Part shown: in pieces, positions 1-64,000 of the stretch
Position numbering within the stretch: position 1 is the first letter of the stretch
How the letters are laid out: the number at the start of each line of letters is the position of its first letter
Source: an uncultured Fibrobacterales bacterium
GTDB taxonomy: Bacteria > Fibrobacterota > Fibrobacteria > Fibrobacterales > CAWVXU01
Direction of reading: 5' to 3'
Length of the DNA: 64,000 nucleotides
Assembly: GCA_963934255.1 (NCBI GenBank)
Contig: CAWVXU010000004.1
Span: 1,641-65,640, forward strand
The notes under the pieces: model-generated
The model's database searches: none
Seen by the model: the letters and a program-made list of their open reading frames with translations, nothing else
Told to the model about the DNA's origin: nothing
Program-made: the position numbers and the translations under genes

Positions 1-246
1 TTTAGCCCAAATGCCATCTCTTTTAAGTAAAGATTTAACTGTATCAGAAGGTTGTGCACCTTTTTTGAGCCAGTCAATAATTGCATCAGATTCGAAACGA
101 ATGATTGCAGGGTTTTGGTTAGGATCATAGAATCCAACCATTTCTAGGAATTTCCCATCACGCGGTGCGCGGCTGTCCGCTACAACCACACGGTATATGG
201 GATTACGTTTTCTTCCTTTACGGGTCAAGCGAATACGTGTTGCCAT
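1..246 (-). CDS. rpsP: 30S ribosomal protein S16 (3' end runs off the left window edge)
   Basis: Not in the ORF track because there is no stop in the window. Reverse-strand translation from ATG at 246-244 gives MATRIRLTRKGRKRNPIYRVVVADSRAPRDGKFLEMVGFYDPNQNPAIIRFESDAIIDWLKKGAQPSDTVKSLLKRDGIWAK, a typical S16 sequence. It lies directly downstream of ffh, the conserved ffh-rpsP order. Confidence 0.9.
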   Translation of the reverse strand, partial: MATRIRLTRKGRKRNPIYRVVVADSRAPRDGKFLEMVGFYDPNQNPAIIRFESDAIIDWLKKGAQPSDTVKSLLKRDGIWAK

Positions 247-388
247 GTTTACTCCAATGTTTAAAATAAGGTTTATGATGGCCAAATTTACTAAAAACTG
301 ACTTAAAACAAAGATGATTTAAAGAGATTAGTTAAAAAATGTATTGGATTTATACAAAATAGAGTTTGTGGCGGTTAATTTGGGCAAA

Positions 389-1729
389 TTACCCAAACAT
401 TCCTGGCATTTTAGGCATACCTTTGCCACCACCCATTTTTTTTGACATCTGAGTCATTTGCTTCATCATTTTTTTCATTTCATCAAATTGTTTTAAAACT
501 TGATTAACGCCTTGAGCAGTTGAGCCTGAACCATTTGCGATACGTTTGCGACGACTACCATTAAGTATTTTTGGATACTTGCGCTCTTTAGGGGTCATTG
601 AACTGAGAATTGCTTCAACGGTGACCAATTGTTTGGGGTCAAAATCGCCCATAGGAAGTTTATTCATCCCTGGAATCATTTTCATAATATCAGTGATTGA
701 TCCAAGTTTTTTAATGGTACGAAGTTGATTGAGGAAGTCATCAAGATCAAATTTGTTGTTCATAATTTTCTTAGCAAGATTTTTAGCGTCTTTTTCGCTA
801 ATAACGTCTTTGGCTTTTTCAACTAATGAAACAACATCGCCCATGCCTAATATGCGGCCAGCCATGCGGTCGGGGTGGAAAATTTCTAATTCGTGTAATT
901 TTTCGCCAACGCCAACAAATCGAATAGGGACACCGGTCATTTTTTTAATAGAAAGTGCAGCCCCGCCACGAGTATCACCGTCTAATTTTGATAAACAAAC
1001 ACCGGTGAAATTTAGCTGTTCGAAGAATTCTTGAGCGACATTGACTGCTTCTTGTCCAATCATTGCATCTGCGACAAAAAACTTTTCATCTGGTTGAACG
1101 ACTTCAACGATGTCCTCTAGTTCTTTCATGAGCTTTGTGTCGACTTGTAATCGACCAGCAGTATCATAAATTATAACGTCAAAACCATTGTCAATCGCAT
1201 ATTCTTTTGCGTTTTTAACTATTTCAACAGGATTTCCTTGGCCTTCATCATAGACTGGGATTCCAAGGCTTTTACCTAGAACTTGTAATTGCTTAATTGC
1301 TGCTGGACGGTAAACATCAGCTGCCACAAGTAACGGTTTTTTCTTTTGCTTTTGTCTTAAATAAAGGGCGATTTTGCCAGAAAAAGTCGTTTTACCTGAT
1401 CCTTGAAGGCCAACCATCAAAATACCAAAAGGATTCTTGCCCTTAAAGTGTATCTCATCAGCTTCATCACCCATGATGTGAACAAGTTCATCATGGATAA
1501 TTTTGACAATTTGTTGACCAGGGGAGACCGATAACAATACATCGGCCCCTAATGCTTTGAGCTTTACTGCATTGACAAACTCTTTTGTGACCTTAAAATT
1601 GACGTCAGCCTCTAAAAAGGCTCTGCGAACTTCTCTTAGTGACTCAGCAACGTTCTCTTCTGTAAGAGTTCCTTGGCCTTTTAAATTTTTAAGTGTGGAT
1701 TCTAATTTGTCTGAAAGTAGTGAAAACAC
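389..1729 (-). CDS. ffh: Signal recognition particle protein Ffh
   Basis: SRP54-type GTPase motifs (GLQGSGKTT, DTAGR, KLDGD) and a Met-rich C-terminal M domain (MKKMMKQMTQMSKKMGGGKGMPKMPGMFG). I prefer the GTG start at 1729 (AAGGAG plus 6 nt, giving MFSLLSDKLES) over the track start at 1759. Confidence 0.95.
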   Translation of the reverse strand: MFSLLSDKLESTLKNLKGQGTLTEENVAESLREVRRAFLEADVNFKVTKEFVNAVKLKALGADVLLSVSPGQQIVKIIHDELVHIMGDEADEIHFKGKNPFGILMVGLQGSGKTTFSGKIALYLRQKQKKKPLLVAADVYRPAAIKQLQVLGKSLGIPVYDEGQGNPVEIVKNAKEYAIDNGFDVIIYDTAGRLQVDTKLMKELEDIVEVVQPDEKFFVADAMIGQEAVNVAQEFFEQLNFTGVCLSKLDGDTRGGAALSIKKMTGVPIRFVGVGEKLHELEIFHPDRMAGRILGMGDVVSLVEKAKDVISEKDAKNLAKKIMNNKFDLDDFLNQLRTIKKLGSITDIMKMIPGMNKLPMGDFDPKQLVTVEAILSSMTPKERKYPKILNGSRRKRIANGSGSTAQGVNQVLKQFDEMKKMMKQMTQMSKKMGGGKGMPKMPGMFG

Positions 1730-1843
1730 TTGCGGCTCCTTTATGCATGATGTGTGCAAACTAGAAAATCATAGCTTAACTATCAATTAATGATTTTAGC
1801 TAAAAATTGTGTTATAATAAGTTCAAATGAATAGGGTCTAATT

Positions 1844-4057
1844 ATGAGTCTGAGACTAAAATTAATTGGAGGATTGTTATTGTGTTTCACAGTTGCGCTT
1901 ATCACCATATTTTATGGAGCAATTAGTGGTCAAAAAATTTCAGATGAAGCCGAAAACTTAAGAACGGGTGCTTTTCCTGCTTTAGAGGAGGCACGGGCCC
2001 TCACTGAGATTGTTAACCGTGTGAAATTGAATTTCCAAGATGCTTTAGAAACTTCTGATCAGGATTATTTAGACGAGGCGATGTTGGCACAATATGAGTT
2101 CTCACGATTGACTCAAAATATTTATGTAAAAACGGGTGACAAAGAAATTATCGACTTGGGTAAGCTTTTTCATGATTATGTAACCATATCAACAATTTAT
2201 GTAGAAGCTGTGATTGCTGGTATTCCTCTGAATATTATGGTTGATTTGGGTGCTAGTGAATTAGATCGCAGAATTAATCACTTCACGGATAGCAAAAAGA
2301 AAGCCTTTGTAAATAGTCTTGTACTTGTAGAATCTGAAGCAATATCATTTAAGCAAACCTTTGTCGTGCTTGGTAGTTTCGCAATCATTGTCATCGGAAT
2401 GATTTTAATCGTAGTATTTAATATTCAAAAAAGACTCGCCGGAATTGTCAAGCATGCGGTTAATTTGGCACGAGGCAATCTTGACAAAAAAATTATAGCT
2501 AAAAGAGATGATGAATTAGGTGCATTAGAAAATACATTTGAAGGCATGCGTGTGGCATTAAAGACTCACATTGGTGCTTTGGATGAATTGGTTGAAGAGC
2601 GCACATCTGAACTAAATTTTGCCAAAAATCAAACCCAAGAGTTACTTGATAATATTGATCAAGGAATCCTTGTTATGAATAAAAATGGTATTATTGGTGA
2701 ACAGTTTTCTAAAAAAGCAATTGAGATTTTTGAAGGCTCAATATTAGATGGCCAAATCTTACCAGCATTGTTAAATGCTAGCATTGAAGATGCTAATGTT
2801 TTTAATGTTTGGCTAAGAACAATACTGAAGCCGCAGTTTCAAAAAGTATGGAAAGAGCGTGGTTTAGATCGTTTGAATCCTTTCAATGTCGTTATGTTGG
2901 AAAAAAAAGGAGTAAACCACTATTATAACTTTGATTTTGAATTGGTTTTTAATTCAAATGATGAGGTTGAATTTGTGATGGTACTTGTCAATGATATAAC
3001 TAAAATCAAACAAATAGAAGACGCCAGAGAAGAACAAGAACATCAAGTCTCCAGGCTTTTGGCTTTTATAGATAATGACATGGATTCAATTCGTTTCTTC
3101 ATTGGGTATTGCCGTGAACTAATAAATAAGGTGTCAGAAACAAGCAGTGAAGAAATCCTTTATAATCAAGAAAATTGGATGAGAGAGCTTCATACAATTC
3201 GTGGTAATGCTGGAAGTTATGGGCTTTTGGCTTTAACCAAGTGTGCTGCTAATATTGAAACTCATGTAGTAGAGTACACAAAGTTTGGTGAGACTAAATG
3301 GCTTGAATCGGTTGAATTGTTCAGACAAGAATTGAATATTATTGAAAAAATTTGTCAAAAAATCACAAATACCGATGATTCACGCATACAAATCAGTAAA
3401 CCAAGGTATCAGCTTGTTCTTGATGGAATCTTTCGAGTTCCACCCGAGATTGAAAAAATTAAAGCTCATATCCTTCAGTTACCTTATCGGGAGTTAAGGT
3501 CCTTCCATAAGAAATACAACAAAATACTCATTGATGCATCTGATCGATTCGCCAAGGGTGAGATAACCTTAAGGCTAAGTCCAGAAAATTATTTACTACC
3601 AAATAAATTCTTTCAAGTTTTAGATGGACCTCTAGTTCATATGTTGAGAAATTCAGTTGACCATGGAATTGAATCCCCTAGAGAAAGACATGAATTAAAG
3701 AAGGAATCGCCTTATATTCAACTTGATATAAGTGAAACAAATAATGAATATGTGGTCTCCTATTTTGATGATGGTCGGGGTTTAGACCCTGCTTCATTGC
3801 GCCAAAGTTCAGTGGTTAAAGGGATTTATTCAAGTTCTGAAGCAAAAAATATGAGTGATTCTGAAATGCTTCGTGTCATATTTATGCATGGCTTTACTTC
3901 CAAAAATGAAGTTGGGTGTTTTTCAGGTCGAGGAGTGGGGATGGACGTTGTTCATCATGCGATTGAGGCAGTAAAGGGTTCAATTGAAATTAATAATACC
4001 CCCAAAGAGGGTCTAGAATTTATAATTCATATTCCAAAATCTTCAATTCTGCTATAA
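1844..4057 (+). CDS. Membrane sensor kinase: 2 TM + HAMP + PAS-like + HPt + CheA-type HATPase core
   Basis: There are two hydrophobic segments (aa ~6-28 and ~172-195). A HAMP-like stretch follows (AVNLARGNLDKKIIAKRDDELGALENTFEGM). The HPt motif is ELHTIRGNAGSYGLLALTKCAANIE. The catalytic core closely resembles CheA (GPLVHMLRNSVDHGIE ... DDGRGLD ... FSGRGVGMDVV). I saw no CheW-like C-terminal domain. Confidence 0.8.
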   Translation: MSLRLKLIGGLLLCFTVALITIFYGAISGQKISDEAENLRTGAFPALEEARALTEIVNRVKLNFQDALETSDQDYLDEAMLAQYEFSRLTQNIYVKTGDKEIIDLGKLFHDYVTISTIYVEAVIAGIPLNIMVDLGASELDRRINHFTDSKKKAFVNSLVLVESEAISFKQTFVVLGSFAIIVIGMILIVVFNIQKRLAGIVKHAVNLARGNLDKKIIAKRDDELGALENTFEGMRVALKTHIGALDELVEERTSELNFAKNQTQELLDNIDQGILVMNKNGIIGEQFSKKAIEIFEGSILDGQILPALLNASIEDANVFNVWLRTILKPQFQKVWKERGLDRLNPFNVVMLEKKGVNHYYNFDFELVFNSNDEVEFVMVLVNDITKIKQIEDAREEQEHQVSRLLAFIDNDMDSIRFFIGYCRELINKVSETSSEEILYNQENWMRELHTIRGNAGSYGLLALTKCAANIETHVVEYTKFGETKWLESVELFRQELNIIEKICQKITNTDDSRIQISKPRYQLVLDGIFRVPPEIEKIKAHILQLPYRELRSFHKKYNKILIDASDRFAKGEITLRLSPENYLLPNKFFQVLDGPLVHMLRNSVDHGIESPRERHELKKESPYIQLDISETNNEYVVSYFDDGRGLDPASLRQSSVVKGIYSSSEAKNMSDSEMLRVIFMHGFTSKNEVGCFSGRGVGMDVVHHAIEAVKGSIEINNTPKEGLEFIIHIPKSSILL

Positions 4058-4145
4058 AATCTCAATTCCAAATCAATATCTGAACTATTTGACCAATGAT
4101 TTTTTATCTTTGTATCGGAATTTTTTTTACTAACTGGAATTACGA

Positions 4146-5618
4146 ATGAACTATTTTAACACTCTTCCTTTACGTGTTCAACTTGAAGAACTCGGCAAAT
4201 GTCGTTTCATGGACTCTTCAGAATTTAATGGCGTCGAGGCGCTTTTAGGTAAAAAGATCGTTATTGTAGGTTGTGGCGCTCAAGGCTTAAACCAAGGTCT
4301 TAATATGAGAGATTCGGGTCTTGATATCTCTTATGCACTTCGTGATGCAGCGATTTCTGAAAAACGTCAATCCTATATAAACGCATCTGAAAATGATTTT
4401 ACTGTTGGAACATATAAAGAGCTTATCCCTACTGCGGACTTAGTTCTTAACTTGACTCCAGATAAACAACATACTCCTGTTGTTTCAGCTATTATGCCTC
4501 TTATGAAAAAGAACTCGGCTTTGGCTTATTCACACGGTTTTAATATCGTTGAAGAAGGAATGCAAGTTCGCGAAGACATCACTGTTGTGATGGTAGCTCC
4601 TAAGTCTCCTGGCTCTGAAGTTCGTGAAGAATACAAGCGTGGATTTGGTGTTCCAACTCTTATCGCTGTTCACCGCGAAAATGACTCTGAAGGCAAAGGC
4701 TGGGATTACGCTAAAGCTTACGCTTGTGCAACAGGTGGTGATCGCGCTGGTGTTTTGGCTTCGTCATTTGTAGCTGAAGTTAAATCTGACCTTATGGGTG
4801 AGCAAACTATTCTTTGTGGTATGCTTCAAACTGGATCAATCCTGTGCTACGAGCATATGGTTTCTAATGGAATTAGTTCAGCCTGGGCTCAAGATTTCAT
4901 CCAATATGGTTGGGAAGTCATTTGTGAGGCATTGAAACACGGTGGAATCACTAACATGATGGATCGTCTTTCTAATCCAGCAAAAGTAAAAGCTTTTGAA
5001 ATTTCAGAAAATTTAAAAGGCATTATGCGTCCTTTATACCAAAAACATCAAGACGATATCATTTCAGGATTCTTTTCTGAAGGTATGATGAAAGATTGGG
5101 CTGACGGAGATGCAAAACTTCTTGGGTGGAGAGAAGCAACTGGAAAAACTGCATTTGAACAGGCTAAAGGCGCAAACTCAGAAATTGATGAGCAAGAGTA
5201 CTTTGATAAAGGTCTTTTAATGGTGGCTATGGTTCGTGCTGGTGTTGAACTTTCTTTTGAAGCAATGGTTGATGCAGGTATGATGCCTGAATCTGCATAT
5301 TATGAGTCGCTTCATGAGACACCTCTTATCGCAAACACAATTTCTCGCAAAAAACTTTATGAAATGAATAAAATAATTTCTGATACGGCTGAATATGGAT
5401 GTTACTTGTTCTCAAATGCATGTATACCTCTTCTTGAAGACTTCATGAAAGAAGTTCCAAGTGAGTGGGTAGGTAAAGATTTCAATGCAAGCTTGACTTC
5501 TATGAAAGTAGATAACAAAGCTCTTATTGAAGTAAATGAGACTCTTCGTAATCATGAAGTAGAATACATTGGTGAAGAGCTTCGCTCATATATGACTTCA
5601 ATGCAAAAAATTGTTTAA
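4146..5618 (+). CDS. ilvC: Ketol-acid reductoisomerase, long (class II) form
   Basis: 490 aa. The N-terminus [22 protein letters not shown] matches the E. coli-type IlvC N-terminus. A Rossmann motif [12 protein letters not shown] is present. Confidence 0.95.
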
Positions 5619-5695
5619 TTTAAACTTTAAACTTTGAATTTTTAATCAAATTGACTTTAAAGTTCACTTTAAACAAACAATAGTTAAGTTAGAGA

Positions 5696-5727
5696 CCACC
5701 TAGGGATACCTTAGGTGGTTTTTTTTT
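5696..5727 (+). terminator. Rho-independent terminator after ilvC
   Basis: Stem CCACCTAgg / ccTTAGGTGG followed by a run of 9 T. Confidence 0.7.
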
Positions 5728-5736
5728 GAGGTTTTT

Positions 5737-6291
5737 ATGTCCAAGCTAGTGAGTGCGACTGATTGTGCCATCATTCTCATTGATGTTCAAGAGAAGTTAC
5801 TGCCCGTAATGAGCGAATCAGAGCAGATTTTAAAAAAGATAACTCTAGTATTAGAGTTAGCGATAGCTCTTGAATTGCCTGTGATTGTTTCTCAGCAATA
5901 CTCAAAAGGCTTGGGAGAGACAGTTGACAAACTTCAATTACTATTAAGTACACTCAAACTTAAAAGTCTTCTCCATATAATCGAAAAAACCAAGTTTAGT
6001 CTTTATGATAATGCTATAGATTATTTGAAGAATTTGGATAAAAGACAGCTAATTATTATGGGAATTGAATCGCATATTTGCGTTTTACAGTCGGCCGTTG
6101 AATTGAGTGATGAATTTGATGTTTTTGTCGTCGAGGATACTGTGTCGTCTACTCAAAAAAATTTTAAAGACCTAGCAATAGATAGATTAGGTCAACTAGG
6201 GATTCAGATAATCAATACTCAAATGCTTGGGTTTGAGTTATTAGGGGGTTCACACCACACAGAGTTTAAAAATTTTTCAAAAAAGATTTAA
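5737..6291 (+). CDS. Isochorismatase-family cysteine hydrolase
   Basis: AIILIDVQEKLLP near the N-terminus and LIIMGIESHICVLQSA (catalytic Cys context) are typical of the isochorismatase/YcaC-like family. Confidence 0.8.
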   Translation: MSKLVSATDCAIILIDVQEKLLPVMSESEQILKKITLVLELAIALELPVIVSQQYSKGLGETVDKLQLLLSTLKLKSLLHIIEKTKFSLYDNAIDYLKNLDKRQLIIMGIESHICVLQSAVELSDEFDVFVVEDTVSSTQKNFKDLAIDRLGQLGIQIINTQMLGFELLGGSHHTEFKNFSKKI

Positions 6292-6365
6292 AGCTGAAAA
6301 TTTACTTGTGATATGCATCAATAAATAGGACAATCATGAGATCAAATAAACAGTGAGACGCTCAG

Positions 6366-6746
6366 ATGGCTAATGTTGTAGTGGTAGATGATTCAGAATA
6401 TATGGTCAACGTATTGAAGCAATTCTTGCAGTCTATTGGGCACCAAGTTGTGGGTTTTGGGTTAGATGGCAATGAGGGCTATAACCTCTATCGTAAACAT
6501 AGCCCAGATTTAATGATACTTGATTTAACTATGCCAAATCGCCATGGACGTGAATGCCTGTTTGACGTTCTTGATTGGGACCCAGACGCCAAGGTTTTAA
6601 TTGTGTCTACTGTTAAAAATGAAATGACGATTTTGGAATGTCTAGAAAGAGGAGCAAAAGGGTTTGTTGAAAAGCCACTTAAATTTTCCAGTCCAGCTTT
6701 CTGTGATGAATTTAAGACAACTATTGAAAATGCATTAAACGGCTAG
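6366..6746 (+). CDS. Single-domain CheY-like response regulator receiver
   Basis: 126 aa. It has VVVDDSEYM (acidic pair), LMILDLTMPNRHG (phospho-acceptor Asp context), LIVSTV and FVEKPL (conserved Lys). There is no output domain. Confidence 0.85.
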   Translation: MANVVVVDDSEYMVNVLKQFLQSIGHQVVGFGLDGNEGYNLYRKHSPDLMILDLTMPNRHGRECLFDVLDWDPDAKVLIVSTVKNEMTILECLERGAKGFVEKPLKFSSPAFCDEFKTTIENALNG

Positions 6747-6763
6747 TTAGTTGAGGAGTCAGT

Positions 6764-8845
6764 ATGATATATCGAATTTTGAATCAAGTATCAACAGATT
6801 TCTTTGAATCCCTGGAAGGCTCCGCAGGCGAACATCTTGAGTTTTTATCTTCAGAAGATTTCAACTTAAATCAATTTGTCCCTAGTGGCGATATTGTTTC
6901 TGTGATTGATTTTGCGGGGCTTATTACGGGGTTTGTCGCTATTACTATGTCAAAAGAAACTTTGAATAATATTGTTTCCCCATTGTTTCCTCATAAAGAT
7001 AGTGAAAGCCTACGACTACAAGGGGAGTTTCTAAAAGAAATTACAAATGGAATAACCGGGACAACTATTGAAATTTTGAGAGAAAGCCACCCATTAGTGA
7101 CTGGGTTAAAGCCTAAACTGCTCAAGGGAGAACTGAGTTTTCCTAAAACTCCATGTTATAATAAACTTATTAAGACTAGTCAGGGTGATGTTTGTTTTAG
7201 TATTGCTGTCGATTATATGACTATGGATATAAGACATTTTGTAGATAAAATTAAAGGTTTGGAAGTACAGCTTCGTGAATCAATTTCTCAAATGGAGTTC
7301 AAAAGAGATGAGTCCGAAGCCCATTTTAGATCAAAAAATGAATACCTCGTGGCACACTCTACGCAAACAAATCAAAATGTAGAAGATCTTCAAGGTTATT
7401 CTGATATGATTCTTGATAAACGCATAAATGAAGATCAAAGAGAAAGTTTAGATGCGTTAAAAAACGTCTCAGAAGGTCTTCTTTCCCTAATATACGACAC
7501 ATTTAAGAACAAAAGTCGGATTAAAAAAGGAGCTGCAGTTGACGAGCTTCCCTTTAATATTGTTCATCTACTGCAAGAAGTTTGTGACTCAATTGGAAAT
7601 CAAGAAATATACAGAAACCGTTCCATTGTTTTAGATACGATTGATGTTCAACATGAGGTTATTGGAGATCCTTTAAAAATTGGAGAGGTCGTTCAAGCAC
7701 TTGTTGTCAATGCGCTTGAATTTTCCGAAGTGAAAGATGAAATTCATGTATCCCTAGATCAGCGAGTAATTGACGATGAATTAGTTGCCTTTGAATTTAA
7801 AATTCACGTAGATTCAGAGAGCTCTGGCTCTACCCTTGATGACATATATGATGAATTATCAGGTGAATTCCTTTATGGTAAGGTTGAAAATGGACATTTG
7901 ATTCATGAATCAAGAACAAAAATTGAAGCTATGGGCGGCTGTATAGGTTTTAGATCTGAAACTAACTCAGGTACTTCTTTTGCTTTTTCACTCACTTTAA
8001 GCCGTGATATCTCTGAAGGAGCTAATGGCCATATTGTGTCAGAATTAAACGGAAAATCCATACTTATTATTGAGCCAAACCGCATGCAGGCAGATCTATT
8101 TAGAGGTTTATTACAACGAATGGGTATCAGTGTTTCAATTATAAATGATAAGGATAAGTGTATTCAGGCACTCGTTATGAGAACCTATGACTTTGTATTG
8201 TTTTCTGATAAATTGGCAAGTCTTGATGTCTTAGATATATCTCGAGAAATAAAATCCAAATACGGACTTGATGCACCTACAATTGTAACCGTGTTTTCTG
8301 ACGAATTCCATGCAATCAAGCGTGACCTTTTCACATTGCCCTTTTCCGCAATCTTATTTAAACCACTTAATTTTGGTAGTTTTAAGCGGGTACTTCAGAT
8401 TTGTTCTGGAATTGCCTGTGATGATAATCTTGAAAGTATGAATGATACTCGAAGCGAAAGAGTTATAAGATCTCAAGTTAAGATACAATATTTTGGTGGA
8501 GAAGCTTCGCAGGCTTTGATTGGAGTCAATGAAGAACTTTATGCAAAAATGGGGTTGAATGTAGAATGCTTTTATGGTTTTGATTCGCTTAAAGAAGGCT
8601 TGTCAAACAATCAAAAATTACTTGTTTTAGATTTTAATTCTGATAAAGTAATTGAGGCGTTTAAAGACTTAGATTTTGATTCAATTCTAAAAACACATGG
8701 TTTCTTGGGCGTAATTGTTGCAATTGCCAGGGATGCTGAACATGTAAGTCAGGTCAAGCCTCTTAGCTCTCACTTTGATGAGGTACTCCTCGGAACATTA
8801 GGGCAAAAACAAGTTCACGCCCTACTCAGGCGGATGGGGTATTAG
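6764..8845 (+). CDS. Hybrid signalling protein: CheX/CheC-like N-domain + divergent histidine kinase + two degenerate receiver-like domains
   Basis: The N-terminal region carries an E-x2-N motif (FLKEITNGITGTT) resembling the CheC/CheX/FliY phosphatase signature. The H-box is divergent (YLVAHSTQTNQNVEDLQGYSDMIL). The HATPase N-box is VVNALEFS and the G-box region is NSGTSFAFSL. Receiver-like domain 1 has LIIEPN ... FVLFSD ... LFKPL. Receiver-like domain 2 is more degenerate. A GAGGAG RBS lies upstream. Confidence 0.7.
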   Translation: MIYRILNQVSTDFFESLEGSAGEHLEFLSSEDFNLNQFVPSGDIVSVIDFAGLITGFVAITMSKETLNNIVSPLFPHKDSESLRLQGEFLKEITNGITGTTIEILRESHPLVTGLKPKLLKGELSFPKTPCYNKLIKTSQGDVCFSIAVDYMTMDIRHFVDKIKGLEVQLRESISQMEFKRDESEAHFRSKNEYLVAHSTQTNQNVEDLQGYSDMILDKRINEDQRESLDALKNVSEGLLSLIYDTFKNKSRIKKGAAVDELPFNIVHLLQEVCDSIGNQEIYRNRSIVLDTIDVQHEVIGDPLKIGEVVQALVVNALEFSEVKDEIHVSLDQRVIDDELVAFEFKIHVDSESSGSTLDDIYDELSGEFLYGKVENGHLIHESRTKIEAMGGCIGFRSETNSGTSFAFSLTLSRDISEGANGHIVSELNGKSILIIEPNRMQADLFRGLLQRMGISVSIINDKDKCIQALVMRTYDFVLFSDKLASLDVLDISREIKSKYGLDAPTIVTVFSDEFHAIKRDLFTLPFSAILFKPLNFGSFKRVLQICSGIACDDNLESMNDTRSERVIRSQVKIQYFGGEASQALIGVNEELYAKMGLNVECFYGFDSLKEGLSNNQKLLVLDFNSDKVIEAFKDLDFDSILKTHGFLGVIVAIARDAEHVSQVKPLSSHFDEVLLGTLGQKQVHALLRRMGY

Positions 8846-8857
8846 TTTATTGCTTAA

Positions 8858-10018
<1,161 letters not shown>

Positions 10019-10043
10019 ATTTAATTCTTAATTACAAATTTTT

Positions 10044-10083
10044 AACCACTCTCAAACTATTTTTGAGCGTGGTTTTTCTTTTA
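10044..10083 (+). terminator. Rho-independent terminator after leuB
   Basis: Imperfect stem AACCACtCTCAAA / TTTGAGcGTGGTT followed by a T-rich tract. Confidence 0.6.
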
Positions 10084-10130
10084 TTGTCCTATTCAATTTT
10101 CTACATTTCGGACAAAGAAACGAGATTGCC

Positions 10131-11711
10131 GTGGCTGAACAAGTAAAAATATACGACACAACCTTGCGTGATGGAAATCAAGCAAGAGGCCTCAGTTTTT
10201 CCCTAGCCGACAAATTGAATATTGCCAAGAAACTAGATACTTTTGGAGTTGATTATATTGAAGGTGGATGGCCAAACCCAACCAATCCAATTGATGTTGA
10301 ATTCTTTCAAAAAATGTCACAATATGAGTTAAAAAAGGCAAAGATTACCGCATTTGGCTCCACGAGAAGACCAGGTAAAGCTTGTAATGAAGATCCTATA
10401 TTGTTGGCGCTTGTTGAGGCCAAAGCATCCGTTTATACGATTTTTGGTAAGTCTTGGGATATTCATGTAACTGATGTTATTCGAACGACATTAGATGAAA
10501 ATTTAAAAATGATAGAAGAGAGTGTTGCCTTTCTTAAAGAAAAAGCTGACGAAGTCTTTTATGATGCCGAACACTTTTTTGATGGTTATAAAGCCAACCC
10601 CAAATACGCCCTAGAGACCCTCAAAGCAGCTCAAAGAGGTGGAGCAGATTGTATAGTACTTTGTGACACCAATGGTGGAATGGCACTCTCTTGGGAATTT
10701 CAAGAAATAATTGGTGAGGTACAAGAAATAATTATTGCACCTCTGGGTGTACATTGTCATAATGATACAGAATCTGCAGTTGCAAATTCACTCGCAGGTG
10801 TGAGGCAAGGTGTGGTTCAAGTTCAAGGTTGTATCAACGGCATTGGTGAGCGATGTGGCAATGCAAACCTCACGACGATTATTCCGAACCTTCAGTTTAA
10901 AATGAAAAAAGAGCTTAAATGTTCTGGAAATTTAAGTGATTTAAGGCGCTTATCTCTCTATGTGGATGAAATTGCAAATATTGGTTCAAACATACGCGCT
11001 CCCTATGTAGGTGAAGCTGCTTTTGCGCACAAAGGTGGAGCTCATATTGATGGCGTTATGAAACTTTCTCATTCCTTTGAACACCTTGATCCGAGTCAAG
11101 TAGGGAATGAACGCGAATTCATTATTTCGGATCAAGCAGGTGGTTCTTTAATCGTTGTAAGGCTAAATTCAATTTTTCCTAATTTGGACAAAAAAGATCC
11201 AAAAGTGAAAGCTATTTTAAGTGAAGTAAAAGAAAAAGAAACAAAAGGTTACCATTTTGAAACTGCTGGAGGCTCTTTTGAACTTATTGCTCGCAGAGCA
11301 TTATCTGAGTATGTAGACCCAGTTAAAGTGAAATCATATCGAGTAATTGAAGAGCATCAAGAAAATGGTAGTTTAGTTTCAGAAGCAACCGTGAAGCTTG
11401 AACTAAACGGTAAAATTTTACATCGGGTGGCTGAAGGGGAAGGCCCGGTGAATGCACTTGACGCCGCCTTTAGAATTGCATTGTCAGAGCGTCTTGATTT
11501 TATTCAAGCTGTGAAGCTTGATGATTATAGAGTTCGAGTTTTAGACTCTAAGGAGGGCACGGCTTCTAGTGTTCGCGTTTGGGCAACCTTTTCGGACGAA
11601 AAGGATACATGGAATACAGTAGGTGTTTCAGAAAACATTATTGAGGCTTCATGGGAAGCACTCATGGACGGTTTTAATTTTAAAATTATGAAGGAGACAT
11701 CCAATGTCTAA
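10131..11711 (+). CDS. cimA: LeuA-family synthase of the CimA type (probable (R)-citramalate synthase)
   Basis: IYDTTLRDGNQ, YIEGGWPNPTNPIDVEFF, AEHFFDGYKANPKYALETLKAAQRGGADCIVLCDTNGG and HCHNDTESAVANSL resemble the Geobacter/Leptospira-type citramalate synthase clade as I remember it. GTG start. The 3' end overlaps ilvE by 8 nt. Confidence 0.75.
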   Translation: MAEQVKIYDTTLRDGNQARGLSFSLADKLNIAKKLDTFGVDYIEGGWPNPTNPIDVEFFQKMSQYELKKAKITAFGSTRRPGKACNEDPILLALVEAKASVYTIFGKSWDIHVTDVIRTTLDENLKMIEESVAFLKEKADEVFYDAEHFFDGYKANPKYALETLKAAQRGGADCIVLCDTNGGMALSWEFQEIIGEVQEIIIAPLGVHCHNDTESAVANSLAGVRQGVVQVQGCINGIGERCGNANLTTIIPNLQFKMKKELKCSGNLSDLRRLSLYVDEIANIGSNIRAPYVGEAAFAHKGGAHIDGVMKLSHSFEHLDPSQVGNEREFIISDQAGGSLIVVRLNSIFPNLDKKDPKVKAILSEVKEKETKGYHFETAGGSFELIARRALSEYVDPVKVKSYRVIEEHQENGSLVSEATVKLELNGKILHRVAEGEGPVNALDAAFRIALSERLDFIQAVKLDDYRVRVLDSKEGTASSVRVWATFSDEKDTWNTVGVSENIIEASWEALMDGFNFKIMKETSNV

Positions 11712-12582
11712 TTTAGTGTATGTTGATGGTGAATTTTTCGAAAAAGAAAAAGCAGTAATTTCAGTTTTTGATCATGGCTTACTTTATGGTGATGGTGTAT
11801 TTGAAGGCATTCGTGCCTATAACGGAAAAGTTTTCAAGTTAGAAGAGCACATCAATCGTCTTTATGATTCAGCCAAGGCAATCCTTTTGAAAATGCATGT
11901 TACTCGAGAAGAAATGGCACAAATTGTCATTGATTCATGCAGCACTAATGGAATTACAGATGGTTATATTCGTCTTGTTGTGACTCGCGGAGTAGGTGAT
12001 TTAGGCTTAAATCCATACCTTTGTAAGAAAGCATCCATCATTTGTATCGCTTCAAATATTCAGCTATATCCAGAAAAGTATTACGCAGAAGGACTTAAAA
12101 TTGTCACCGTTCCACAGACACGTAATTTTCACGAAGCCTTAAATCCGCGAATCAAATCTCTGAACTATTTAAATAATGTTCTTGCTAAAATTGAAGCAAT
12201 TCAGGCTGGTGTTGTAGAAGCAATGATGCTAAACACTCAAGGTTTCGTGGCAGAATGCACTGGGGACAATATTTTCCTTATGCGAAAAGGCGTCTTACTC
12301 ACTCCTAATATTGCTAGTGGTGCTTTAGAGGGCATTACTCGCGAAACAGTAATCGATCTTGCTCGGAGACGTGGTATCGAAGTGCGTGAAGAGTTTATTA
12401 CACGTTTTGATGTATATACAGCTGATGAAGTATTCCTTACCGGAACTGCAGCAGAAGTCATACCTGTAGTGGAAGTTGATTCTCGTGAAATAGGTGACGG
12501 TGAAGTTGGTCAATTGACTCGTGAGCTTATTGCTGATTACAAAAAAGAAACTTTTGCTAACGGCACAAACATCGGGCTATAA
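11704..12582 (+). CDS. ilvE: Branched-chain amino acid aminotransferase (fold type IV)
   Basis: 292 aa. DHGLLYGDGVFEGIRAYNGKVF, IKSLNYLNNVLAK and EVFLTGTAAEVIPV are class IV aminotransferase motifs. It sits in a BCAA biosynthesis context. Confidence 0.85.
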   Translation: MSNLVYVDGEFFEKEKAVISVFDHGLLYGDGVFEGIRAYNGKVFKLEEHINRLYDSAKAILLKMHVTREEMAQIVIDSCSTNGITDGYIRLVVTRGVGDLGLNPYLCKKASIICIASNIQLYPEKYYAEGLKIVTVPQTRNFHEALNPRIKSLNYLNNVLAKIEAIQAGVVEAMMLNTQGFVAECTGDNIFLMRKGVLLTPNIASGALEGITRETVIDLARRRGIEVREEFITRFDVYTADEVFLTGTAAEVIPVVEVDSREIGDGEVGQLTRELIADYKKETFANGTNIGL

Positions 12583-12615
12583 AATTAAGTATTTGAAGAA
12601 TAATAGGTGATTAAG

Positions 12616-13893
12616 ATGATGAAAATAGTGAAGCGCCCTTCGATTAAAAATAAAGAAGTAAAGTTAATTCTTGATCGAGAAGCATCTCCAAGTCCTGAAA
12701 TACAGAGTACAGTGATGGGTATCCTTTCTGATGTTAAAGAGAATGGAATCTCAGCTGTAGAATCTTATGCTAAAAAGTTTGATGGTCTTAAGGGAAACCT
12801 TAAAGTATCTTCAAAAGAGCTTGAAAAGGCTGCAGCTTTAGTGAAGCCAAACATTAAAAGAGCTATTGATAAAGCAATAATCAATGTGAAGCGTTTCCAT
12901 AAGCATCAGATGGAAAAATCTTGGTCAATTAGTGGGCCTGACGGGGAGCAACTAGGCCAAAGAATTCGCCCCTTGAAAAGAGTGGGCGTATATATACCAG
13001 GTGGTTCAGGAGTCTATCCTTCGACAGTTATAATGAATGTTGTTCCTGCGCTTGTTGCAGGTGTTTCAGAAATAGTTGCTGTATCTCCGCCTCTAAAGGG
13101 TTTTCATCCTGCGGTAGCTTATGCTTTGCATAAGCTAGGTGTGAGTGAGATCTATAAAGTAGGTGGGGCGCAAGCCATCGGAATGTTGGCTTATGGTGCA
13201 GGTAAAGTGAAAAAAGTAGATAAAATTGTTGGCCCTTCTAGTCCTTATGCTTCAGTCGCAAAAAAAGAAGTTTTTGGTCTTGTTGATATTGATATGGTGG
13301 CTGGACCCTCTGAAATTTTAGTCATGTTTGATGAAACAGCTGACCCTGATTGGGTTGCGGCAGATATTCTTTCTCAAGCGGAACATGGCTCTGGTTTTGA
13401 AGCTGCTATTGGCGTAACAACCTCCCTACAAGCTGCTAAATGGGTGCAAGAATGTGTCCAAGAGCAAGTTGAAAATTCACCAAAGCGTGAAGCTCTTGAA
13501 CTTGTCTTAAAGAAGTTTGGTAGAATATTTGTTGTTGATGATTGGGATAAAGGTTCTGATTTAGTTAATCACATTGCACCAGAACATCTAGAAATCATTA
13601 CTCTGGATGCCAAAAAGCTTTCACTTAGAATTGAAAATGCAGGGGCGATATTTATTGGGCCTTGGAGTTCTGAACCAATTGGTGATTACTTTGCTGGTCC
13701 AAACCATGTACTTCCAACGAATGGCACGGCAAGGTTCTTTTCTCCTTTGGGTGTATATGACTTTTTGAAGAGAACAAGTATTATTGAGTATTCACATCAA
13801 GCAATTCAAAAAAACGGGAAATTAATTGCAGAGCTTGCTGATGAAGAAGGTTTCAGCCATCATGCTATGGCAGTGCGTAAGAGATTAAATTAA
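12616..13893 (+). CDS. hisD: Histidinol dehydrogenase
   Basis: GVYIPGGSGVYPSTVIMN, DMVAGPSEILV, QAEHG and PEHLE are canonical HisD motifs. The start could be GTG 12607 (track) or ATG 12616 (AGGTGA RBS 5 nt upstream). Confidence 0.93.
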   Translation: MMKIVKRPSIKNKEVKLILDREASPSPEIQSTVMGILSDVKENGISAVESYAKKFDGLKGNLKVSSKELEKAAALVKPNIKRAIDKAIINVKRFHKHQMEKSWSISGPDGEQLGQRIRPLKRVGVYIPGGSGVYPSTVIMNVVPALVAGVSEIVAVSPPLKGFHPAVAYALHKLGVSEIYKVGGAQAIGMLAYGAGKVKKVDKIVGPSSPYASVAKKEVFGLVDIDMVAGPSEILVMFDETADPDWVAADILSQAEHGSGFEAAIGVTTSLQAAKWVQECVQEQVENSPKREALELVLKKFGRIFVVDDWDKGSDLVNHIAPEHLEIITLDAKKLSLRIENAGAIFIGPWSSEPIGDYFAGPNHVLPTNGTARFFSPLGVYDFLKRTSIIEYSHQAIQKNGKLIAELADEEGFSHHAMAVRKRLN

Positions 13894-14030
13894 CCTTTCA
13901 ATTCATAATGGATTTCTTGAAACCTTATACCGAGTTAAAGTTAAGCATGTTTTGCTTGACTTTTTCTATTTAAATTCCTTTTTATAATGAAAAAGAATAT
14001 ATTAGTGGCAAAGAGGTAGAGGAGTTTGAT

Positions 14031-14612
14031 ATGAAATTGGTTAAGGTTTTAAAAGTTATTGCGTTGGTAACGGTCGCTTTTTCACTGGCTGCTTGTGCTG
14101 GCCTTGGTTCGGATGAAGTTAAGAGTGTTGATTATTCAACTACTGAACTGACTTGGGATCGTCTATTAGATGGAAATGGCACCTATGTCATGGATGAAGC
14201 AATAAGACCAATTGCGATTGAGGGGTTTTGGGATGTTTCAGGAGGTCTGACGACTTATGCCGCTCCAGGTACTGAAATGAATATTCGTTTTTTGAGAGAT
14301 GCTAATGAAGAATCGGGTTACATGTTTGAATTAACAAGGACTTCTGAATCTGATGGGTTAATTCATGAGGTTATCGCCATGGCATCAATTAATTCAGCAA
14401 AACAGTTGGTGTTAGATTTTTATCCACCGATTAATGCTGTTTCAGATGCTACAACTATTCAACCAGCAGGTGAGTCTACAACTTTTACACTTGATGGAAC
14501 TATTGAAAAAGACCCGAGTACCGGTGTGGTTTATTTGAAATTTAACGGGGCTGTTATTCATGCGCCAGCTGATCTTGGTGCCTTTGGTAATGAAGCTTTT
14601 GCTCGTAGATAA
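14031..14612 (+). CDS. Hypothetical lipoprotein
   Basis: Signal peptide with lipobox (VTVAFSLAAC). A GAGGAG RBS lies upstream. I recognise no family. Confidence 0.6.
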   Translation: MKLVKVLKVIALVTVAFSLAACAGLGSDEVKSVDYSTTELTWDRLLDGNGTYVMDEAIRPIAIEGFWDVSGGLTTYAAPGTEMNIRFLRDANEESGYMFELTRTSESDGLIHEVIAMASINSAKQLVLDFYPPINAVSDATTIQPAGESTTFTLDGTIEKDPSTGVVYLKFNGAVIHAPADLGAFGNEAFARR

Positions 14613-14690
14613 CTGGCTTCATTCAAATAATAAATGTTTTTATAATTAACCTTGCCAATTAAGCTAATTAAATGTAATATTGTCGGCGTA

Positions 14691-14764
14691 CGGAGTATAG
14701 CTCAGCCTGGTAGAGCACTAGTTTTGGGTACTAGGGGCCGTAGGTTCGAATCCTGCTACTCCGA
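14691..14764 (+). tRNA. tRNA-Pro (anticodon UGG)
   Basis: Cloverleaf read by eye. The acceptor stem is CGGAGTA/TACTCCG with discriminator A. The D arm is GCTC..GAGC. The anticodon stem CTAGT/ACTAG encloses loop TTTGGGT, giving anticodon TGG with G37. The T arm is GTAGG-TTCGAAT-CCTGC. No CCA is encoded. Confidence 0.9.
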
Positions 14765-14772
14765 CTTTAAAA

Positions 14773-14799
14773 AGATCGATTTTATATCGGTCTTTTTTT
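14773..14799 (+). terminator. Rho-independent terminator after tRNA-Pro
   Basis: Stem AGATCGAT / ATCGGTCT (one G-U pair), loop TTTAT, then a T7 run. Confidence 0.55.
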
Positions 14800-14902
14800 G
14801 TTTTATGTTGTAAAATAATCAAAGGCTGTGTAATTAAATCTCAAATTTATTTGAACGCACTCAGAATTTATTTTAAAAAAGAGCAACGGCTTGAAGGTAA
14901 TC

Positions 14903-15052
14903 ATGTTTAGAATTTTAAGAAAACATTGGAAGTTGGTGTTCTTTTTAGCGGCTCTTATATTGCCATTGGGCTTTCTTTTAGGGCCTATTGCTCTAAAGTA
15001 TTGGTATTCCCGGGAAGCGCGTAAGAAAGCTCGACTTCTAGACGAGAAGTAA
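14903..15052 (+). CDS. Possible small membrane protein (49 aa)
   Basis: Below the ORF-track size cutoff. It reads MFRILRKHWKLVFFLAALILPLGFLLGPIALKYWYSREARKKARLLDEK, with one hydrophobic helix and a basic tail. An AAGGT RBS lies 4 nt upstream. Confidence 0.35.
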   Translation: MFRILRKHWKLVFFLAALILPLGFLLGPIALKYWYSREARKKARLLDEK

Positions 15053-15058
15053 TTTGTA

Positions 15059-15475
15059 TTAATCTTGTGTTAAAGGTTGAAAGCTATCAAGTAGCTCGTG
15101 AAATGCATTTAATTTATGATTGAGATGTTCGTCAATAGGGCTAGTCATATCAATGAATGCACAATAATGACTCCAATAAACATGAGCAAATAACCTAATA
15201 TAGTTTTCGTTTGCAAAAGCTGACCTTAGACAGTTGGGTCCAGAATCCAGGTTGACCATTGAGGTTTCTTTATGTGATAAGACTTCGTACTGACTCATTT
15301 TTTCATGAACCTCAATGATCTTGTCTTCATTAATTTCCACTGATTTACGAGCTGATGTCACTTCTATACTGCCATGTCCGTGTGAGTGAATAAAGCGAGT
15401 TGAATTGGGGCTTTCTTCTGCAAGCCATAACTTGGGCTCTTCAATGGCAAACCAGCCACAGGGGGATATATGCAT
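15059..15475 (-). CDS. Hypothetical protein
   Basis: 138-aa ORF with a GGAGTA RBS. I recognise no family. Confidence 0.5.
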   Translation of the reverse strand: MHISPCGWFAIEEPKLWLAEESPNSTRFIHSHGHGSIEVTSARKSVEINEDKIIEVHEKMSQYEVLSHKETSMVNLDSGPNCLRSAFANENYIRLFAHVYWSHYCAFIDMTSPIDEHLNHKLNAFHELLDSFQPLTQD

Positions 15476-15609
15476 GAATACTCCTAAAGTCTAGGATAAT
15501 TATATCCTTTTATTGGAGTAACTTCAATTTTTTGAGAGAATTTTAATTGAACGTTTAGTTTTGTTGAAAAACTCTCGCATAAATGTTCTATTGTGAATAA
15601 GGAAAAAGG

Positions 15610-16023
15610 TTACTCTTCATTATGATCAAAGTATTCTTGTAAAAATACTGCAGCAGCGGCACTATCAATTCGGCCTTTTTCGTTTTTTTTCTTTTTAGTG
15701 GAGTAGTGTTTTGTTTTGGCCTTGGCGTCTACTGAACTAAAAGCTTCATTTTGGCGATGTATTGGTAGTTTGTAACGAGATTCGAGTTCTGAAATAAAGG
15801 TATCAACCGCCTTTACTTTTTCTCCAATCTTTCCGTCAGTCCGCTCGGGGTAGCCGACAACAATCAACTTGGGCCTTTCCTCTTCAATGATGTATTGTAT
15901 CTCTTTCCAAGAGTTTTGACGTTGTGTGTCAATAAAGTCTCGTGGAAATGCCATTTTTGATTCAGAATGGCCCATTGCAATGCCAATTCTACGTTCACCA
16001 AAGTCTATTGCTAATATTTTCAT
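15610..16023 (-). CDS. ruvX: YqgF/RuvX-like putative pre-16S rRNA nuclease / Holliday junction resolvase
   Basis: MKILAIDFGERRIGIAMG ... LIVVGYPERTDG ... SAAAAVFLQEYF is typical of YqgF. Confidence 0.9.
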   Translation of the reverse strand: MKILAIDFGERRIGIAMGHSESKMAFPRDFIDTQRQNSWKEIQYIIEEERPKLIVVGYPERTDGKIGEKVKAVDTFISELESRYKLPIHRQNEAFSSVDAKAKTKHYSTKKKKNEKGRIDSAAAAVFLQEYFDHNEE

Positions 16024-16116
16024 GCTCTTTAATTTAGTATTTTGAGATTTTGTAACAAGTTTGAAATAAAGAAATTATGGCTTAAAACCTTATAAAGACA
16101 ATCCTGTGTTTTTTAG

Positions 16117-16150
16117 CAAAAAAAAGGCAGTCAAATGAATGACTGCCTTC
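16117..16150 (-). terminator. Rho-independent terminator after typA
   Basis: On the minus strand, a perfect 10-bp stem AAGGCAGTCA / TGACTGCCTT is followed by T8. Confidence 0.7.
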
Positions 16151-16173
16151 TTTAAATAATTGAGGGTGAGGGA

Positions 16174-17988
16174 CTAACCACCCTTTTCTTTACGAGCACT
16201 GGATTTACGAAGATTTTCAGAAAGAACAAGTTTACGAAGACGTAATCCATCAGGAGTTACCTCAACACACTCATCACGATTAATGAAAGTAACACAGTCT
16301 TCCAAAGACATTTGGCGAGGAGGAGCTAAGTTAATAGCATCATCTGCACCGGATGAACGTACGTTTGTTAACTGCTTACCTTTAGTACAGTTAATAACGA
16401 TATCTTCGTTACGATTACACTCGCCAATGATCATTCCTTCATATACTTCAGTCGTTGGAGAAATAAAGAACGATCCACGGTCTTGAAGTTTGAATAATGC
16501 ATATGCCATAGCAAGTCCAGCTTCTTTATTACAAATCAAAGCACCACGAACACGAGATGGAATCTCACCGACGTGTGGCTCATAACCTGCAAATATAGTT
16601 TGCATGACTGCGTAACCTTTAGTGAGAGAGAGGAGGATAGTTCTTAATCCTATCAAAGCACGAGATGGAAGACGGAATTCGATTTTAACTTCACTTCCTT
16701 CGTGCTCCATGTTTACCATTTCTGATTTTTTCTTACCTAATTCTTCAATCACTGCACCAGAAAACTCTTGAGGTACATTGACAATAAGTTTTTCAAATGG
16801 TTCGTGAACTTTGCCATCGATTTCTTTGAAAAGAACTTGAGGTGCCCCAATTGTGAATTCATAAGCTTCACGGCGCATATTTTCAATTAGAATAGTTAAA
16901 TGAAGTACTCCACGGCCAGAAACTAAAAACCCTGAACCTTCGCCTTTTTCAACAACTAGAGCCGGATCAGCAAGAGCTGCACGTTCTAAGCGTTCGTTTA
17001 GGTGATTACCTGTAAGGAATTTACCACCAGATTGCCCAGCAAGAGGCGAGTCATTGACTGTAAAGCTCATGCAAATTGTTGGAGGGTCTACTTCGGGTCT
17101 ATCAAGTTCTACTGGCGCTTCAGGTAGAGAAATTGTATCACCAATGTCAAAATGAGGAATACCAGCGATCGAGATGATATCACCAGCTACTGCTTCGTCG
17201 ATAGGTGTATTGATGATTCCCTCATAGTGAAGTAATTTTTGAATACGGAATCGATTTGGTTTGCCTGTTATAGTACTTTGTTGTACTGTTTGGCTAGTTT
17301 TTAGAGTTCCTTCTAATAAACGTCCTACTGCGAGGCGACCAAGGAATTCAGAATAAAATAATGAGCTAATCTGCATAACAGGATTAGCCGTTGCATCACC
17401 TTTGTGTGATGGAATCTCAGCTACGATCATATCAAGTAGAGGTATTAAATCACCATCTTCTTGATCCATTTCCAGACGACAAGTGCCTGCACGACCTGAT
17501 GCGTAAATATAGGGGAATTCCAGTTGATCTTCGTCTGCATCTAATTCACAGAAAAGGTCAAATACCATGTCGTGAGCTTTTTCAGGATCACAACCATCAC
17601 GGTCAATTTTGTTAATTACAACAATAACTTTAAGGCCTAGTGCAAGTGCTTTACTTGTCACGAAGCGAGTTTGAGCCATTGGTCCTTCAAATGCATCAAC
17701 TATAAGAAGTACACCATCAACTGTTCCAAGAACTCGTTCTACCTGGCCACCAAAGTCGGCATGTCCAGGGGTGTCAACAATATTAATACGAGTTTCACCG
17801 TATTGGATAGCAGCGTTTTTAGAAAGAATGGTAATACCACGCTCGCGCTCTAGGTTATCGCTGTCCATGACACGTTCATCGACCTCTTCGTTTTCTCTAA
17901 ATGATCCACCTTGTTTAAGAAGTTGGTCAACTAGGGTTGTTTTACCGTGGTCAACGTGTGCGATAATAGCGACGTTACGCAATTCCAT
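16174..17988 (-). CDS. typA: Translational GTPase TypA/BipA
   Basis: MELRNVAIIAHVDHGKTTLVD, DTPGHADFGGEV-like DTPGHADFGGQVERV and NKIDR are present, with length about 604 aa. I prefer the ATG at 17988 (AAAGGA RBS) over the TTG at 18003. Confidence 0.95.
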   Translation of the reverse strand: MELRNVAIIAHVDHGKTTLVDQLLKQGGSFRENEEVDERVMDSDNLERERGITILSKNAAIQYGETRINIVDTPGHADFGGQVERVLGTVDGVLLIVDAFEGPMAQTRFVTSKALALGLKVIVVINKIDRDGCDPEKAHDMVFDLFCELDADEDQLEFPYIYASGRAGTCRLEMDQEDGDLIPLLDMIVAEIPSHKGDATANPVMQISSLFYSEFLGRLAVGRLLEGTLKTSQTVQQSTITGKPNRFRIQKLLHYEGIINTPIDEAVAGDIISIAGIPHFDIGDTISLPEAPVELDRPEVDPPTICMSFTVNDSPLAGQSGGKFLTGNHLNERLERAALADPALVVEKGEGSGFLVSGRGVLHLTILIENMRREAYEFTIGAPQVLFKEIDGKVHEPFEKLIVNVPQEFSGAVIEELGKKKSEMVNMEHEGSEVKIEFRLPSRALIGLRTILLSLTKGYAVMQTIFAGYEPHVGEIPSRVRGALICNKEAGLAMAYALFKLQDRGSFFISPTTEVYEGMIIGECNRNEDIVINCTKGKQLTNVRSSGADDAINLAPPRQMSLEDCVTFINRDECVEVTPDGLRLRKLVLSENLRKSSARKEKGG

Positions 17989-18123
17989 ATTATGTCCTTT
18001 CAAATACGCTCAACTCAAGAGCTGCCCAAATTTAATAGCTTGATGTCTCGTTGTCAGTGGGAATTTTGATTAAATAGGTTCTAATCTGGCTTAACTTGCG
18101 TCTCTTGTGTTAGATTTTAGGAT

Positions 18124-19197
18124 ATGAACAAGATTTTTAACGTTATTTTAATTTCTTTAGTGATTTCGGTCAATTTTTCCCATTCACAAAAAGTCAATGC
18201 AAAACACTGGAACAGTAGTCAAGCTAGTCGCCTAGCTGAGTATCAAGTTTTGCAATATAACGAGGCGATAAGCTCTCATTCTATGAATCACCTAAGGTTC
18301 TCTCATTTATTGATATTTAACCCTGAAACATCTGCATTAGAGTTAGAGAATTCTGATATCTATGGCTATCCATACGCTCAATCTATTGGAATGAGCTTTC
18401 TATCTCAAGAAGAGTATTCGGGCCTAAAGATTGGCATGTCTTATTATTTTGACAGAACCGGCTGGGAAAATAATGATTTCCTTTTGCTGCCTCAAAAAAC
18501 CAATTGGAGTTTAGATTTTCAATCCCATCAGTTAGGACTTTTAACAAGCTTTGATGATTATGAAGCAATTTTAGGTCTCGGATGGAAATACTCAAGAAGT
18601 GTTTGGCGACGTCCCGATTATCGTCAAGAAAACACAAATCATCAGTGGTGGTTTATGGCTAAAAGCTATGTTTTAGGCTTTGGTAGTCAAGGTGGGACTC
18701 AAGTTCATTCAAGTTTGGTCGAATTAGATCTACAACGGCGGGGGGAACGAAATTACTGGATGAGAGATTGGGCTCAATTTTTACCTATTTTAATTTATCG
18801 CGTGGGTTGGTTAGACGGTAGTCCTGAGCTTAATGCCGGCTTTTTTGAATGGAAACAAAAGATTTGGTCTAAGTATTTCTATTCAAGGCAATGGTTTGAT
18901 ACCAGGTGGCAGGCAAGTTATCTTGATATTTTCCTAGATGAATCACACTTCTTTGCATTTCATTTCAACGCATATCAATCTGAAAAATCAGTACAATACG
19001 GTGGTAAAGCTAGTTTAGGTCCGCTTATTATGGGATATAATGACGCAAGTACCTATCGCAGGTTTTCTGGATTAGATGGTGTATTCTTTGTTGAAATTGG
19101 TTTAAATATTGTCACACTTGAAGGTCTTTTATATCAACGACCGGGAGCGCCCGTTCCTAGTAAGGGTGAAATTGGACTGGTAATCAGTGATGATTAA
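18124..19197 (+). CDS. Hypothetical secreted/envelope protein
   Basis: N-terminal signal peptide (MNKIFNVILISLVISVNFSHS). It is rich in W/Y/G. I recognise no family. Confidence 0.6.
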   Translation: MNKIFNVILISLVISVNFSHSQKVNAKHWNSSQASRLAEYQVLQYNEAISSHSMNHLRFSHLLIFNPETSALELENSDIYGYPYAQSIGMSFLSQEEYSGLKIGMSYYFDRTGWENNDFLLLPQKTNWSLDFQSHQLGLLTSFDDYEAILGLGWKYSRSVWRRPDYRQENTNHQWWFMAKSYVLGFGSQGGTQVHSSLVELDLQRRGERNYWMRDWAQFLPILIYRVGWLDGSPELNAGFFEWKQKIWSKYFYSRQWFDTRWQASYLDIFLDESHFFAFHFNAYQSEKSVQYGGKASLGPLIMGYNDASTYRRFSGLDGVFFVEIGLNIVTLEGLLYQRPGAPVPSKGEIGLVISDD

Positions 19198-19579
19198 ATT
19201 ATTCACACAACTAATTCTATTGTCCTCTATAGTGTTTTTACAAGCCTGTATTCAAGACGTTTTTTGGCCCAGTGAAACCAGAGTTCAGGTAATCAATGAA
19301 AGCTCTGCAACTGTTGATTCATTGAGAGTGCTTTCACCTGTAAATTCTATTGAACCTATTATGCTTATGAATGAAAATTTGAAAACTGGCGATCGTAGCC
19401 GTGTAAAAGTTTATGAGTTTTCCGGTATTCATACTTTGCAAATATGGGGTGGTTGCCAGGAGCAAGCTGAGGATTGTCTTTCGTCTTTGTTATTGACTCA
19501 AAAGATGACTCTTGATGGGGGGTCTGTTAAACTACTCTTTAAAGATTCATCTCAGGGCTTTATACTAGAGATTGATTAG
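19187..19579 (+). CDS. Hypothetical lipoprotein
   Basis: Lipobox (SIVFLQAC). It overlaps the upstream ORF by 11 nt, which suggests co-translation. Confidence 0.6.
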   Translation: MMIKLFTQLILLSSIVFLQACIQDVFWPSETRVQVINESSATVDSLRVLSPVNSIEPIMLMNENLKTGDRSRVKVYEFSGIHTLQIWGGCQEQAEDCLSSLLLTQKMTLDGGSVKLLFKDSSQGFILEID

Positions 19580-19617
19580 TTATCTTTTTCATTAGAAACG
19601 TTTTAGGAGCCTGCTGA

Positions 19618-22600
19618 GTGTATTTATCAAAACTCAAAATATATGGATTTAAGTCTTTCGCCCAAAAAGTTGAGGTGAGTTTTCCTGGTAATGGTATTAC
19701 TTCGGTAGTAGGTCCAAATGGTTGTGGTAAATCAAATATTGTTGATGCCATTCGATGGGTTTTAGGGGAGCAACGCGCCAAACAATTAAGATCTGTCAAA
19801 ATGGAAGATGTTATTTTTTCAGGCACTGCCGAGCGACCCGCTATGAATTTTGCAGAAGTTTCTTTGGTCATCAATAACGATCGCGGGATTTTACCTTCTG
19901 ATTATACTGAAATCCAAATTACTCGCCGAGTTCATCGTTCAGGGGATTCTGAGTATTTAATCAACAATCAAGATTGTCGTTTAAAAGATATACATGCTCT
20001 CTTTATGGACACAGGTATGGGAGCCGCATCATATTCCTTGATGGAATCAAGAATGATTGACTCCATTCTTTCGGATAAGGCCGAAGATAGAAGAGTTCTT
20101 TTTGAAGAAACTGCCGGGATTTCAAAATATAAGCAACAAAGAAAAGAAACTCTTAGACAGCTTGAGCGTACTTCATTGGATCTTGAGCGAGTTGAGGATA
20201 ACCTTAAGGTTCGTAAATCTTCAGTAGCTAGCTATGAACGCCAAGCTAAAAAAGCTGAAGACTATCGTATGTTTAAAGCTCGCCTTAGGGACTTAGATAT
20301 TTCTGTCGGATACGACAAATACACTGAGTTTAAAGATGGCTTCAAAAAACTACTTGAAATGTCTAAAGAAGCTGATACCCAACTAGAGTCTTTTCGCTCA
20401 AAAAAAACGGTGCTTGAAACCAATCTTGAAGAGAAGAAATTAAATTCAGTTGAAGAAGAAGAAGCCTATCGTGATGCTGAGCAACAAGTTGCCAATCGTA
20501 AATTAGAACTCAACAGTGTTGATGCAGAAATCCGGTTGATTCGAGATAGAATTCAACACGTTGAAGATTCAAGTTCTCGCTCAGTTCGTGAAATAGAAGA
20601 TGGCCGTGACCAATTAGAAGACATAAAGCATAGACGTGTTGAAAAGCGTGAAAATCTTACCCTCTTAGAGCAAACAATTGAAGAATTTTTGATTGATGTT
20701 GAAAAGTATCAGGATAAAAAAGATTCATTCTTAGACCGATTTGAAGAATCTCGCGAAAAAGTAAATGTGTTATCTTCGCGTAGAATGGAGCAACTTGAAA
20801 TTTTGGGTGATGTTAAATCAGAAGCTCAACAAGTTCGCCAAAAAATTGAATATCATCAACAAAATGCTCAAAGCGGTAATCAAGAGCTCTCAACTTTAAC
20901 TAGTGAAATTGATCGGTTAAAAAATGAGAAGAGAGAATTTGATAATAGCTCGAATGAGTTTGAAGAAGGAATTAACCTTAAACAAGAAGAACTTGACGTT
21001 CTGTTAGGGCGAATTGAACTAAACAAAGATGAGCTTCAGGAGGTCAAAACACAATATGATTCTCTGAAAGATCAATTCTTAAAAAAACAAAATAGACATG
21101 ATGCCTTATCTCAATTAGAAGAACAAGGTGAAGGGCTTGACGAAGGTGTCAAGCATATTCAAGATTCATTCCAGCATGAAGTCTTAGGGTTTTTATCTGA
21201 TCAATTAACCATAGAACCTGAATATCTCACATTGGTTGAATGGTGTCTTGGTCAATCGGGGCAATCTTTAGTGACTAAAGATTTTGAATCAGGTCAAAAT
21301 TGGATTGAATCATTTAAAAACAGCTCTCGTGGTGAGGTTGAATTTGTAGTGACCAATCAATCCAAAGAAATGAAGCCTTCCAACTACCCCGAAGGTGAAT
21401 CAATTTTTGGGCCTCTTTCAAATCATGTCAGCGTAGACCCAAGTGTTAAAAGTATTGTAAGTCATTTACTTGGCTCATATATTCTTGTTGAAAACTTAGC
21501 TACCGCTATTGAATGTGCCAAAATAAATGAAGAACTACTTTGGTTTGTCACCCCTGACAGAACCATGATTCATTCAAGTGGAATTGTAAAGACGGCTTCT
21601 AGTCAAAATTCCGCAGGTGGTTTTATTGCTCGTCGGCAAGAGTTGGAACAACTTAATTCTGAACTACCAGGCCTATCAAGTCAAATTGAAAACCTATGGG
21701 CTGGGCTGAGTGAACTTGAAGAGCTTAGGGAAGAATTAACTATTGTCGTTCAAGATCTAAAAGATGATGTGAGTGAAATGGGGCGAACTCTTAGCCAATC
21801 AACCCAAGCTAAAGCGGTGACTGAAGCCAGGTTGTCTGATCAAGAATCAAGACTTGAAAAACTTTTAGAGAAATTATCTGAAGCGAGTGAAGATACTTCA
21901 CCACTTCAGGATAAGCTAGAAGAGTTAGATCTAAGAATTGAAACAATTGAATCATCAAAAGAGGGCGTTGAAGAACAATTTCAAGATGCTCAAGAAGAAC
22001 TAAGAGAATTAGAACATCAAAAAAGTGCTTTTGACGAAGAGTATAATCAATCAATTCAGGACCTTGCTCGACAAAAATCAACCAAGAATCAACTTGAAAC
22101 TGAACTTTCACATTTAGATCAACAAGAAGAAACAATATCTGATCGAATAGAAAAGATGAAACTTCAAATCGCTTCAACAGATGATACAATGAATTCATCT
22201 TTGGAGAAATTAAACGATTTACATAATCAACTTGAAATTGAAAATGAAAAATTAACTCAGGATGAAGATCGAAGAGATCGAGCAAAGGAACTCTACGATT
22301 TAAAGAATGTTGAAGCTGAAGAAATTCGGGAACAAATTCGAAATATTAATACTGATATAATTGAACTCACTGAAAATATGGGTAATAGTCAGAAAAACTT
22401 TGAAGCATTTAAAGTTAAAATGGATCAAATTCATAATCGTATTTTTGAAGAATATGAAGTCGATTTTGAAGAAGATCAAGTAAAAATAATTGAATATGAA
22501 GAATCCACCGTTCGGGGTGAAATATCAGAGCTCAAAAAAAATATAAAGGCGCTTGGCAATATTAATCCTGCTGCCTTAGAAGATTTTGAAGACGAAAAAA

Positions 22601-23166
22601 GGCTTCTACAAGAAACAGAAAAACAATTTGAGGATCTTGATCGAGCTCGCATTTCTTTAGAGAAAACTATACGTAAACTTGATCAAATAGCAAGAGATAG
22701 GTTTACTACCACTTTCGCTATCATACAGAAAAATTTTCAGGATGTATTTGCAAGTCTTATGCGTGATGGTGAAGCCCGCGTGACTTTGGAAGAAGGAGTT
22801 GACCCTCTTGAAGCCAAAATTGAAATCAACGCACGACCAACTGGTAAAAAAATGCGAGGCGTCTCTTTACTGTCAGGTGGTGAAAGAGCTTTAACAGCCA
22901 CGGCATTGTTGTTTGGATTGTATTTGATTAAACCATCACCTTACTGTATTCTTGATGAAGTAGATGGGCCCCTAGATGATGCCAATATTGGACGATTTGT
23001 ACAATTGTTAAGACGTTTTTCTAAGCAGACTCAATTTATTGTTGTAACACATAATAAAAGAACGATGGCTGCTTCAGATCAATTATATGGAGTTACTCAA
23101 GAAATCAAAGGTATTTCAAGAATTGCCTCGGTTCAATTGAGTGAGGCAGAAGGGTTAATTGATTAG
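19618..23166 (+). CDS. smc: Chromosome segregation protein SMC
   Basis: 1182 aa. The N-terminal Walker A is GPNGCGKSNIVDAIRWVLGEQ. Long coiled-coil arms and a hinge are present. The C-terminal signature is LSGGERALTATALLF with Walker B YCILDEVDGPLD. Confidence 0.95.
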   Translation: MYLSKLKIYGFKSFAQKVEVSFPGNGITSVVGPNGCGKSNIVDAIRWVLGEQRAKQLRSVKMEDVIFSGTAERPAMNFAEVSLVINNDRGILPSDYTEIQITRRVHRSGDSEYLINNQDCRLKDIHALFMDTGMGAASYSLMESRMIDSILSDKAEDRRVLFEETAGISKYKQQRKETLRQLERTSLDLERVEDNLKVRKSSVASYERQAKKAEDYRMFKARLRDLDISVGYDKYTEFKDGFKKLLEMSKEADTQLESFRSKKTVLETNLEEKKLNSVEEEEAYRDAEQQVANRKLELNSVDAEIRLIRDRIQHVEDSSSRSVREIEDGRDQLEDIKHRRVEKRENLTLLEQTIEEFLIDVEKYQDKKDSFLDRFEESREKVNVLSSRRMEQLEILGDVKSEAQQVRQKIEYHQQNAQSGNQELSTLTSEIDRLKNEKREFDNSSNEFEEGINLKQEELDVLLGRIELNKDELQEVKTQYDSLKDQFLKKQNRHDALSQLEEQGEGLDEGVKHIQDSFQHEVLGFLSDQLTIEPEYLTLVEWCLGQSGQSLVTKDFESGQNWIESFKNSSRGEVEFVVTNQSKEMKPSNYPEGESIFGPLSNHVSVDPSVKSIVSHLLGSYILVENLATAIECAKINEELLWFVTPDRTMIHSSGIVKTASSQNSAGGFIARRQELEQLNSELPGLSSQIENLWAGLSELEELREELTIVVQDLKDDVSEMGRTLSQSTQAKAVTEARLSDQESRLEKLLEKLSEASEDTSPLQDKLEELDLRIETIESSKEGVEEQFQDAQEELRELEHQKSAFDEEYNQSIQDLARQKSTKNQLETELSHLDQQEETISDRIEKMKLQIASTDDTMNSSLEKLNDLHNQLEIENEKLTQDEDRRDRAKELYDLKNVEAEEIREQIRNINTDIIELTENMGNSQKNFEAFKVKMDQIHNRIFEEYEVDFEEDQVKIIEYEESTVRGEISELKKNIKALGNINPAALEDFEDEKRLLQETEKQFEDLDRARISLEKTIRKLDQIARDRFTTTFAIIQKNFQDVFASLMRDGEARVTLEEGVDPLEAKIEINARPTGKKMRGVSLLSGGERALTATALLFGLYLIKPSPYCILDEVDGPLDDANIGRFVQLLRRFSKQTQFIVVTHNKRTMAASDQLYGVTQEIKGISRIASVQLSEAEGLID

Positions 23167-24106
23167 TTTTTTCTAATTGCTCAACTACCATTTCAAATAG
23201 ATCTTTGGGCTGATAACCTTCAGCCTTCCAATCTTTCAAACTCTTACTCAAGTCTTTTTTACTGAGCTTTTGTCCACTTCCATCCAAAATCAAAGGGTGG
23301 TGAAAATAATGGGGGGGCTTATAGGTTGCTTTAACTTGATTTGATTCAGTTGGATTGTATTGATGAATTAACTTTTGTAAGAAAATTTGACGTCCTGTGC
23401 TCTCAAATAAGTCACTCCCTCTGATAACCAGATCAATTTCATCCTCTAAGTCATCTGAACTCACACAATATTGATAGCTGAAATTACTGTTTTTATCAAA
23501 TAATGTAAAATCTCCACATTGCTGGTATGGATTTTGTTTAATAATCAGTTGAGAGGTTCTAGAATTTAATTGGAACTGATGAAATTCATTATATTGATTG
23601 AGAGTTCTTAATCGAATAGCAAATGGAGCTTCCTTTATTGGTTTGACTGGAAACAATTCTTCACTTGGTATATGCTTCCTTTTATTGCTACAGTCTCCAC
23701 GATACCTTAATTCTGAATGCTCACTATTCTGGTAGGATTTAATTTGATTTCTACTGCAATGGCAGGCATATAATTGGCCTACTTGGTTTAATGCTTTTAT
23801 TTCTAATTGGTACTTATCGATTCGTTCACTTTGTTTGGGAGTCGACCTATAATCCCTTAAATTCAACCAACTTAAATCATCGCGAATAGAATCAATAAAC
23901 AAGGATTTGGACCTTTGTTGATCATGATCTTCAATCCTTAATATAATTTCACCGTCAAAAGCCCGAGCCATCCCCCAGGTATAGAGAATATTGACTAAAT
24001 GGCCGAGGTGTAGGTGACCGGATGGACTAGGAGCAAAGCGTGTTTTCCAGCCTGAGCGATTCAGAAGGTTATTATCAGATAGAATGGGGCTAGGGTCGAG
24101 GTTCAT
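23105..24106 (-). CDS. gluQ: Glutamyl-Q tRNA(Asp) synthetase (GluRS catalytic-domain paralogue)
   Basis: RFAPSPSGHLHLGH (HIGH motif), RIEDHD, CHCS...GDC (Zn site) and KLSKK (KMSKS-like) are present. At 333 aa it lacks an anticodon-binding domain. Its 3' end overlaps the smc 3' end by 62 nt. Confidence 0.85.
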   Translation of the reverse strand: MNLDPSPILSDNNLLNRSGWKTRFAPSPSGHLHLGHLVNILYTWGMARAFDGEIILRIEDHDQQRSKSLFIDSIRDDLSWLNLRDYRSTPKQSERIDKYQLEIKALNQVGQLYACHCSRNQIKSYQNSEHSELRYRGDCSNKRKHIPSEELFPVKPIKEAPFAIRLRTLNQYNEFHQFQLNSRTSQLIIKQNPYQQCGDFTLFDKNSNFSYQYCVSSDDLEDEIDLVIRGSDLFESTGRQIFLQKLIHQYNPTESNQVKATYKPPHYFHHPLILDGSGQKLSKKDLSKSLKDWKAEGYQPKDLFEMVVEQLEKTNQLTLLPHSIEPRQFLKYL

Positions 24107-24608
24107 TTATGTCAATCAATTTTTCGATTTCACGTATGAATATGTGGGCTGGCTGTGGGCCATTCCATTTTCTAACATACGCTCCTTTTTGGCTCAATAG
24201 GTAGGTTGTCGGAACTTTGTCAGAGCGAAATTGAGTTAAAATTGCAGATGATCCAAGGAGTACTGGGTATTTGATTTGATATGTTTCTACAAATTTACGA
24301 ACTTTTAAAGAGTCTTCAGGGCGATCAACACTAATAGCATGGATGTCTACGGCCTTACCATGATACCTTTGAACAAGATCATTTAAAACAGGTATTTCCT
24401 CAAGACATGGTTTACACCAAGTCGCCCAGAAAACGACTAGTCTTACTTTATTTATCGAATGAGTCGAACTAATTGTATCACCACTGAGTGTGGTTAAATT
24501 GTAACCTGGGGCTTTATTATCGACTTTTGCCACAGTTCTTTTTTCTTCACAACCAGAGGAATAAAATGACACAACGATTATAGCGAATATTGTCAGGTAG
24601 TTTTTCAT
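24090..24608 (-). CDS. TlpA/ResA-like thiol:disulfide oxidoreductase lipoprotein
   Basis: Lipobox FYSSGC and thioredoxin-fold active site FWATWCKPC. It overlaps the gluQ start by 17 nt. Confidence 0.85.
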   Translation of the reverse strand: MKNYLTIFAIIVVSFYSSGCEEKRTVAKVDNKAPGYNLTTLSGDTISSTHSINKVRLVVFWATWCKPCLEEIPVLNDLVQRYHGKAVDIHAISVDRPEDSLKVRKFVETYQIKYPVLLGSSAILTQFRSDKVPTTYLLSQKGAYVRKWNGPQPAHIFIREIEKLIDINEPRP

Positions 24609-24705
24609 TAATTATCCTAAGTTATTAAAAACTAAAAGCTTACCAATTTCATCAAATATTATACTTTAGAATAGTGTTACCAAAAAAATTCGGCGGACTT
24701 CGTAT

Positions 24706-25761
24706 ATGTACAATATTCAAGAGCTTTTGACCACCATGGTAAGCGAAGGTGCATCTGATTTACACCTTACTGCGGGTTCTGTCCCAATTATCCGTATTTC
24801 TGGTACTTTAACTCCAATCGGTGAAGAAAAATTAAAACCTGATGAGACACTGCGTTTGACTTATTCGGTAATGAATGAAGTTCAACGAAAAAATTTTGAA
24901 CAAAACAAAGAGTGTGACTTTTCATTTGGTATAGGCAATATGGCCCGCTTTAGAGCAAATGCATACCTTCAGCGCGGCTGTGTTGCATGTGCAATTCGAC
25001 TTATCCCATTAGAAGTCAAAACTTTTGAGGACCTTGGTCTGCCTAAAATATTGGCAGAATTTGCTGATCGGCCATCGGGTTTGGTATTGGTTACGGGGTC
25101 AACGGGTTCGGGTAAGTCAACGACTTTGGCGGCTATGATTGACAAAATAAATAATGAGCGCGATCAACATATTTTGACCATTGAAGATCCGATAGAATTT
25201 TTGCATCGACATAACAAATGTTTAGTTAATCAAAGAGAAATTGGCTCTGATACTAATAGTTTTAGTGATGCATTGAAATCTGCCTTACGACAGGATCCCG
25301 ATGTGGTTTTGATTGGGGAAATGCGAGATTTGGATACAATGAGAGCGGCTTTAACGATTGCTGAAACAGGTCACCTGACATTTGCTACTCTGCATACCAA
25401 TTCAGCGGCTCAGACGGTCAATAGAATTGTTGATGCTTTTCCAGCAGATGAGCAGCAAACAATTCGAGCCCAGCTTGCTTTTGTTTTAGAGGGTGTTGTG
25501 TGTCAACAGCTTCTACCTAAAATTGGTGGTGGGCGCGCCATGGCCTATGAAGTCATGAATTGTAATACTGCAATAAGGTCTTTGATTCGAGATGATAAAG
25601 TTCATCAAATTGAAGGTATTATTGAGGTCAATCAAAAAATTGGAATGAATACGATGAATATGCGACTGATGGAATTAATTCGCTCACGGCAGATCACTGA
25701 AGAGGTGGCAATTAATAAATCATCAAGTCCTGATCAGCTTCAAAAAATGATTTTTGGATAA
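24706..25761 (+). CDS. pilT: Type IV pilus retraction ATPase PilT
   Basis: ASDLHLTAGSVP, Walker A GSTGSGKSTT, IGEMRD and TGHLTFATLHTN are present. The ~350-aa length is typical of PilT. Confidence 0.92.
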   Translation: MYNIQELLTTMVSEGASDLHLTAGSVPIIRISGTLTPIGEEKLKPDETLRLTYSVMNEVQRKNFEQNKECDFSFGIGNMARFRANAYLQRGCVACAIRLIPLEVKTFEDLGLPKILAEFADRPSGLVLVTGSTGSGKSTTLAAMIDKINNERDQHILTIEDPIEFLHRHNKCLVNQREIGSDTNSFSDALKSALRQDPDVVLIGEMRDLDTMRAALTIAETGHLTFATLHTNSAAQTVNRIVDAFPADEQQTIRAQLAFVLEGVVCQQLLPKIGGGRAMAYEVMNCNTAIRSLIRDDKVHQIEGIIEVNQKIGMNTMNMRLMELIRSRQITEEVAINKSSSPDQLQKMIFG

Positions 25762-25794
25762 ATCGCACAGTATGTCCAAAGAAATGAGCTTTTA

Positions 25795-26991
25795 ATGGCA
25801 ATATGGAATTACAAAGCTGTCAATCAAGGCGGCAAAGAAATGTCAGGGAGTATGGAATCTCCTACTAAGATTGATGTTGAAAAACAATTACTCAAGCGTA
25901 GACTGCGTGTAATTAAAGTTTCGAAGAAACCTATGGAGATTTCTCTGACAATCGGAACGGGAATCAACGCCCAAGATATAGCTAGGTTTACACGGCAATT
26001 TTCTGCGATGAACTCCGCTGGTCTTCCGCTCTTGCAATGTCTTGATATTTTAAAAGAACAAGCTGAAAATCCAAATATGACGAGAGTATTAAAACAGATT
26101 TCTGCCAAAATCCAGGGCGGCTCTGGTTTGGCTGAATCTTTAGCAATGCACCCAAAGGTATTTCCGGAACTCTATGTTCACATGATAGCCGCTGGTGAAG
26201 CAGGTGGTATTCTAGATAGTATTCTACTTAGATTAGCTGAATATCAAGAAGCTGCTGAGCGTTTAAAAAGAAAAATTAAAAGTGCGATGATGTATCCTAT
26301 CATAGTAATGATTGTCGCGGTAGTTGTTGTTGCAGTGCTTCTAGTCTTTGTAGTTCCTGTGTTTACTAAAATGTTTGAAGCAGGTGGAAAAGCATTGCCG
26401 GCTCCAACTCAAATTGTTGTATCTATGTCTGAATTTTTGCAAAATTATATTGTTTATATGATAATTGCTATAATCGGCGCCTTTTGGGCCTTAGTACAAT
26501 ACAACAAGACTAATGACGGTAAGTACAACCTAGATAAAATTAAATTAGCTCTCCCCGGTATTGGTGTTTTAGAAACAAAATCTTGTGTGGCTAGGTTTAC
26601 TCGGACTCTAGGAACTTTATTGTCTTCAGGGGTCTCAATTATTGATGCACTTCAGGTGACAGGTAAAACTTCAGGTAATAAAGTGCTTGAACGAGGAGTA
26701 ATGAAAACAGTTGAGTCAATTTCAGGTGGTAACACTATTGCAGATCCATTGAAAGAAACCGGTATTTTCCCTCCAATGGTCATTCAAATGATCTCAGTTG
26801 GTGAAAAAACCGGGGGATTACCTGATATGCTATTAAAGGTATCTGACTTCTATGATGAGGAGGTTGATGCTGCCGTGGATGCGATGACAAGTATGATTGA
26901 ACCGTTGATAATTGTGTTTTTAGGTGTGGTTATTGGCGGGCTTCTCGTTGCGATGTATTTACCGATGTTTGGACTTGCAGATACGGTTTAG
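25795..26991 (+). CDS. pilC: Type IV pilus assembly platform protein PilC
   Basis: 398-aa GspF/PilC family protein with duplicated T2SSF domains, three or more TM segments and GEKTGGLPDML. Confidence 0.9.
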   Translation: MAIWNYKAVNQGGKEMSGSMESPTKIDVEKQLLKRRLRVIKVSKKPMEISLTIGTGINAQDIARFTRQFSAMNSAGLPLLQCLDILKEQAENPNMTRVLKQISAKIQGGSGLAESLAMHPKVFPELYVHMIAAGEAGGILDSILLRLAEYQEAAERLKRKIKSAMMYPIIVMIVAVVVVAVLLVFVVPVFTKMFEAGGKALPAPTQIVVSMSEFLQNYIVYMIIAIIGAFWALVQYNKTNDGKYNLDKIKLALPGIGVLETKSCVARFTRTLGTLLSSGVSIIDALQVTGKTSGNKVLERGVMKTVESISGGNTIADPLKETGIFPPMVIQMISVGEKTGGLPDMLLKVSDFYDEEVDAAVDAMTSMIEPLIIVFLGVVIGGLLVAMYLPMFGLADTV

Positions 26992-27073
26992 TTATATTTT
27001 CTGAATTTTGAAGCTAAAAAAAGCCAAATTTTAAGAATTTTATCATAATTAAGGTAAAACTTCATTTAAAAGT

Positions 27074-27100
27074 TAAAGTTGTTTGTGAAAGTTCCGATAT
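27074..27100 (+). promoter_or_regulatory. Sigma-28 (FliA)-type promoter upstream of flgM
   Basis: TAAAGTTG - 11 nt - TCCGATAT, against the consensus TAAAGTTT-N11-GCCGATAA. It ends 31 nt before the flgM ATG. Confidence 0.55.
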
Positions 27101-27131
27101 ATTAAATAGATGAAAGGTATCGGTTATTGAT

Positions 27132-27431
27132 ATGAGAATTTCAGAAGGCATGTTGAGCACAGGTGGACTCGGTGCCGTCATCAAAAGTTCTGGGTTACAG
27201 AAAGCAGAAAAAGTAGAATCTCCTGTAAAGAGAGATTCCGCTGTTTTTTCTTCTAAATCCCAATCTTTAGGTGGGGATGCAGAGATCCAATCGGCCAAGG
27301 CTAGAGCCATTGCAACACCTGATATACGCGAAGCAAAAATTGCAGAAGTCCGCTCTAAAATTGAAAATGGTTATTACAATTCAGAAGAGTTTCAAGACGT
27401 TTTGGCTGATCGTTTAATTAAAGATATGTGA
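27132..27431 (+). CDS. flgM: Anti-sigma-28 factor FlgM
   Basis: 99 aa. The N-terminal half is Ser/Gly/Lys-rich and looks disordered. The C-terminus is FlgM-like (AKIAEVRSKIENGYYNSEEFQDVLADRLIKDM). Confidence 0.75.
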   Translation: MRISEGMLSTGGLGAVIKSSGLQKAEKVESPVKRDSAVFSSKSQSLGGDAEIQSAKARAIATPDIREAKIAEVRSKIENGYYNSEEFQDVLADRLIKDM

Positions 27432-27450
27432 GTTAATACTTCACTGCAGA

Positions 27451-27498
27451 AGCGAAAGTTATAGCGAAAGCGTAAGTGAAAGCGTAAGCGATGCGAGC
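27451..27498. repeat. Imperfect 12-nt tandem repeat (about 4 units)
   Basis: The units are AGCGAAAGTTAT / AGCGAAAGCGTA / AGTGAAAGCGTA / AGCGATGCGAGC. The array lies between the flgM stop and the next ORF and runs into that ORF's ATG. Confidence 0.6.
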
Positions 27499-28339
27499 AT
27501 TTAGTGAGAGCAAATTTCAAGTTTCAAAGCTGATGAGAATATTACTTATCGGTTTTTTGGGTTTTCTATTGGCAAATACCTACGCTGATGACAAATATCT
27601 TGCACCTTGGTTGATTAATTATGACGATGTGGAAAGACATGTTTTTATCAAAGAAAAGGGTGAAAGAAATAATCGAAGGTTCTCAACAGTCGAGTTTTAC
27701 TCCGGCAATATTTTTTTTGATTTAAACACGCAGAAAAAGACGTTATTGCTTAGTGGAAATAAAATTGTTCAAATGAGTCATTTTAATTGGTTTCAATGGG
27801 ACCAAACAGACCCGACGATTCGCTATTCAAGTGAATTTGGCATGTACGGTCCTAAGTTTATCCCTGTTTTTCAACAATATCATTCAATGGATAAGCAAAA
27901 TAATTTTAATCACTATCTTAGTATGGGCTATAAAACTTCTGAAATACCTATTCTTCATTATCAAAGTTCGGGCTTAGGAGTGGACAAAGTTGAACTCCGC
28001 TATGATAAGTTGTATTCTGAAGACATGTTGATTCCTTTATTGAGAAAAATGTTATGGGACAAAAAGAAAGAATTTGAAATGAACTTACTTGGGAATTTAT
28101 CAAACCCTCCAGGAAGTTTTCGAGTTCAATATGCTAAAGCCAAAGTCATGGATCGTCACTTTCCTATAAAAGAATTTGGTGATAACCATGTCGTATTGAT
28201 TCAAATCATTAGAGATGATGGTCGTTTAGCGAGTTATTGGTTTAGCCGAGAAGGTAATCATAGACTAATTAAAGCCATTTTACTTGATGGTTCAGTTTTA
28301 ACTCTGATTGATTATAAACGAATTAAAAAATCTAAATAA
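27491..28339 (+). CDS. Hypothetical secreted protein
   Basis: Signal peptide LLIGFLGFLLANTYA-DD. An alternative start is Met at 27533. I recognise no family. Confidence 0.6.
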   Translation: MRAFSESKFQVSKLMRILLIGFLGFLLANTYADDKYLAPWLINYDDVERHVFIKEKGERNNRRFSTVEFYSGNIFFDLNTQKKTLLLSGNKIVQMSHFNWFQWDQTDPTIRYSSEFGMYGPKFIPVFQQYHSMDKQNNFNHYLSMGYKTSEIPILHYQSSGLGVDKVELRYDKLYSEDMLIPLLRKMLWDKKKEFEMNLLGNLSNPPGSFRVQYAKAKVMDRHFPIKEFGDNHVVLIQIIRDDGRLASYWFSREGNHRLIKAILLDGSVLTLIDYKRIKKSK

Positions 28340-28448
28340 GCCATTATCCATATTTCTACAAATTTGAGTTGATTATTCCTCAAATTCATTTTAAAATAGG
28401 AGAGTCTTGCTTGAGCTTTTTAAGCAGCATTTTTTTCTAAGGTATTCA

Positions 28449-29672
28449 ATGACTGATATTTATAAAAGATCCTTAATAATTCACGAGCAATTAAACGGTA
28501 AAATTTCAATTACCTCAAAGCTTGACCTAGAAACTAAGGAAGAGCTCTCAATTGCATACACGCCCGGAGTGGCTGAACCTTGTCGAGTAATTGCCGAAAA
28601 TCCTGAACGAGCCAAGGACCTTACTATTAAAAGCAATTCAGTCGCTATTGTAAGCGATGGTAGTGCTGTTCTTGGGTTGGGTAATATCGGTCCAGAAGCC
28701 GCTATTCCTGTCATGGAAGGCAAAGCGATGCTTTTCAAAAAATATGCTGATATCGATGCTTGGCCACTTTGCCTTGCAACTTCAGACACAGCTGAAATAA
28801 TTGCCACTGTCAAAAATATAGCTCCTGTATTTGGGGGTATTAATCTTGAAGATATTGCGGCCCCAGCTTGTTTTGAAATTGAAGATGCTCTACAAGAAAT
28901 TGGAATCCCTGTGTTCCATGATGACCAACACGGAACTGCTATTGTGCTACTAGCCGCTATGATTAATGCTTGTCGAGCAACCAAGCGTGAATTTAAAGAT
29001 TTAAATGTTGTCATTAGTGGTGCCGGTGCTGCTGGTTCAGCAATTGCGCGTTTATTAGATTCTATTGGAAAAACAAATTCAGGTGTGGGCTCTGTTGGTA
29101 ATATTGTCGTTTGTGATTCGAAAGGCGCTATTTATAAGGGCCGTGATCATCTGAATTCTGAAAAGGAAAGACTCTTAGAATTTTCGAATAAAGAAAACAT
29201 TCAAGGGACTTTAAGGGATGTGTTAAAAAATGCAGATGTATTTATTGGAGTTTCAAAAGGCAACCTTTTAGGGTCCGATGATATAAAACTCATGGCTAAA
29301 GACCCTTTTGTATTTGCAATGGCCAATCCGGTTCCTGAAATTATGCCTGATTTAGCAATAGCTGCTGGTGCTGCTGTTGTGGGAACAGGGCGCTCTGACT
29401 TTCCTAATCAAGTAAATAATGTATTGGCTTTTCCTGGCATTTTCCGAGGTGCTCTCGACGCTAAAGCTCCCAAAATTACAGATAGTATGAAGCTTGCTGC
29501 AGCTAAGGCTCTAGCACATTGTTTGGCTGAACCCCGCGTTGATAAAATTTTACCTCTTCCCTTAGATCGTTTCGTAGCCCCTTTTGTAAGCCGGGCAGTG
29601 AGAGATGCAGCTGAGAAAGAATTTGGCAAAGTAAATAGTTTTTGTGATTTTAACCCAAAAGACAACAAATAA
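28449..29672 (+). CDS. NAD(P)-dependent malic enzyme (short form, no PTA-like domain)
   Basis: LSIAYTPGVAEPC, VSDGSAVLGLGNIGP, FGGINLEDI, VFHDDQHGTA and SGAGAAG are present. I prefer the ATG at 28449 (MTDIYKRSL). Confidence 0.9.
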   Translation: MTDIYKRSLIIHEQLNGKISITSKLDLETKEELSIAYTPGVAEPCRVIAENPERAKDLTIKSNSVAIVSDGSAVLGLGNIGPEAAIPVMEGKAMLFKKYADIDAWPLCLATSDTAEIIATVKNIAPVFGGINLEDIAAPACFEIEDALQEIGIPVFHDDQHGTAIVLLAAMINACRATKREFKDLNVVISGAGAAGSAIARLLDSIGKTNSGVGSVGNIVVCDSKGAIYKGRDHLNSEKERLLEFSNKENIQGTLRDVLKNADVFIGVSKGNLLGSDDIKLMAKDPFVFAMANPVPEIMPDLAIAAGAAVVGTGRSDFPNQVNNVLAFPGIFRGALDAKAPKITDSMKLAAAKALAHCLAEPRVDKILPLPLDRFVAPFVSRAVRDAAEKEFGKVNSFCDFNPKDNK

Positions 29673-29708
29673 TGCGTCTAATTGTATATTAAGTAAAAAA
29701 GGAATAAA

Positions 29709-30374
29709 ATGAAAATAAGAGTAATTACACTAAGTATTATCGCATCATTACTTGTTGCGTGTGGCGGACAATCTAAAAAGACATTAGGAACAACTTTTGA
29801 GAGTAAAGCAAAGAGAATTCAAGTCATGGCGCCTGAAGGTTGGACCTCTAACAACTCAAAAAAAAGTCCCTATGATTTACAGCTTCTATCTGCTAATAAA
29901 GAGTTAGGAAGTGGTTTCTTTGTTTACTCTCTTTCAGACTTTGGCAGACCTGTTACTGGGATGGAGATTTTAACTCTTCAAGTAAATGATATGAAATCAA
30001 AACGTGAACAATTCACTCCGCTAGAAGCTTTGAGAACTGAACAATTTGGTGAAAAAGTGGTGACATCAATTACTTTTTCTGGGTTGAAAAATAAAGTAAA
30101 GAATCATTATCGATTTGCGATGGTTCGTTATCCGTCTCATCCTGAAATAATGGTTGTGGTATTGCAGACTTCAACTCCGAAACAGTGGACGACGAAGCGT
30201 CGTAGCTTAGAAGATATTGTTTTAAGTACTGAATTACTCGATGCCGCTAAAGTAAAGCCGGTTGAAGCAGTTGAGCCGGTTAAGTCCGTTGATGAAGCTA
30301 AGCCAGCCGAGGTGAAGACTAATATACCAGAAACCTCAAAAGATACTGTCACCAAACCGACAACAGCCCCTTAA
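29709..30374 (+). CDS. Hypothetical lipoprotein with Pro/Lys/Val/Glu-rich C-terminal tail
   Basis: Lipobox SLLVAC. The tail reads AKVKPVEAVEPVKSVDEAKPAEVK. Confidence 0.65.
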   Translation: MKIRVITLSIIASLLVACGGQSKKTLGTTFESKAKRIQVMAPEGWTSNNSKKSPYDLQLLSANKELGSGFFVYSLSDFGRPVTGMEILTLQVNDMKSKREQFTPLEALRTEQFGEKVVTSITFSGLKNKVKNHYRFAMVRYPSHPEIMVVVLQTSTPKQWTTKRRSLEDIVLSTELLDAAKVKPVEAVEPVKSVDEAKPAEVKTNIPETSKDTVTKPTTAP

Positions 30375-30482
30375 AAGGACCAAGAACCCGAAGGATCTGA
30401 ACCTGTATAACAACAGCACGGATTTTTCCGTTTTAAATAATAAATCTTTGGTCATAATATAATGACAAAACTTAGGTTGAAA

Positions 30483-31268
30483 TTAATCCTTTTGTGAATT
30501 CAAGAGGATTTTTTTCATTTGATTGGCTTCATCAAGATAATAACTACCTGTGCTAGGAAAGTCTTCAAGGATGTCGTTCAAAAGATCTAGAACAAGTGCT
30601 CCATCGCCTTCTGAAATGGCCTGATAGACGAGCTCAATGGTTTTAAGTTGTGCTCTTAACGTTGTGAGCTGAACTCTTTGGTTAATCAAAGGCAGACTGA
30701 GCATGGAATGAATAGTTCTTTGAATCTGAGACAGTACCGGTCGCCCTTCACAAAGTGATGGGGTGTAATAAAAGTCAAGCCAAGATTCTAAGTTGAGAGA
30801 ACAAAAATACCAAGGTTCTGTGTAGGGTATTTCCAATAAATCGTTATAATCTCGAATAGTTTCCAGACGGCGATCGAGGCCCTCGAGAGAAAGTGTTTTG
30901 TTGTGATCGGGTTTTTTATCACAAAACTCTAAATCATCTGTTTGGTAAGCTCTTAAAGCTTCATGACCGTGAAGTCTACAGGCCATCGCTCTAGTTTCAT
31001 AATTTTGACAACGGCCATTCACCATATCTTGAAACCGACAATGGGCATTTCCCGCGTAAAATAAATGTTCTTTAATGGGCTCTTGAATAAACTTTAAGAG
31101 AGTGGTTTTATCCATGGTCTCTTGTGCGCCAAGCATCATGTAAACAAATTCAATTGCTGTCATGGTAGGAGATACACAGCATTCGCCCCAACATTCACCA
31201 CATTGAAGGCCTGGAAGCGTTGAATACTTATCGTGAAGCTCTTTAAATATGGGATTTTGTGTGTTCAT
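30483..31268 (-). CDS. Cys-rich hypothetical protein, possibly YkgJ-like zinc/iron-chelating domain
   Basis: The N-terminal cluster CGECWGECC resembles the CxxCxxCC family, but its spacing is CX2CX3CC. Further Cys/His residues follow (CRFQ, CQNY, CRLHGHE). Confidence 0.45.
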   Translation of the reverse strand: MNTQNPIFKELHDKYSTLPGLQCGECWGECCVSPTMTAIEFVYMMLGAQETMDKTTLLKFIQEPIKEHLFYAGNAHCRFQDMVNGRCQNYETRAMACRLHGHEALRAYQTDDLEFCDKKPDHNKTLSLEGLDRRLETIRDYNDLLEIPYTEPWYFCSLNLESWLDFYYTPSLCEGRPVLSQIQRTIHSMLSLPLINQRVQLTTLRAQLKTIELVYQAISEGDGALVLDLLNDILEDFPSTGSYYLDEANQMKKILLNSQKD

Positions 31269-31382
31269 GGTATATAAGGTATTTAAATTTTATGCTTGAT
31301 TAGAGTTTATTCCCCTCAACTCGTAATTTATTTGCTGAACAAACTAAATTTATCCTTAAAATGTATGGATTCAGGAGATATT

Positions 31383-31817
31383 ATGACAATTGAAGAGATT
31401 CAAAATAAAATTCAAGCTGATTTTCAGAAACTTGAAGATAGTGATGACAAATGGTCTTACTTGTTAAAAATAGCTAAGGCCCACCCCGTGATGGATGAAA
31501 AACTGGCTGATGACAAATTCTTGGTCCAAGGATGTGCGACGCGTTTATATTGTGTTCCTCAATTTGAGCGTGGCAGTTTAATGCTGAATATCGATACTGA
31601 CCAAGGCGATGAAAACCCTATGATTGTACGAGGGCTTGCGGCACTAGCTAGTCAAGTATATTCAGGGCAAAGTCCAAAGGATATTTTAGTAGCAGATCCA
31701 TCATTTTTTCAAAACATCGGGTTGAACGTGGCACTTTCAGCTACAAGAGCCAATGGTTTTGCCTCACTTTTAAAACAGATATATATGTACGCTCAAGTTT
31801 ATGCAAGAATTGGATAA
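31383..31817 (+). CDS. sufE: Cysteine desulfuration protein SufE
   Basis: The SufE/CsdE active-site context is FLVQGCATRLY, with RANGFASLLKQI near the C-terminus. I prefer the ATG at 31383 (AGGAGA RBS) over the track start at 31296. Confidence 0.85.
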   Translation: MTIEEIQNKIQADFQKLEDSDDKWSYLLKIAKAHPVMDEKLADDKFLVQGCATRLYCVPQFERGSLMLNIDTDQGDENPMIVRGLAALASQVYSGQSPKDILVADPSFFQNIGLNVALSATRANGFASLLKQIYMYAQVYARIG

Positions 31818-32066
31818 ATGAATAGGGCCCTAATTTAAGCCGGTGAGCAATTTCAAACAATATATTTTCGTCTCTTCGGCTTGGTTCTAAATTGTAATTA
31901 GAGTAATTTTAAAAGATGAAACAATTATAATTAAATAAACTTCTTCTACTTTTGAGTTGTAATACGCTCTCATTTTAAGAGTTTGTCTCGCAATTTTGTT
32001 AATTTTTGCTTACTCTTATGGGGCAGGCTTTTTTTACTTTTTTCTTTTCCAATTAAGGATGTTGTT

Positions 32067-33602
32067 ATGACACAGAGAAAACCATTTTTTTATGATGTTA
32101 CTTTAAGAGACGGTAACCAAGCTTTAGCTAAACCTTGGAATACTGAGGAAAAAGTACAAGTTTTTAATCAACTCGTTAAACTGGGGGTTCAGGGAATCGA
32201 AGTAGGATTTGCTGGTGCCAGTGATATGGATTTCGCTGCGTGTGAACACCTTGCTAAGATGGCACCTGATGACATTGTGATCTCTGGACTTGCTCGTGCA
32301 ATGGAAAAAGACATAGCTAAAGTTTGGGAGGCTATTCAATACGCAAACCAACCTCGTATCCATACCTTTATTGCTACAGCGCCATTTAATATGGAGCATG
32401 TGTTACGTAAATCCCCTCAAGAAGTTTTGAAAAAAGCGGAAGAAGCGGTTAGAATTTCCAAATCATACGTAGGGGATCAGGGGACAGTTCAGTTTTCAGC
32501 AGAGCATTTCGGTGATTGTCGTGAGAACTTAGATTTCGTCATTGATGTATTTCACGCAGTAGTTGAAGCTGGTGCAACGACAATTAATTTACCAAATACT
32601 GTTGAGCGCTATCGTCCGATGTTATTTGTAGAGATGGTAGCCAAAGTAGTTGAAGCTTTACCAAATAATATAGATGTTGCCGTACACGCCCATAATGATC
32701 TTGGCATGGCCACTGCGACCACCGTTGAATCATACTTTGCAGGTGCAGTCCAAGTGGAAACAGCTTTAAATGGATTGGGTGAGCGAGCAGGAAACACAAA
32801 TATGTATGAGGTCGCTTTAGGGCTTCATAACTGTGGTGTGGATGTACCTTTAAATTTAGAACATATTTATGAGACAGCTTTACTTGTTAGTGATTGGGGC
32901 GATCTTAGAATACCAGATAAGGCTCCTATCATAGGACCTGAAGCGATTGCTCATAGGTCAGGAATACATCAAGATGGAGCTGCCAAGACAAAGGGTATGT
33001 CTAAGGGCGCTTATCGTCCGATTGATTTCAATTTAATTGGCCGTGGTGATAATGACTTAATTACTTTCACATCTCAGTCCGGTCGAACTGCTGTTTATGA
33101 GATGATTGGAAATATGGGATATCCAATTAGCCTTGAAGAAGCGACTGAACTACAGCCTGTTTTGAAAGAGATTTCAGAACGTGAAGGCGAATTGAACGAA
33201 GAACGCGTCCTCGAAATATTCAAAAATGAATACGTTAATGTTGGTAGTTACTTGAAATTCACATCAGTCAATGGCATACGTGACGAGGAAGTGTTTGAGT
33301 TTAAATTCAAGCGTGGTAACGAGATTCTACAAGAACGAATTTCTGCAGAGGGTCCTATTGAAGCTTGTCTTCGATTACTTCGTGAATTAGGGTATTCTGT
33401 TGAACTGAAAGATTATAGCCAGAGTGTGGTCAGTGACAAAGACAAAGATTGGGGAGGGCGTGCGCTTTCTGAGATTGAGCTTAAGTCAAAAGACAAGATT
33501 GCTGTGGGCCGAGGAGTTCATAACGATACACTTGTGGCAAATATGAAAGCATTATTTACTGCAGCAAATTTACTTTTCCATAAATTTGAACCTGTAAAAT
33601 AA
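32067..33602 (+). CDS. leuA: 2-isopropylmalate synthase
   Basis: YDVTLRDGNQA, IEVGFAGAS, HAHNDLGMATA and NGLGERAGNTNMYE are present, plus a C-terminal regulatory domain. I prefer the ATG at 32067 (AAGGAT RBS); the track start at 31983 adds a T-rich hydrophobic extension. Confidence 0.88.
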   Translation: MTQRKPFFYDVTLRDGNQALAKPWNTEEKVQVFNQLVKLGVQGIEVGFAGASDMDFAACEHLAKMAPDDIVISGLARAMEKDIAKVWEAIQYANQPRIHTFIATAPFNMEHVLRKSPQEVLKKAEEAVRISKSYVGDQGTVQFSAEHFGDCRENLDFVIDVFHAVVEAGATTINLPNTVERYRPMLFVEMVAKVVEALPNNIDVAVHAHNDLGMATATTVESYFAGAVQVETALNGLGERAGNTNMYEVALGLHNCGVDVPLNLEHIYETALLVSDWGDLRIPDKAPIIGPEAIAHRSGIHQDGAAKTKGMSKGAYRPIDFNLIGRGDNDLITFTSQSGRTAVYEMIGNMGYPISLEEATELQPVLKEISEREGELNEERVLEIFKNEYVNVGSYLKFTSVNGIRDEEVFEFKFKRGNEILQERISAEGPIEACLRLLRELGYSVELKDYSQSVVSDKDKDWGGRALSEIELKSKDKIAVGRGVHNDTLVANMKALFTAANLLFHKFEPVK

Positions 33603-33625
33603 TAAATCTTGAGTACAGAATTTCA

Positions 33626-33657
33626 ACTGTCTTCGTTTTGTGAAGGCAGTTTTTTTA
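33626..33657 (+). terminator. Rho-independent terminator after leuA
   Basis: Stem ACTGTCTTC / GAAGGCAGT (one G-U pair), 7-nt loop, then T7. Confidence 0.7.
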
Positions 33658-33756
33658 TATCTATTGTTAATATTTGAATTCAAACACTGTTATTTATTGC
33701 CTTGATTCATTTGATTTGAGATGAGAAAATTGATATACTATGAACGGTAGGTTATT

Positions 33757-34716
33757 GTGGATATAACGATGAAAAATATTCGCTTATGGGTAGTAATACT
33801 TTCTGGCATTTATGTTTTGATTTGCTTGGGAGCTTACTATGGCCAGGTTCACTTGACATTTGCTGTTACAAAAATATCAAGTGAAAGTAAGATTCAACTA
33901 TTGAGCAAGTATGATGGCCGTCTTAAGGAGATTCAATGGGTCAATTCTGCTCAAGATACCCTGTGGGGGTTTAGTTTACTTAAAGAAAATCTCAAGGCAA
34001 TAAACTTATCAGAGGATCAATTGAAGCAGGAATGGAACAATTATTCTCAGGATGAAGCCATTGTCGGACCAAATCTTGGATCGAGCAGATATTCGGAACG
34101 ATATTCAGGTCGAAAAATTTTGTTGTATTTTGGTGGTAATGCCGATGATGTCTGGGAGGCAATTCAGCTCGTAGATCTTCCTGATTATGATGTTTATTCT
34201 ATAAATTACCCGGGATTTGGTCGCTCTATGGGAGTGCCTCTTGAGAGCACTATCATTTCAAATGCACAAGGATTTTATAACAGCCTCGAAATTCCAGTAA
34301 ATACGCCGGTCTTGATTGTAGGCAGAAGTCTAGGAACTGGAGTCGCTGTCCAATTGAGCCAATGGATATTGTCCAACAAGTTAAAAGATGTAAAACTTTT
34401 AGAAACTTTTTTAATTACTCCCTATAATTCACTTTGGAAAATAGGAAAACATAGATACCCGTATTTACCTGTGAAGGCACTGATTACATCGCCTTTTGAA
34501 TCAGAAAATTACCTGAGTGAGTTAAAAAATAAAGTGAGTGTGGTTTATGCAGAATCAGATCAAATAGTACCTCATCATTACACAGACTCCCTGGTGGTAA
34601 AGTTACAGAGTAGGAACTTGCCTCAATCGCTTGATATCGATACGATTTTTGGGTTTAACCACAACTCGATCCTACAATCACCTGGTTTAAATGCTTTGCT
34701 TCATGCTACTCACTAA
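33757..34716 (+). CDS. Alpha/beta-fold hydrolase, membrane-anchored
   Basis: N-terminal TM helix. The nucleophile elbow is GRSLGTG (GxSxG). ESD and a late His are candidate triad residues. GTG start at 33757, or ATG at 33769. Confidence 0.7.
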   Translation: MDITMKNIRLWVVILSGIYVLICLGAYYGQVHLTFAVTKISSESKIQLLSKYDGRLKEIQWVNSAQDTLWGFSLLKENLKAINLSEDQLKQEWNNYSQDEAIVGPNLGSSRYSERYSGRKILLYFGGNADDVWEAIQLVDLPDYDVYSINYPGFGRSMGVPLESTIISNAQGFYNSLEIPVNTPVLIVGRSLGTGVAVQLSQWILSNKLKDVKLLETFLITPYNSLWKIGKHRYPYLPVKALITSPFESENYLSELKNKVSVVYAESDQIVPHHYTDSLVVKLQSRNLPQSLDIDTIFGFNHNSILQSPGLNALLHATH

Positions 34717-34821
34717 GGTGAACGTAAATATTTTCTCGATAATCTATTAAATACGTTTTTATGTACTCATTTGTGCAGTATGTTTTTTCTATAATTAAGG
34801 GTAATTCTACCGGAGTTTTAG

Positions 34822-37800
34822 ATGAGTCAAAAAATTGTAGTGAGAAACGCCCAAGAACACAACCTTAAAGGTATCGATATTGATATCCCTCGGGATAGTA
34901 TGGTCGTTGTTACTGGTGTTAGCGGATCAGGTAAAAGTTCCTTAGCTTTTGATACACTGTTCCAAGAAGGGCAAAGAAAGTATATCGAGTCCCTCTCGGC
35001 ATATGCTAGACAATTTATTGGTACGATGAAGACTCCTAAGGTAGAGAGAATTGAAGGTATTAGTCCGACAATTTCCATCGATCAGAAGACAGTAAATAGA
35101 AATCCAAGATCAACCGTGGGAACCATTACTGAGATTTGGGATCACCTTAGATTGCTATTTGCAAGACTAGGAATTCCACATTGTCCCTCATGTGGGGATT
35201 TGATTCAGGCTCAAACAGTTTCACAAATAACTGACGGACTTCTTGTTGATTATTACGATGCCAAGCTCATTATTATGGCGCCTATTGTTCGAGAACGCAA
35301 AGGTGAATATCGTAAGGAATTGAGCGAGCTACAGCAAGCCGGCTTCGTTCGTGCGCGTATCGATGGAGAAATGCGTGAACTTGATGAAGACATTGTTTTA
35401 GCTAGATATGAAAAGCACAGTATTGATGTTGTGGTGGATCGTCTAGTGATTGAGGATAAAACTTTACCAAGAATTCGTGAATCTATAGAAGCTGCGCTTA
35501 AGCAGTCAGTTGATCTAGTCAGCTTTATGATTAATGATGAATATATGCTTCAAGGTACTTCACTTTCATGTTCTAAATGTCGCGTGACAATTCCTGAAAT
35601 TGAGCCGAGACTTTTTAGTTTTAATGACCCACAAGGTCAATGCTCTAGTTGTACTGGTCTTGGCTTCATTCAAGATTTTGAAATTGAATTGTTGATACCA
35701 GACCCGAGTCTTTCAATTGAGCAAGGTTGTATCAAAGCACAAATGGCTGAAGGCCATTTAATGTTTAGCCGTTATGGAATGCAAGAGTTTAAAATTCTAG
35801 CCAAGGAATATGGGTTTCAATTAAACGTGCCTTGGAATAAAATGTCTAAAAAGGCTAAGCACATTTTAATGTATGGTTCCGAAGATGAGCTGAAATTCAA
35901 ATTAAAACGTCGCGGTCGACGTGGTTTAAAAATTAAAGACGAGCATCGAAGGGTCAGGGGGTTTCTAGAAGTTTTACAGCGTGTTTGGAATCAATGGCAC
36001 ATTCCTATGATGAATAAATATATGCGCCGTACCGATTGCGACACTTGTCATGGTGATAAATTAAATACTGCGGCAATGGCGGTTCTATTTGAAGGAAATA
36101 ATATTCAAGAATTAAGTCGTCTCGGAGTTTCAGATGCGAGAAAACTTTTTGACCAATTTCCTCGCAATCCAAGAGAAGAAAAGATTGGTGGTGAATTGTT
36201 TAGTGAGATTCAATCAAGGTTAAGTTATTTAGATGAAGTTGGTTTGGGTTATTTAACATTAGATCGTGCCGCCAATACTTTGTCAGGCGGTGAGTCACAA
36301 CGGATTCGACTTGCTTCTCAAGTGGGTGCTGGTTTACAGGGCGTTACTTATATTCTTGATGAACCATCTATTGGGTTACATCCTCGTGATAATGAAAAAC
36401 TTTTGGAAATATTGCAACGATTAAAAAATCTAGGTAATACGCTTATCGTGGTTGAGCATGACGAAGATACGATGCTTCAAGCTGATCAGGTGATTGATAT
36501 TGGACCCGGGGCCGGTGTCGAAGGTGGTGAAATTTTAGCTTCTGGATCTTTGAAATCAATTGTCAATAATAAAAAGTCTATTACTGGAGCTTATCTCAGT
36601 GGTCGAGAAAAAATTGAAGTTCCAAGTATTCGCCGTGAGTTAAGTGCTGATTCGATTAAAGTAATTGGTGCCTGTGAAAATAACTTAAAAAATATTGATG
36701 TGGAATTCCCCTTAGGAGGAATGGTCACATTAACTGGAGTGTCAGGTTCTGGAAAGTCCACCTTGATGAATCAAATTCTTAAAAAGTCTTTGGCTCAAAC
36801 CTTGCATGGTGCAGAAGATGTTCCAGGAGCTCATCAAAAAATTGAAGGTGTTGGTTTTATTGATAAAGTCATAGAAATTGACCAAAGTGCTATAGGGAGA
36901 ACTCCAAGATCTAACCCGGCAACTTATACCAAAATTTGGGATGAGATTAGAAATCTATTTGCTCAACTCACTGAATCGCAAGTCCGAGGTTATTCTAAAG
37001 GTCGCTTTTCATTTAATGTGAATGGTGGACGGTGTGAAGAATGTGAAGGCGCCGGCGTCAATGTCATTGAGATGCAATTACTTGAAAATGTTCAAGTCCC
37101 TTGTGAATCTTGCAATGGGAAACGCTTTAATCCGGCTACTCTAGAGATTCATTTTAAGGGTAAGACTATTTCTGATATTCTAGGAATGTCGGTGAGTATC
37201 GCGCTAGAATTTTTTAAAGCCCACCCAAAGATTTATCGAGGATTAAAAATTCTTGAGGATATTGGATTGGGTTATCTTGAACTCGGTCAACCAAGTACCA
37301 CTCTTTCGGGCGGTGAAGCTCAAAGAATGAAGATTGCTTCTGAATTAAAAAAGCCAGAAAAAGGACACACTCTTTATCTTCTTGATGAACCAACAACTGG
37401 CTTGCATTTCCATGATATTAAGCGCCTCATTTCTTGTATGAATACCTTGGTGGATAGACAAAATTCCATGATTGTCATTGAGCATAATTTGGATGTAGTT
37501 AAAGTCTCTGATTGGGTGATCGATATGGGGCCCGATGGTGGAGACGGCGGCGGTGAGATAGTCTTTTGTGGTCGACCTGAGGATCTAGCCAAATGTAAGA
37601 AGTCAGATACGGGGAGATATTTAAAACCATTACTCAATCCAAAAAGAAACCCCAGTGAAGAACTTTTTACGAGTAAATCCTATCTAGAAACTCAAAAAAG
37701 ATTAAAAGAAAAGTCGAAAGAAAAAGTCGATCTAGATATACTCATTCAAGGTGCCAAAAAGCATAACTTAAAGAATATTGATGTGAGAATACCTAGACAT

Positions 37801-40248
37801 AAGTTGACGGTGTTAACAGGTGTCTCTGGCTCTGGTAAATCATCTCTTGCATTTCATACACTTTTTGCGGAAGGGCAACGACGCTTTGTTGAGAGTATGA
37901 GTACCTATGCGAGAAGATTTTTGGGTCAGATGGATCGTGGTGGAGTTGAAGCAATCCAAGGTCTAGCGCCATCTATTGCAATTGATCAGTCGAGCACCAA
38001 CAGAAGCCCTAGATCCACTGTGGCTACAATCACCGAGCTCTATGATTATTTCAGATTGTTATTTTCTCGAATAGGGAGGCCTCACTCCCCAGCTTCTGGT
38101 GGATTAATGGTACGATATAGCCATTTGGATCTATACAAAAAAGTGTTAAGAGAAAATGAAGGTGAAAACTTATTTATCATGGCTCCCGTTTTGCATCCTA
38201 GGATTAATCTAAACCTTATTGCAAAAGACCCTGCGAATTTAAAAGCACTTGTATCAAGGTTTTTGGAGTTAGGTTACAGACGCTTATGGGATGGTAGTCG
38301 TTGGATAATTTTAGATGAGGACACGAAACTTCCTAGTTTACAACAAGCTTGGCTTTTGATTGATAGAGTTAAAGTGGGTTCTAAAAATCGGGCGAGAATC
38401 ATTGAATCGTTTGAACAAGCTGAAGAGTATGGACATGGTCTGATTGCCTGTTCCGCTGGGAACCCAGAAGATGGCTTACCTATCAGTATTTACTCAAATT
38501 TTTATGGAAATAATGACGACCTATACTTCTTTGATGGTGAACTAGAGCCGAAACATTTCTCTTTTAATTCGCATTGGGGGGCATGTATCGTCTGCACTGG
38601 CCTTGGTTTTGTGGGGTCGAAAGTTTGTCCGTCTTGTGACGGTGATAGACTCAAGCCGGAATATAGTGCTGTTCTTGTGGGTGGCATTAATGTGACTGAA
38701 TTATCAAGAATGAGTATTGCCACTCTATTACAATTCTTTAAAGATTTAGAACTGTCTAAAACCGAAAACCTAATCGTTAAACAACTCTTGAAAGAGGTGA
38801 TGGGGCGTTTAGAATTTCTAGTAAAAGTGGGCCTTGATTATATCCAACTTGATCGCAGAGGTGATACTTTATCAGGAGGGGAGGCACAACGAATTCGTTT
38901 GGCATCTCAAATTGGCTCCGGTCTAGAAGGAGTACTTTATGTGCTAGATGAACCTACAGTGGGATTACACCAAAAAGACACAGACTTACTTCTACAGACT
39001 TTATTTCAATTGAGAAATCTGGGCAATACTGTCGTCGTGGTAGAACATGACTTAGAATTCATACGTCACTCTGATCACTTGATAGAGCTTGGACCAGGAG
39101 CCGGTGACCTTGGGGGTGAACTCATCGCCGAGGGTACACCTAAACAATTAGCAAGGAAAAAGAAGTCTCTTACTGGACAATACTTATCGGGTAAGAAACA
39201 ACTCGGCCTGGGCTATGGAGCAGAAGTAGAACAAATTGAAATGGTTGACTCATGGGTCACTTGGAATCAAATAAACTTTAGAAGTCTGAAAAATTTTGAC
39301 TTAAAAATACCACAAGGAGCCTTGACTGTGGTTACTGGTGTTTCAGGCTCAGGTAAGTCAACTTTGATAGAAGAGTGCTTATACCCACTTGCTTATGCCA
39401 AAATTAATAGAAAAAGAAAACCAAATAAAGAGTTTGGTGATATATCTTGGGATAGTGAATTTAAACAGGTTCAGTTAATTGATCAAAGCCCTATTGGTAA
39501 ATCACCAAGGTCAACTCCTATTACTTATACCAAAACATTTGATTTAGTTCGAGATTTATATGCTTCTTTAAATGAATCAAAAATAAAGGGCTATAACAAA
39601 GGTCGTTTCTCTTTTAATAAGGCGGAGGGACGATGTGCTGAGTGTGAAGGCAAGGGGTCTCACTATATCGAGATGCATTTTTTATCTGATGTTTGGGAGC
39701 TATGTGAATCATGCCAAGGGCAAAGGTATAATCAGGATACTTTAGCGATTAAATTTAAAGGTAAAAGTATTGCTGATGTCATGAGTATGAGGATTAACGA
39801 AGCAGTAGAGTTTTTTGAATCTCAACCCAAGATTGTTAAAACGCTTAAAACCTTCAAAGAAATTGGCCTCGGCTATCTCAAATTAGGTCAACCCGCAAAT
39901 ACTTTGTCTGGAGGTGAAGCTCAACGTTTGAAGCTTGCTGCAGAACTTGCTAAAGCAGGGCGGAGTCAAGGGCTGTTTTTGTTAGATGAGCCTACTACGG
40001 GGCTTCATATGGATGATATACAGAGGCTCTGGGCTTTACTTCGAAGATTAGTGAGTCAAGGTCACACCGTGGTTCTTATCGAACATCACCCAGAAGTCAT
40101 CGCTAAATCAGATTGGGTCATTGACCTTGGTCCTGTTGGTGGTGATTTGGGCGGAGAGCTATTGTTTTCAGGTTGGTCCAAAGATTTGTTGAAATTGAAA
40201 AAGAATGAGACCACTCAGGCTGTTTTAAAAGCAATGACGCATATGTAA
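34822..40248 (+). CDS. uvrA: Tandem-duplicated excinuclease ABC subunit A (UvrA-UvrA fusion, 1808 aa)
   Basis: One uninterrupted ORF. It has four Walker A motifs GVSGSGKS(S/T), with codons starting near nt 34915, 36736, 37819 and 39337. It has four ABC signatures LSGGE(S/A)QR and four Walker B motifs LDEP(S/T). Module A (938 aa) ends in the canonical GRYLKPLL. A Lys/Glu-rich linker follows at 37636-37728, then module B of about 839 aa. Confidence 0.9.
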   Translation: MSQKIVVRNAQEHNLKGIDIDIPRDSMVVVTGVSGSGKSSLAFDTLFQEGQRKYIESLSAYARQFIGTMKTPKVERIEGISPTISIDQKTVNRNPRSTVGTITEIWDHLRLLFARLGIPHCPSCGDLIQAQTVSQITDGLLVDYYDAKLIIMAPIVRERKGEYRKELSELQQAGFVRARIDGEMRELDEDIVLARYEKHSIDVVVDRLVIEDKTLPRIRESIEAALKQSVDLVSFMINDEYMLQGTSLSCSKCRVTIPEIEPRLFSFNDPQGQCSSCTGLGFIQDFEIELLIPDPSLSIEQGCIKAQMAEGHLMFSRYGMQEFKILAKEYGFQLNVPWNKMSKKAKHILMYGSEDELKFKLKRRGRRGLKIKDEHRRVRGFLEVLQRVWNQWHIPMMNKYMRRTDCDTCHGDKLNTAAMAVLFEGNNIQELSRLGVSDARKLFDQFPRNPREEKIGGELFSEIQSRLSYLDEVGLGYLTLDRAANTLSGGESQRIRLASQVGAGLQGVTYILDEPSIGLHPRDNEKLLEILQRLKNLGNTLIVVEHDEDTMLQADQVIDIGPGAGVEGGEILASGSLKSIVNNKKSITGAYLSGREKIEVPSIRRELSADSIKVIGACENNLKNIDVEFPLGGMVTLTGVSGSGKSTLMNQILKKSLAQTLHGAEDVPGAHQKIEGVGFIDKVIEIDQSAIGRTPRSNPATYTKIWDEIRNLFAQLTESQVRGYSKGRFSFNVNGGRCEECEGAGVNVIEMQLLENVQVPCESCNGKRFNPATLEIHFKGKTISDILGMSVSIALEFFKAHPKIYRGLKILEDIGLGYLELGQPSTTLSGGEAQRMKIASELKKPEKGHTLYLLDEPTTGLHFHDIKRLISCMNTLVDRQNSMIVIEHNLDVVKVSDWVIDMGPDGGDGGGEIVFCGRPEDLAKCKKSDTGRYLKPLLNPKRNPSEELFTSKSYLETQKRLKEKSKEKVDLDILIQGAKKHNLKNIDVRIPRHKLTVLTGVSGSGKSSLAFHTLFAEGQRRFVESMSTYARRFLGQMDRGGVEAIQGLAPSIAIDQSSTNRSPRSTVATITELYDYFRLLFSRIGRPHSPASGGLMVRYSHLDLYKKVLRENEGENLFIMAPVLHPRINLNLIAKDPANLKALVSRFLELGYRRLWDGSRWIILDEDTKLPSLQQAWLLIDRVKVGSKNRARIIESFEQAEEYGHGLIACSAGNPEDGLPISIYSNFYGNNDDLYFFDGELEPKHFSFNSHWGACIVCTGLGFVGSKVCPSCDGDRLKPEYSAVLVGGINVTELSRMSIATLLQFFKDLELSKTENLIVKQLLKEVMGRLEFLVKVGLDYIQLDRRGDTLSGGEAQRIRLASQIGSGLEGVLYVLDEPTVGLHQKDTDLLLQTLFQLRNLGNTVVVVEHDLEFIRHSDHLIELGPGAGDLGGELIAEGTPKQLARKKKSLTGQYLSGKKQLGLGYGAEVEQIEMVDSWVTWNQINFRSLKNFDLKIPQGALTVVTGVSGSGKSTLIEECLYPLAYAKINRKRKPNKEFGDISWDSEFKQVQLIDQSPIGKSPRSTPITYTKTFDLVRDLYASLNESKIKGYNKGRFSFNKAEGRCAECEGKGSHYIEMHFLSDVWELCESCQGQRYNQDTLAIKFKGKSIADVMSMRINEAVEFFESQPKIVKTLKTFKEIGLGYLKLGQPANTLSGGEAQRLKLAAELAKAGRSQGLFLLDEPTTGLHMDDIQRLWALLRRLVSQGHTVVLIEHHPEVIAKSDWVIDLGPVGGDLGGELLFSGWSKDLLKLKKNETTQAVLKAMTHM

Positions 40249-40266
40249 TTTAGACTAAGACAAGAA

Positions 40267-41391
40267 TTAGTAATTGTATTTGTGAGGAAGTTTTCGCTCT
40301 ACCATTTGTTCAACAACTACGTCGGGTTGATAAAGTTTGACTAAAGAATCTAGTTTTGATTTGGATAGTTTTTCCCAATAAAAGTGGGCCTCACCAAATT
40401 GGCGTGCGATAAATGGGATTAAGGCAACGGAATATGAATCTCTAAACATGAGTAAAGTAAGCTTTTTATTATGGCATTTGGTGTGAACCGTAGCAGTTTC
40501 TAGTTCGTGGTCCCTTTCTTCAGAGTATTGACAAAGACTATCTGGAAATTGAGGGCGGGGGTCTTTATCAATTTTATTTAAACTTTGTACCATTGTGACA
40601 AGATCACCATTGAGTTTATCTTGATTCTTGAATTCATTTTCTTTAACTAGATAAGGTTTTATGTCTTCAGGGAAAAATTTTGCAATTCTATTTAATAATT
40701 CATACTGAACAAGGTTGGCACCATGCATATTCCAATGAGTATCGTATTGATAGTATAGGCGATTACGTTCCTTGGCCGCAGTTAGCAGAGGGAGGACATT
40801 TATGTAATGTTCTTTTAGGATGGGCATTGCTGTTGAGTTTAATTGGTCATAGACATTCAACTTGGATTGCTTTTTAATATAAGAAGGAAGATTTTCTGGA
40901 TAGATGGTATGCTTGCTTGGTGTGATAAAGTAAAAGAAGGGGATAGCCTTTGCTTCTAATTCAACCTTCACTTGATTCATTGATTGAACAAATTGGTTTA
41001 ATTCATTTGTAGTGAAATTATTCTGATTAGTATAGTCACCAATCGGGTCACCAAAACGTTCGTAATTCGGTCTGATACTACCGAGATAAAACCAATCATC
41101 CTTCCCTAAAGTCACATCTTGTACAAAATATTTTTGAATAATCCTTGAATAGAGACTATTTAGTTCAATTCTAAAACCAAATTGATCAGAATAATAGTCA
41201 TCAAATTGCTTCGGCCATTGCTTAAAATCAGTGAGCGATATGGGTGGGGGGGGGAATTGTTTCAAACTACGTTTTTCACTAGGTGATTTTTTTAGATCAT
41301 CTTGACTTAGCCATTTGAAAATGGGAAAAAACAAGATACTGACAAACCCAAGAACTAAGAACCATTTCGATATATTTGATTTTTGACTCAT
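40267..41391 (-). CDS. AlgJ/AlgX-like (SGNH-like) polysaccharide O-acetyltransferase component
   Basis: N-terminal membrane anchor and the YQYDTHWNMHGA motif (DxHW of the AlgJ/AlgX family). I prefer the ATG at 41391, 1 nt after the stop of the upstream MBOAT gene. Confidence 0.7.
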   Translation of the reverse strand: MSQKSNISKWFLVLGFVSILFFPIFKWLSQDDLKKSPSEKRSLKQFPPPPISLTDFKQWPKQFDDYYSDQFGFRIELNSLYSRIIQKYFVQDVTLGKDDWFYLGSIRPNYERFGDPIGDYTNQNNFTTNELNQFVQSMNQVKVELEAKAIPFFYFITPSKHTIYPENLPSYIKKQSKLNVYDQLNSTAMPILKEHYINVLPLLTAAKERNRLYYQYDTHWNMHGANLVQYELLNRIAKFFPEDIKPYLVKENEFKNQDKLNGDLVTMVQSLNKIDKDPRPQFPDSLCQYSEERDHELETATVHTKCHNKKLTLLMFRDSYSVALIPFIARQFGEAHFYWEKLSKSKLDSLVKLYQPDVVVEQMVERKLPHKYNY

Positions 41392-41392
41392 A

Positions 41393-42820
41393 TTAAAACC
41401 TAAAATAAATAAATGGGTTATAAGTTGAAGATGCAATCTTCAATACGCAAAAGCAAAAAAGACAAAGCAAAAAGAACATTTTACTTAACTTGGCAAGCTC
41501 ATAATTGATACCTATTCTTTTAAAATTGTTTCTAATTAAATGTTTTAACAGATTAAAAGTAGGGAATGCAATAAATAATGAGATTGTTCCAATCAACATA
41601 AATTCTTTACTAAAGATGGAAAGAATTTGAAATTGATTCGTCCAAATATTGTTGAAGTTGAACATGTCAGAAAGGTATAAAATAGAACCATTGAGACTTT
41701 CTGATCGGAAAAAAACCCAGCCAATGAGTACTATTGTAATAGTATATGAATGTTGAATTACTCCAGGTAATTTGTTGAGTAACTTATACCCACCAGCGTG
41801 TTCAAGAGCTAAAAACGTACCATGAAAAAGCCCCCAAATTAAAAAGTTCCAACTCGCCCCATGCCAAAAACCTGTGACAACAAATACACAAAATAGATTG
41901 AAATAGATACGAGATGATCTCACTCGGCTTCCACCTAATGGTATGTATAAATAATCCCTAAACCAAGTCGAAAGTGATATATGCCAGCGTCGCCAAAACT
42001 CCCTAATAGATCTAGATATATAGGGGTAGTTGAAGTTTTCTAAAAAGTGGAAACCAAACATTTTACCTAGTCCAATAGCCATATCAGAATATCCTGAAAA
42101 ATCAAAATAAATTTGAAGTCCGTATGCGATAATTCCAATCCATGCAATTGGCAGAGTGCGTTCATCGGAAGAAAGTTGAAATATTAAGTCACTCAGTTCA
42201 CCCATTGGATTGGCAAGCCACATTTTTTTACTCAATCCAAAGATGAATCTTTCAATACCAAGGCTGAAATCACTGAGCTTGTGAGCTCTTGATTCAATTT
42301 GGTCAGTTACATCTGAAAAACGAACAATAGGGCCAGCAATGAGCTGAGGGAAGAGAGAGAGATATAATGCAAGGTGGAATATGTTTTTTTGAACTTTAGC
42401 ATCATTACGGTAAACATCTACTAAATACGAGATGGCTTGAAAAGTAAAGAAACTAATTCCGAGTGGTAGGTGAATATCTGGAGGAGTGAGTGATAGACCA
42501 TGGTCGGTCCCGATAAATTTATTCCAATTTTCAATGAGAAAGCTAAGATATTTAAAATGTAATAAGATGACTAGGTTTAAGCCAACACCCACTAAGAGTA
42601 CTTTTTTCTTTTGGTTAGAGTAATCTAGCCAAATCCCCACACTATAATTAACAGTAATTGAGGCTATCATGACTAATAAATAAGTAAATTCACCCCAAGC
42701 GTAGAATAATAAACTCATCCCTAATAAAATGAGATTTTTTACTGACTTGGGGCTCAAGAAATAGAACACCAAAGTCAATGGTAAAAAACCAAATAGGAAT
42801 GTTGGGGAGGTGAAAACCAT
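41393..42820 (-). CDS. MBOAT-family membrane O-acyltransferase (AlgI/DltB/PatA-like)
   Basis: 475 aa and polytopic. The MBOAT hallmark FWRRWHISLSTWFRDYLYIPLGG and FVVTGFWHG (catalytic His) are present. Confidence 0.9.
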   Translation of the reverse strand: MVFTSPTFLFGFLPLTLVFYFLSPKSVKNLILLGMSLLFYAWGEFTYLLVMIASITVNYSVGIWLDYSNQKKKVLLVGVGLNLVILLHFKYLSFLIENWNKFIGTDHGLSLTPPDIHLPLGISFFTFQAISYLVDVYRNDAKVQKNIFHLALYLSLFPQLIAGPIVRFSDVTDQIESRAHKLSDFSLGIERFIFGLSKKMWLANPMGELSDLIFQLSSDERTLPIAWIGIIAYGLQIYFDFSGYSDMAIGLGKMFGFHFLENFNYPYISRSIREFWRRWHISLSTWFRDYLYIPLGGSRVRSSRIYFNLFCVFVVTGFWHGASWNFLIWGLFHGTFLALEHAGGYKLLNKLPGVIQHSYTITIVLIGWVFFRSESLNGSILYLSDMFNFNNIWTNQFQILSIFSKEFMLIGTISLFIAFPTFNLLKHLIRNNFKRIGINYELAKLSKMFFLLCLFCFCVLKIASSTYNPFIYFRF

Positions 42821-42835
42821 CTTTGTGATTAATAC

Positions 42836-43318
42836 CTATGCTGATTTTAATTCTTTTAATTTGTCTAAAACTATTTGAGCATGGTTCTTCACTTTAACTG
42901 GAGACCAAACCTCAGCGATTTTACCATCAGGATCAATGAGCCAAGTTGTACGGACCACACCCATATATTTACGGCCCATAAATTTCTTTAACTGCCAAGC
43001 ACCATACTTTTCAATAATTGCGTGATCTTCATCAGCGAGTAGGTCTATGGATAGATCCTTCTTATCAATGAATTTACAATGCTTTTCAGTTGTATCTGGA
43101 CTGACACCGAGGATAGTGGCTCCTTCGGCTTCAAATTCAGATTTAAGTCCACTGAAGTCAATTGCTTCTGTAGTGCAGCCGGGTGTCAGATCTCTAGGGT
43201 AAAAATAAAAAACAACCCATCCATCTTGAAAATCCTTGAGAGAGACCTTTGTGTTGTCTTGTTTTAATAGGGTAAATGCAGGAGCTTTTTTACCGATTGC
43301 GATTACTTGTTCAGCCAT
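42836..43318 (-). CDS. bcp: Thioredoxin-dependent thiol peroxidase (Bcp/PrxQ)
   Basis: The peroxiredoxin active site is VFYFYPRDLTPGCTTEA. Length is 160 aa. Confidence 0.9.
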   Translation of the reverse strand: MAEQVIAIGKKAPAFTLLKQDNTKVSLKDFQDGWVVFYFYPRDLTPGCTTEAIDFSGLKSEFEAEGATILGVSPDTTEKHCKFIDKKDLSIDLLADEDHAIIEKYGAWQLKKFMGRKYMGVVRTTWLIDPDGKIAEVWSPVKVKNHAQIVLDKLKELKSA

Positions 43319-43320
43319 GT

Positions 43321-43719
43321 TTAGATCTCTTTTTTAATGTTGATTTCTGGTGATAATTCTTGAATTGAAATCTGTAAAAAGTCACGGTCATAAACATCTT
43401 TATCAACCACTTCTAAGTTCCAGGTGAGTATGTCTAAATCCATGGTTCTTGGCCCAAATTTGGGGCCAGATCGAAATCGACCACATCGATCTTCAATTTC
43501 AATGAGTTTGAATTTAAGCGCTATAGAATCTAATTCCGTAGCAATTAGTATTGCACCATTGACATAATGAGGTTGATCAATAATGCCGACTGGTGCGGTA
43601 TTTAGCCAAGAAGCAATTTGAATAACTTCAAATTCTTGGTGAAAAATTTCAAGCACCATATCAATATGCTTTTGCGGTTCAATATTTGTTCCTACACCTA
43701 TGATTATTTGATTTGTCAA
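43321..43719 (-). CDS. folK: 2-amino-4-hydroxy-6-hydroxymethyldihydropteridine pyrophosphokinase (short form)
   Basis: IIIGVGTNIEP and FGPRTMDLDIL match the HPPK motifs (GSN..., GPRTLDLDIL). It is adjacent to folB. Confidence 0.8.
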   Translation of the reverse strand: MTNQIIIGVGTNIEPQKHIDMVLEIFHQEFEVIQIASWLNTAPVGIIDQPHYVNGAILIATELDSIALKFKLIEIEDRCGRFRSGPKFGPRTMDLDILTWNLEVVDKDVYDRDFLQISIQELSPEINIKKEI

Positions 43720-43722
43720 AAT

Positions 43723-44088
43723 CTACGAGTTCCTACTTTTGAATTGTTCTTCAAGTGAAATCGAAACGGATTCGGAAAATCTTAATGCATGTGGTTTATC
43801 TACTTCTACTTTTGCCCAATAGATACCATCGTGGCTTGCAATTAAACTAATAATTTGCCGAGTGAGTGCTTCAAGTAAATTGAAGTCAGAGTCCTCAACG
43901 AAGGATATAATCTCTTTAGTAATTGATTTATAATCCACAGTATCTTCTGCGCGATCACTTACTTCGGCTTGAGATGATTCAATGTCCAGATGAACATTGA
44001 TAAGTATGTCTTGTTTTTTTTCACGTTCTTCTTTATTAAAACCAATAATGGCTCTCAGAGCGAGGTTTTTTATTTTTACAATTGCCAT
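43723..44088 (-). CDS. folB: Dihydroneopterin aldolase
   Basis: 121 aa. IKNLALRAIIGFNKEEREKKQDILINVHL and VDYKSITKEI fit the FolB family. Confidence 0.8.
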   Translation of the reverse strand: MAIVKIKNLALRAIIGFNKEEREKKQDILINVHLDIESSQAEVSDRAEDTVDYKSITKEIISFVEDSDFNLLEALTRQIISLIASHDGIYWAKVEVDKPHALRFSESVSISLEEQFKSRNS

Positions 44089-44102
44089 GTGCTTTTTATT
44101 CC

Positions 44103-44918
44103 TTAAAGGTGTTCGCCGCCGTCACAATATAAGATTTGCCCATGTACAAATGGTGATTTAATCAAATATTTTACGGCGCTTTTAATGTCTTGAATACCAC
44201 CATGCATTCGGCGCGGTACTAAGTGTTGTCTATCAATCAAATGTTGATTACCTATGCCTGGTGGAGGCAAAATAAGCCCAGGAGCAACAGCGTTGATTTT
44301 GATTTTATCTCCATGACCTAATGACATTTGTAAAAAATGATCATTGAGTGATTTTTTAGACAAATTATAAACATGTTTATCTTGTGAATTTTTTAAAATT
44401 CTTTGGTCTAGCATGTAGATTATTTCTGGTGTCACCTCGGATAGGGTTTTTGGCTCAGATACTGCTTCGGAGTTTTGTTCAATTTGAGACCGAGTTTCCC
44501 AATATTCTAAAAACATTTGATCTATCACAATTGGGGTATGAAGGTTGACTTGAAAAAGTTTCATTTGAAATTGATGAAATTCAAAGGGGCTGTTTAATGT
44601 GTTTGTTGTTTCAACACCTAAAGAGCCGCCCTCAAAAATACTAGCTGAATGAACGATTAAACTAGGAAATCTATTAGAAACTTTTAGTTCTTCCATCCCT
44701 GCTATAACATCGCCAATAAGACTCAAGTCACATTGCCACACAAATGAGTCACAGTTGGATTGTTTTAAAGTCTCGCTTAACGATTTAGCCTCTGTTATGG
44801 ACTGCTGACAATGTATAATAATAGAATAGCCTAATGTTGAAAGCTCTTCTGTAATTGCTTTGCCAAGACGTTTAGATGCACCGGTTACTAGAGCCCAAGG
44901 CTTTTGATTAGTTTTCAT
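44103..44918 (-). CDS. Short-chain dehydrogenase/reductase, FolM/PTR1-like pteridine reductase candidate
   Basis: The cofactor motif reads VTGASKRLG (TGX3RXG, the pteridine-reductase variant of TGX3GXG). The catalytic YNLSK (YxxxK) is present. It lies immediately downstream of alr and upstream of folB-folK on the same strand. Confidence 0.65.
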   Translation of the reverse strand: MKTNQKPWALVTGASKRLGKAITEELSTLGYSIIIHCQQSITEAKSLSETLKQSNCDSFVWQCDLSLIGDVIAGMEELKVSNRFPSLIVHSASIFEGGSLGVETTNTLNSPFEFHQFQMKLFQVNLHTPIVIDQMFLEYWETRSQIEQNSEAVSEPKTLSEVTPEIIYMLDQRILKNSQDKHVYNLSKKSLNDHFLQMSLGHGDKIKINAVAPGLILPPPGIGNQHLIDRQHLVPRRMHGGIQDIKSAVKYLIKSPFVHGQILYCDGGEHL

Positions 44919-46083
44919 TTGGAACTACAATTCCTAATTGGCTTTTTAATTCTTTCCAAAGAAGAATTTGTCCTCGCCAAATATATTTACGTTGCAGTCT
45001 TCGAGCTACTCCACATGTAAGCTCGTAAGGGATTGTACCCATACTTTTAGCAACACTTTCAATGGAGAGTTCTTCGTGAGATTCACCATCAATGATGATG
45101 ACGATAGAACCTGCAACGGGGGGGGTGGACAGGTGAGTGATGTTGACGAGTATGGTATCCATACAAATAGCCCCAACAATAGGGCAAAGCTCGCCATTGA
45201 TTGATACACGTGGAGTTTCTTTAAAGTTTCTTCTATATCCATCGCCGTATCCGATAGCTACACTGGCAACGAAAGTATCAGTTTGAGCTATCCATTGATG
45301 TCCATAAGAAACCCCATTTCCAGCAGTGACTTGATGAGTTTCTCGAACAGTCGCTTCTAATTTCATTACGGGTTTTAGATTAATTAAATCACGTAAATCA
45401 TCATTTGGGTAGTAGCCATAGCAGCTTAAGCCAGGGCGGACCATGTTCATATGCGAATCTTTGAAGTTTAGCATTCCCGCTGAATTAGCCAAATGAAACA
45501 GTTCCGGGGGGGCTTCAATTTTACTTTGAAATTCTTGAAAACGTTTGATTTGAATTTGATTGAGAGAGTGGTCTGATTGGTCGGCGCAAGCTAAATGTGA
45601 AAAGATACCATCTACTTTGACATGTGAATATTCAAGTATTTCTCTTATCTCATCAATACTATCATAACGGAACCCATATCTACTCATACCAGTGTCTAAT
45701 TTGAGGTGAACTCGTTGAGTCACACCTCGAGCTTGAAGGAAAGTTTCAAAAAGTCTAGCAATATCAATTCGTGTGATTGTTGGGGTCAGTTGATATTTGA
45801 GGCAGGTGTCAAAATCAGCGGCAGTTAAAGGCCCCATAACCAAAATTTCTTGTAATGAACCATATTGTCGAATAGCGACACCTTCAAATAAGTGAGCAAC
45901 TCCTAATCCGTTGACTCCTGCTTTGTGGGCAGCAAAACTACAAGCGAGACTTCCATGTCCATAAGCATCAGCTTTAACAGGAAATAAAAATTTACAATTT
46001 GGGTCAAGTAGTGATTTAAGTTCACTTATGTTATGAAGGAGGTGGTCTAGATTGATGGTAATCCAATTAGGATAGGGCGCCAT
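44908..46083 (-). CDS. alr: Alanine racemase
   Basis: The PLP-lysine motif is FPVKADAYGHG. It also has SHLACAD and a C-terminal beta domain with GYGDGY. Confidence 0.9.
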   Translation of the reverse strand: MAPYPNWITINLDHLLHNISELKSLLDPNCKFLFPVKADAYGHGSLACSFAAHKAGVNGLGVAHLFEGVAIRQYGSLQEILVMGPLTAADFDTCLKYQLTPTITRIDIARLFETFLQARGVTQRVHLKLDTGMSRYGFRYDSIDEIREILEYSHVKVDGIFSHLACADQSDHSLNQIQIKRFQEFQSKIEAPPELFHLANSAGMLNFKDSHMNMVRPGLSCYGYYPNDDLRDLINLKPVMKLEATVRETHQVTAGNGVSYGHQWIAQTDTFVASVAIGYGDGYRRNFKETPRVSINGELCPIVGAICMDTILVNITHLSTPPVAGSIVIIIDGESHEELSIESVAKSMGTIPYELTCGVARRLQRKYIWRGQILLWKELKSQLGIVVPNEN

Positions 46084-46094
46084 TATTTGTTTCC

Positions 46095-46331
46095 TTAAGG
46101 ATTTTGTTGTAATTCTCTTAATTCATCATTTTCTTCGTTTAATATCGATGAATCATTTTCAACAATACCCTGGTCTGGGCTGATCTCTCCAAATACGTGA
46201 AGTAAGTGCACCTCAACTTGCTCGACGACCTGCTCTATCTTACCTTCCATCCTCGAAAATTGAAAATATATCGAAAAAATTAGAACAGTAAAGGCCAAAA
46301 GAACTAAAGCAAGGAGTACTATAATCCACAT
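46095..46331 (-). CDS. Small membrane-anchored acidic protein (78 aa), hypothetical
   Basis: It has one N-terminal TM helix. Its start lies 1 nt after the asd stop, and it ends 11 nt before alr. Confidence 0.5.
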   Translation of the reverse strand: MWIIVLLALVLLAFTVLIFSIYFQFSRMEGKIEQVVEQVEVHLLHVFGEISPDQGIVENDSSILNEENDELRELQQNP

Positions 46332-46332
46332 A

Positions 46333-47331
46333 TTATATCAGTTCTTCAGCGATTTGAATTGCATTAAGGGCTGCACCTTTAAGGATTTGGTCACCACAGA
46401 TAAAGAATTCTAGGCCGTTTTCACCAAAAACAAGATTTTGACGGATACGCCCGACTTCTACATCCCACTTTTTAGTGACATTAAGTGGCATTGGATATTC
46501 GTTGTTATCAATGTTGTCGACCAACTTAACACCTGGCGCTTCAGAAAGAATTTTTTTGGCCCAAGCAACATCAATAGGTTTCTCAGTTTCAATAACGATA
46601 GACTCAGCGTGCGCTCTGAAAGTAGGGATACGCACAGCAGTGCAAGATACAGCGAGATCTGGAAGATCCATTATTTTACGTGTTTCCCAAGTCACTTTCA
46701 TTTCTTCTTTGGTGTATCCATTTTCTTGAAATTTATCAATATGAGGAATCAAATTAAAAGGCAAAGGGTGCGCAAAAGTTTCATTTTTAACCTCTTTACC
46801 TTCTAAATAGGCTGTTGCTCCAGAACGAAGTTCTTCCATACCTGTGGCACCAGCACCTGAGGAAGCTTGATATGTAGACATAATTACTTTTTTAAGACCA
46901 TAAGCTTTGTGAAGAGGCCATAGAACTACTGCTGCTATAGCAGTGGTACAATTTGGATTAGCAATTACACCTTTGTGGTTTTTAATCTCTTCTGAGTTGA
47001 TTTCTGGAACTACAAGAGGAACGTCATCATTCATTCTAAAATAGGATGTATTATCAACGACAACAGCACCTGCTTTAATCGCAGAGGGCGCGAATTCGGC
47101 AGAAATAGACCCTCCGGCTGAGGCCAAAACAATATCTATACCTTCAAAGCTATCGTGTGTTAACTCTTCAATAGTGATATCTTGACCTTTGAATTGACAA
47201 GTTTTACCAGCAGAACGTTTTGACGCAAGTAGTTTTAAACTAGCGATAGGGAAATTTCGTTCTTCAAGTAGTGATAAAAGTTCTTGGCCCACTGCACCAG
47301 TGGCACCCATAATTGCAACATGTTTGCTCAT
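46333..47331 (-). CDS. asd: Aspartate-semialdehyde dehydrogenase
   Basis: VAIMGATGAVGQ, the active-site context IANPNCTT and QASSGAG are present. I prefer the ATG at 47331; the track uses TTG at 47358. Confidence 0.93.
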   Translation of the reverse strand: MSKHVAIMGATGAVGQELLSLLEERNFPIASLKLLASKRSAGKTCQFKGQDITIEELTHDSFEGIDIVLASAGGSISAEFAPSAIKAGAVVVDNTSYFRMNDDVPLVVPEINSEEIKNHKGVIANPNCTTAIAAVVLWPLHKAYGLKKVIMSTYQASSGAGATGMEELRSGATAYLEGKEVKNETFAHPLPFNLIPHIDKFQENGYTKEEMKVTWETRKIMDLPDLAVSCTAVRIPTFRAHAESIVIETEKPIDVAWAKKILSEAPGVKLVDNIDNNEYPMPLNVTKKWDVEVGRIRQNLVFGENGLEFFICGDQILKGAALNAIQIAEELI

Positions 47332-47365
47332 AATATGATGTTCCGTATCAGCTTTCAAATTGTAT

Positions 47366-47746
47366 TTAAGAAATGTGTTCTTTGTATTGTTCAGCAGTCA
47401 AAAGTGCTTCAAATTCAGAAGGATCGTTGACTTTGATTTTGACAATCCAACCTTCTGAATAAGGGCTTGAATTAATTGTTTCGGCTTCGTCTTCTAATGA
47501 TTCATTAATAGCAACGATTTCACCCGAAATCGGAGCATAAAGTTCAGCTACAGTTTTGACAGCTTCAATTGTTCCAAATGAATCGCCTTTATCAATAGAA
47601 TCTCCTACTTCAGGTAGTTCTACAAAAACAATATCACCGAGTTCACTCTGGGCGTGATCAGTAATTCCAACAGTGATGGTGTCACCTTCAATTTTGGCCC
47701 ACTCATGATCATCGCTGTATTTTAAATTTTCAAGTACTTCAGACAT
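47366..47746 (-). CDS. gcvH: Glycine cleavage system H protein
   Basis: 126 aa. [20 protein letters not shown] and the lipoyl-lysine context [19 protein letters not shown] are present. Confidence 0.93.
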
Positions 47747-47831
47747 AAATTCCCTGCTTATTTGTCATGTTAGACATGTTTGATATAACATGGTTTAATT
47801 GCATTATTTGATATAAATATAATAAATGGAG

Positions 47832-48563
47832 CTACTTCAACTTCGCTTTTAAGCCATATAAAGACGATAAAGCTTTTTTACTTAACGATTGAGCTTGGTT
47901 TTTGAATTTTTGTTCTTCAGTTGAACTCTCTGCGCTATAAAATTTTGAAGAATACTGAGCTGCAGACCTTACTAGGCTCAAGGCTTTAAGCAGCGACTTT
48001 TGGAAAGGTGTAAAATTTGGAGTAGCCCCTAAATTTTTAGCTTTTTTAGAAAGTGCAGATGCTCTATAAACTAAGCTGTTGACCTTCTGCCTGGACGTCT
48101 CATATTGTTCATCTGTCATTGATGCCGGATCACCGTGCTTAAATTGCTTAATAGATTGAGCTAAGCTTTGTGCTTGACGAATTAATTTTGAAGCAGCTGC
48201 GGCGTACTGAACATCTTGAGGGTTGGCTTGATCTTCTTCAATCTCCTCCGGTTCAGCAGGCTTCTCATCTTTTGACTTTGTGGGGATCTCTAAAACATCA
48301 CCTGTGGTTTCAATTTTGTCTGGAATAGGAGGAGTTTTTATGGTTTGTGAGGTATTTAAAAATTTAAGCGGACTTTCAATTGAATTAAAGCCAAGTACGC
48401 CAATGGCAATGGTAATGATTAGTATTATGGTAGTTAAACCATAACTAAGTGTGGCTCGAATAGGTCCACTTGCATTAAATGCTATCATCAAGGAAACTAG
48501 GCTTAAACAGACAAGTATTGCCAAATTGGGTAGAGACAGTTCCATATTCATTATTAACTCCAA
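47832..48563 (-). CDS. Hypothetical membrane protein
   Basis: Two N-terminal TM helices, an acidic linker and a predicted helical Ala/Ser/Lys/Gln-rich C-terminus. I recognise no family. Confidence 0.55.
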   Translation of the reverse strand: MELIMNMELSLPNLAILVCLSLVSLMIAFNASGPIRATLSYGLTTIILIITIAIGVLGFNSIESPLKFLNTSQTIKTPPIPDKIETTGDVLEIPTKSKDEKPAEPEEIEEDQANPQDVQYAAAASKLIRQAQSLAQSIKQFKHGDPASMTDEQYETSRQKVNSLVYRASALSKKAKNLGATPNFTPFQKSLLKALSLVRSAAQYSSKFYSAESSTEEQKFKNQAQSLSKKALSSLYGLKAKLK

Positions 48564-48582
48564 TGAAATTAAGGGAAAAGGT

Positions 48583-48616
48583 GAAAAACTGCTAAACGTT
48601 GATCTGTTTAGCAGTT
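48583..48616 (-). terminator. Rho-independent terminator after ssb
   Basis: A perfect 11-bp stem AACTGCTAAAC / GTTTAGCAGTT with an 8-nt loop, followed on the minus strand by T5. Confidence 0.75.
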
Positions 48617-48637
48617 AATATAAGCGAAATTGAACTA

Positions 48638-49114
48638 TTAGAAGGGTAAATCATCCTCTGGTGGCGGTGCATCCTTAAATGTTGGAGTCGAAGGCTGATT
48701 AAAACTTGGAGCAGAATCAAAACTTCCAGCACCTTGTTGGCCGTATCCACCTTGTTCGCCTGGAGCTCCACCTTGTCCACCAGATTTGCCACCAAGCATC
48801 TGCATACTATTACCGACAACCTCTGTTTTGTATTTTTTTACACCTGATGGGTCATCCCAACTAGAGGTTTGAAGTTTTCCTTCAATGTATACCGGAGAGC
48901 CTTTGCGAAGATATTGCTCAGCGATTTCACCTAGACGGTTCCATAGAATGATATTGACCCATTCTGTTTTCTCTTGTTGAGCACCGTTACGATCTTTGTA
49001 ACGTTCTGTGATTGCGATTGAAAATGACGCGACTTTTGCGCCTGATTGAGTCATCCTTACTTCAGGATCTCTTCCTAAATTTCCAATCAACATGACTTTA
49101 TTAAGTGATGCCAT
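48638..49114 (-). CDS. ssb: Single-stranded DNA-binding protein
   Basis: [18 protein letters not shown] (OB fold), a Gly/Gln-rich linker and the canonical acidic tip DDLPF. I prefer the ATG at 49114 (AAAGGA RBS). Confidence 0.93.
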
Positions 49115-49204
49115 GAAATGTCCTTTCATATATAGTAGCCGAAAATGCAAATCAAAGGTAACTTTATTTGCAAAGAATTAGTAGTGAACTCAAGAGAAGA
49201 TTTT

Positions 49205-50317
49205 ATGCAAAACCAAAGAGTAATACTTCCTATTGAAAAAATAGAGCAATTATGGCCCCAAGAGCTGAAAAATGCACGAATTGGTGCATTATTACATCCT
49301 GCTTCTATTTTGCCAAATTACCAACATACTTTAGACGTCCTCAATGAACAAAATGGTAAAATTTTTCAACTCAAGGCTCTTTTTGGGCCTCAACATGGAA
49401 TTTTGGGTCATACTCAAGATAACATGATTGAATGGGAAGGTTATTTAGACCCTGAGTTAGGAATACCAGTTTATTCTTTATATGGAGAACATCGACAACC
49501 GACAAAGGCAATGTATGAAGGCCTTGACGCAATACTGGTTGATTTACAAGATGTGGGTGCTCGTTATTATACTTTTATTTGGAGTCTTTACCTTTGTATG
49601 AAGACAGCGGAGGAAACAGGAATTCATATTGTAGTCTGTGATCGTCCCAATCCAATTAACTCTAAGGATAAAGAAGGTCCCATCCTTGATTTGGAATATT
49701 CGTCTTTTGTCGGCTTGCATTCAATCCCTGTCAGACATGGGAAAAACATCGGTGAATTAGCAGAACAATTCAAAAAAGAGTGCTTCCCTAGTGTTAAATT
49801 GACGGTATTGGAAATGGAAAATTATGACAAATCAATGTGGTTTGATCAAACAGGTCTTCCGTGGGTCTTGCCAAGTCCTAATATGCCAACACTAGATACA
49901 GCGACCGTATACCCTGGTATGTGCTTGCTGGAAGCGACCAATGTGAGTGAAGGACGCGGAACGACTAAGCCGTTTGAATTATTTGGTGCACCTTTTATTG
50001 ACGCCAATAAATTTGCTTCATACATGAATAGTCAAAATTTCCCTGGAGTTATTTTTAGAGAAGCTTATTTTCAACCGACCTTTCATAAAGGTGCCGGTAA
50101 AATATGCGCTGGTCTTCAATATCATGTTTTAGACCGAGATATTTTCAGATCATTTGAAGTCACTATTTCAATTTTAAGGTATTTATTTCATACTTACCCA
50201 GAAGACTTTAAGTGGCGCACCGAAGCTTATGAATATGAGTATGATAAACTTGCAATTGATATCCTACTTGGATCAAAAGATTATCGTCTGACTGAGATAG
50301 AAGGCAAATTACCTTAA
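49205..50317 (+). CDS. namZ: DUF1343 / NamZ-like exo-beta-N-acetylmuramidase
   Basis: ALFGPQHG, VYSLYGEHRQP and LVDLQDVGARYYTFIWSL are hallmark DUF1343 stretches as I remember them. No signal peptide is evident from either candidate start (49145 or 49205). Confidence 0.75.
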   Translation: MQNQRVILPIEKIEQLWPQELKNARIGALLHPASILPNYQHTLDVLNEQNGKIFQLKALFGPQHGILGHTQDNMIEWEGYLDPELGIPVYSLYGEHRQPTKAMYEGLDAILVDLQDVGARYYTFIWSLYLCMKTAEETGIHIVVCDRPNPINSKDKEGPILDLEYSSFVGLHSIPVRHGKNIGELAEQFKKECFPSVKLTVLEMENYDKSMWFDQTGLPWVLPSPNMPTLDTATVYPGMCLLEATNVSEGRGTTKPFELFGAPFIDANKFASYMNSQNFPGVIFREAYFQPTFHKGAGKICAGLQYHVLDRDIFRSFEVTISILRYLFHTYPEDFKWRTEAYEYEYDKLAIDILLGSKDYRLTEIEGKLP

Positions 50318-51111
50318 TGGATGTATTAATATTATGCGCAGGTTATGGGACAAGACTCGCGCCACTGACCGATAGAATACCTAAGCCATTGGTTCAAGTC
50401 TCTGATAAATTAAGTATCGAACACCAACTTGAAGCGATATCGTCCTTAGATCCTCAAAATGTATGGGTTAATGCACATCATTTGGCTGACAAGGTAAGGG
50501 CTTTTGTGGATGAGTGTGAATTGATTAATGATTGTTTTATAGAAGAAGAAATATTAGGAACAGGTGGCCCACTGAAGCGTGCTCTTGATGAGAAAAACTG
50601 TGATGATCTTTTAGTGATTAATGGCGATGTATTTCATGATCTAGATTTAGATAGCTTTATTGAAGCCTCAAGACAATCAGGTAAAGAATTTTCGCTGCTG
50701 ATGATGGACAATAAGTTGGTAAATTCGGTAGGAATACGTAATAATGAAATAATTTCTATAAAAGGCGTATATGGTGAAGAAAATGAAGTAGATTCATTGA
50801 AAACTTTTACCGGTATTTCTTGGTATTCAAAGAATGCGTTGAAAAAGCTCAAAGCAGAACATTTTTCAATTGTCAAATTTTGGAAAGACGAGTATTTATT
50901 GGAGAATTACCCATTTGCACAGGAGCAAAAGGCGACCTGGATTGATATCGGCACACCACAGGGTTTATGGGACGCAAGTCAAGCTAGGTGGATTGAATTA
51001 GGAGGCAACGCTTCATATAATTGGATTCAACTTGAAACCAAATCACCGGCCCCTAAAGATGAGGGACCCGGACTTTATGGACGTGACTTTCAATGGAAAA
51101 TAGAAGCTTAG
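50317..51111 (+). CDS. murU: Sugar-1-phosphate nucleotidyltransferase, MurU-like
   Basis: The N-terminal NTP-transferase motif is LILCAGYGTRLAPLTDRIPKPLV. Its start overlaps the namZ stop (TAATG). It is followed by an AmgK-like kinase gene. Confidence 0.6.
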   Translation: MDVLILCAGYGTRLAPLTDRIPKPLVQVSDKLSIEHQLEAISSLDPQNVWVNAHHLADKVRAFVDECELINDCFIEEEILGTGGPLKRALDEKNCDDLLVINGDVFHDLDLDSFIEASRQSGKEFSLLMMDNKLVNSVGIRNNEIISIKGVYGEENEVDSLKTFTGISWYSKNALKKLKAEHFSIVKFWKDEYLLENYPFAQEQKATWIDIGTPQGLWDASQARWIELGGNASYNWIQLETKSPAPKDEGPGLYGRDFQWKIEA

Positions 51112-51179
51112 ATGAATTCATCTCACACAAATGATTTGAAATAGAAGAAATAGAAGCAATAAAAGCAATAGGAACAGAA

Positions 51180-52157
51180 ATGAAATTAAAAAAAGACGAA
51201 ATCTCAAAAGAAATAATTGAAAAATTAGGTAATAGTTTAGACCCTAAAATAAGCAGTTTTGACCTAGTTGGCTCAGCGGCTTCTGGTCGTCAGTATTATA
51301 GAATACCGACAAAAACAGGGTCTAAGGTTTTAATGAAAACTTCTGAAGTTGATGATGACTTCAAGCGTTTTATTCAGATTCAAAAGTTTCTACAAAAGTT
51401 TGAGATTCGTGTTCCAAAGATTGAGCTTATTGATGAATCAAGTGAATCTATCTTATTAGAAGATCTTGGAGATAAAAATTTGTTAACTGTCATTGAGGGG
51501 CTTGATGTAGTAGGTCGTCAAAAGGCCTATTCTGAAGTTGTTGAGTCATTAGCGAGAGGGCATCTAAGTGTTGTTCGTAAAACTCAAGCAGAGCCCTTAT
51601 TACATGAACGTCATTTTGATTACCAAGATTTGAAATGGGAATCTCAATATTTTACAAAATGGTGTTTAGAAAAAAAGTTCCCAGAAACAGATTGGGCTGA
51701 TGTTGGAATCCAAAGAGCTTTTGATGCTTTAGCAATTGAAGTTCAGGATCACCCTTGGGATTTGATGCATCGTGACTTTCAATCACAAAATGTGATGCTC
51801 AAAGATGGTGAGTGGGTTTGGATTGATTTTCAAGGCGCCCGAATTGGGTCCACTTGGTATGATTTAGCTTCCCTTTTGTGGGACCCCTATGTCTGTCTGC
51901 CATTAGATGAAGTGAAGATGCATTTTGAAGCCTATTCTGAGCATAGGAATTTTACTGGGATGACTCAGTGGGATAATTTCTTAAATGCAAGTTTACAAAG
52001 AATCATGCAGGCCTGCGGTGCTTATGGTTATTTAACTGAAGTTAAGGGGCTCGAGGAATACGAGCAATATAAAGAAAAGGGTTGGCAACAATTACAATTG
52101 ATATTGGAACTTTGCTCAGACAGAGTTCGAGTAAAAAAATATCTAAAAGGTTTATAA
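51180..52157 (+). CDS. amgK: Aminoglycoside-phosphotransferase-fold anomeric sugar kinase, AmgK-like
   Basis: HRDFQSQNVMLKDGEWVWIDFQGARIGSTWYDLASLLWDPY matches the AmgK-type catalytic loop (HRD..S.N and IDFQ.A). Confidence 0.65.
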   Translation: MKLKKDEISKEIIEKLGNSLDPKISSFDLVGSAASGRQYYRIPTKTGSKVLMKTSEVDDDFKRFIQIQKFLQKFEIRVPKIELIDESSESILLEDLGDKNLLTVIEGLDVVGRQKAYSEVVESLARGHLSVVRKTQAEPLLHERHFDYQDLKWESQYFTKWCLEKKFPETDWADVGIQRAFDALAIEVQDHPWDLMHRDFQSQNVMLKDGEWVWIDFQGARIGSTWYDLASLLWDPYVCLPLDEVKMHFEAYSEHRNFTGMTQWDNFLNASLQRIMQACGAYGYLTEVKGLEEYEQYKEKGWQQLQLILELCSDRVRVKKYLKGL

Positions 52158-52238
52158 TAATGCTTTTATAAATTGAAGTGAATAATTTGAAGACATTAAG
52201 TCAAAAAAATAGATTAGATATTTAGATTAAAGGAATTC

Positions 52239-53357
52239 TTAGAGTTCCTTTTTCTGTTTTATTATGGATGTATAAACATCCTGTTGTAATTGAGAAATTT
52301 TTGACCAGCTGAAATTCTCAGCAAATAATTTTGCCTTTAGACTCATGTCGTTTAGTCTTTGCTCATCATTAATAAGTTCAATAATTTTATTGACCAAGTC
52401 AATTTGATTATCAAATAGAACACCTGTTTTGTTCTCTTGGAGTGTGAGTCTTAATCCTGGTATGTTTGATGCAATTACAGGAGTGCCGCAGGCTTGAGCT
52501 TCTAGGGATGAAATACCCCAACTTTCATATCGTGAAGGCATTATTAACAGTTTAGACTCTTGTAATAATGTTTTTTTGTTTGAACCGCTGACAAAAGGAA
52601 TAACTTTGATAAAATCACCTAAATTAAGCTCGTAGATTCTTGTTTTAATTTGGACTTCATCTTTTCCTTTACCTGCAAGGATAATTTTAAAATCGGGTAG
52701 TTTCTTTTTTAACTCAAGGGCAATATTCAGAAGCCGATCAATACCTTTTTGTTGTATTTCAAATCTGCCCAAAAAGAGAAGTTGGTTTTTTTTCTGAACA
52801 GTAGATTTTTTGTCTAAATAGTTATCCTCAACTCCATTATAAACAATGAATTCATGTTGAAATTTTGATGAAATGAATTGATGGACTTGAGTTTGTAAAT
52901 CTTCTGATGAGTAGAGTATGTTGTGAATTTTTTGATAACTCTTTGCTTCAAAAATACCAGCTAGTTTACCTAAAAATCCAAGCTTATCTTTAAGTACTTG
53001 AGGTCCAAAATAGTTTTGAGATATAAATAGAAGTTTTTCTTGTGCAATAAAGTTTTTTAAAAAAAGAGGGGAGAACGGAGAATAGTCTTCAATTATGAGG
53101 TCAAATTCTGAATGATTATTTTTGATGAAGCTCCTGGCTGAACGGAAATATTCAAATCGACTTAATAAATAATTTTTTCTTGGTCGGCCAAGAAATTTTT
53201 GGTTTTGTGTGACATTGGCTTCAGGATAGTTCGCTGAAAAAACTTGGACATTCCAATTTTTGGGGAAATGCTTGTTGATTTCTTGAGCTCGCACAGCTCC
53301 ACCACCACCTAGCCAAGGGTTGTCAATGGAGTCATATAAAAAGTGGGCAATTTTCAT
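52239..53357 (-). CDS. Glycosyltransferase family 4 (GT-B, retaining)
   Basis: It has the PSRYESWGISSLEAQACGTPVIASNIPG (EX7E region) motif. I prefer the ATG at 53357 (MKIAHFLY), which forms an ATGA overlap with the upstream gene's stop. Confidence 0.85.
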   Translation of the reverse strand: MKIAHFLYDSIDNPWLGGGGAVRAQEINKHFPKNWNVQVFSANYPEANVTQNQKFLGRPRKNYLLSRFEYFRSARSFIKNNHSEFDLIIEDYSPFSPLFLKNFIAQEKLLFISQNYFGPQVLKDKLGFLGKLAGIFEAKSYQKIHNILYSSEDLQTQVHQFISSKFQHEFIVYNGVEDNYLDKKSTVQKKNQLLFLGRFEIQQKGIDRLLNIALELKKKLPDFKIILAGKGKDEVQIKTRIYELNLGDFIKVIPFVSGSNKKTLLQESKLLIMPSRYESWGISSLEAQACGTPVIASNIPGLRLTLQENKTGVLFDNQIDLVNKIIELINDEQRLNDMSLKAKLFAENFSWSKISQLQQDVYTSIIKQKKEL

Positions 53358-54070
53358 GCTTTTTTTGTTGCAAGTAATATTGGGTTTCCACCTAAGCTCG
53401 TTTTTAATCTGCCCGCAACTCTTTCTAAAAGAGATGCCCATTTTTGTGTACTAAGTGGGACAGAAGTTTGATCAACAATGTCAAAGCCATTGGCCTCAAC
53501 AATTTCTCTAAAAGCAGCGTAAGTAAAATCCCTGATGTGCCCCGAAGAGTGTAATGATTTTCTAAACGGATTACCATAATTTGATTTTCTACATGATACT
53601 TCTGTTGCAAGTGGTTGTAATCCAAACACAATAAAAATTTTGTTTAAAATAGAAGAAAGGTTAGGCGTACTAATAATGAGATTTCCACCTGGCTTTAACA
53701 CTCGGTTTATCTCAATCAGAAGTCGGTCTGTATCAAAGACATGCTCAATGATTTCAGTACAAATGACTGTGTCAAATGTGTTTTCTTCCCAAGGAATGTT
53801 GTCGGTGTTTAAATCACAAGCACGAGCATCATCTAAGAAGTCCATAGCGGGCTTCATAATATCTAAATTTAGGTCAATCCCACAGATCTCACCTTGATAA
53901 TTTTTGCGGTATTCTTGTGTTGTGAGGCCCTCCCAAACGCCAATTTCTAGCAGTTTACCACTCGTAGGGAGGAAAGAAATCACTTTATCAACGCGATCAT
54001 TTTTATGATCTTCTTTTTCCATTTTTTTTAAATAGCGGTCATTAACAAAATTTTTATTTTCAAATTCCAT
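53354..54070 (-). CDS. Class I SAM-dependent methyltransferase
   Basis: Motif I variant LLEIGVWEG, a FDTVICTEIIEHV post-II region and LKPGGNLIISTPN. Confidence 0.8.
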   Translation of the reverse strand: MEFENKNFVNDRYLKKMEKEDHKNDRVDKVISFLPTSGKLLEIGVWEGLTTQEYRKNYQGEICGIDLNLDIMKPAMDFLDDARACDLNTDNIPWEENTFDTVICTEIIEHVFDTDRLLIEINRVLKPGGNLIISTPNLSSILNKIFIVFGLQPLATEVSCRKSNYGNPFRKSLHSSGHIRDFTYAAFREIVEANGFDIVDQTSVPLSTQKWASLLERVAGRLKTSLGGNPILLATKKA

Positions 54071-54085
54071 AAAAACATCAAAGGT

Positions 54086-55069
54086 TTAAGCCCTTGCCTC
54101 CTTGGGGATCAAAATATAAGTCAGCAGTCCTAAGAATGCTTGGAAAACCATCAAAAGGTATGCCAATAAGCTGACTTGCAGACAATGTGAATCACTTACG
54201 CCACTTAATTGCCCCAATATATAGATACTCGTAGCTTCTCTAAGTCCTACTCCCCCGATACTGATCGGGAGGTATAAGAGTAAGCTAAGTACAGAAAAGT
54301 AGATAGCGTTATCCCAAAAGGATATTTCAGCTCCAACTCCTTGATAAAAAAGAAGTTGAATAATAGATATAAGAATTTGTATTAAAAAAGAATACATCAA
54401 AGCAAGCCCGAGAGTTTTAGGTTGTTTGACTGTAGCTTGAATGTGATGGATAGATGCTTTGAAAACTTTAAATGGTATAAATTTAGCAACCCAATTTGAT
54501 TTGAAAATAGTGATCAGACAAAAGAGAAAAACGAGCAATGAAATTATACTCAGTGGAAGGTAAGTAGACTCTGGAAGAAGCTCTCTCGATGAAAAAGGTA
54601 GTGAAACCCACATTAAGAGCATCATCATTGATAGACCTAGAATCTTCGCAAAGACAATAGAGCCAATACTTTCTGATTTGGCTTCTATTACTTTTCCTAA
54701 TGAATATGATTTAATAATATCAGCTCCAACTCCAAGGGGAACCGCTAAATTAAGCGCATATCCGTAAAGTATATACTTAAGTAAAAAGGGGAAAGTGATT
54801 GAATTACCGTGTTTGAGTAATAATATTTTCCACCTTAGTCCTTGTAATAAAACAATTACCAGGGAAATAAGTAGACCGCTGAGTACATGGAAAACACTAA
54901 TGTTTTTTAACTCATCAATTACTTGATGATAATCAAATTTTTTAGTCACAAAATAAATTAGTCCGAAGCTAATGATTACTTTGAGTGCTGTTAGTGTGTG
55001 CTTCAATGTTAACTCATTTTTCTGATGTATTGAGAATTGAATTATTATTGCTTTTCCATGCATAGGCAA
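54086..55069 (-). CDS. Flippase-like (UPF0104 / LPG-synthase-TM family) membrane protein
   Basis: Polytopic. The N-terminal pattern KKFDYHQVIDELKNISVFHVLSGLLISLVIVLLQGLRWKILL is characteristic of this family. The true start may be downstream, because the track start overlaps the upstream gene by 56 nt. Confidence 0.6.
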   Translation of the reverse strand: MPMHGKAIIIQFSIHQKNELTLKHTLTALKVIISFGLIYFVTKKFDYHQVIDELKNISVFHVLSGLLISLVIVLLQGLRWKILLLKHGNSITFPFLLKYILYGYALNLAVPLGVGADIIKSYSLGKVIEAKSESIGSIVFAKILGLSMMMLLMWVSLPFSSRELLPESTYLPLSIISLLVFLFCLITIFKSNWVAKFIPFKVFKASIHHIQATVKQPKTLGLALMYSFLIQILISIIQLLFYQGVGAEISFWDNAIYFSVLSLLLYLPISIGGVGLREATSIYILGQLSGVSDSHCLQVSLLAYLLMVFQAFLGLLTYILIPKEARA

Positions 55070-57584
55070 TTAGACCTATAAGAATAGCAAGTCCAAGATA
55101 GACCCATTTTTTGGTAGAACGAACTGATTCACTAATAAATTGAACCGTTATATTTGAACTCCCTTGAGGAATTTCAAAAGCTAATAGGGTATGAAATGCT
55201 TTAAGAGGTGGCGTTTGTACTCCATTAACCATTATGACCCAATCTTTATGAAAGTTTTCATTAAAAAGAATATAACCAGATGATTCCGATTGTGTCTTCA
55301 TCTCATAGAAATCGGAGCTATTTGAACTTGTTATAGTGGATGTAGCTTTTGGTAGCGGTAATTCTGTTCTAGTTATTTGACCCAAACTATCTGTTTGAGT
55401 AATTGGGTTGGGACGCTCTATGGTCTTGATGTCATCATGCAGCTCTTTATCAAGAATGATTGTATTTTGATAGTCTGATTTACCAGATTTTAAGTAGGTC
55501 GGGATATCAATGTTTTTTCGTTTTTCGGAATAATGAAAAACAGTTGTGCGCGCAAAGGCCGAATCATTTTGAATGATTTGATTTTGCCCATTTCTATTTC
55601 TTACAATCAGAGATTTAGCTCCTAATAAATTCAAGAATGGGTTACTTTGAATGTTTTTTAAGCTTGCCCCTAGTTGTAGTTTATACAATAAATTTTCTGA
55701 ACTACGACCGCCTTTAAATGATCGAAAACTTGATAACTTATTATCATGATCACCTTGTAAAAATCTCAAGCCAAAATAAGGTCCGAAATTTGAGTTTATA
55801 GATTGGCCGTTAATATTGAATACTCGATATGAATTTAAGCTATCGGTATTGAGTGCTTTGATGGGTTGAGAAAAAGACTCCGCGGGTGGTAGTTTTGATG
55901 ATCGATCCAGAGTGACATTAAATGGGTTAAGAATCATTAAATTAGTTCCTAGACCAAGAATGAAAAACGCGATTAAAATTTGTGTTTGATCTTTGTGTAT
56001 TTTTAAGACGAAGTAAGTGAGACCTGAACAAAAAACAAGCCAAATAAAACTCGTGATAGTATTTCCGGGTGCCAAGGCGATTAAGTTAAGTTTTTCACCT
56101 GCTAAAGGGGTAAAGTATGGTGCTGCTTCGAATGATGGCCCATGAGAAAATCCAAGTAAAAGAATAGATAATAGAGGAACTGCTAGTCCCAGCCAAACGG
56201 ATTTGGGAACGTCTTTTAAACTATTAAAGTGCGTCTTAACTATGTATAAAATAAAAGCAACAAACAAAATGGAAGCAAATCCAGCTAAGCCACCCTTGGC
56301 ACTCGGCCATTGAAACCGGAGTAATGTGAGAATGAAACCTAATGCAATCAAAGTAGCAAAGGGTTTCCAGTTCAGGTTTGATCGGAGAGTTTCAATTTTG
56401 GGGAAATAAACTAAAATTTGAGAAGCGGAGATAAGGAGTAGAACGGGAATCCAAAATAAAACCATTGATGGTGCACGAAAACTTTTTGCTCCTGGGATAA
56501 TTTCATAAAATAGTTTAAATAGGGGAGTATCAGCACCAACTGAATAGATCACAAGTAGACTCATTGCTGAGACGAGAAAGAGACTTTGTTTCCAAAAGCG
56601 GCTTGAAAATAATCCAATAATTCCCAAAATTAATAAAACAAGCCCTGGTGAATCGTGATTGAGTTTAAAATGATTGTGGCCCCAGTATGGGTTTTCCATT
56701 GTATTAGACTTCGGGCTAGGTAGAGAATAACCTACAAAGTTTGGAAGAATCATTGATGCAGTCTCTTCAAAATGATTTGACCAAGATGCGGAGTGACCAA
56801 AGGATTGCTGTTGGGCATCCGAGCGCACTGATTGGGTCGTGGTATATTCATAGGGAGGGATGATTTGCAAGGAACAAAGACCCAGGCCTGCAATGAGGGC
56901 AATGCCGATTAAAACTTGTCTTTGAACTTTTAATTTATTAGAGGATTTTGTGTCATTGATGAAATTTTCAAATAGACTAAAGAATAAAATACCCCAGAGA
57001 AAAAAGTAACCGAGTTGAATGTGGCCCATGATGGCCCAAACGGAAGTAAAAGCAAATATTGGAAGACCCCAAGTCCAATTTTCTCGACAATACTTGATAA
57101 TTGCGTATGCACCTAGAGGAGCGATGGCAATAACCATCATTTTCCCATCATGCCCAGGATAAATGTGAGTGAAAAATTGTGGATTAAGAGCAAATAAAGA
57201 TGCAAGAAGTCCGCCAATTCTCCAATCTTTAGTTAAATAACTTCCCAATATATAAGCGCTAATAAAGCCGCTAAGCAGTGTAGTGGCGAACATCCATGCG
57301 AGAGAACGAGCAGGGTCCATCAATAATTGTAAAAAGGTGATTGGGTGGTAAGGGGAGCCATAGGTTGCATCTAAAGTCGGATAACCGCCAATTTTACTAG
57401 GGTCCCAATGCGGTAACCAGAAACTTGTTCTGAACCATTTGCCACCAATGTGATTGAGCTGGTCTTGAGACATAATTAATTGATTGGAATCAAATAGGGC
57501 ATCCTTCATCAAAAAGCTAATGATAACCGCAAATGAGAGAGTCAAAAGGCCAAAATATTTTAGATTTAGTGGTGTTGCTTTCAA
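55014..57584 (-). CDS. Large polytopic membrane protein, YfhO-like (GT-C-type glycosyltransferase candidate)
   Basis: 856 aa with more than 12 predicted TM helices, followed by a ~300-aa extracytoplasmic C-terminal domain and a final TM helix. This architecture and the N-terminus resemble the YfhO family. The assignment rests on recollection only. Confidence 0.5.
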   Translation of the reverse strand: MKATPLNLKYFGLLTLSFAVIISFLMKDALFDSNQLIMSQDQLNHIGGKWFRTSFWLPHWDPSKIGGYPTLDATYGSPYHPITFLQLLMDPARSLAWMFATTLLSGFISAYILGSYLTKDWRIGGLLASLFALNPQFFTHIYPGHDGKMMVIAIAPLGAYAIIKYCRENWTWGLPIFAFTSVWAIMGHIQLGYFFLWGILFFSLFENFINDTKSSNKLKVQRQVLIGIALIAGLGLCSLQIIPPYEYTTTQSVRSDAQQQSFGHSASWSNHFEETASMILPNFVGYSLPSPKSNTMENPYWGHNHFKLNHDSPGLVLLILGIIGLFSSRFWKQSLFLVSAMSLLVIYSVGADTPLFKLFYEIIPGAKSFRAPSMVLFWIPVLLLISASQILVYFPKIETLRSNLNWKPFATLIALGFILTLLRFQWPSAKGGLAGFASILFVAFILYIVKTHFNSLKDVPKSVWLGLAVPLLSILLLGFSHGPSFEAAPYFTPLAGEKLNLIALAPGNTITSFIWLVFCSGLTYFVLKIHKDQTQILIAFFILGLGTNLMILNPFNVTLDRSSKLPPAESFSQPIKALNTDSLNSYRVFNINGQSINSNFGPYFGLRFLQGDHDNKLSSFRSFKGGRSSENLLYKLQLGASLKNIQSNPFLNLLGAKSLIVRNRNGQNQIIQNDSAFARTTVFHYSEKRKNIDIPTYLKSGKSDYQNTIILDKELHDDIKTIERPNPITQTDSLGQITRTELPLPKATSTITSSNSSDFYEMKTQSESSGYILFNENFHKDWVIMVNGVQTPPLKAFHTLLAFEIPQGSSNITVQFISESVRSTKKWVYLGLAILIGLIAYAWKSNNNSILNTSEK

Positions 57585-57594
57585 AAGTAGTCTC

Positions 57595-58521
57595 CTATTT
57601 TTTTTGACCTGTGATCAAAAAGAGAGGTAGTCCATTTTCAATGGACATTTGTTCAAGTTTAATATCAATAAAATTTTGTTCTGTCAGTAATTTACAGATT
57701 TCCTCTGCTTCAAAGCCTAACCAAAGGTCACCTAGCTTCTCTCTCGTCCATTCTTGATCATGCTTAAGCATATCAATGATGATGAATCGTCCGTTGGGAG
57801 CCAAAACTCTTGATAACTCTTGGAGAGCTAAAGAGGGTTGCGCAGAATGATGCAGTACTTGGCTCATAAAAACTAAGTCAGCAGACAGATCGTTTACTGG
57901 AAGTTGATCAACATCTCCGATACTAGCAGTAATATTGGATAAGTTTTGAATTTTGGCCTGAGCTTGCACATGTTCTAACATTTTTGGACTAATATCAATC
58001 GCGGTTACTTTTTCACAAGAGCGAGCTAATAATAAACTCAGGTCGCCTTCGCCACAACCAACATCAATGACATTTTTGGATTTAATGCACCAGGCAAGAC
58101 CGCGCAGTAAAGCTTCTAGTCCACCACCTGGTGCAACGAGGTTGTGATAATCACCAGCTAGCTCATCAAAAAATTCTTGAGTTTTACCTCGACGAGCATT
58201 GAGAGTATCTTGGATTTTTAATTCTAAAGCTTCTATCCCGGGGAGCCCAGCCCAAGTGGACTCCAAAATGGCTTTGATCTCAGGACTCGTGCGAAGTTTG
58301 TCAGACCATCGGTTAAAAACCAAAGTCCCTTCTCGTCTGTCTTGTAACAGCTCAGACTCACGAAGTTGATTGAGATGTCTTGAAATATTACTCTGGTGGA
58401 GGTCTAGAATTTGAACCATTTCACCCACGGTAAACTCAGCATCCTTAAGTAGAACCAGTATTTTAAGCCGATTTTCATCGGCAATGACTTTTAATAATTT
58501 TAGAGATGGGCTCAGTTTCAA
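57595..58521 (-). CDS. ArsR/SmtB-family HTH fused to a SAM-dependent methyltransferase domain
   Basis: The N-terminal wHTH reads LKVIADENRLKILVLLKDAEFTVGEMVQILDLHQSNISRHLNQL. The C-terminal methyltransferase motif I is VIDVGCGEGDLS, with NGRFIIIDM. Confidence 0.85.
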   Translation of the reverse strand: MKLSPSLKLLKVIADENRLKILVLLKDAEFTVGEMVQILDLHQSNISRHLNQLRESELLQDRREGTLVFNRWSDKLRTSPEIKAILESTWAGLPGIEALELKIQDTLNARRGKTQEFFDELAGDYHNLVAPGGGLEALLRGLAWCIKSKNVIDVGCGEGDLSLLLARSCEKVTAIDISPKMLEHVQAQAKIQNLSNITASIGDVDQLPVNDLSADLVFMSQVLHHSAQPSLALQELSRVLAPNGRFIIIDMLKHDQEWTREKLGDLWLGFEAEEICKLLTEQNFIDIKLEQMSIENGLPLFLITGQKK

Positions 58522-58569
58522 ATAATTCTCCTTATAATCAAGTAAAATAGGAATTTTATTGAATCTAGT

Positions 58570-59232
58570 TTAGTGAAAAGCCGAATATTCCAGAGAGAGT
58601 TGAGTGATGAGTTTCCACCAAAGAAAGAAGTTCTCAGAATATGAGCTCAGTTCAGTCGAATGACAGATTAATAGTAGTATCCAGCAGAGATTAAGAGAGA
58701 ATATCCATAACATTGAAATAGGGAAGCTTGCGAGATTAAAGTCAGTTTGATTCCTATGAATTTCCTTTTTTAATCTGTAAAAATAATTACCTAAAAACAT
58801 AGCAGAAATCATTAAAAGATAAATTTGAATATCATCTTGAAAAAGAGGGGAAATACTATAAAAGAGCAATGCATAAAGAGGAAAGAAATAGGGGGCCAAA
58901 CAAATGATTGTGGTCGTGTTGTTTAGAGTGATATGTCCAGTGCCTTTGGAATCAATTTTTAACTCACCTGGGGTCTTAAAATGCAAGTAAGCAAATAGGA
59001 TGTGAGAAAACTCATGTTCAAAAGTGTCCCAAAAAGTGAAAAAATTCTGACCATGCCTTTTAAAAACAACAAAACGAGCAAAAATTGTAATTGCGATAAT
59101 GCATAGACAAATGAGTAAAGTGGTGTCTTCAATCCCTTTATCTAAAAGGGATTTCCAATTGTTTTCTACCAAAATTGCCCAAATAAAAGAAAAAGGCAAT
59201 ATGAGAAACGCAAGTCTAAAAACAAAAAACAT
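58570..59232 (-). CDS. Polytopic membrane protein with HExxH motif (putative membrane zincin)
   Basis: At least 5 TM helices. The sequence [12 protein letters not shown] carries HEFSH at a helix boundary. Confidence 0.5.
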
Positions 59233-59286
59233 GATACAAATACTATATTAATCTTCAAATTAATTCACTCTCAATTTGGAGAAAAT

Positions 59287-60582
59287 ATGTCTATTATCAA
59301 AAAAGTTATTGCACGTCAAATCCTTGATTCACGTGGTAATCCAACTGTAGAAGTTGATGTTACTCTTGACACTGGAATCATGGCTCGCGCTGCTGTACCA
59401 TCAGGTGCATCAACTGGTGAACACGAAGCGTGTGAACTTCGCGATGGCGACAAATCTGTCTACCTTGGTAAAGGTGTTCTTCAAGCAGTTCAAAATGTGA
59501 ACACTAAAATCAACAAAGCTCTGAAAGGTCAAAAAGTGACTGGACAAGCCAAAATTGATCAAATCATGCTTGACCTTGATGGTACTACTAACAAAACAAA
59601 CTTAGGTGCAAATGCTATCCTTGGTGTTTCAATGGCTGTTGCTCGTGCTGCTGCACAATCAAAAAAACAACCTCTTTACAAATACATTCAGTCTCTTACT
59701 AAAGACAAATCAAACAAAATGCCTCTTCCAATGTGTAATATCATTAATGGTGGTGCTCACTCTTCAGCACCAATTGATATTCAAGAATTTATGGTAGCTC
59801 CTGTTGGTGCATCATCTTTTGAGCAAGGACTTCAGTGGTGTACTGAAATTTTCCATGCGCTTAAAGGAGTTCTTCATGATGCAGGCTATGCAACTACAGT
59901 TGGTGACGAAGGTGGATATGCTCCTGGTGTCAAAAACACTGATGAAGTTTTCGCACTTATTAAAAAAGCGACTCTAGCTGCTGGACTTAAATGGGGAACA
60001 GACATCAAGCTTGCATTAGACGTTGCTGCTGCCGAACTATTTGATAAAGAGACCGGTCTTTACGTATTTGCTAAATCAGAGCCTGGTAAAAAAGGTAAAA
60101 CTTCTGAGCAAATGGTTAAGTACTATGAAAAAATGGCTAAAAAATACCCTATCTACTCAATCGAAGATGGCTTAGATGAAAATGATTGGTCTGGTTGGAA
60201 AGCTCTTACTAAATCACTTGGTAAGGGTATTCAATTAGTTGGTGATGATTTATTTGTAACTAACCCAGAGCGTCTTGCTACGGGGATTAAACAAAAATCA
60301 GCAAATGCTATCCTCATTAAAGTCAATCAAATTGGTACAATCACTGAAACTCTTGCTGCTATCTCTATGGCTCAAAAAGCCAAATTTGGTGTTGTTTCTT
60401 CGCATCGTTCAGGCGAAACAGAAGATTCATTCATTGCTGACCTTGCTGTCGGCACTGGTTGTGGACAAATCAAAACGGGTTCACTTTCACGCACGGACCG
60501 TGTTTGTAAATACAATCAGCTTCTTCGTATTTCTGAAGACCTTAAAGGTAAAGCTGTTTGGGATACCAAATCTTTCAAATAA
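59287..60582 (+). CDS. eno: Enolase
   Basis: [17 protein letters not shown], the [12 protein letters not shown]-like SHRSGETED region and LLRISEDL are present. Length is 431 aa. Confidence 0.97.
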
Positions 60583-60620
60583 TTTGATTGATTTGAGTTC
60601 ATGTTAAGATTACAAATTAA

Positions 60621-60649
60621 AGGTTCGCAGATTCTGCGGGCCTTTTTTT
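60621..60649 (+). terminator. Rho-independent terminator after eno
   Basis: Stem GGTTCGCAG / CTGCGGGCC (imperfect), then T7. Confidence 0.6.
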
Positions 60650-60708
60650 GGTTTACCGGCTAAGGTTTTTATCTTGACTATTAAGATGAATTTGATTGGA
60701 TTTAAAAA

Positions 60709-61485
60709 GTGGAAATAATTAAAAATATGAAATTGATTATTGGATGTCTCTTAACTTTGATGCTAACTAATGGATATTCTCAACTTAGAAACCCATATGA
60801 AGGCACTTCTTGGAGTCAATTCTCATCTATTATAAGTTCATTGGGGATTGCTACTCTATCTACTCATATTCTCAATCGAGATCTTACCGGGGGGCAGATA
60901 CTCTCAAAAAGTCCTTTGCTTTGGGATCAAAATTTCCATAGTCAATATAATCAAGGATATGAAACAGCTTCCAATACAGTACCATGGTTAAATGTGGTTT
61001 TTCTTGTACCTAGTGTGCGGGATGAGAGAGTTTTCGAAGATATTATGCTTTATGCAGAAGCGGTTTCATGGAGTGCAGCGGTAAATATGTCGGTTCGAGC
61101 AATAAAGCTTTGGCCAAGACCGCTGGTCCATAATGATCAATCAGGTCCACATAAAGGTGAGGCTTACGGAAGCTTTTATAGTGGCCATGCTTCCAATAGC
61201 TTTGCTTTTGCTACAGCCTTTGTCCATCGTCAATACCATGTACATCCACATTCCAAATCCAATATTTGGTGGGCTAGTGGTGCCTATCTGATCGCTAGCC
61301 TAACTTCCTCAACAAGAGTTTTGTCTGGTAAACATTATCCGACCGATGTTATTGTTGGTGCCTTAATGGGGTCTAGTATAAGTTATTTATTGATGGAATA
61401 TCGAAGTATTGATGATCAAAAAAAATCTCAAATTGGACCTGTCATGATGTCACCCAAATTCATACAAATGAGTTTCTCTTTTTAA
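60709..61485 (+). CDS. PAP2-family (type 2 phosphatidic acid phosphatase-like) phosphatase
   Basis: It has the tripartite PAP2 motif: KLWPRP (KX6RP), YSGH (PSGH-like) and TRVLSGKHYPTDV (SRX5HX3D). Signal peptide or N-terminal TM. GTG start at 60709, or ATG at 60727. Confidence 0.8.
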   Translation: MEIIKNMKLIIGCLLTLMLTNGYSQLRNPYEGTSWSQFSSIISSLGIATLSTHILNRDLTGGQILSKSPLLWDQNFHSQYNQGYETASNTVPWLNVVFLVPSVRDERVFEDIMLYAEAVSWSAAVNMSVRAIKLWPRPLVHNDQSGPHKGEAYGSFYSGHASNSFAFATAFVHRQYHVHPHSKSNIWWASGAYLIASLTSSTRVLSGKHYPTDVIVGALMGSSISYLLMEYRSIDDQKKSQIGPVMMSPKFIQMSFSF

Positions 61486-61499
61486 ATTTTACATGTTTT

Positions 61500-61829
61500 T
61501 TATTCAGGGCAGTCACAGTCTTTTTTGCCGAGGAACCATCTTCTAAACCAAGATGCCATTTTATAGGACTTGTGAAGTGCACCTTTGCGGTATTCTGGTG
61601 GTAAAATCCAAAATATATCCTTAATAGAAGGGTAGAAATCAGCTAAATAATTTATTGCTTCTTTTCCTATGAAAATTTTTTCACCGTCCTGTACATAGAA
61701 CTCTTTATACTCTAATAATTTTTCATCAGAAATTTGGTTAAAGCTTAAATTGTCTAGGCTGGATTGCTTTTCTAATAGCTTTACAAAGCTTTTACATACG
61801 GGGCAATTGGAATCGTAATAGAGTATCAT
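61500..61829 (-). CDS. DCC-family thiol-disulfide oxidoreductase (DUF393)
   Basis: The N-terminal ILYYDSNCPVCKSF (CxxC) is typical of DUF393. Confidence 0.7.
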   Translation of the reverse strand: MILYYDSNCPVCKSFVKLLEKQSSLDNLSFNQISDEKLLEYKEFYVQDGEKIFIGKEAINYLADFYPSIKDIFWILPPEYRKGALHKSYKMASWFRRWFLGKKDCDCPE

Positions 61830-61860
61830 GACAAAAGCTTAACTAATTTAAAGTTGTGAG

Positions 61861-62823
61861 TTAAGGGTTCTTTTCATTTATAATGAAAGATTGATATTTG
61901 TTTAATACGCTGTCTTTAAATCTCATGATGATAATCTCGGTTTTAATTGTATTGAGGATGTTAATGACTAAACGATTTTGTCGAGATAATATAAATAAGC
62001 CTCTACCACTTAAATCTTCAATCCCCGCTGGAATGGGTCGATCGTTGAAAGCCGTATGGCGTTCAATTTTTTCTAAAACACGGTTGAGTGTGAGTGAGCC
62101 TGTTTGGTCGGTGACAGATAGACCCCATTTTTCATCGTCTTCAACAATATGAAACTGAATGGCTTTTTCAGGGGGAACTTCAACAAACTTAGGTGACAAA
62201 GTTTGATTGGCTTCGCGATCTTCTGGTGTGATGTCATAAACACCATAGCTTAGTGCATTGACTGTGAGCTCAGATATGGCAGTTGTAAAATTGTATTTTG
62301 ATTCTTCATCTAAACGAGGGATGAAGTCTTGAAACGCCTTGATCAATATGTCGTTAAAATTAAATTTTCCCGAAAAGGTAAATGACTGATCAAACTCATT
62401 AAAACCTTTTGGGAAAAAGGCTTTGAGTCCAAAAAAATCTTCAAATAAAAGCTTGCGAGTAATTGCCCAAATCATGGGTAAGTCAAAATTGTCATTGAAT
62501 AAAATATTACCAATCTTAAACTGTCTGGCAACATCAAAGTAGTTTTGGTTAGGGTCAACAATGAGAACTTCTTGAACCGGATTATTAGCCCATTTTTTTT
62601 GAAACTCACCTAATGTTTGAAAAGATTCGGCAGAATCTTTTTTGTGGGTTTCTATAAAAACAAGACTATTTTTAACACTTTTATCAAGTTTGACACGAGT
62701 CAATGAGTTGACTTTTATAATCTCAATGTCTTCGCGGTTATGCTCCCTTACTAACCTAGAAAAAATATCTAGAAGCTTTGAGCCCATACCTTGAGTGCTT
62801 GCGCATAAAAATATCTGATACAT
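61861..62823 (-). CDS. Hypothetical protein with C-terminal RsbW/SpoIIAB-like HATPase region
   Basis: The C-terminal half contains ISELTVNALSYG (N-box-like), VTDQTGSL (G1-like) and LSGRGLFILS (G2-like). The N-terminal ~110 aa alternates beta and alpha segments in a receiver/flavodoxin-like way. Motifs were recognised by eye only. Confidence 0.4.
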   Translation of the reverse strand: MYQIFLCASTQGMGSKLLDIFSRLVREHNREDIEIIKVNSLTRVKLDKSVKNSLVFIETHKKDSAESFQTLGEFQKKWANNPVQEVLIVDPNQNYFDVARQFKIGNILFNDNFDLPMIWAITRKLLFEDFFGLKAFFPKGFNEFDQSFTFSGKFNFNDILIKAFQDFIPRLDEESKYNFTTAISELTVNALSYGVYDITPEDREANQTLSPKFVEVPPEKAIQFHIVEDDEKWGLSVTDQTGSLTLNRVLEKIERHTAFNDRPIPAGIEDLSGRGLFILSRQNRLVINILNTIKTEIIIMRFKDSVLNKYQSFIINEKNP

Positions 62824-62881
62824 CTCAATATTTTAACGTATTTAAGGCTTTTAATCAATCAAAAACAAAAAATTATTGAAA

Positions 62882-63211
62882 TCAGACTTCTTTTTTACGC
62901 CGAGCGATAAATGCGAGAATTAAATAGGAAATGAAAATCGTGGCCATAAATTGGACAGAATTAAGTCGGTTTAAGCCTTGAGCGATGAGTTTGACAAAAA
63001 CGGTAGATAAAAAGCCATATCCAAAAGTACACAAAAGTACAAAGAGGGCAAAACGAAGGAACCAGTTCATCTTGGCAGTAGATTTTCTGAAGTATCGGTT
63101 GAGTTGATGGCCATAGACCATGAGTAGGGTGGCTACTAAAGAGAAGGCAATTTCCTGAGTGTGATCTCTTAAGTATTGTATTGCTGGGAGTATTTCAGAG
63201 GGTATTTGCAT
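62882..63211 (-). CDS. Hypothetical membrane protein (109 aa, 3 TM)
   Basis: The ORF has three hydrophobic segments. I recognise no family. Confidence 0.5.
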   Translation of the reverse strand: MQIPSEILPAIQYLRDHTQEIAFSLVATLLMVYGHQLNRYFRKSTAKMNWFLRFALFVLLCTFGYGFLSTVFVKLIAQGLNRLNSVQFMATIFISYLILAFIARRKKEV

Positions 63212-63310
63212 ATATGAAAGATAATAAAGTGTGTGAGTTATCTCACAACTAGATAGAAGGATGCTTAAGCCGAAGGTGAATTATTGCGATGATAGATATA
63301 TGGAGGATTT

Positions 63311-63394
63311 ATGTTTGATTATATACTTAGCCCAATTGTTTTGACTGTCTTGGCCATCATTGAATTTTGTACTTATGTTTACCTCTTTTCTTGA
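63311..63394 (+). CDS. Possible 27-aa hydrophobic peptide
   Basis: Below the track cutoff. It reads MFDYILSPIVLTVLAIIEFCTYVYLFS and is preceded by GGAGGA 3 nt upstream of the ATG. It sits in the 325-nt gap before ssrA. Confidence 0.25.
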   Translation: MFDYILSPIVLTVLAIIEFCTYVYLFS

Positions 63395-63536
63395 GCCAAA
63401 TTACTTTGTGGAAAGATCCCATTTCTGAGATGCCTTATCGGATATTCGAATTTACAAGAATTGACTTGTGTTTTCATTATTTAAAATTCTATATTTATAA
63501 TAACCCAATGGTCAAGTAATTGGTTGTTGTTGAGCA

Positions 63537-63912
63537 CGGGGATGCTCAGGTTTCGACAGGTTAATGGAAAAATAAGTTGCATGCAGAGGACTCGGTTGGC
63601 CTCTTAAAAAAACCGTAAACAAATAATTGCAGAAGATAACTATTCTTACGCAATGGCTGCTTAATCTAAACTCGTTTTAGTTTAAGTGTCCATCCCACAT
63701 GATGCTTCGCGCGTAGGGTGATTGTGGGTATATATAAAAACGGGCTAGGCTCTCTCAGTGTTCTGGGGTGAGGGTTGAAATTTACGGAACTGGTCTTTTG
63801 GTTAGCCGACCTTTTTGGGCGAGGCAGTAGACGAGAATCAAATCAAAGGTAAAGCATGTAGGAGCGAATTTGGAAGTCTTCTTGGACGCGGGTTCAATTC
63901 CCGCCATCTCCA
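63537..63912 (+). ncRNA. ssrA: tmRNA (SsrA), standard one-piece
   Basis: The 5' end GGGGATGCTCAGGTTTCGACAGG pairs with the 3' end CATCTCC+A. The conserved GGTTGGCCTCTTAAAAAAACCG lies upstream of the resume codon. The tag ORF GCA GAA GAT AAC TAT TCT TAC GCA ATG GCT GCT TAA (63629-63664) encodes AEDNYSYAMAA. The T-arm is GGACGCGGGTTCAATTCCCGCC. Confidence 0.93.
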
Positions 63913-63918
63913 TATATT

Positions 63919-63953
63919 AGCCACCTTTAGTTAACGCTAGGGTGGCTTTTTTT
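63919..63953 (+). terminator. Rho-independent terminator after ssrA
   Basis: Stem AGCCACCtTTAG / CTAgGGTGGCT, then T7. Confidence 0.65.
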
Positions 63954-64000
63954 GGTTTTAATGTGTTAATCGTGTAAGGAAGGTCAGCAATGTCCTGCCC

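Follow-up and report, generated by a model that had tools for sequence, protein, structure and literature searches.

A naturally fused, double-length UvrA with one canonical and one truncated module in an uncultured Fibrobacterales bacterium

Introduction

Canonical UvrA is a head-to-head homodimer with four ATP sites. All solved UvrAs are homodimers of chains of at most 993 aa, and the Protein Data Bank (PDB) contains neither a double-length UvrA structure nor any UvrA chain above that length. The dimer has four nucleotide sites and contacts DNA mostly through the insertion domain and signature domain II, and there is debate on whether UvrA and UvrB combine as A2B2 or as A2B1 and on how the four ATP sites share the work (PMC7835731). 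[quoted passage not shown] The design of a double UvrA is already known and annotated in several phyla and appears to be experimentally uncharacterised. A description of a double-length UvrA was not found in the literature searched, where passing mention in classification papers is possible. Together with the upper length of the PDB chains, this agrees with an initial annotation of the locus studied here, whose author knew of no biochemical or structural characterisation of such a protein.

Here, we analyse a fused double uvrA gene on a 64-kb stretch of DNA (hereafter the window) that is part of a 202-kb contig of an uncultured Fibrobacterales bacterium, and compare its two halves with each other, with single-module UvrAs of class I and class II, and with double UvrAs of other lineages.

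Results

The coordinates of the gene, its parts and its upstream elements are collected in Table 1. At the GC content of the window (37.4%), the probability that 1808 consecutive codons stay open by chance is about 2e-58. The initial annotation had read this frame as two UvrA modules joined head to tail, which is borne out by the ORF itself and by conservation of the fusion in more than 100 clusters. It had further listed four copies each of the Walker A, signature and Walker B motifs. All of them were found, with the nucleotide positions given for Walker A being exact: Walker A (GVSGSGKS) lies at aa 32, 639, 1000 and 1506 (nt 34915, 36736, 37819 and 39337), the LSGGE(S/A)QR signatures at aa 487, 828, 1350 and 1695, and the DEP(S/T) Walker B motifs at aa 513, 855, 1376 and 1722. 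Four EH H-loops are located at aa 544, 886, 1407 and 1753. All proteins of the same architecture (82/82) retain an intact set of Walker A, Q-loop, signature, Walker B and H-loop motifs in every one of their four sites.

Module A comprises aa 1-938 and terminates in TGRYLKPLL, as single UvrAs do, and module B restarts at the equivalent of residue 5 of module A; both the length and canonical C-terminus of module A and the restart near residue 5 had been proposed before and are confirmed. The linker DNA between the modules contains, again as annotated initially, neither a stop codon nor an in-frame ATG, GTG or TTG, and the next in-frame methionine of module B follows only downstream of the module B Walker A motif. 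The linker had, however, been given as about 31 aa at nt 37636-37728, whereas the quoted peptide has 32 residues and therefore spans nt 37636-37731.

Table 1. Features of the fused uvrA locus (positions refer to the window)
Feature	Position (nt)	Strand	Basis or remark
Putative SOS (LexA-type) operator TACTCATTTGTGCA	34764..34777	+	45 bp upstream of start codon, 12 bp upstream of TATAAT
-10-like hexamer TATAAT	34790..34795	+	read from sequence
Shine-Dalgarno GGAG, 6 nt before ATG	34812..34815	+	read from sequence
Fused double uvrA gene	34822..40248	+	ATG start, 1808 aa plus stop codon, uninterrupted frame
Module A (aa 1-938), complete class I UvrA	34822..37635	+	1325 bits alone vs PRK00349 cut-off 1147
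Module A UvrB-binding domain (aa 125-249)	35194..35568	+	Pfam PF17760; domain HMM 150 bits
Module A insertion domain (aa 278-405)	35653..36036	+	Pfam PF17755; HMM 148 bits
Linker (aa 939-970), NPKRNPSEELFTSKSYLETQKRLKEKSKEKVD	37636..37731	+	basic, low GC (30%)
Module B (aa 971-1808), class I-like, without insertion domain	37732..40245	+	AlphaFold2 model with pLDDT 90.6
Module B UvrB-binding-domain-like region (aa 1103-1213), divergent	38128..38460	+	HMM 34.5 bits
Module B collapsed Zn2 (C1255/C1258 ... C1269/C1272)	38584..38637	+	10-residue loop replaces ~128-residue insertion domain
Module B third zinc finger (C1605/C1608 ... C1628/C1631)	39634..39714	+	four cysteines retained

Module A, a complete class I UvrA, exceeds the family cut-off without any contribution of module B, and the whole protein reaches 2315 bits in the curated UvrA equivalog test. 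All three zinc modules of this half have the pattern CCCC, and the insertion domain is flanked by the Zn2 cysteines C274/C277 and C406/C409. The Pfam insertion-domain model PF17755 has a single match in the whole protein, at aa 289-392.

Module B is about 120 residues shorter than module A, a difference that corresponds to the insertion domain, and the four Zn1 cysteines are also gone, with S, S, N and D at their positions, while Zn2 and Zn3 are retained. Since the insertion domain is present in module A and reduced to a 10-residue loop in module B, the protein is a UvrA with one canonical and one truncated module. Two UvrA modules are thus present as initially annotated, but module B is not the second complete UvrA that it was taken for. 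Single UvrAs of Bacteroidota likewise lack the Zn1 cysteines, and because these are ordinary UvrAs, Zn1 is no strict criterion of the family. On its own, module B scores 994 bits, under the PRK00349 cut-off of 1147, and 969 bits against TIGR00630, whose cut-off is 730. The AlphaFold2 model of module B has a pLDDT of 90.6, including a confidently folded UvrB-binding-like region, and its best structural matches are 2r6f and 3uwx, i.e., class I UvrA including the UvrA-UvrB complex. The TM-score is 0.85 to class I UvrA (2r6f), compared with 0.72 to DrUvrA2 and 0.67 to Ecm16. With two ATPase sites, the UvrB-binding domain, Zn2 and the Zn3 finger all retained, module B is class I-like.

The module B UvrB-binding domain may no longer bind UvrB, because it diverges much faster than its counterpart (pairwise identity 0.33 among B modules vs 0.585 among A modules) and is matched weakly by the domain model (34.5 bits vs 150 in module A). 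The stronger reading of this low pairwise identity, namely that the domain is degenerate, was withdrawn: at seven UvrB-binding-domain positions that are near-universal in single UvrAs, the B modules of 11 proteins without a second insertion domain keep 91% of the residues, and module B of the window protein has the consensus residue at 7/7.

The fusion is widespread. When 1.84 billion cluster representatives were searched exhaustively, nearly all of the best 150 matches were multi-module UvrAs, and the best 120 homologues are without exception double-length (120/120; 1,718-1,987 aa). Named double-length homologues annotated as UvrA derive from Fibrobacter, Fibrobacterales, Planctomycetota and SAR324, and the double form also occurs in Chlamydia-like bacteria and others. 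According to its TypA, the window itself falls among Fibrobacterota. The rarity that the initial annotation implied does therefore not hold, as the architecture is common, is routinely annotated as UvrA and is even represented by an NCBIfam model of 1809 positions. Among the best 150 cluster representatives there was no clear stand-alone protein resembling module B; one candidate emerged (P0364, 880 aa), which has the appearance of a fragment. For the window clade, bootstrap support is 100% both for the grouping of the A modules and for that of the B modules, and the family-wide clades receive 85% for B (62% with more taxa) and 61% for A (53% with more taxa). In the neighbour-joining module trees, support for a sister relationship of A and B modules is unstable, decreasing from 77% to 17% with more taxa in Thermodesulfobacterium and amounting to 32-36% in the Chlamydia type and 63% in P0310. 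The second module has lost its insertion domain not only in the Fibrobacterota type but also in the SAR324 type, in Thermodesulfobacterium and in other architectures. The ten largest ORFs of the window include no uvrB, uvrC, mfd or second uvrA.

Upstream of the fused gene, the motif TRCNCN4GTGCA has one exact match in the window, compared with 0.54 expected by chance. The 14-bp element precedes the fused uvrA at four loci (the window, L083, L084 and L001), and in L084 it is also found 43 bp upstream of recA, giving 2 matches in L084 against 0.08 expected. TRCNCN4GTGCA resembles the LexA box of F. succinogenes. In other bacteria, uvrA is damage-inducible. To judge from these sequence matches, the fused uvrA is probably under SOS control via this putative LexA-type box.

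Discussion

The 1808-aa ORF likely represents the UvrA of this bacterium, i.e., its NER damage sensor, in a single-chain double form that would fold as an intramolecular pseudo-dimer. As canonical UvrA pairs head to head into a homodimer with four ATP sites, modules A and B of one chain would fold back on each other, and a hard-wired 1:1 pseudo-dimer is a reasonable expectation for the fused polypeptide. Such a pseudo-dimer could scan DNA, bind damage and hand the damage over to UvrB. It would be asymmetric: a single insertion-domain arm, where the homodimer has two, would touch the DNA, and of the UvrB-docking domains one would be canonical and the other divergent. The putative LexA-type box over the promoter would render expression damage-inducible.

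There is next to no probability that the fusion was created by errors of sequencing or assembly, or that it is a pseudogene-like case of recent read-through between two neighbouring genes, and we found no point in favour of either. The identical 1808-aa ORF is present in two assemblies and all of the 120 best homologues are double-length, so the fusion is not an artefact. The junction is the same in relatives of 74-76% identity, and the closest relative of the window ORF was recovered on 11 contigs from other samples. Read-through is further contradicted by the fact that module B has neither an in-frame start nor a ribosome-binding site of its own, and both versions by the sharing of the architecture among more than 100 clusters. 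Codon usage is uniform over module A, module B and the neighbouring genes, composition is uniform along the gene, and a test for an assembly chimera based on these two properties was negative. The fusion is old and under purifying selection. Alternatively, fused chains might pair between molecules, module A with the A or B module of another chain, to give either a dimer of chains, which would have eight ATP sites, or open oligomers assembled on DNA. The segment after TGRYL, which has 16-22 residues in most lineages, comprises 34 residues here and up to 85 in relatives, and because the linker of this protein and of some relatives exceeds the typical length, the A-B geometry is not tightly fixed. 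However, short linkers in the narrow range of 20-22 residues are found repeatedly, namely in Planctomycetota, Fibrobacterales and Thermodesulfobacterium, as fits a fixed intramolecular geometry, and insertion-domain loss from one module alone fits a fixed A-B partnership. We consider pairing between molecules unlikely, and favour the intramolecular pseudo-dimer.

Two further alternatives concern the role of module B. It could be a decaying remnant without a function of its own, given that its sequence changes faster than that of module A (pairwise identity 0.487 vs 0.564 over the whole module) and that a domain and, in this lineage alone, a zinc site are missing. Decay is nevertheless difficult to reconcile with ATPase motifs, Zn2 and Zn3 that are kept in 82/82 proteins of this type, with a Zn3 finger region whose conservation is higher in B modules (0.74) than in A modules (0.66), and with the confident model of module B, which together make a remnant extremely improbable. 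Module B could also be a class II-like module that is attached to a normal UvrA and confers UvrB-independent tolerance to DNA-binding drugs. Such roles are known from stand-alone UvrA paralogues (PMC9328131), double UvrAs with class II-like modules (WBIW+WIW and WIW+WIW) occur, and the initial annotation had hinted at a parallel with UvrA2, DrrC and Ecm16. Yet class IIa proteins have the insertion domain and lack the UvrB-binding domain and Zn1 (PMC9328131), and module B shows the reverse, with a UvrB-binding-like domain, no insertion domain and a modelled fold nearer to class I. Because it keeps the UvrB-binding domain, the third zinc finger and the ATPase sites, module B is class I-like and not UvrA2/DrrC-like. 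Domain content thus largely refutes a class II module, which we regard as very improbable, and does not bear out the suggested parallel.

From the viewpoint of annotation, this uvrA of its lineage is a routine gene, in a form that the databases already name correctly. Of modest but real interest is that no structure has been solved for this large and conserved family of UvrAs, whose members are single-chain and visibly asymmetric. The fused UvrA hints that full symmetry is dispensable, and as a natural fused heterodimer with one insertion domain it permits mutations in one half only. It is tempting to extend the argument and to suppose that covalent UvrA fusion arose repeatedly, that the second module often shed its insertion domain and that the sensor is intrinsically asymmetric. 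We put this forward as a tentative and rather doubtful possibility. If true, a single insertion-domain arm would suffice, and DNA clamping and UvrB loading would be divided differently between the halves. A natural single-chain UvrA, in which one protomer at a time can be mutated, would then be a tool for distinguishing UvrA2B1 from UvrA2B2 and for dissecting the roles of the four ATP sites.

In comparison with known systems, every defining part of canonical class I UvrA, as represented by the proteins of E. coli, G. stearothermophilus (2R6F/3UWX), T. maritima (3PIH) and M. tuberculosis (3ZQJ), is found in module A, and module B shares with them the fold, the ATPase sites, the UvrB-binding domain, Zn2 and Zn3. 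Whereas canonical protomers are separate and identical, those of the window protein are non-identical parts of one polypeptide, the second without insertion domain and Zn1. The loss in module B is the same, in natural form, as that engineered in insertion-domain-deleted E. coli UvrA, which according to Wagner, Moolenaar and Goosen in 2011 (DNA Repair 10:483) reportedly still discriminates damage and sits less stably on DNA. The dimer of the E. coli deletion mutant, however, lacks both insertion domains, and the fused protein would keep exactly one. Class II UvrAs (D. radiodurans UvrA2 2VF7, DrrC and Ecm16 7SH1) resemble module B as UvrA-family ABC ATPases that are devoid of an accessory domain, but the losses are opposite, as class II lacks the UvrB-binding domain and module B the insertion domain, and their structures are less similar to the module B model (TM 0.67-0.72) than those of class I.

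With the curated equivalog model NF001885 / PRK00635 ('excinuclease ABC subunit A'), the window protein shares nearly the same length. It is not a member, with 1286 bits against a cut-off of 3054. The model was presumably built on Chlamydiaceae UvrA, e.g., of C. trachomatis (~1786 aa), and is narrow, since an environmental Chlamydia-like double UvrA also remains under its cut-off (1459 bits vs 3054). Chlamydia-like doubles, whose module B retains an insertion domain, form A and B clades of their own (93% and 99%). Close counterparts are the double UvrAs of Fibrobacter, Fibrobacterales, Planctomycetota and SAR324 ('excinuclease ABC subunit UvrA', about 1,720-1,990 aa), which have the fusion of the window protein and whose A and B clades (Fibrobacterota/Planctomycetota/SAR324) enclose its modules A and B. 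Doubles of the Fibrobacterota and SAR324 type have likewise deleted the insertion domain from module B, whereas those of Planctomycetota have retained it. Named double UvrAs share only 57-62% identity with the window protein, which also differs from them by a longer linker and by loss of the module B Zn1 cysteines that most of its relatives keep.

Results

The UvrA-UvrA fusion is real. An identical 1808-aa product is present on an ENA contig (201,885 bp) and in a separate Logan assembly, and the junction recurs in the two closest relatives, of 1816 aa (76% identity) and 1818 aa (74%); 11 contigs carry one of these relatives, whose upstream gene order is also that of the window. Modules A and B and the neighbouring genes are uniform in GC content and codon usage. 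The ORF starts with ATG, and the chance that a random frame stays open for 1808 codons is ~2e-58 in the 37.4% GC window. The initial annotation had rightly described two UvrA modules fused in one ORF, but had overlooked that the insertion domain of module B is deleted. Every motif it listed was found where it had been placed (see table), module A has the proposed canonical C-terminus (TGRYLKPLL, as in single UvrAs), the linker contains neither a stop nor an in-frame ATG/GTG/TTG and is unable to start translation, and the alignment of module B begins at module A residue 5. The basic, low-complexity linker starts at nt 37636 as annotated, but its 32 residues extend to 37731 and not to 37728. Measured from the TGxYL in module A up to where module B begins, this segment has 34 residues in the window protein, 20-22 in most lineages, 16 in Chlamydia-like proteins, and 85 at the longest.

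Features of the fused uvrA, its surroundings and related loci
Feature	Location	Strand	Remark
TACTCATTTGTGCA, 14-bp TRCNCN4GTGCA element	window 34764-34777		directly upstream of -10 box
TRCNCN4GTGCA	L083 (P0003 locus) 9870-9883
TRCNCN4GTGCA	L084 (P0004 locus) 6355-6368, 15456-15469
TRCNCN4GTGCA	L001 (Fibrobacterales genome) 7197-7210
TATAAT	26 nt upstream of fused uvrA start
GGAG	6 nt 5' of fused uvrA ATG
Fused uvrA ORF	window 34822-40248	+	1808 codons
Walker A (GVSGSGKS)	aa 32, 639, 1000, 1506
LSGGE(S/A)QR signature	aa 487, 828, 1350, 1695
DEP(S/T)	aa 513, 855, 1376, 1722
EH H-loop	aa 544, 886, 1407, 1753
Module A Zn1	C121/C124 ... C250/C253		flanks UvrB-binding domain
Module A Zn2	C274/C277 ... 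C406/C409		flanks insertion domain
Module A Zn3 finger			present
ORF without NCBIfam match	window 55014-57584	-	856 aa
ORF without NCBIfam match	window 33757-34716	+	319 aa, immediately 5' of uvrA
ORF without NCBIfam match	window 40267-41436	-	389 aa, Pfam ALGX, adjoins MBOAT gene
HMGL-type synthases (paralogous)	window 10131-11711, 31983-33602
tRNA-Pro(TGG)	window 14691-14765
tmRNA gene	window 63538-63912		tag peptide AEDNYSYAMAA

Module A possesses every class I feature and by itself scores 1325 bits, above the UvrA equivalog cut-off of 1147. In module B, the halves of Zn2 are just 10 residues apart, and the insertion domain is therefore gone. All four Zn1 cysteines are substituted as well; Zn1 is kept in module B of most relatives and is also missing in ordinary Bacteroidota UvrAs. 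The UvrB-binding domain HMM scores 34.5 bits in module B vs 150 in module A, and across 82 relatives with the same architecture the mean pairwise identity of this domain is 0.33 in B vs 0.585 in A, while the nucleotide-binding domains and Zn3 finger are about equally conserved in the two modules and all ten ATPase motifs are intact in A and B alike (82/82). Seven reference positions of the UvrB-binding domain, conserved to 85% or more among 17 single UvrAs spanning many phyla, are all retained in the window's module B, as are 91% of these residues across 11 tested B modules without insertion domain. Because these positions are largely retained, we would not declare the domain dead. A stand-alone 841-aa UvrA with its insertion domain cut to ~26 residues (ORF from 9986 on L046, MAG 'bacterium isolate Yes71-08') groups among ordinary single UvrAs; loss of this domain is thus not limited to fused UvrAs.

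AlphaFold2 modelled module B with confidence (pLDDT 90.6, pTM 0.82). Class I structures (2r6f, Geobacillus UvrA, TM-score 0.85; 3uwx, UvrA-UvrB complex, 0.83) rank above class II (DrUvrA2, 0.72; Ecm16, 0.67). Given these matches and its domain content, module B is a class I module that has lost the insertion domain.

LexA of Fibrobacter succinogenes has been characterised, according to the literature. The TRCNCN4GTGCA element precedes the fused gene in four divergent relatives (window, L083, L084, and L001) and reads TAC in the window clade vs TGC in Fibrobacterales. A further copy in L084 sits 43 bp 5' of recA, and this locus has two matches in 21.8 kb vs 0.08 expected. The element, which we take to match the LexA box reported for F. 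succinogenes, looks like a putative SOS/LexA operator of the phylum Fibrobacterota. If so, the fused uvrA would be an SOS-regulon gene, as uvrA is elsewhere.

The window is ordinary chromosome, with genes for ffh, cheA, ilvC, citramalate synthase, typA, smc, tRNA-Pro, and tmRNA. The named relatives of its TypA are all Fibrobacterota (~65% identity), which indicates a deep-branching, uncultured, Fibrobacterota-like lineage; named Fibrobacterota carry the same double uvrA. One of the two HMGL-type synthases in the 64 kb scores above the equivalog threshold for citramalate synthase (656 bits), and the other is LeuA-like and directly upstream of the uvrA neighbourhood. Three ORFs had no NCBIfam match at E<=1e-10: the position of the 319-aa ORF is conserved in the P0003 locus, and the ALGX domain and MBOAT neighbour of the 389-aa ORF suggest polysaccharide O-acylation.

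Double UvrAs are not rare but widespread and annotated. The best 120 matches among 5.8 billion clustered proteins were all 1,718-1,987 aa long, those named being "excinuclease ABC subunit UvrA" of Fibrobacter, Fibrobacterales, Fibrobacteraceae, Planctomycetota, and SAR324. In species-representative genomes, double ORFs were seen in the Fibrobacterales, in many Planctomycetota, in Phycisphaeraceae and Chlamydia-like genomes, and in single MAGs of Spirochaetota and Thermodesulfobacterium. When 1.84 billion representatives of clusters at 50% identity were searched exhaustively with module B (HMMER), nearly all of the best 150 matches were multi-module (1,100-2,343 aa). Sorted by domain HMMs (W, Walker A; B, UvrB-binding domain; I, insertion domain), 45 of these clusters have the window protein's WBIW+WBW design, 28 are class II-like WIW+WIW pairs (~1,600 aa), 16 are WBIW+WBIW, and the remainder comprises several rarer combinations. 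The WIW+WIW representatives (P0280, P0291, P0305, and 25 more; ~1,560-1,680 aa) lack the UvrB-binding domain in both modules. Rarer orders include a full module preceded by one lacking the insertion domain, and class I plus class II. The longer UvrA-family proteins P0243 (2334 aa), P0249 (2343 aa), and P0292 (2166 aa) may contain a third partial module or extra domain. A 1,921-aa double UvrA in a MAG labelled 'uncultured archaeon' (L018, CAZHRF010000038.1) could reflect a binning error or horizontal transfer.

In neighbour-joining trees, A and B modules of the window clade form one clade each with 100% support. A and B modules also group apart across the Fibrobacterota, SAR324, and Planctomycetota doubles (B clade 85%, 62% with more taxa; A clade 61%, 53% with more taxa), a separation that fits one old fusion in this family. 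The A modules (93%) and B modules (99%) of Chlamydia-like doubles each form a clade of their own. Module B has no insertion domain in the Fibrobacterota and SAR324 types or in Thermodesulfobacterium; it has one in Planctomycetota, Spirochaetota, and Chlamydia-like proteins.

Discussion

Functional UvrA is a dimer containing four nucleotide sites, most of its DNA contacts are made by the insertion domain and signature domain II, and estimates of UvrA:UvrB stoichiometry include both A2B2 and A2B1 (PMC7835731). By analogy, the fused chain would form an intramolecular pseudo-dimer doing the job of the UvrA2 dimer, with a single insertion-domain arm and a pair of unequal UvrB-docking domains. The main rival to such pairing within one chain is pairing of modules between chains. 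The PDB holds no chain >993 aa matching the fused UvrA, and full-text searches of the papers available found no description of double UvrAs. We regard the protein as interesting chiefly for mechanistic studies, in which it offers a natural UvrA that is asymmetric and single-chain.

The window UvrA adds a fairly divergent new member to a kind that is widespread and annotated but apparently unstudied by experiment. It falls outside the curated 1809-position model NF001885/PRK00635, where it scores 1286 bits and the cut-off is 3054. The parallel initially hinted at with class II UvrAs in drug tolerance (UvrA2, DrrC, Ecm16) is not supported, as module B has a UvrB-binding domain and its predicted fold is closer to class I. 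The losses are opposite: the UvrB-binding domain is absent from class II UvrAs (PMC9328131), whereas module B is without the insertion domain.

Follow-up and report, generated by a model that had tools for sequence, protein, structure and literature searches.

A tandem double UvrA from an uncultured Fibrobacterales bacterium with two structurally unequal modules

Overall organization

The window analyzed here, a whole stretch of 64,000 nucleotides from an uncultured Fibrobacterales bacterium, carries on its forward strand at positions 34822-40248 an ORF of 1808 residues plus a stop codon, which was identified by motif and profile searches as a tandem double UvrA. The protein is composed of module A (residues 1-940, positions 34822-37641), an inter-module linker (residues ~941-967, positions 37642-37722), and module B (residues 968-1808, positions 37723-40245), and all features described below lie on the same forward strand. 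As a whole it scores 2314.6 bits over three stretches on the UvrA profile NF001503, above the class I UvrA cut-off. The linker is rich in K, E, S, and P and weakly conserved, with 36-43% identity to the closest orthologues in a gapped alignment and a pN of 0.41-0.42 measured against the window protein. An identical copy of the 1808-residue protein is present on several contigs from different samples.

The two modules are offset by exactly 968 residues, with Walker A motifs beginning at residues 32 and 1000. BLASTP of one half against the other aligned the N-terminal parts with 38% identity over 307 residues and the C-terminal parts with 48% identity over 531 residues, the alignment skipping from A283/B1264 to A406/B1269, which shows that the initial annotation was built on a sound by-eye alignment at this offset. 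Motif search located the four Walker A sites at residues 32-39 (GVSGSGKS, positions 34915-34938), 639-646 (positions 36736-36759), 1000-1007 (positions 37819-37842), and 1506-1513 (positions 39337-39360). The Walker A, Q-loop, LSGGE, Walker B, and H-loop motifs each occur four times in the protein, giving two ABC ATPase sites per module, and the Zn-3 CxxC...CxxC motif is intact in both modules (C738/C741/C761/C764 at positions 37033-37113 in module A and C1605/C1608/C1628/C1631 at positions 39634-39714 in module B). The ATPase sites and the third zinc module, which had been described as retained in module B, are thus all in place. Among nine large window ORFs scanned against NCBIfam none is uvrB, uvrC, or mfd, so a role in excision repair receives no support from the genomic context. 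The 64,000-nt window contains no rRNA.

Module A

Module A has the full make-up of a class I UvrA. Submitted alone to NF001503 it scores 1326.3 bits (cut-off 1147) and covers profile positions 3-942 of 943. The first knuckle of its Zn-1 site, C121 and C124 (positions 35182-35193), was found by motif search within HCPSCG (residue 120 onward, positions 35179-35196), and the second, CSKC, provides C250 and C253 (positions 35569-35580). The two knuckles frame the UvrB-binding domain, or arm (residues 125-249, positions 35194-35568), in which Pfam UvrA_inter (PF17760) spans residues 131-238 with 114.5 bits and which contains the motifs RKGEYRKE, GFVRARIDG, and RYEKH. The Zn-2 site is formed by C274 and C277 (positions 35641-35652, where CSSCTGLG begins at 35641) and by C406 and C409 (positions 36037-36048, where CDTCHGDK begins at 36037). 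The 128 residues between these knuckles constitute the insertion (DNA-binding) domain (residues 278-405, positions 35653-36036), with Pfam UvrA_DNA-bind (PF17755) spanning residues 289-392 at 66.5 bits.

Module B

In module B the first Zn-1 knuckle is replaced by S1089-P-A-S1092 (positions 38086-38097), part of HSPASG (residues 1088-1093, positions 38083-38100), as seen by motif search, in the BLASTP alignment, and in orthologues, where the Ser..Ser replacement recurs at 74-76% identity. The second knuckle is replaced by N1231-D-D-L1234 (positions 38512-38523). Relatives that keep the site have their second knuckle 24-26 residues ahead of the first Zn-2 cysteine, and NDDL lies at the same place, so that its position is confirmed independently of the alignment of the halves. 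All four ligands are therefore exchanged (Ser/Ser and Asn/Leu), in line with the initial annotation, whose placement of motifs in both modules is correct throughout apart from the trivial point that the last Zn-2 motif ends at 38649 and not at 38645. We noticed no convincing alternative four-ligand zinc site in module B; the two closest orthologues share no more than His1088 and an acidic residue at 1233/1234.

The Zn-2 cysteines of module B, C1255/C1258/C1269/C1272 (positions 38584-38637), are all kept, with only 10 residues between the knuckles; the motif CIVCTGLGFVGSKVCPSCDGDR starts at position 38584 and ends at 38649. Several approaches agree that the insertion domain is absent, as had been proposed: Pfam UvrA_DNA-bind gives no match in module B and is found in module A only, the phmmer alignment of module B to the PDB skips chain residues 302-417 of 2r6f, and the AlphaFold2 model of module B (pLDDT 88.5, pTM 0.78) has just a short hairpin where the domain would sit.

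Alone on NF001503, module B reaches 994.3 bits, under the cut-off of 1147, while on TIGR00630 its 969 bits are over the cut-off of 729.8. The best PDB match by phmmer is 2r6f (794.5 bits), followed by D. radiodurans UvrA2 (561.6 bits) and Ecm16 (438 bits). In Foldseek the predicted model gives TM-scores of 0.83-0.85 to the class I structures 3uwx_A and 2r6f_A and of 0.69 to 6n9l, a UvrA without residues 117-399. Judged by its PDB matches and by the predicted model, module B is class I-like and not class II-like.

The arm of module B

A close examination of the region between the former Zn-1 knuckles (residues 1093-1230, positions 38098-38511) indicates that the UvrB-binding-domain fold is present in module B in a divergent form. 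The framed domain measures 139 residues compared with 126 in module A, about 13 longer, and PF17760 detects it with 34.6 bits (threshold 23.3). In the AlphaFold2 model it is predicted with a pLDDT of 93-98, the former knuckles included. Its superposition gave a TM-score of 0.83 and an rmsd of 2.7 Å with 3fpn_A, a solved UvrA interaction domain, and a TM-score of 0.79 with 4dfc_B, the UvrA domain in the core complex with Mfd. This agreement of a predicted model with solved structures demonstrates the fold alone. The alignment of the arm is gap-free among the three closest orthologues, and the substitution pattern indicates that it evolves under purifying selection (pN 0.24-0.33, pS 0.77-0.89), where the pS values of 0.64-0.96 between these orthologues mean that synonymous sites are saturated and that the comparison is safe only as a qualitative dN << dS. 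To equate the loss of Zn-1 with the loss of the UvrB-binding domain is therefore not justified: the domain is there, appears well folded, and is constrained.

At the same time the arm is the fastest-evolving folded part of the protein. Its identity to the closest orthologues is 57-59%, compared with 68-72% for the arm of module A, and to more distant relatives 19-36%, compared with 43-61%. The motifs RKGEYRKE, GFVRARIDG, and RYEKH, whose conservation in the arms of module A is 90% or more, do not occur in the module B of any relative examined, and the module B arm may for this reason no longer bind UvrB. The C-terminal helix motif DR...R..E..E.A is kept in module B throughout the family, and this helix is what we take to be the location of the UvrB-contacting residues in B. 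stearothermophilus UvrA (R216/E222).

Double-length relatives

Double UvrAs were found in metagenome-assembled genomes of Fibrobacterota, Planctomycetota, and SAR324, among others. We compared the query with its 120 best-scoring relatives, all of double length (1718-1987 residues) and 46-76% identical to it, whose full-length alignment has the four Walker A motifs in register. The insertion domain is missing from module B in 83 of them, which cover 87-100% of the query, and from module A in none. The module B of these 83 proteins always has a tidy zinc hairpin of 11-18 residues. The remaining 37, whose module B does have the domain, are interspersed among the insertion-less ones on the tree. 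Module A possesses the insertion domain and a complete Zn-1 site in every one of the 120, with some copies having CPxGH as second Zn-1 knuckle and still all four ligands. The Zn-1 site of module B is eroded in 13 and kept in 107, and within this set only the clade of the query (P0001-P0003) and P0051 have lost all four ligands. All 120 have the four Zn-3 cysteines in both modules, and all 120 have a full-length UvrB-binding-type domain in module B (102-152 residues; 139 here).

On a rough neighbour-joining tree without support values, each trait was lost at three or more separate places, the insertion domain at three or four. On the alignments compared, the loss is directional and family-wide, always in module B. 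Since this lopsided layout is common to many related bacteria, it represents an evolved speciality rather than decay. What one half can do without is often the insertion domain and sometimes the Zn-1 site, and never the ATPase sites or Zn-3.

We also found free-standing insertion-less UvrA genes of 857-866 residues with a UvrB-binding domain in Planctomycetaceae MAGs (L003, L005, L009). The L005 protein aligns with module B from end to end at 39.5% in one HSP of 848 residues, and when it is compared with the 120 double proteins, the 25 top-scoring alignments are without exception to C-terminal modules. A further candidate from a Bdellovibrionota MAG (L010) was discarded because its matching region is split into short ORFs, probably by long-read frameshifts. 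With an insertion-less module B in 83 of 120 relatives and in separate genes of about 860 residues, the wording of the initial annotation, in which module B was "selectively degenerate" and its insertion domain had "collapsed", is overstated.

Comparison with known UvrA proteins

Module A has every domain and motif of the class I UvrA proteins of known structure (B. stearothermophilus 2R6F/3UWX, T. maritima 3PIH, and M. tuberculosis 3ZQJ). Module B has in common with them the ATPase modules, the signature domains, Zn-2, Zn-3, and the UvrB-binding-domain fold, and differs in having no insertion domain (10 residues in place of the 128 of module A), no Zn-1 ligands (S1089, S1092, N1231, and L1234 in place of C121, C124, C250, and C253), and a divergent arm. 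Furthermore, class I UvrA is a homodimer, whereas here the two modules are in one chain. The initial annotation had called the fusion functionally asymmetric; its structural side holds, with a full class I module A (1326 bits) next to a module B without insertion domain or Zn-1, and the functional side stays conditional.

Other double UvrAs show the same tandem two-module layout, and the 83 insertion-less ones also resemble the query in that respect, but unlike the query most keep the Zn-1 site of module B. Tandem UvrAs are reportedly given as a separate class ("class III") by Goosen and Moolenaar in 2008. A curated double-length model of near-identical size, NF001885 (PRK00635, "excinuclease ABC subunit A", 1809 positions), was presumably built on chlamydial proteins. 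It was rejected as the family of the query, which scores 1285.9 bits, far under the cut-off of 3054, and whose halves map differently onto the profile: the N-terminal halves of both modules best match positions 938-1211 and the C-terminal halves of both best match positions 396-922. Because both query modules map best to the same profile stretches, the NF001885 family appears to be asymmetric in another way. In the full-text literature searched we found nothing on tandem or double UvrA, experiments on any double UvrA included, and no description of the asymmetry of module B.

Class II proteins (D. radiodurans UvrA2 2VF7, Ecm16 7SH1, and DrrC) have likewise shed an accessory domain plus Zn-1. 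They are, however, defined by having no UvrB-binding domain (and no Zn-1) (PMC9328131, PMC3167621), and D. radiodurans UvrA2 retains a functional insertion domain (PMC3025350), whereas module B keeps the UvrB-binding-domain fold and has no insertion domain, which is the converse. With opposite domain content and weaker similarity than to 2r6f, class II was discarded as an assignment for module B. The closest engineered counterpart is an E. coli UvrA with residues 290-400 deleted, a stretch corresponding to what module B lacks between its Zn-2 knuckles; this mutant lost or was reduced in damage specificity in global repair and behaved differently in transcription-coupled repair (PMC3025350). 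That deletion removes the domain from both protomers, while in the double UvrA one protomer equivalent retains it.

Functional interpretation

We lean, with little better than even confidence, toward a single-chain UvrA "dimer" with built-in asymmetry and one DNA clamp. The two protomers of a normal UvrA2 homodimer would be joined by a flexible linker of ~30 residues, and the halves, being covalently paired, would be free to specialize. Module A retains the full class I set (four-Cys Zn-1, UvrB-binding domain, insertion domain, and Zn-3). Module B has both of its ABC ATPase sites intact and still possesses the signature domains, the damage-sensing hairpin of Zn-3, and a Zn-2 site with all four Cys but only a short hairpin. 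DNA, which in UvrA is clamped by both insertion domains (PMC11985968, PMC12796330), would be gripped via one and not two. UvrB would be loaded via the module A arm together with the signature-II surface of module B, so that module B would in any case be part of UvrB loading from the arm of module A. The module B arm, folded, selected, and diverged, with Zn-1 no longer needed in the query lineage, would be a protein-interaction domain of altered affinity or altered partner, that is, a second UvrB or Mfd. We infer from these features that the protein takes part in nucleotide excision repair in this form, its halves paired within one chain as a "dimer" that is asymmetric at all times.

The arm is where a rival account enters, close to what the initial annotation proposed: module B would be an ATPase and dimerisation partner only, its arm would have lost UvrB binding, and each molecule would take one UvrB via module A. 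The loss of every Zn-1 ligand in the query, the family-wide absence of the three class I arm motifs, the fast evolution of the arm, and the score of module B alone under the NF001503 cut-off (994 vs 1147) are all consistent with it, and an intermediate of UvrA2UvrB1 composition is recognised (PMC11985968). An inert 138-residue domain would, however, be expected to shrink or vanish as the insertion domain did, and instead the arm is full-length in all 120 relatives, under purifying selection, confidently folded in the model, superposable on the solved UvrB- and Mfd-binding domain, and equipped with the conserved helix motif, which makes this account possible but unlikely. A departure from canonical excision repair altogether, in favor of some accessory function, for instance tolerance of drugs or adducts, as in DrrC, Ecm16, and UvrA2, beside an ordinary uvrA, is improbable. 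Paralogues of UvrA that lack domains often serve outside repair (PMC9328131, PMC9241694) and neither uvrB nor uvrC is among the window ORFs scanned, but module A scores over the UvrA equivalog cut-off as a class I protein with nothing missing and with a canonical UvrB-binding domain, exactly the domain whose absence defines class II, and the structures nearest to module B are of class I, those of class II being more distant. If an ordinary uvrA is also present in the genome, the double UvrA could have a side role.

The asymmetry might also have been inherited, by fusion of a canonical uvrA with an already insertion-less paralogue instead of loss after tandem duplication. The free-standing Planctomycetaceae genes and the affinity of the L005 protein for C-terminal modules speak for such an origin, but these genes are equally explicable as fission products, and the interleaving of the 37 relatives with a module B insertion domain fits repeated loss better, so that we regard a fusion origin as rather doubtful. 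It is a statement on origin and not on present function, and is compatible with a single-chain asymmetric dimer. That the gene is an artefact, whether wrongly assembled, chimeric between two uvrA genes, or a pseudogene in decay, is effectively refuted: in one assembly the gene is split on one contig into pieces of 1160 and 653 residues (P0127, P0129), but here the ORF is uninterrupted over 5427 nt, the identical protein recurs on contigs from independent samples, at least 120 full-length relatives exist, no catalytic motif is damaged, and dS exceeds dN by far.

UvrA has been studied as a symmetric homodimer, and it is debated whether a working sensor holds one or two UvrB and in what way the lesion site loses symmetry (PMC11985968). 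We suggest, as a tentative reading, that one insertion domain and perhaps one canonical UvrB-loading arm suffice, that the spare has been repeatedly lost from the C-terminal module, and that tethering exposes this asymmetry; the Zn-1-free arm of the query clade would then be the furthest step on the path of spare-copy removal. If this reading is true, single-chain proteins of this kind would be ready reagents for the question of how a symmetric UvrA2UvrB2 sensor gives rise to a pre-incision complex that is asymmetric, the damaged strand carrying one UvrB. With unequal protomers fused, one "protomer" can be mutated at a time, and heterodimers are not needed. In annotation the double genes are labelled merely "excinuclease ABC subunit UvrA", which hides the asymmetry.

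Architecture of the double UvrA

The ORF at 34822-40248 (+) of the window encodes, in 1808 codons, a tandem pair of UvrA units, named here module A (residues 1-940) and module B (968-1808), which are joined by a hydrophilic linker of ~30 residues (about 941-967) showing low conservation in a comparison with the closest orthologues. Motif scanning located four Walker A motifs, at residues 32, 639, 1000, and 1506, and four copies each of the LSGGE signature, Q-loop, Walker B, and H-loop, and the NCBIfam UvrA equivalog NF001503 matches the whole protein in three stretches with 2314.6 bits. In module A, zinc module 1 (Zn-1), which frames the UvrB-binding domain or "arm", is formed by C121/C124 and C250/C253, Zn-2, which frames the DNA-binding insertion domain, by C274/C277 and C406/C409 with 128 residues between the knuckles, and the C-terminal Zn-3 by C738/741/761/764. 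In module B, the Zn-1 positions hold S1089/S1092 and N1231/L1234, and the two Zn-2 knuckles (C1255/C1258 and C1269/C1272) are 10 residues apart.

The initial annotation, made by aligning the two halves by eye, had described module B as selectively degenerate. What it reported is real and was described well, and its interpretation is half right. All motif coordinates it quoted were correct on recheck, and the 22-residue Zn-2 string of module B is correctly placed apart from a trivial slip at its end (nt 38649, not 38645). The alignment itself was reproduced by BLASTP, with 48% identity over the C-terminal 531 residues and 38% over the N-terminal 307, skipping from A283/B1264 to A406/B1269. The proposal that NDDL is the former second Zn-1 knuckle of module B is independently confirmed by spacing, as this knuckle always precedes the first Zn-2 cysteine by 24-26 residues in relatives that keep the site, and the loss of all four ligands, with Ser/Ser and Asn/Leu in their place, is genuine. 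The absence of the insertion domain from module B is corroborated by Pfam (PF17755 matches module A only), by phmmer against PDB sequences, in which module B aligns to Bacillus stearothermophilus UvrA with chain residues 302-417 skipped, and by an AlphaFold2 prediction for module B built on 75 aligned sequences (mean pLDDT 88.5, pTM 0.78), which places a mere short hairpin at this position. Module B also retains its ATPase sites and Zn-3, as had been claimed, with complete motif sets and cysteines at 1605/1608/1628/1631. An artefactual origin of these features is ruled out, since the identical protein is present on several contigs from different samples and orthologues at 74-76% identity carry the same Ser..Ser replacement.

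Distribution of the one-sided losses

A search of 5.8 billion proteins gave 8000 matches, of which the best 120 were aligned and their sites tabulated. All 120 are double-length (1718-1987 residues), and the named sources are Fibrobacter, Fibrobacterales, Planctomycetota, and SAR324. The insertion domain is present in module A of every one (108-132 residues) and in module B of 37 (114-138 residues); a hairpin of 11-18 residues takes its place in the other 83 B modules and in no A module. Four Cys/His Zn-1 ligands are found in all 120 A modules, some as CPxGH, and in 107 B modules. Erosion of Zn-1 is seen in no A module and in 13 B modules, which keep three ligands in one case and two, one, or none in four cases each; those with none are the window protein, two close orthologues, and the relative P0051. 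Among these best 120 matches, both kinds of loss are therefore confined to the C-terminal module and their direction is unambiguous.

On a neighbor-joining tree the loss of the insertion domain maps to a minimum of three or four distinct points, namely the large clade that unites the query with the Fibrobacter-type proteins, a SAR324-type clade nested within domain-keeping proteins, P0018/P0027, and P0106. Zn-1 erosion maps to at least three: the query clade (P0001-P0004, P0019, P0023, and P0051), P0017, and P0026/P0115/P0116/P0119. These counts are provisional because the tree is a quick one without support values. The pattern across the family nevertheless makes the collapse of the insertion domain an old and common trait that is not specific to the window gene, so that the "collapsed" module of the initial annotation stands as a description of a missing domain and falls as one of gene-specific decay. 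The lineage-specific part is the complete loss of Zn-1, and the window protein is a lineage-specific variant, with a Zn-1-free second arm, of a double UvrA whose second module lacks the insertion domain. Loss of a domain in a fused paralogue will not greatly surprise a specialist; its strictly one-sided recurrence is useful as a natural experiment for studying how UvrA can be asymmetric.

Some relatives show other peculiarities. In the A modules of P0006 and P0008, the Zn-1 knuckles are separated by 289 and 228 residues, against the usual about 126, owing to a large insertion inside or adjoining the canonical UvrB-binding domain. P0127 (1160 aa) and P0129 (653 aa) are the same gene called as two pieces on one 82,689-bp ENA contig, probably through a frameshift or assembly error rather than a real split. 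In a Bdellovibrionota MAG (contig locus L010, 5975-11377), the region matching the double UvrA is fragmented into several short ORFs, among them ones of 439 aa and 186 aa, which suggests long-read assembly frameshifts or a pseudogene.

The arm of module B

The Pfam UvrA interaction domain (PF17760, threshold 23.3 bits) matches module A with 114.5 bits and module B with 34.6. In the model of module B, the block equivalent to residues 1086-1235, including both former knuckles, has pLDDT of 93-97. Modeled alone (190 residues, pLDDT 93.0), the arm finds only UvrA among its best PDB matches, with a TM-score (on target) of 0.83 and rmsd of 2.7 Å to 3fpn_A, the isolated interaction domain from a UvrA-UvrB domain complex, and 0.79 to 4dfc_B, the same domain in a UvrA/Mfd core complex. 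Against the two closest orthologues synonymous sites are saturated (pS 0.64-0.96), and pN of this arm is 0.24-0.33, about 1.2-1.5 times that of the module A arm (0.20-0.23), in an alignment free of gaps. The module B arm is maintained and is not decaying.

Its sequence has nonetheless diverged. In a joint alignment of the N-terminal regions of A and B modules from the 120 relatives, the A arms shared three motifs (eRKGEYRKE, Gf.RaR.DG, and L.RYekHtIE) with most positions at least 90% conserved; all three are missing from the B arm of every relative examined, which keeps only a strand "laP", one glycine, and the motif of the last helix, DR...R.R..Ea.E.A...G. The B arm is the fastest-evolving folded part of the double UvrA, with 57-59% identity to the closest orthologues vs 68-72% for the A arm, and 19-36% vs 43-61% to more distant relatives.

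Relation to known UvrA families and free-standing homologues

Scanned on its own, module A qualifies as a genuine class I UvrA, with 1326.3 bits on NF001503 (cut-off 1147). Module B by itself falls below this cut-off (994.3 bits) and above that of TIGR00630 (969 vs 729.8). The whole module B model gives TM-scores of 0.83-0.85 to class I structures, 0.72 to class II UvrA2, and 0.69 to Thermotoga maritima UvrA without residues 117-399. Class II is defined by the absence of both the UvrB-binding domain and Zn-1 (PMC9328131, PMC3167621), and the insertion domain of Deinococcus radiodurans UvrA2 is functional (PMC3025350). Module B is not a class II UvrA, given its opposite domain content and its weaker similarity to class II structures in phmmer searches against PDB. 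The window protein is not a member of NF001885 either, a curated double-length NCBIfam model of 1809 positions (1285.9 bits vs a cut-off of 3054). With the halves scanned separately, both N-terminal fragments match best at profile positions 938-1211 and both C-terminal ones at positions 396-922, so NF001885 itself seems asymmetric in a different arrangement. Tandem UvrAs were reportedly set apart as a class of their own by Goosen and Moolenaar (2008). The searchable full-text literature yielded no paper on them, and double UvrAs with an insertion-less second module are widespread and essentially unstudied.

Single-module homologues occur in marine Planctomycetaceae MAGs, at three contig loci: L005 (5944-8517, +), L003 (about 3753-6336), and L009 (about 5994-8592). 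These proteins of 857-866 residues retain Zn-1 together with an arm resembling that of class I and lack the insertion domain, with only 18-24 residues between their Zn-2 knuckles; "arm present, insertion absent" is thus a recurring type of UvrA module. The L005 protein aligns end-to-end with module B (39.5%, a single HSP of 848 residues) but with module A only in separate pieces. Its 25 highest-scoring alignments to double UvrAs fall without exception in C-terminal modules, and no second uvrA-sized ORF was found beside it at the L005 locus. Double UvrAs may descend from a fusion with an insertion-less paralogue of this type, or the single genes may be fission products of double UvrAs.

Proposed mode of action

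Canonical UvrA works as a homodimer. DNA is clamped by both of its insertion domains (PMC11985968, PMC12796330), and the arm is joined to the body via a flexible region with a Zn finger (PMC12796330). UvrA2UvrB1 and UvrA2UvrB2 complexes have both been seen, and the field has yet to settle how the symmetric sensor turns into an asymmetric pre-incision complex (PMC11985968). Removal of residues 290-400 from both protomers of Escherichia coli UvrA led to loss of damage specificity in global repair and affected transcription-coupled repair differently (PMC3025350).

The simplest and most likely reading of the double UvrA is a single-chain pseudo-dimer acting in excision repair, in which the linker would tie the two halves together, the single DNA clamp of module A would be enough, and UvrB would be loaded by the arm of module A and the signature-II surface of module B. 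The module B arm, well folded in its models, may persist as an interaction domain with altered specificity; in the window clade, its Zn-stabilized stem would have been replaced by strand pairing, as the confident AlphaFold2 prediction indicates. The analysis shows the architecture, the fold, the constraint, and the distribution, and from these are inferred the pairing of the two halves within one chain, the part played in excision repair, and what the module B arm binds. The stricter version in the initial annotation, that this arm is inert, is in keeping with its missing motifs and sits poorly with its retained fold and constraint, and we regard it as possible but rather unlikely. An accessory role outside repair appears improbable.

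Genomic neighborhood

The sequence is metagenomic, with a G+C of about 38%, and the only named member of the sub-clade of the window protein is a Fibrobacterales bacterium. A scan of nine large ORFs of the window against NCBIfam gave no match to uvrB, uvrC, or mfd; the matches obtained were to a CheA-like kinase, a hybrid histidine kinase, TypA, SMC, citramalate synthase, and IlvC. An 856-aa ORF at 55014-57584 (-) has no NCBIfam match at E <= 1e-5. The order LeuA-like gene, gene of 313-319 aa, double uvrA is common to the window and the orthologous locus L014. The middle gene (33757-34716, +; 8922-9863 in L014) is conserved and has no NCBIfam or Pfam match. Beyond the 3' end of the double uvrA, the opposite strand carries an ALGX/MBOAT pair (40267-41436 and 41393-42820, both -) of the polysaccharide O-acetylation type. 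The window holds two HMGL-family synthases 20 kb apart, at 10131-11711 (+) and 31983-33602 (+), one being a citramalate synthase (TIGR00977, 656 bits) and the other the LeuA-like protein directly upstream of the uvrA neighborhood; the longest ORF of the second begins at a TTG codon that lies about 28 codons before the 511-aa gene called at contig locus L001. No rRNA was found in the window, which carries a tRNA gene at 14691-14764 (+) and a complete tmRNA gene at 63538-63915 (+, 179.4 bits).

Follow-up and report, generated by a model that had tools for sequence, protein, structure and literature searches.

The question raised by this locus is whether a glycosidase-like protein of the NamZ family has been joined to the enzymes that convert MurNAc to UDP-MurNAc. 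The AmgK/MurU shortcut is the basis of intrinsic fosfomycin tolerance and the workhorse of peptidoglycan labeling with MurNAc probes, and its known points of entry are either AnmK together with MupP or the import of free MurNAc. In the stretch of DNA analyzed here, which encompasses 64,000 nucleotides from an uncultured Fibrobacterales bacterium and is hereafter referred to as the window, genes for a NamZ-like protein, a MurU-like nucleotidyltransferase, and an AmgK-like kinase follow one another on the plus strand.

This order, first proposed in a preliminary description of the window, is borne out by the ORF list, the raw sequence, and the Pfam searches. The namZ-like gene (49205..50317) encodes a predicted cytoplasmic protein of 370 aa, the nucleotidyltransferase gene (50317..51111) a protein of 264 aa, and the kinase gene (51180..52157) a protein of 325 aa. 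The ATG of the nucleotidyltransferase gene overlaps the namZ-like stop by 1 nt (TAATG at 50315-50319), and 68 nt separate the nucleotidyltransferase gene from that of the kinase. The order, the overlap, and the gap are compatible with a single transcript. The longest namZ-like ORF begins at 49145 and encodes 390 aa. Position 49205, which corresponds to Met21 of that ORF, appears to be the better start, however, because relatives begin at the equivalent methionine (L003) and the 20 extra residues are non-hydrophobic. The peptide strings LVDLQDVGARYYTFIWSL, HRDFQSQNVM, and IDFQGARIG...YDLASLL were all found in the ORFs.

The family assignment of the first protein is strongly supported. In Pfam it matches NamZ_N (PF07075) with 245 bits and NamZ_C (PF20732) with 151 bits, the respective cutoffs being 26.9 and 25. 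A phmmer search against the PDB returned 4k05 with an E-value of 5e-54, and the AF2 model (pLDDT 78) matched only 4k05/4jja at E <= 0.001. According to the alignment, most of the conserved polar residues of the NamZ family are retained. The arginine of the SEGRG motif (position 271 in the 390-aa numbering) is, by alignment only, the equivalent of BsNamZ Arg279, a conserved arginine of the C-terminal domain that is directed into the cleft. It is invariant in the Gln-type proteins described below and present in six of seven Glu-type DUF1343 proteins. As had been noted previously, no signal peptide is evident, and with either start, 49145 or 49205, the N-terminus is not hydrophobic. The characterized members of the family, namely BsNamZ, TfNamZ1-3, and BfNamZ, all carry a secretion signal, and the family has thus far been known only for MurNAc-specific exo-glycosidases (PMC8054146; bioRxiv 10.1101/2021.12.02.470905).

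The most distinctive feature of the protein lies in the motif GPQHGILGHTQDNMIEW, where a glutamine occupies the position of BsNamZ Glu92, a residue described only as the "putative" catalytic one (PMC8054146). All 41 operon-linked NamZ-like copies display the pattern GPQHG...Q(D/A)NM(I/V)E with this glutamine, whereas the seven other DUF1343 proteins compared have a glutamate. Among the nearest 150 NamZ-like cluster representatives, 38 are of the Gln type and 101 of the Glu type. A signal peptide was found in none of the 41 operon-linked copies, and a signal-like N-terminus in none of the 38 Gln-type representatives. The loop Q(D/A)NM(I/V)E(W/S/T) is both specific to the subfamily and invariant within it, and position 275 is occupied by a basic residue. 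The Gln-type proteins form a large and distinct NamZ subfamily, not previously characterized, and their chemistry may differ from that of the characterized enzymes. The earlier proposal of a MurNAc-releasing exo-muramidase is thus upheld as regards both Pfam domains and the fold, but the protein is not a typical NamZ; exo-muramidase activity is not to be assumed because the glutamine replaces the putative catalytic Glu92.

The kinase is predicted to be an APH-fold anomeric sugar kinase. It matches Pfam APH with 64 bits, above the gathering cutoff, and its top two NCBIfam matches are both AmgK models, NF045759 (62 bits, cutoff 550) and NF045698 (32 bits, cutoff 500). The next NCBIfam family follows at an E-value of 1e-7, which is nine orders of magnitude weaker than that for AmgK. 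A Bacteroides AmgK-type kinase scores 64 and 39 bits on the AmgK models, approximately equal to the window kinase and also below the cutoffs, and Acinetobacter AmgK, with 246 bits on the AmgK model, likewise falls under its cutoff. The HxDxxxxN loop and the metal-binding aspartate (H197-R-D199...N204 and D216) are invariant across 29 homologs. The best PDB match for the kinase is 3csv, both by sequence (E-value of 1e-13) and by fold (TM 0.75 with an AF2 model of pLDDT 94), and 3csv is itself of the AmgK type, with 239 bits on NF045698. In blastp comparisons the kinase scores 93 bits with Bacteroides AmgK and 82 bits with Acinetobacter AmgK, whereas these two score only 38 bits with one another. 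A tblastn search of a plasmid/chromosome collection rich in APH resistance genes yielded 19 records, confined to Proteobacteria and Bacteroidota; the annotated matches among them are named generically as "phosphotransferase" or lie beside tsaE/RapZ. At least six of the records also contain an adjacent MurU-like nucleotidyltransferase match. The JGI name for relatives of the kinase, P0100 of a trio locus among them, is "N-acetylmuramate 1-kinase." All of this suggests that the kinase lies, as predicted in the preliminary description, within the diversity of AmgK and not in another APH clade, although its scores are far below the equivalog cutoffs.

The nucleotidyltransferase is a single-domain protein with no LbH or other additional domain, and it matches Pfam NTP_transferase (PF00483) with 63 bits, above the gathering cutoff. 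Its N-terminal G-x-G-T-R-x(8)-P-K motif reads CAGYGTRLAPLTDRIPK, and an IDIGTP motif is also present. The best NCBIfam match is MurU (NF045761), which extends over the full length of the protein with 96 bits against an equivalog cutoff of 250, and leads the runners-up, Arch_glmU (66 bits) and HddC (64 bits), by 30 bits. Placement in a GlmU- or RmlA-type clade, which would have spoken against the earlier proposal, did not emerge from the profiles. Other comparisons are less favorable. In a phmmer search of the PDB, GMPPB and HddC outscore MurU, and the best tblastn match is an Azospirillum nucleotidyltransferase inside a polysaccharide cluster. By blastp an Azospirillum non-MurU nucleotidyltransferase scores 90 bits versus ∼70 bits for the MurU references, and the nucleotidyltransferase domain of a fused Nitrospira protein scores 86.3 bits with Arch_glmU versus 86.8 bits with MurU. 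The protein is best described as MurU-like, although not cleanly separable in sequence from other sugar-1-phosphate nucleotidyltransferases, and the main support for its candidacy as MurU, the name given to it previously, is the fusion to an AmgK-like kinase in many genomes.

The distribution of the trio was surveyed in 80 species-representative genomes that hold this kinase subfamily. In 41 of these, belonging to several phyla, the genes occur in the order NamZ, nucleotidyltransferase, and kinase, and 31 of these trio loci, like P0112, encode the nucleotidyltransferase and the kinase as a single fused protein. The trio is found in 27 of the 28 evaluable Nitrospirota genomes and also in Elusimicrobiota and non-rumen Fibrobacterota. 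Overall, a nucleotidyltransferase adjoins or is fused with the kinase in 52 of the 71 evaluable kinase loci (41 trios and 11 with these two genes only). The arrangement is not due to chance; the same order recurs at kinase identities of 69% and 38% and in more than half of the genomes. Beyond the trio, its loci share no conserved neighbor, no neighbor family being present in more than five of them, and their neighborhoods contain no linked transporter, amidase, or NagZ. In the source contig, no murA/murB, anmK, mupP, nagZ, or ampG was found from 18 kb of the window to ∼11 kb past its end, the first 18 kb being annotated in part only. The linkage of NamZ to the nucleotidyltransferase and kinase is labile. 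Only four of 64 NamZ-anchored metagenome loci, a set dominated by two lineages, have either or both genes downstream, and in a relative with a 72% identical NamZ the ssb/namZ arrangement is kept and both genes are absent.

Taken together, we consider it reasonably probable that the three genes form one operon for the cytoplasmic salvage of MurNAc to UDP-MurNAc. In the first step, the NamZ-like enzyme, lacking a signal peptide, would act in the cytoplasm and detach MurNAc from a wall fragment taken up by the cell, the most conservative substrate being one with MurNAc at its non-reducing end such as MurNAc-beta-1,4-GlcNAc. Signal-less DUF1343 proteins occur elsewhere in clusters for peptidoglycan-fragment utilization with anmK, nagZ, and sugar ABC importers, and thus cytoplasmic action on imported fragments has precedent. 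The kinase, given its family membership, would then phosphorylate MurNAc at C1 and probably the co-released GlcNAc as well. On the basis of its best profile match, fusion, and synteny, the nucleotidyltransferase would subsequently combine MurNAc-alpha-1-P and UTP to yield UDP-MurNAc, which would rejoin wall synthesis past the MurA/MurB steps. The module, found in Nitrospirota, Elusimicrobiota, Fibrobacterota, and other phyla, would be an ancient mobile unit. In diderms, turnover leads mostly to 1,6-anhydro-muropeptides, which are without a terminal MurNAc glycoside cleavable by a classical NamZ. These turnover products, the absence of a linked transporter, amidase, or NagZ, the labile linkage, the glutamine at the Glu92 position, the low scores of kinase and nucleotidyltransferase relative to the equivalog cutoffs, and the not uniquely MurU-like character of the latter all count against the salvage reading.

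That the pathway ends as proposed but begins with different chemistry, the Gln-type enzyme not being an exo-muramidase, is unlikely. One option would be the opening of the intramolecular 1,6-anhydro beta-glycosidic bond, converting anhydroMurNAc to MurNAc and replacing the ATP-consuming AnmK and MupP steps that feed AmgK/MurU; others would be a phosphorylase, or an inverting enzyme yielding the alpha-anomer that AmgK needs. The universal glutamine accompanied by the invariant loop and basic residue 275, in a pocket whose other residues are kept, speaks for such chemistry, as do the 38 representatives without a signal-like N-terminus and the anhydro-sugars produced by diderm turnover. Additionally, in a small sample, Glu-type cytoplasmic homologs adjoin anmK or MurK/MurQ-type catabolic genes and the AmgK/MurU-linked copies are all of the Gln type, and neither anmK nor mupP lies beside any trio locus. 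In the literature, moreover, neither the catalytic residues of GH171 nor its stereochemistry is established. Set against this are the "putative" status of Glu92 (PMC8054146), such that the glutamine may be benign with the shared acids D136, D166, and E263 performing catalysis, and the low confidence of the AF2 model in exactly the diagnostic loop. It is doubtful that cytoplasmic Gln-type NamZ proteins carry a new activity, whether as 1,6-anhydro-MurNAc hydrolases or as inverting enzymes delivering alpha-MurNAc, that feeds a fused or adjacent MurU-AmgK directly and dispenses with AnmK/MupP. If they did, Nitrospirota, Elusimicrobiota, Fibrobacterota, and others would possess a self-contained, three-enzyme route of anabolic recycling.

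It is also improbable that the kinase and nucleotidyltransferase activate another sugar, be it GlcNAc, a different N-acetylhexosamine, or a surface-glycan sugar, with the NamZ-like protein trimming an unrelated glycan and the module serving as a nucleotide-sugar salvage unit in which MurNAc is not central. The ambiguous family placement of the nucleotidyltransferase would allow for this, and AmgK is known to accept GlcNAc too. In the lineage of the window and its Fibrobacterota relatives, the trio borders on a conserved cluster of glycosylation type that encodes a GT4 protein, a methyltransferase, a flippase-like LPG_synthase_TM protein, and an 856-aa membrane protein; this cluster is on the opposite strand, however, and outside Fibrobacterota it is not retained beside the trio. 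DUF1343 genes do occur in haloarchaea, organisms without murein, but there the gene has anmK, nagZ, and a peptidoglycan-recognition amidase for neighbors, a setting of murein scavenging. The kinase matches AmgK-type proteins only, the characterized DUF1343 enzymes are all MurNAc-specific, and the candidate lactyl-binding arginine is conserved. Finally, that the NamZ-like protein is a dead pseudoenzyme, acting as a sugar-binding, regulatory, or scaffold partner of AmgK/MurU without supplying substrate, is very improbable, for although a change from Glu to Gln is classically inactivating for glycosidase carboxylates and is fixed in the subfamily, the 41 linked copies share more than 100 positions with a conservation of at least 93%, most polar residues held in common with active NamZ among them, the invariant subfamily-specific loop points to a functional active site, and the subfamily persists without a linked kinase and nucleotidyltransferase in Chthoniobacterales and Fibrobacter.

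The proposed salvage operon resembles several known systems. In the AmgK-MurU(-MupP) anabolic shortcut of Pseudomonas putida/aeruginosa (Gisin et al. 2013, cited in PMC11957156 and PMC8054146), an APH-fold anomeric kinase likewise adjoins a minimal sugar-1-phosphate nucleotidyltransferase, with UDP-MurNAc as the expected product and MurA/MurB bypassed. The reference pairs of Acinetobacter and Sphingomonas (tsaE-amgK-murU) are also adjacent, but in these the kinase gene comes first, whereas in the window it follows that of the nucleotidyltransferase, and in relatives of the window the two are often fused. The identities of the window proteins to the AmgK/MurU references are 26-30%, and their scores lie below the equivalog cutoffs. 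Whereas Pseudomonas obtains its MurNAc from AnmK and MupP, the window has a gene for a NamZ-like glycosidase upstream of the pair and linked to it.

In Tannerella forsythia, NamZ1/NamZ2 and MurT/AmpG precede AmgK/MurU or MurK/MurQ, so that an exo-muramidase-family enzyme liberates MurNAc or disaccharides and AmgK/MurU activates the sugar (bioRxiv 10.1101/2021.12.02.470905), a succession like that proposed for the window. The AmgK/MurU of this organism was employed in PMC13041923, and in blastp comparisons the window kinase comes nearest to AmgK of the Bacteroidota type. The Tannerella/Bacteroides NamZ proteins, however, have signal peptides and are periplasmic and of the Glu type, and their genes are not adjacent to amgK/murU, the distance in Parabacteroides being ∼107 kb. 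In contrast, the window protein is predicted to be cytoplasmic, is of the Gln type, and appears to be translationally coupled to the nucleotidyltransferase. Bacillus subtilis NamZ (YbbC), the founder of GH171, is encoded in a murQ-murR-murP-amiE-nagZ-namZ operon. The window protein shares with it both Pfam domains, the fold, and most conserved pocket residues, including the Arg279 equivalent. BsNamZ, however, is secreted, contains Glu92 in a GPEHG motif, and feeds the catabolic MurP/MurQ route, whereas the window protein has GPQHG, the loop TQDNMIEW, no signal peptide, and a linkage to anabolic enzymes. Closer in predicted location are the signal-less DUF1343 proteins of Halorussus, Paenibacillus, Deinococcus, and Streptomyces plasmids, which are likewise cytoplasmic and encoded beside enzymes for imported muropeptide sugars. 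Unlike the window protein these keep the glutamate ([GS]PEHG), and their partners, namely anmK, nagZ, a BadF-type kinase, SIS (MurQ-like) proteins, and ABC importers, are catabolic rather than AmgK/MurU.

In the paper that founded the NamZ family, NamZ and the anabolic route were considered to be largely mutually exclusive, and Mueller et al. describe NamZ as "mostly missing" where the AmgK-MurU route exists. The loci surveyed here show the opposite over a large and hitherto unexamined portion of the bacterial tree, where a namZ-family gene is translationally coupled to a MurU-AmgK pair, often fused, and is inherited together with it. The trio thereby defines a module of three genes for the recycling of wall sugars that is clean and open to testing, in phyla that are environmentally important and hard to culture, including nitrite oxidizers, Thermodesulfovibrionia, and Fibrobacterota. 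Studies of Gln-type enzymes would settle which residues catalyze the reaction in GH171, and the natural bifunctional MurU-AmgK fusions are potential labeling tools. Predation or peptidoglycan scavenging by the source organism had been raised previously as a condition only. Because the trio recurs widely as a module in free-living phyla, Nitrospirota among them, it carries no information on predation or the scavenging of foreign walls and implies nothing special about lifestyle; nothing supports predation or MurNAc auxotrophy, and recycling of the cell's own wall is the more likely role of the module.

At the downstream end of the locus, a consensus scan revealed a terminator-like hairpin with a T-run (52229..52251, no strand assigned) between the stop of the kinase gene and that of a convergent glycosyltransferase gene. 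On this weak evidence, the 3' end of the operon probably lies here. The same scan gave six terminator-like sites in the scanned region, as compared to 2.1 expected.

The NamZ-like gene, the nucleotidyltransferase gene and the kinase gene lie consecutively on the plus strand. The first ends at position 50317 and begins either at 49145, the longest reading frame (390 residues), or at 49205 (370 residues); the latter ATG is preferred because relatives start at the equivalent methionine. Its product matches the Pfam profiles NamZ_N (245 bits) and NamZ_C (151 bits). The second gene, at 50317-51111, encodes a 264-residue protein matching NTP_transferase (63 bits), and its ATG overlaps the stop codon of the NamZ-like gene in the raw sequence (TAATG at 50315-50319). 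Following a gap of 68 nucleotides is the kinase gene, 51180-52157, the 325-residue product of which matches APH (64 bits). A hairpin with a T-run is positioned just 3' of its stop codon, at 52229-52251. The gene order, the overlap and the peptide motifs quoted in the preliminary description were all located in the reading frames or the raw sequence, and the profiles place the three products in the families that it had named. Lying divergently beside the NamZ-like gene is ssb (48638-49150, minus strand). The longest reading frames of these two genes would overlap at their 5' ends, and thus the shorter starts are likelier for both. The pairing is kept in Fibrobacterota relatives (loci L003, L008 and L182), even where the nucleotidyltransferase and kinase genes are missing.

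Assemblies from ENA, Logan and Tara Oceans contain proteins identical to those of the window, the contigs being up to 202 kb long, and from the Tara Oceans records we infer a marine origin for the organism. The closest named NamZ homologs (64-69% identity) belong to Fibrobacterales, Fibromonadaceae and Fibrobacter MAGs. Fibrobacterota relatives keep the synteny, namely ssb on the minus strand, the three genes, and then a convergent cluster encoding a GT4 glycosyltransferase, a methyltransferase, a flippase-like protein and an 856-residue membrane protein. Together, homologs and synteny make an affiliation with Fibrobacterota most likely, the organism being an uncultured marine relative of that phylum. 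Within the window this cluster spans 52239-58521 (minus strand) and comprises the GT4 glycosyltransferase, a SAM methyltransferase, the flippase-like LPG_synthase_TM protein, the 856-residue protein, which is multi-pass and shows no family match apart from a faint YfhO signal, and an ArsR-methyltransferase fusion. Envelope glycosylation is a possible function of the cluster. It had also been suggested that the module would mean most in a predator or a peptidoglycan scavenger; nothing in the window points to predation or to MurNAc auxotrophy, and the scavenging idea is likewise unsupported. A search for murA/murB, anmK, mupP, nagZ and ampG between window position 18 kb and ∼11 kb past the window end found none of them, the first 18 kb being annotated in part.

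The distribution of the three genes was surveyed by searching species-representative genomes, one for each species, with the kinase-family alignment; this yielded 80 loci. The complete trio is found in 41 of these, with the nucleotidyltransferase and the kinase fused in 31 and separate in 10. Another 11 loci contain the nucleotidyltransferase and the kinase without NamZ, 19 (mostly from rumen or gut Fibrobacter) contain the kinase alone, and in nine the contig is too short to judge the arrangement. The genes of the 41 trio loci follow the same order on one strand, the exception being the rearranged L035. The trio is present at 27 of the 28 Nitrospirota loci that could be evaluated, Thermodesulfovibrionia and Nitrospira among them, and members of Elusimicrobiota, Thermodesulfobacteriota and non-rumen Fibrobacterota carry it as well. 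No kinase relative above 41% identity was observed in the species-representative genomes. No transporter, amidase, nagZ, anmK or mupP gene is a conserved neighbor of the trio; indeed, the commonest neighbor family appears in five of ∼40 loci. Because it is found across phyla with no other recurring neighbor, the trio is a self-contained module, widely inherited or transferred, and is not peculiar to this genome.

An obligate three-gene unit was considered and dropped. In a metagenome sample anchored on NamZ and dominated by two lineages, soil Chthoniobacterales and rumen Fibrobacter, the nucleotidyltransferase and/or the kinase lies downstream in only 4 of 64 loci with sufficient downstream sequence, and linkage is therefore frequent rather than obligatory. 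The Chthoniobacterales metagenome loci display a fixed lnt-PGM-NamZ synteny, and one genome from that order encodes a nucleotidyltransferase-kinase pair at a locus that lacks NamZ (L080). In a relative with a 72% identical NamZ, the ssb-namZ pair is retained and the other two genes are absent from that locus. The 743-residue gene following NamZ in L182 was examined as a hidden nucleotidyltransferase-kinase fusion, but its product is unrelated and its N-terminus resembles a signal peptide. The ∼50 loci of the Chthoniobacterales-like soil lineage (L116-L175) have a fixed order of lnt, a PGM-like gene, NamZ, a 247-residue gene and a Mut7-C gene. In 50 loci (for example, L152:3293-4036), the 247-residue gene, which matches no Pfam family, overlaps the stop codon of a NamZ gene of the Gln-type described below. 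Its product may be a partner of NamZ that is particular to this lineage.

The assignment of the kinase to AmgK held at the level of the family. Its top two NCBIfam matches are the two AmgK models, with scores of 62 and 32 bits, and the E-value for the next family, CotS, is nine orders of magnitude weaker; both scores, however, fall far short of the equivalog cutoffs (550 and 500). These cutoffs are lineage-narrow, since Acinetobacter AmgK, which adjoins a MurU scoring above the MurU cutoff, reaches 246 bits on the AmgK model, and the AmgK-type kinase of Bacteroides finegoldii scores 64 and 39 bits, the same level as the window kinase. AmgK and MurU from T. forsythia, a member of the same phylum as B. 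finegoldii, are in experimental use (PMC13041923). In blastp comparisons, the window kinase obtains 82 bits with the Acinetobacter enzyme and 93 bits with that from Bacteroides, whereas comparing the latter two directly gives 38 bits. In a plasmid and chromosome collection rich in aminoglycoside-resistance APH genes, the kinase matches 19 records, all from Proteobacteria or Bacteroidota (Acinetobacter, Neisseria, Legionella, Sinorhizobium and Rhizobium beside tsaE, Sphingomonas, Bacteroides, Parabacteroides and Xanthomonas), and in at least six of these a nucleotidyltransferase match lies next to it. The AF2 model of the kinase (pLDDT 94) is best matched in the PDB by 3csv, with a TM score of 0.75 and an E-value of 3e-13, the next being ∼1e-8; the sequence of 3csv reaches 239 bits on an AmgK model, the same as the tsaE-linked kinase from Sphingomonas. 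The catalytic residues His 197, Asp 199, Asn 204 and Asp 216 are invariant in 29 homologs, and several relatives, one of them within a trio, are labeled "N-acetylmuramate 1-kinase" by JGI. We conclude that the protein belongs to the AmgK family, although it is divergent, and that MurNAc is its predicted substrate. Note that the AmgK-type kinase of B. finegoldii (L178:3426-4856), like that of Parabacteroides H35, is fused to a C-terminal RapZ-like domain. The whole 476-residue protein is annotated as "RNase adapter RapZ", a label that is probably misleading; its N-terminal 330 residues match the AmgK models and a MurU-like nucleotidyltransferase gene follows it.

The nucleotidyltransferase is a single-domain protein with the canonical N-terminal GxGTR...PK motif. 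Its top profile is MurU (NF045761), at 96 bits over the full length and 30 bits above Arch_glmU and HddC, in keeping with the earlier assignment, although the cutoff is 250 bits and other comparisons are ambiguous. In a phmmer search of the PDB, GMPPB and HddC outrank MurU, the best tblastn match is an Azospirillum nucleotidyltransferase inside a polysaccharide cluster, and the corresponding domain of a fused Nitrospira protein ties between Arch_glmU (86.3 bits) and MurU (86.8 bits). Given this ambiguity, the association with the kinase is the strongest argument for a MurU-like role: the two are fused in 31 of the 41 trio loci, in seven further loci and in P0112, a database relative. These natural single polypeptides of ∼620 residues (L039-L087, for example, L056:5044-6894) are the rule in Nitrospirota and are also found in Elusimicrobiota, Victivallales, Hydrogenedentes and some Fibrobacteraceae. 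The P0112 fusion contains 514 residues and adjoins a SpoIID-domain gene.

The DUF1343 (NamZ) proteins carry a conserved GPEHG motif, the Glu of which we take to be Glu 92 of the B. subtilis enzyme (BsNamZ). This residue, at the tip of strand β-2, was proposed to be catalytic, with Arg 279 pointing into the cleft (Mueller et al., PMC8054146). The stereochemistry and catalytic residues of GH171 are not established in the literature searched. In the window protein the motif reads GPQHGILGHTQDNMIEW, and 4k05 has GPEHG at the aligned position. Gln occupies the Glu 92 position in all 41 operon-linked homologs, across phyla, whereas Glu is present in seven of seven other DUF1343 proteins (4k05, Halorussus, Streptomyces, Paenibacillus, Deinococcus, Parabacteroides and Burkholderia). 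An exhaustive homolog search gave ∼2,000 cluster representatives at E ≤ 1e-30, and the nearest 150, which were typed, include 38 of the Gln-type and 101 of the Glu-type. The loop Q(D/A)NM(I/V)E(W/S/T) is found in 38 of 38 Gln-type representatives, and positions specific to this type include Asn 93, Met 94, Trp 97 and a basic residue at 275. The AF2 model matches two DUF1343 structures only, and its confidence is low over residues 64-76, which form the Gln loop.

As originally observed, the window protein lacks a signal peptide, and signal-like N-termini occur in 0 of 38 Gln-type versus 20 of 101 Glu-type representatives. The characterized enzymes, BsNamZ, TfNamZ1 and TfNamZ2, are all Glu-type and exported. 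The missing signal peptide is not in itself an unusual trait, as signal-less Glu-type proteins are found in Halorussus, Streptomyces, Paenibacillus and Deinococcus. Such homologs lie in peptidoglycan-fragment utilization clusters, some of them on haloarchaeal plasmids, with anmK, nagZ, BadF-type kinases, SIS/MurQ-like proteins and ABC importers. One murein-fragment utilization cluster, L090 (Halorussus vallis plasmid NZ_CP100002.1, 191195-204241), encodes, besides NagZ and two GH18 proteins, an anhydro-MurNAc kinase, a peptidoglycan-recognition amidase and a Glu-type DUF1343 protein that lacks a signal peptide; haloarchaea make no murein. Plasmids of Haladaptatus and other haloarchaea carry similar DUF1343 genes.

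On the basis of gene organization, conservation, fusion and family placement, we lean toward the trio being a cytoplasmic MurNAc salvage operon, with each substrate predicted. The NamZ-like enzyme would release free MurNAc from an imported wall fragment, the AmgK-like kinase would convert it to MurNAc-α-1-phosphate (and probably form GlcNAc-1-phosphate as well), and the MurU-like transferase would yield UDP-MurNAc. The route to UDP-MurNAc proposed at the outset is partly supported, but the putative catalytic Glu is missing. Diderm bacteria produce mainly 1,6-anhydro-muropeptides, which offer nothing for a classical exo-muramidase to cleave. For both reasons the NamZ-like step is the weakest link, and room is left for other chemistry by the Gln-type enzyme. 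It might cleave the 1,6-anhydro glycosidic bond within anhMurNAc, or supply by some other reaction the anomer that AmgK uses, thereby replacing AnmK and MupP, an alternative that we regard as unlikely. In a small sample, cytoplasmic Glu-type homologs lie beside catabolic anmK/MurK/MurQ-type genes, and the AmgK/MurU-linked copies are all Gln-type; this partnering fits, but does not prove, a functional split. It is likewise doubtful that the kinase and the nucleotidyltransferase act on a sugar other than MurNAc. The ambiguous placement of the nucleotidyltransferase would allow it, as would the glycosylation cluster adjoining the trio in Fibrobacterota (in relatives whose kinases are 69% and 38% identical to that of the window), but the cluster does not adjoin it outside that phylum, and synteny comparison inside and outside Fibrobacterota gave no evidence of a functional tie between the two. 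That the NamZ-like protein is a pseudoenzyme is very improbable; apart from the Gln, most conserved polar residues are common to the Gln- and Glu-types, namely Asp 133, Gln 135, Asp 136, Arg 140, the DRPNP motif, His 198, Glu 263 and SxGRG.

The proposed salvage operon resembles the AmgK/MurU shortcut of Pseudomonas in its downstream chemistry and the Tannerella model in its overall logic, NamZ followed by AmgK/MurU. It differs from both in that its NamZ-family enzyme is cytoplasmic and Gln-type, the NamZ-like gene is translationally coupled to that of the nucleotidyltransferase, nucleotidyltransferase-kinase fusions are frequent, the order is nucleotidyltransferase then kinase, and the phyla are different. 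Full-text searches for NamZ, DUF1343 or GH171 with AmgK or MurU returned no account of either the operon or the Gln subfamily, and the founding paper described NamZ as "mostly missing" where the anabolic route exists (PMC8054146). Salvage to UDP-MurNAc, the likely end product, is established biology; the conserved linkage and the missing Glu would surprise a specialist in peptidoglycan recycling and are easily tested.

Two other regions of the window deserve mention. At 34822-40248 (plus strand) is a gene for a tandem (double) UvrA of 1808 residues. Its residues 2-939 match the UvrA model at 2315 bits, further ABC ATPase domains extend to residue 1769, and the 1809-residue PRK00635 model is matched in part. 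Positioned at 24706-26991 (plus strand) and 27491-28339 are T2SSE/T2SSF-type ATPase and platform genes, of a type IV pilus or type II secretion system, with a FlgM-like gene nearby.
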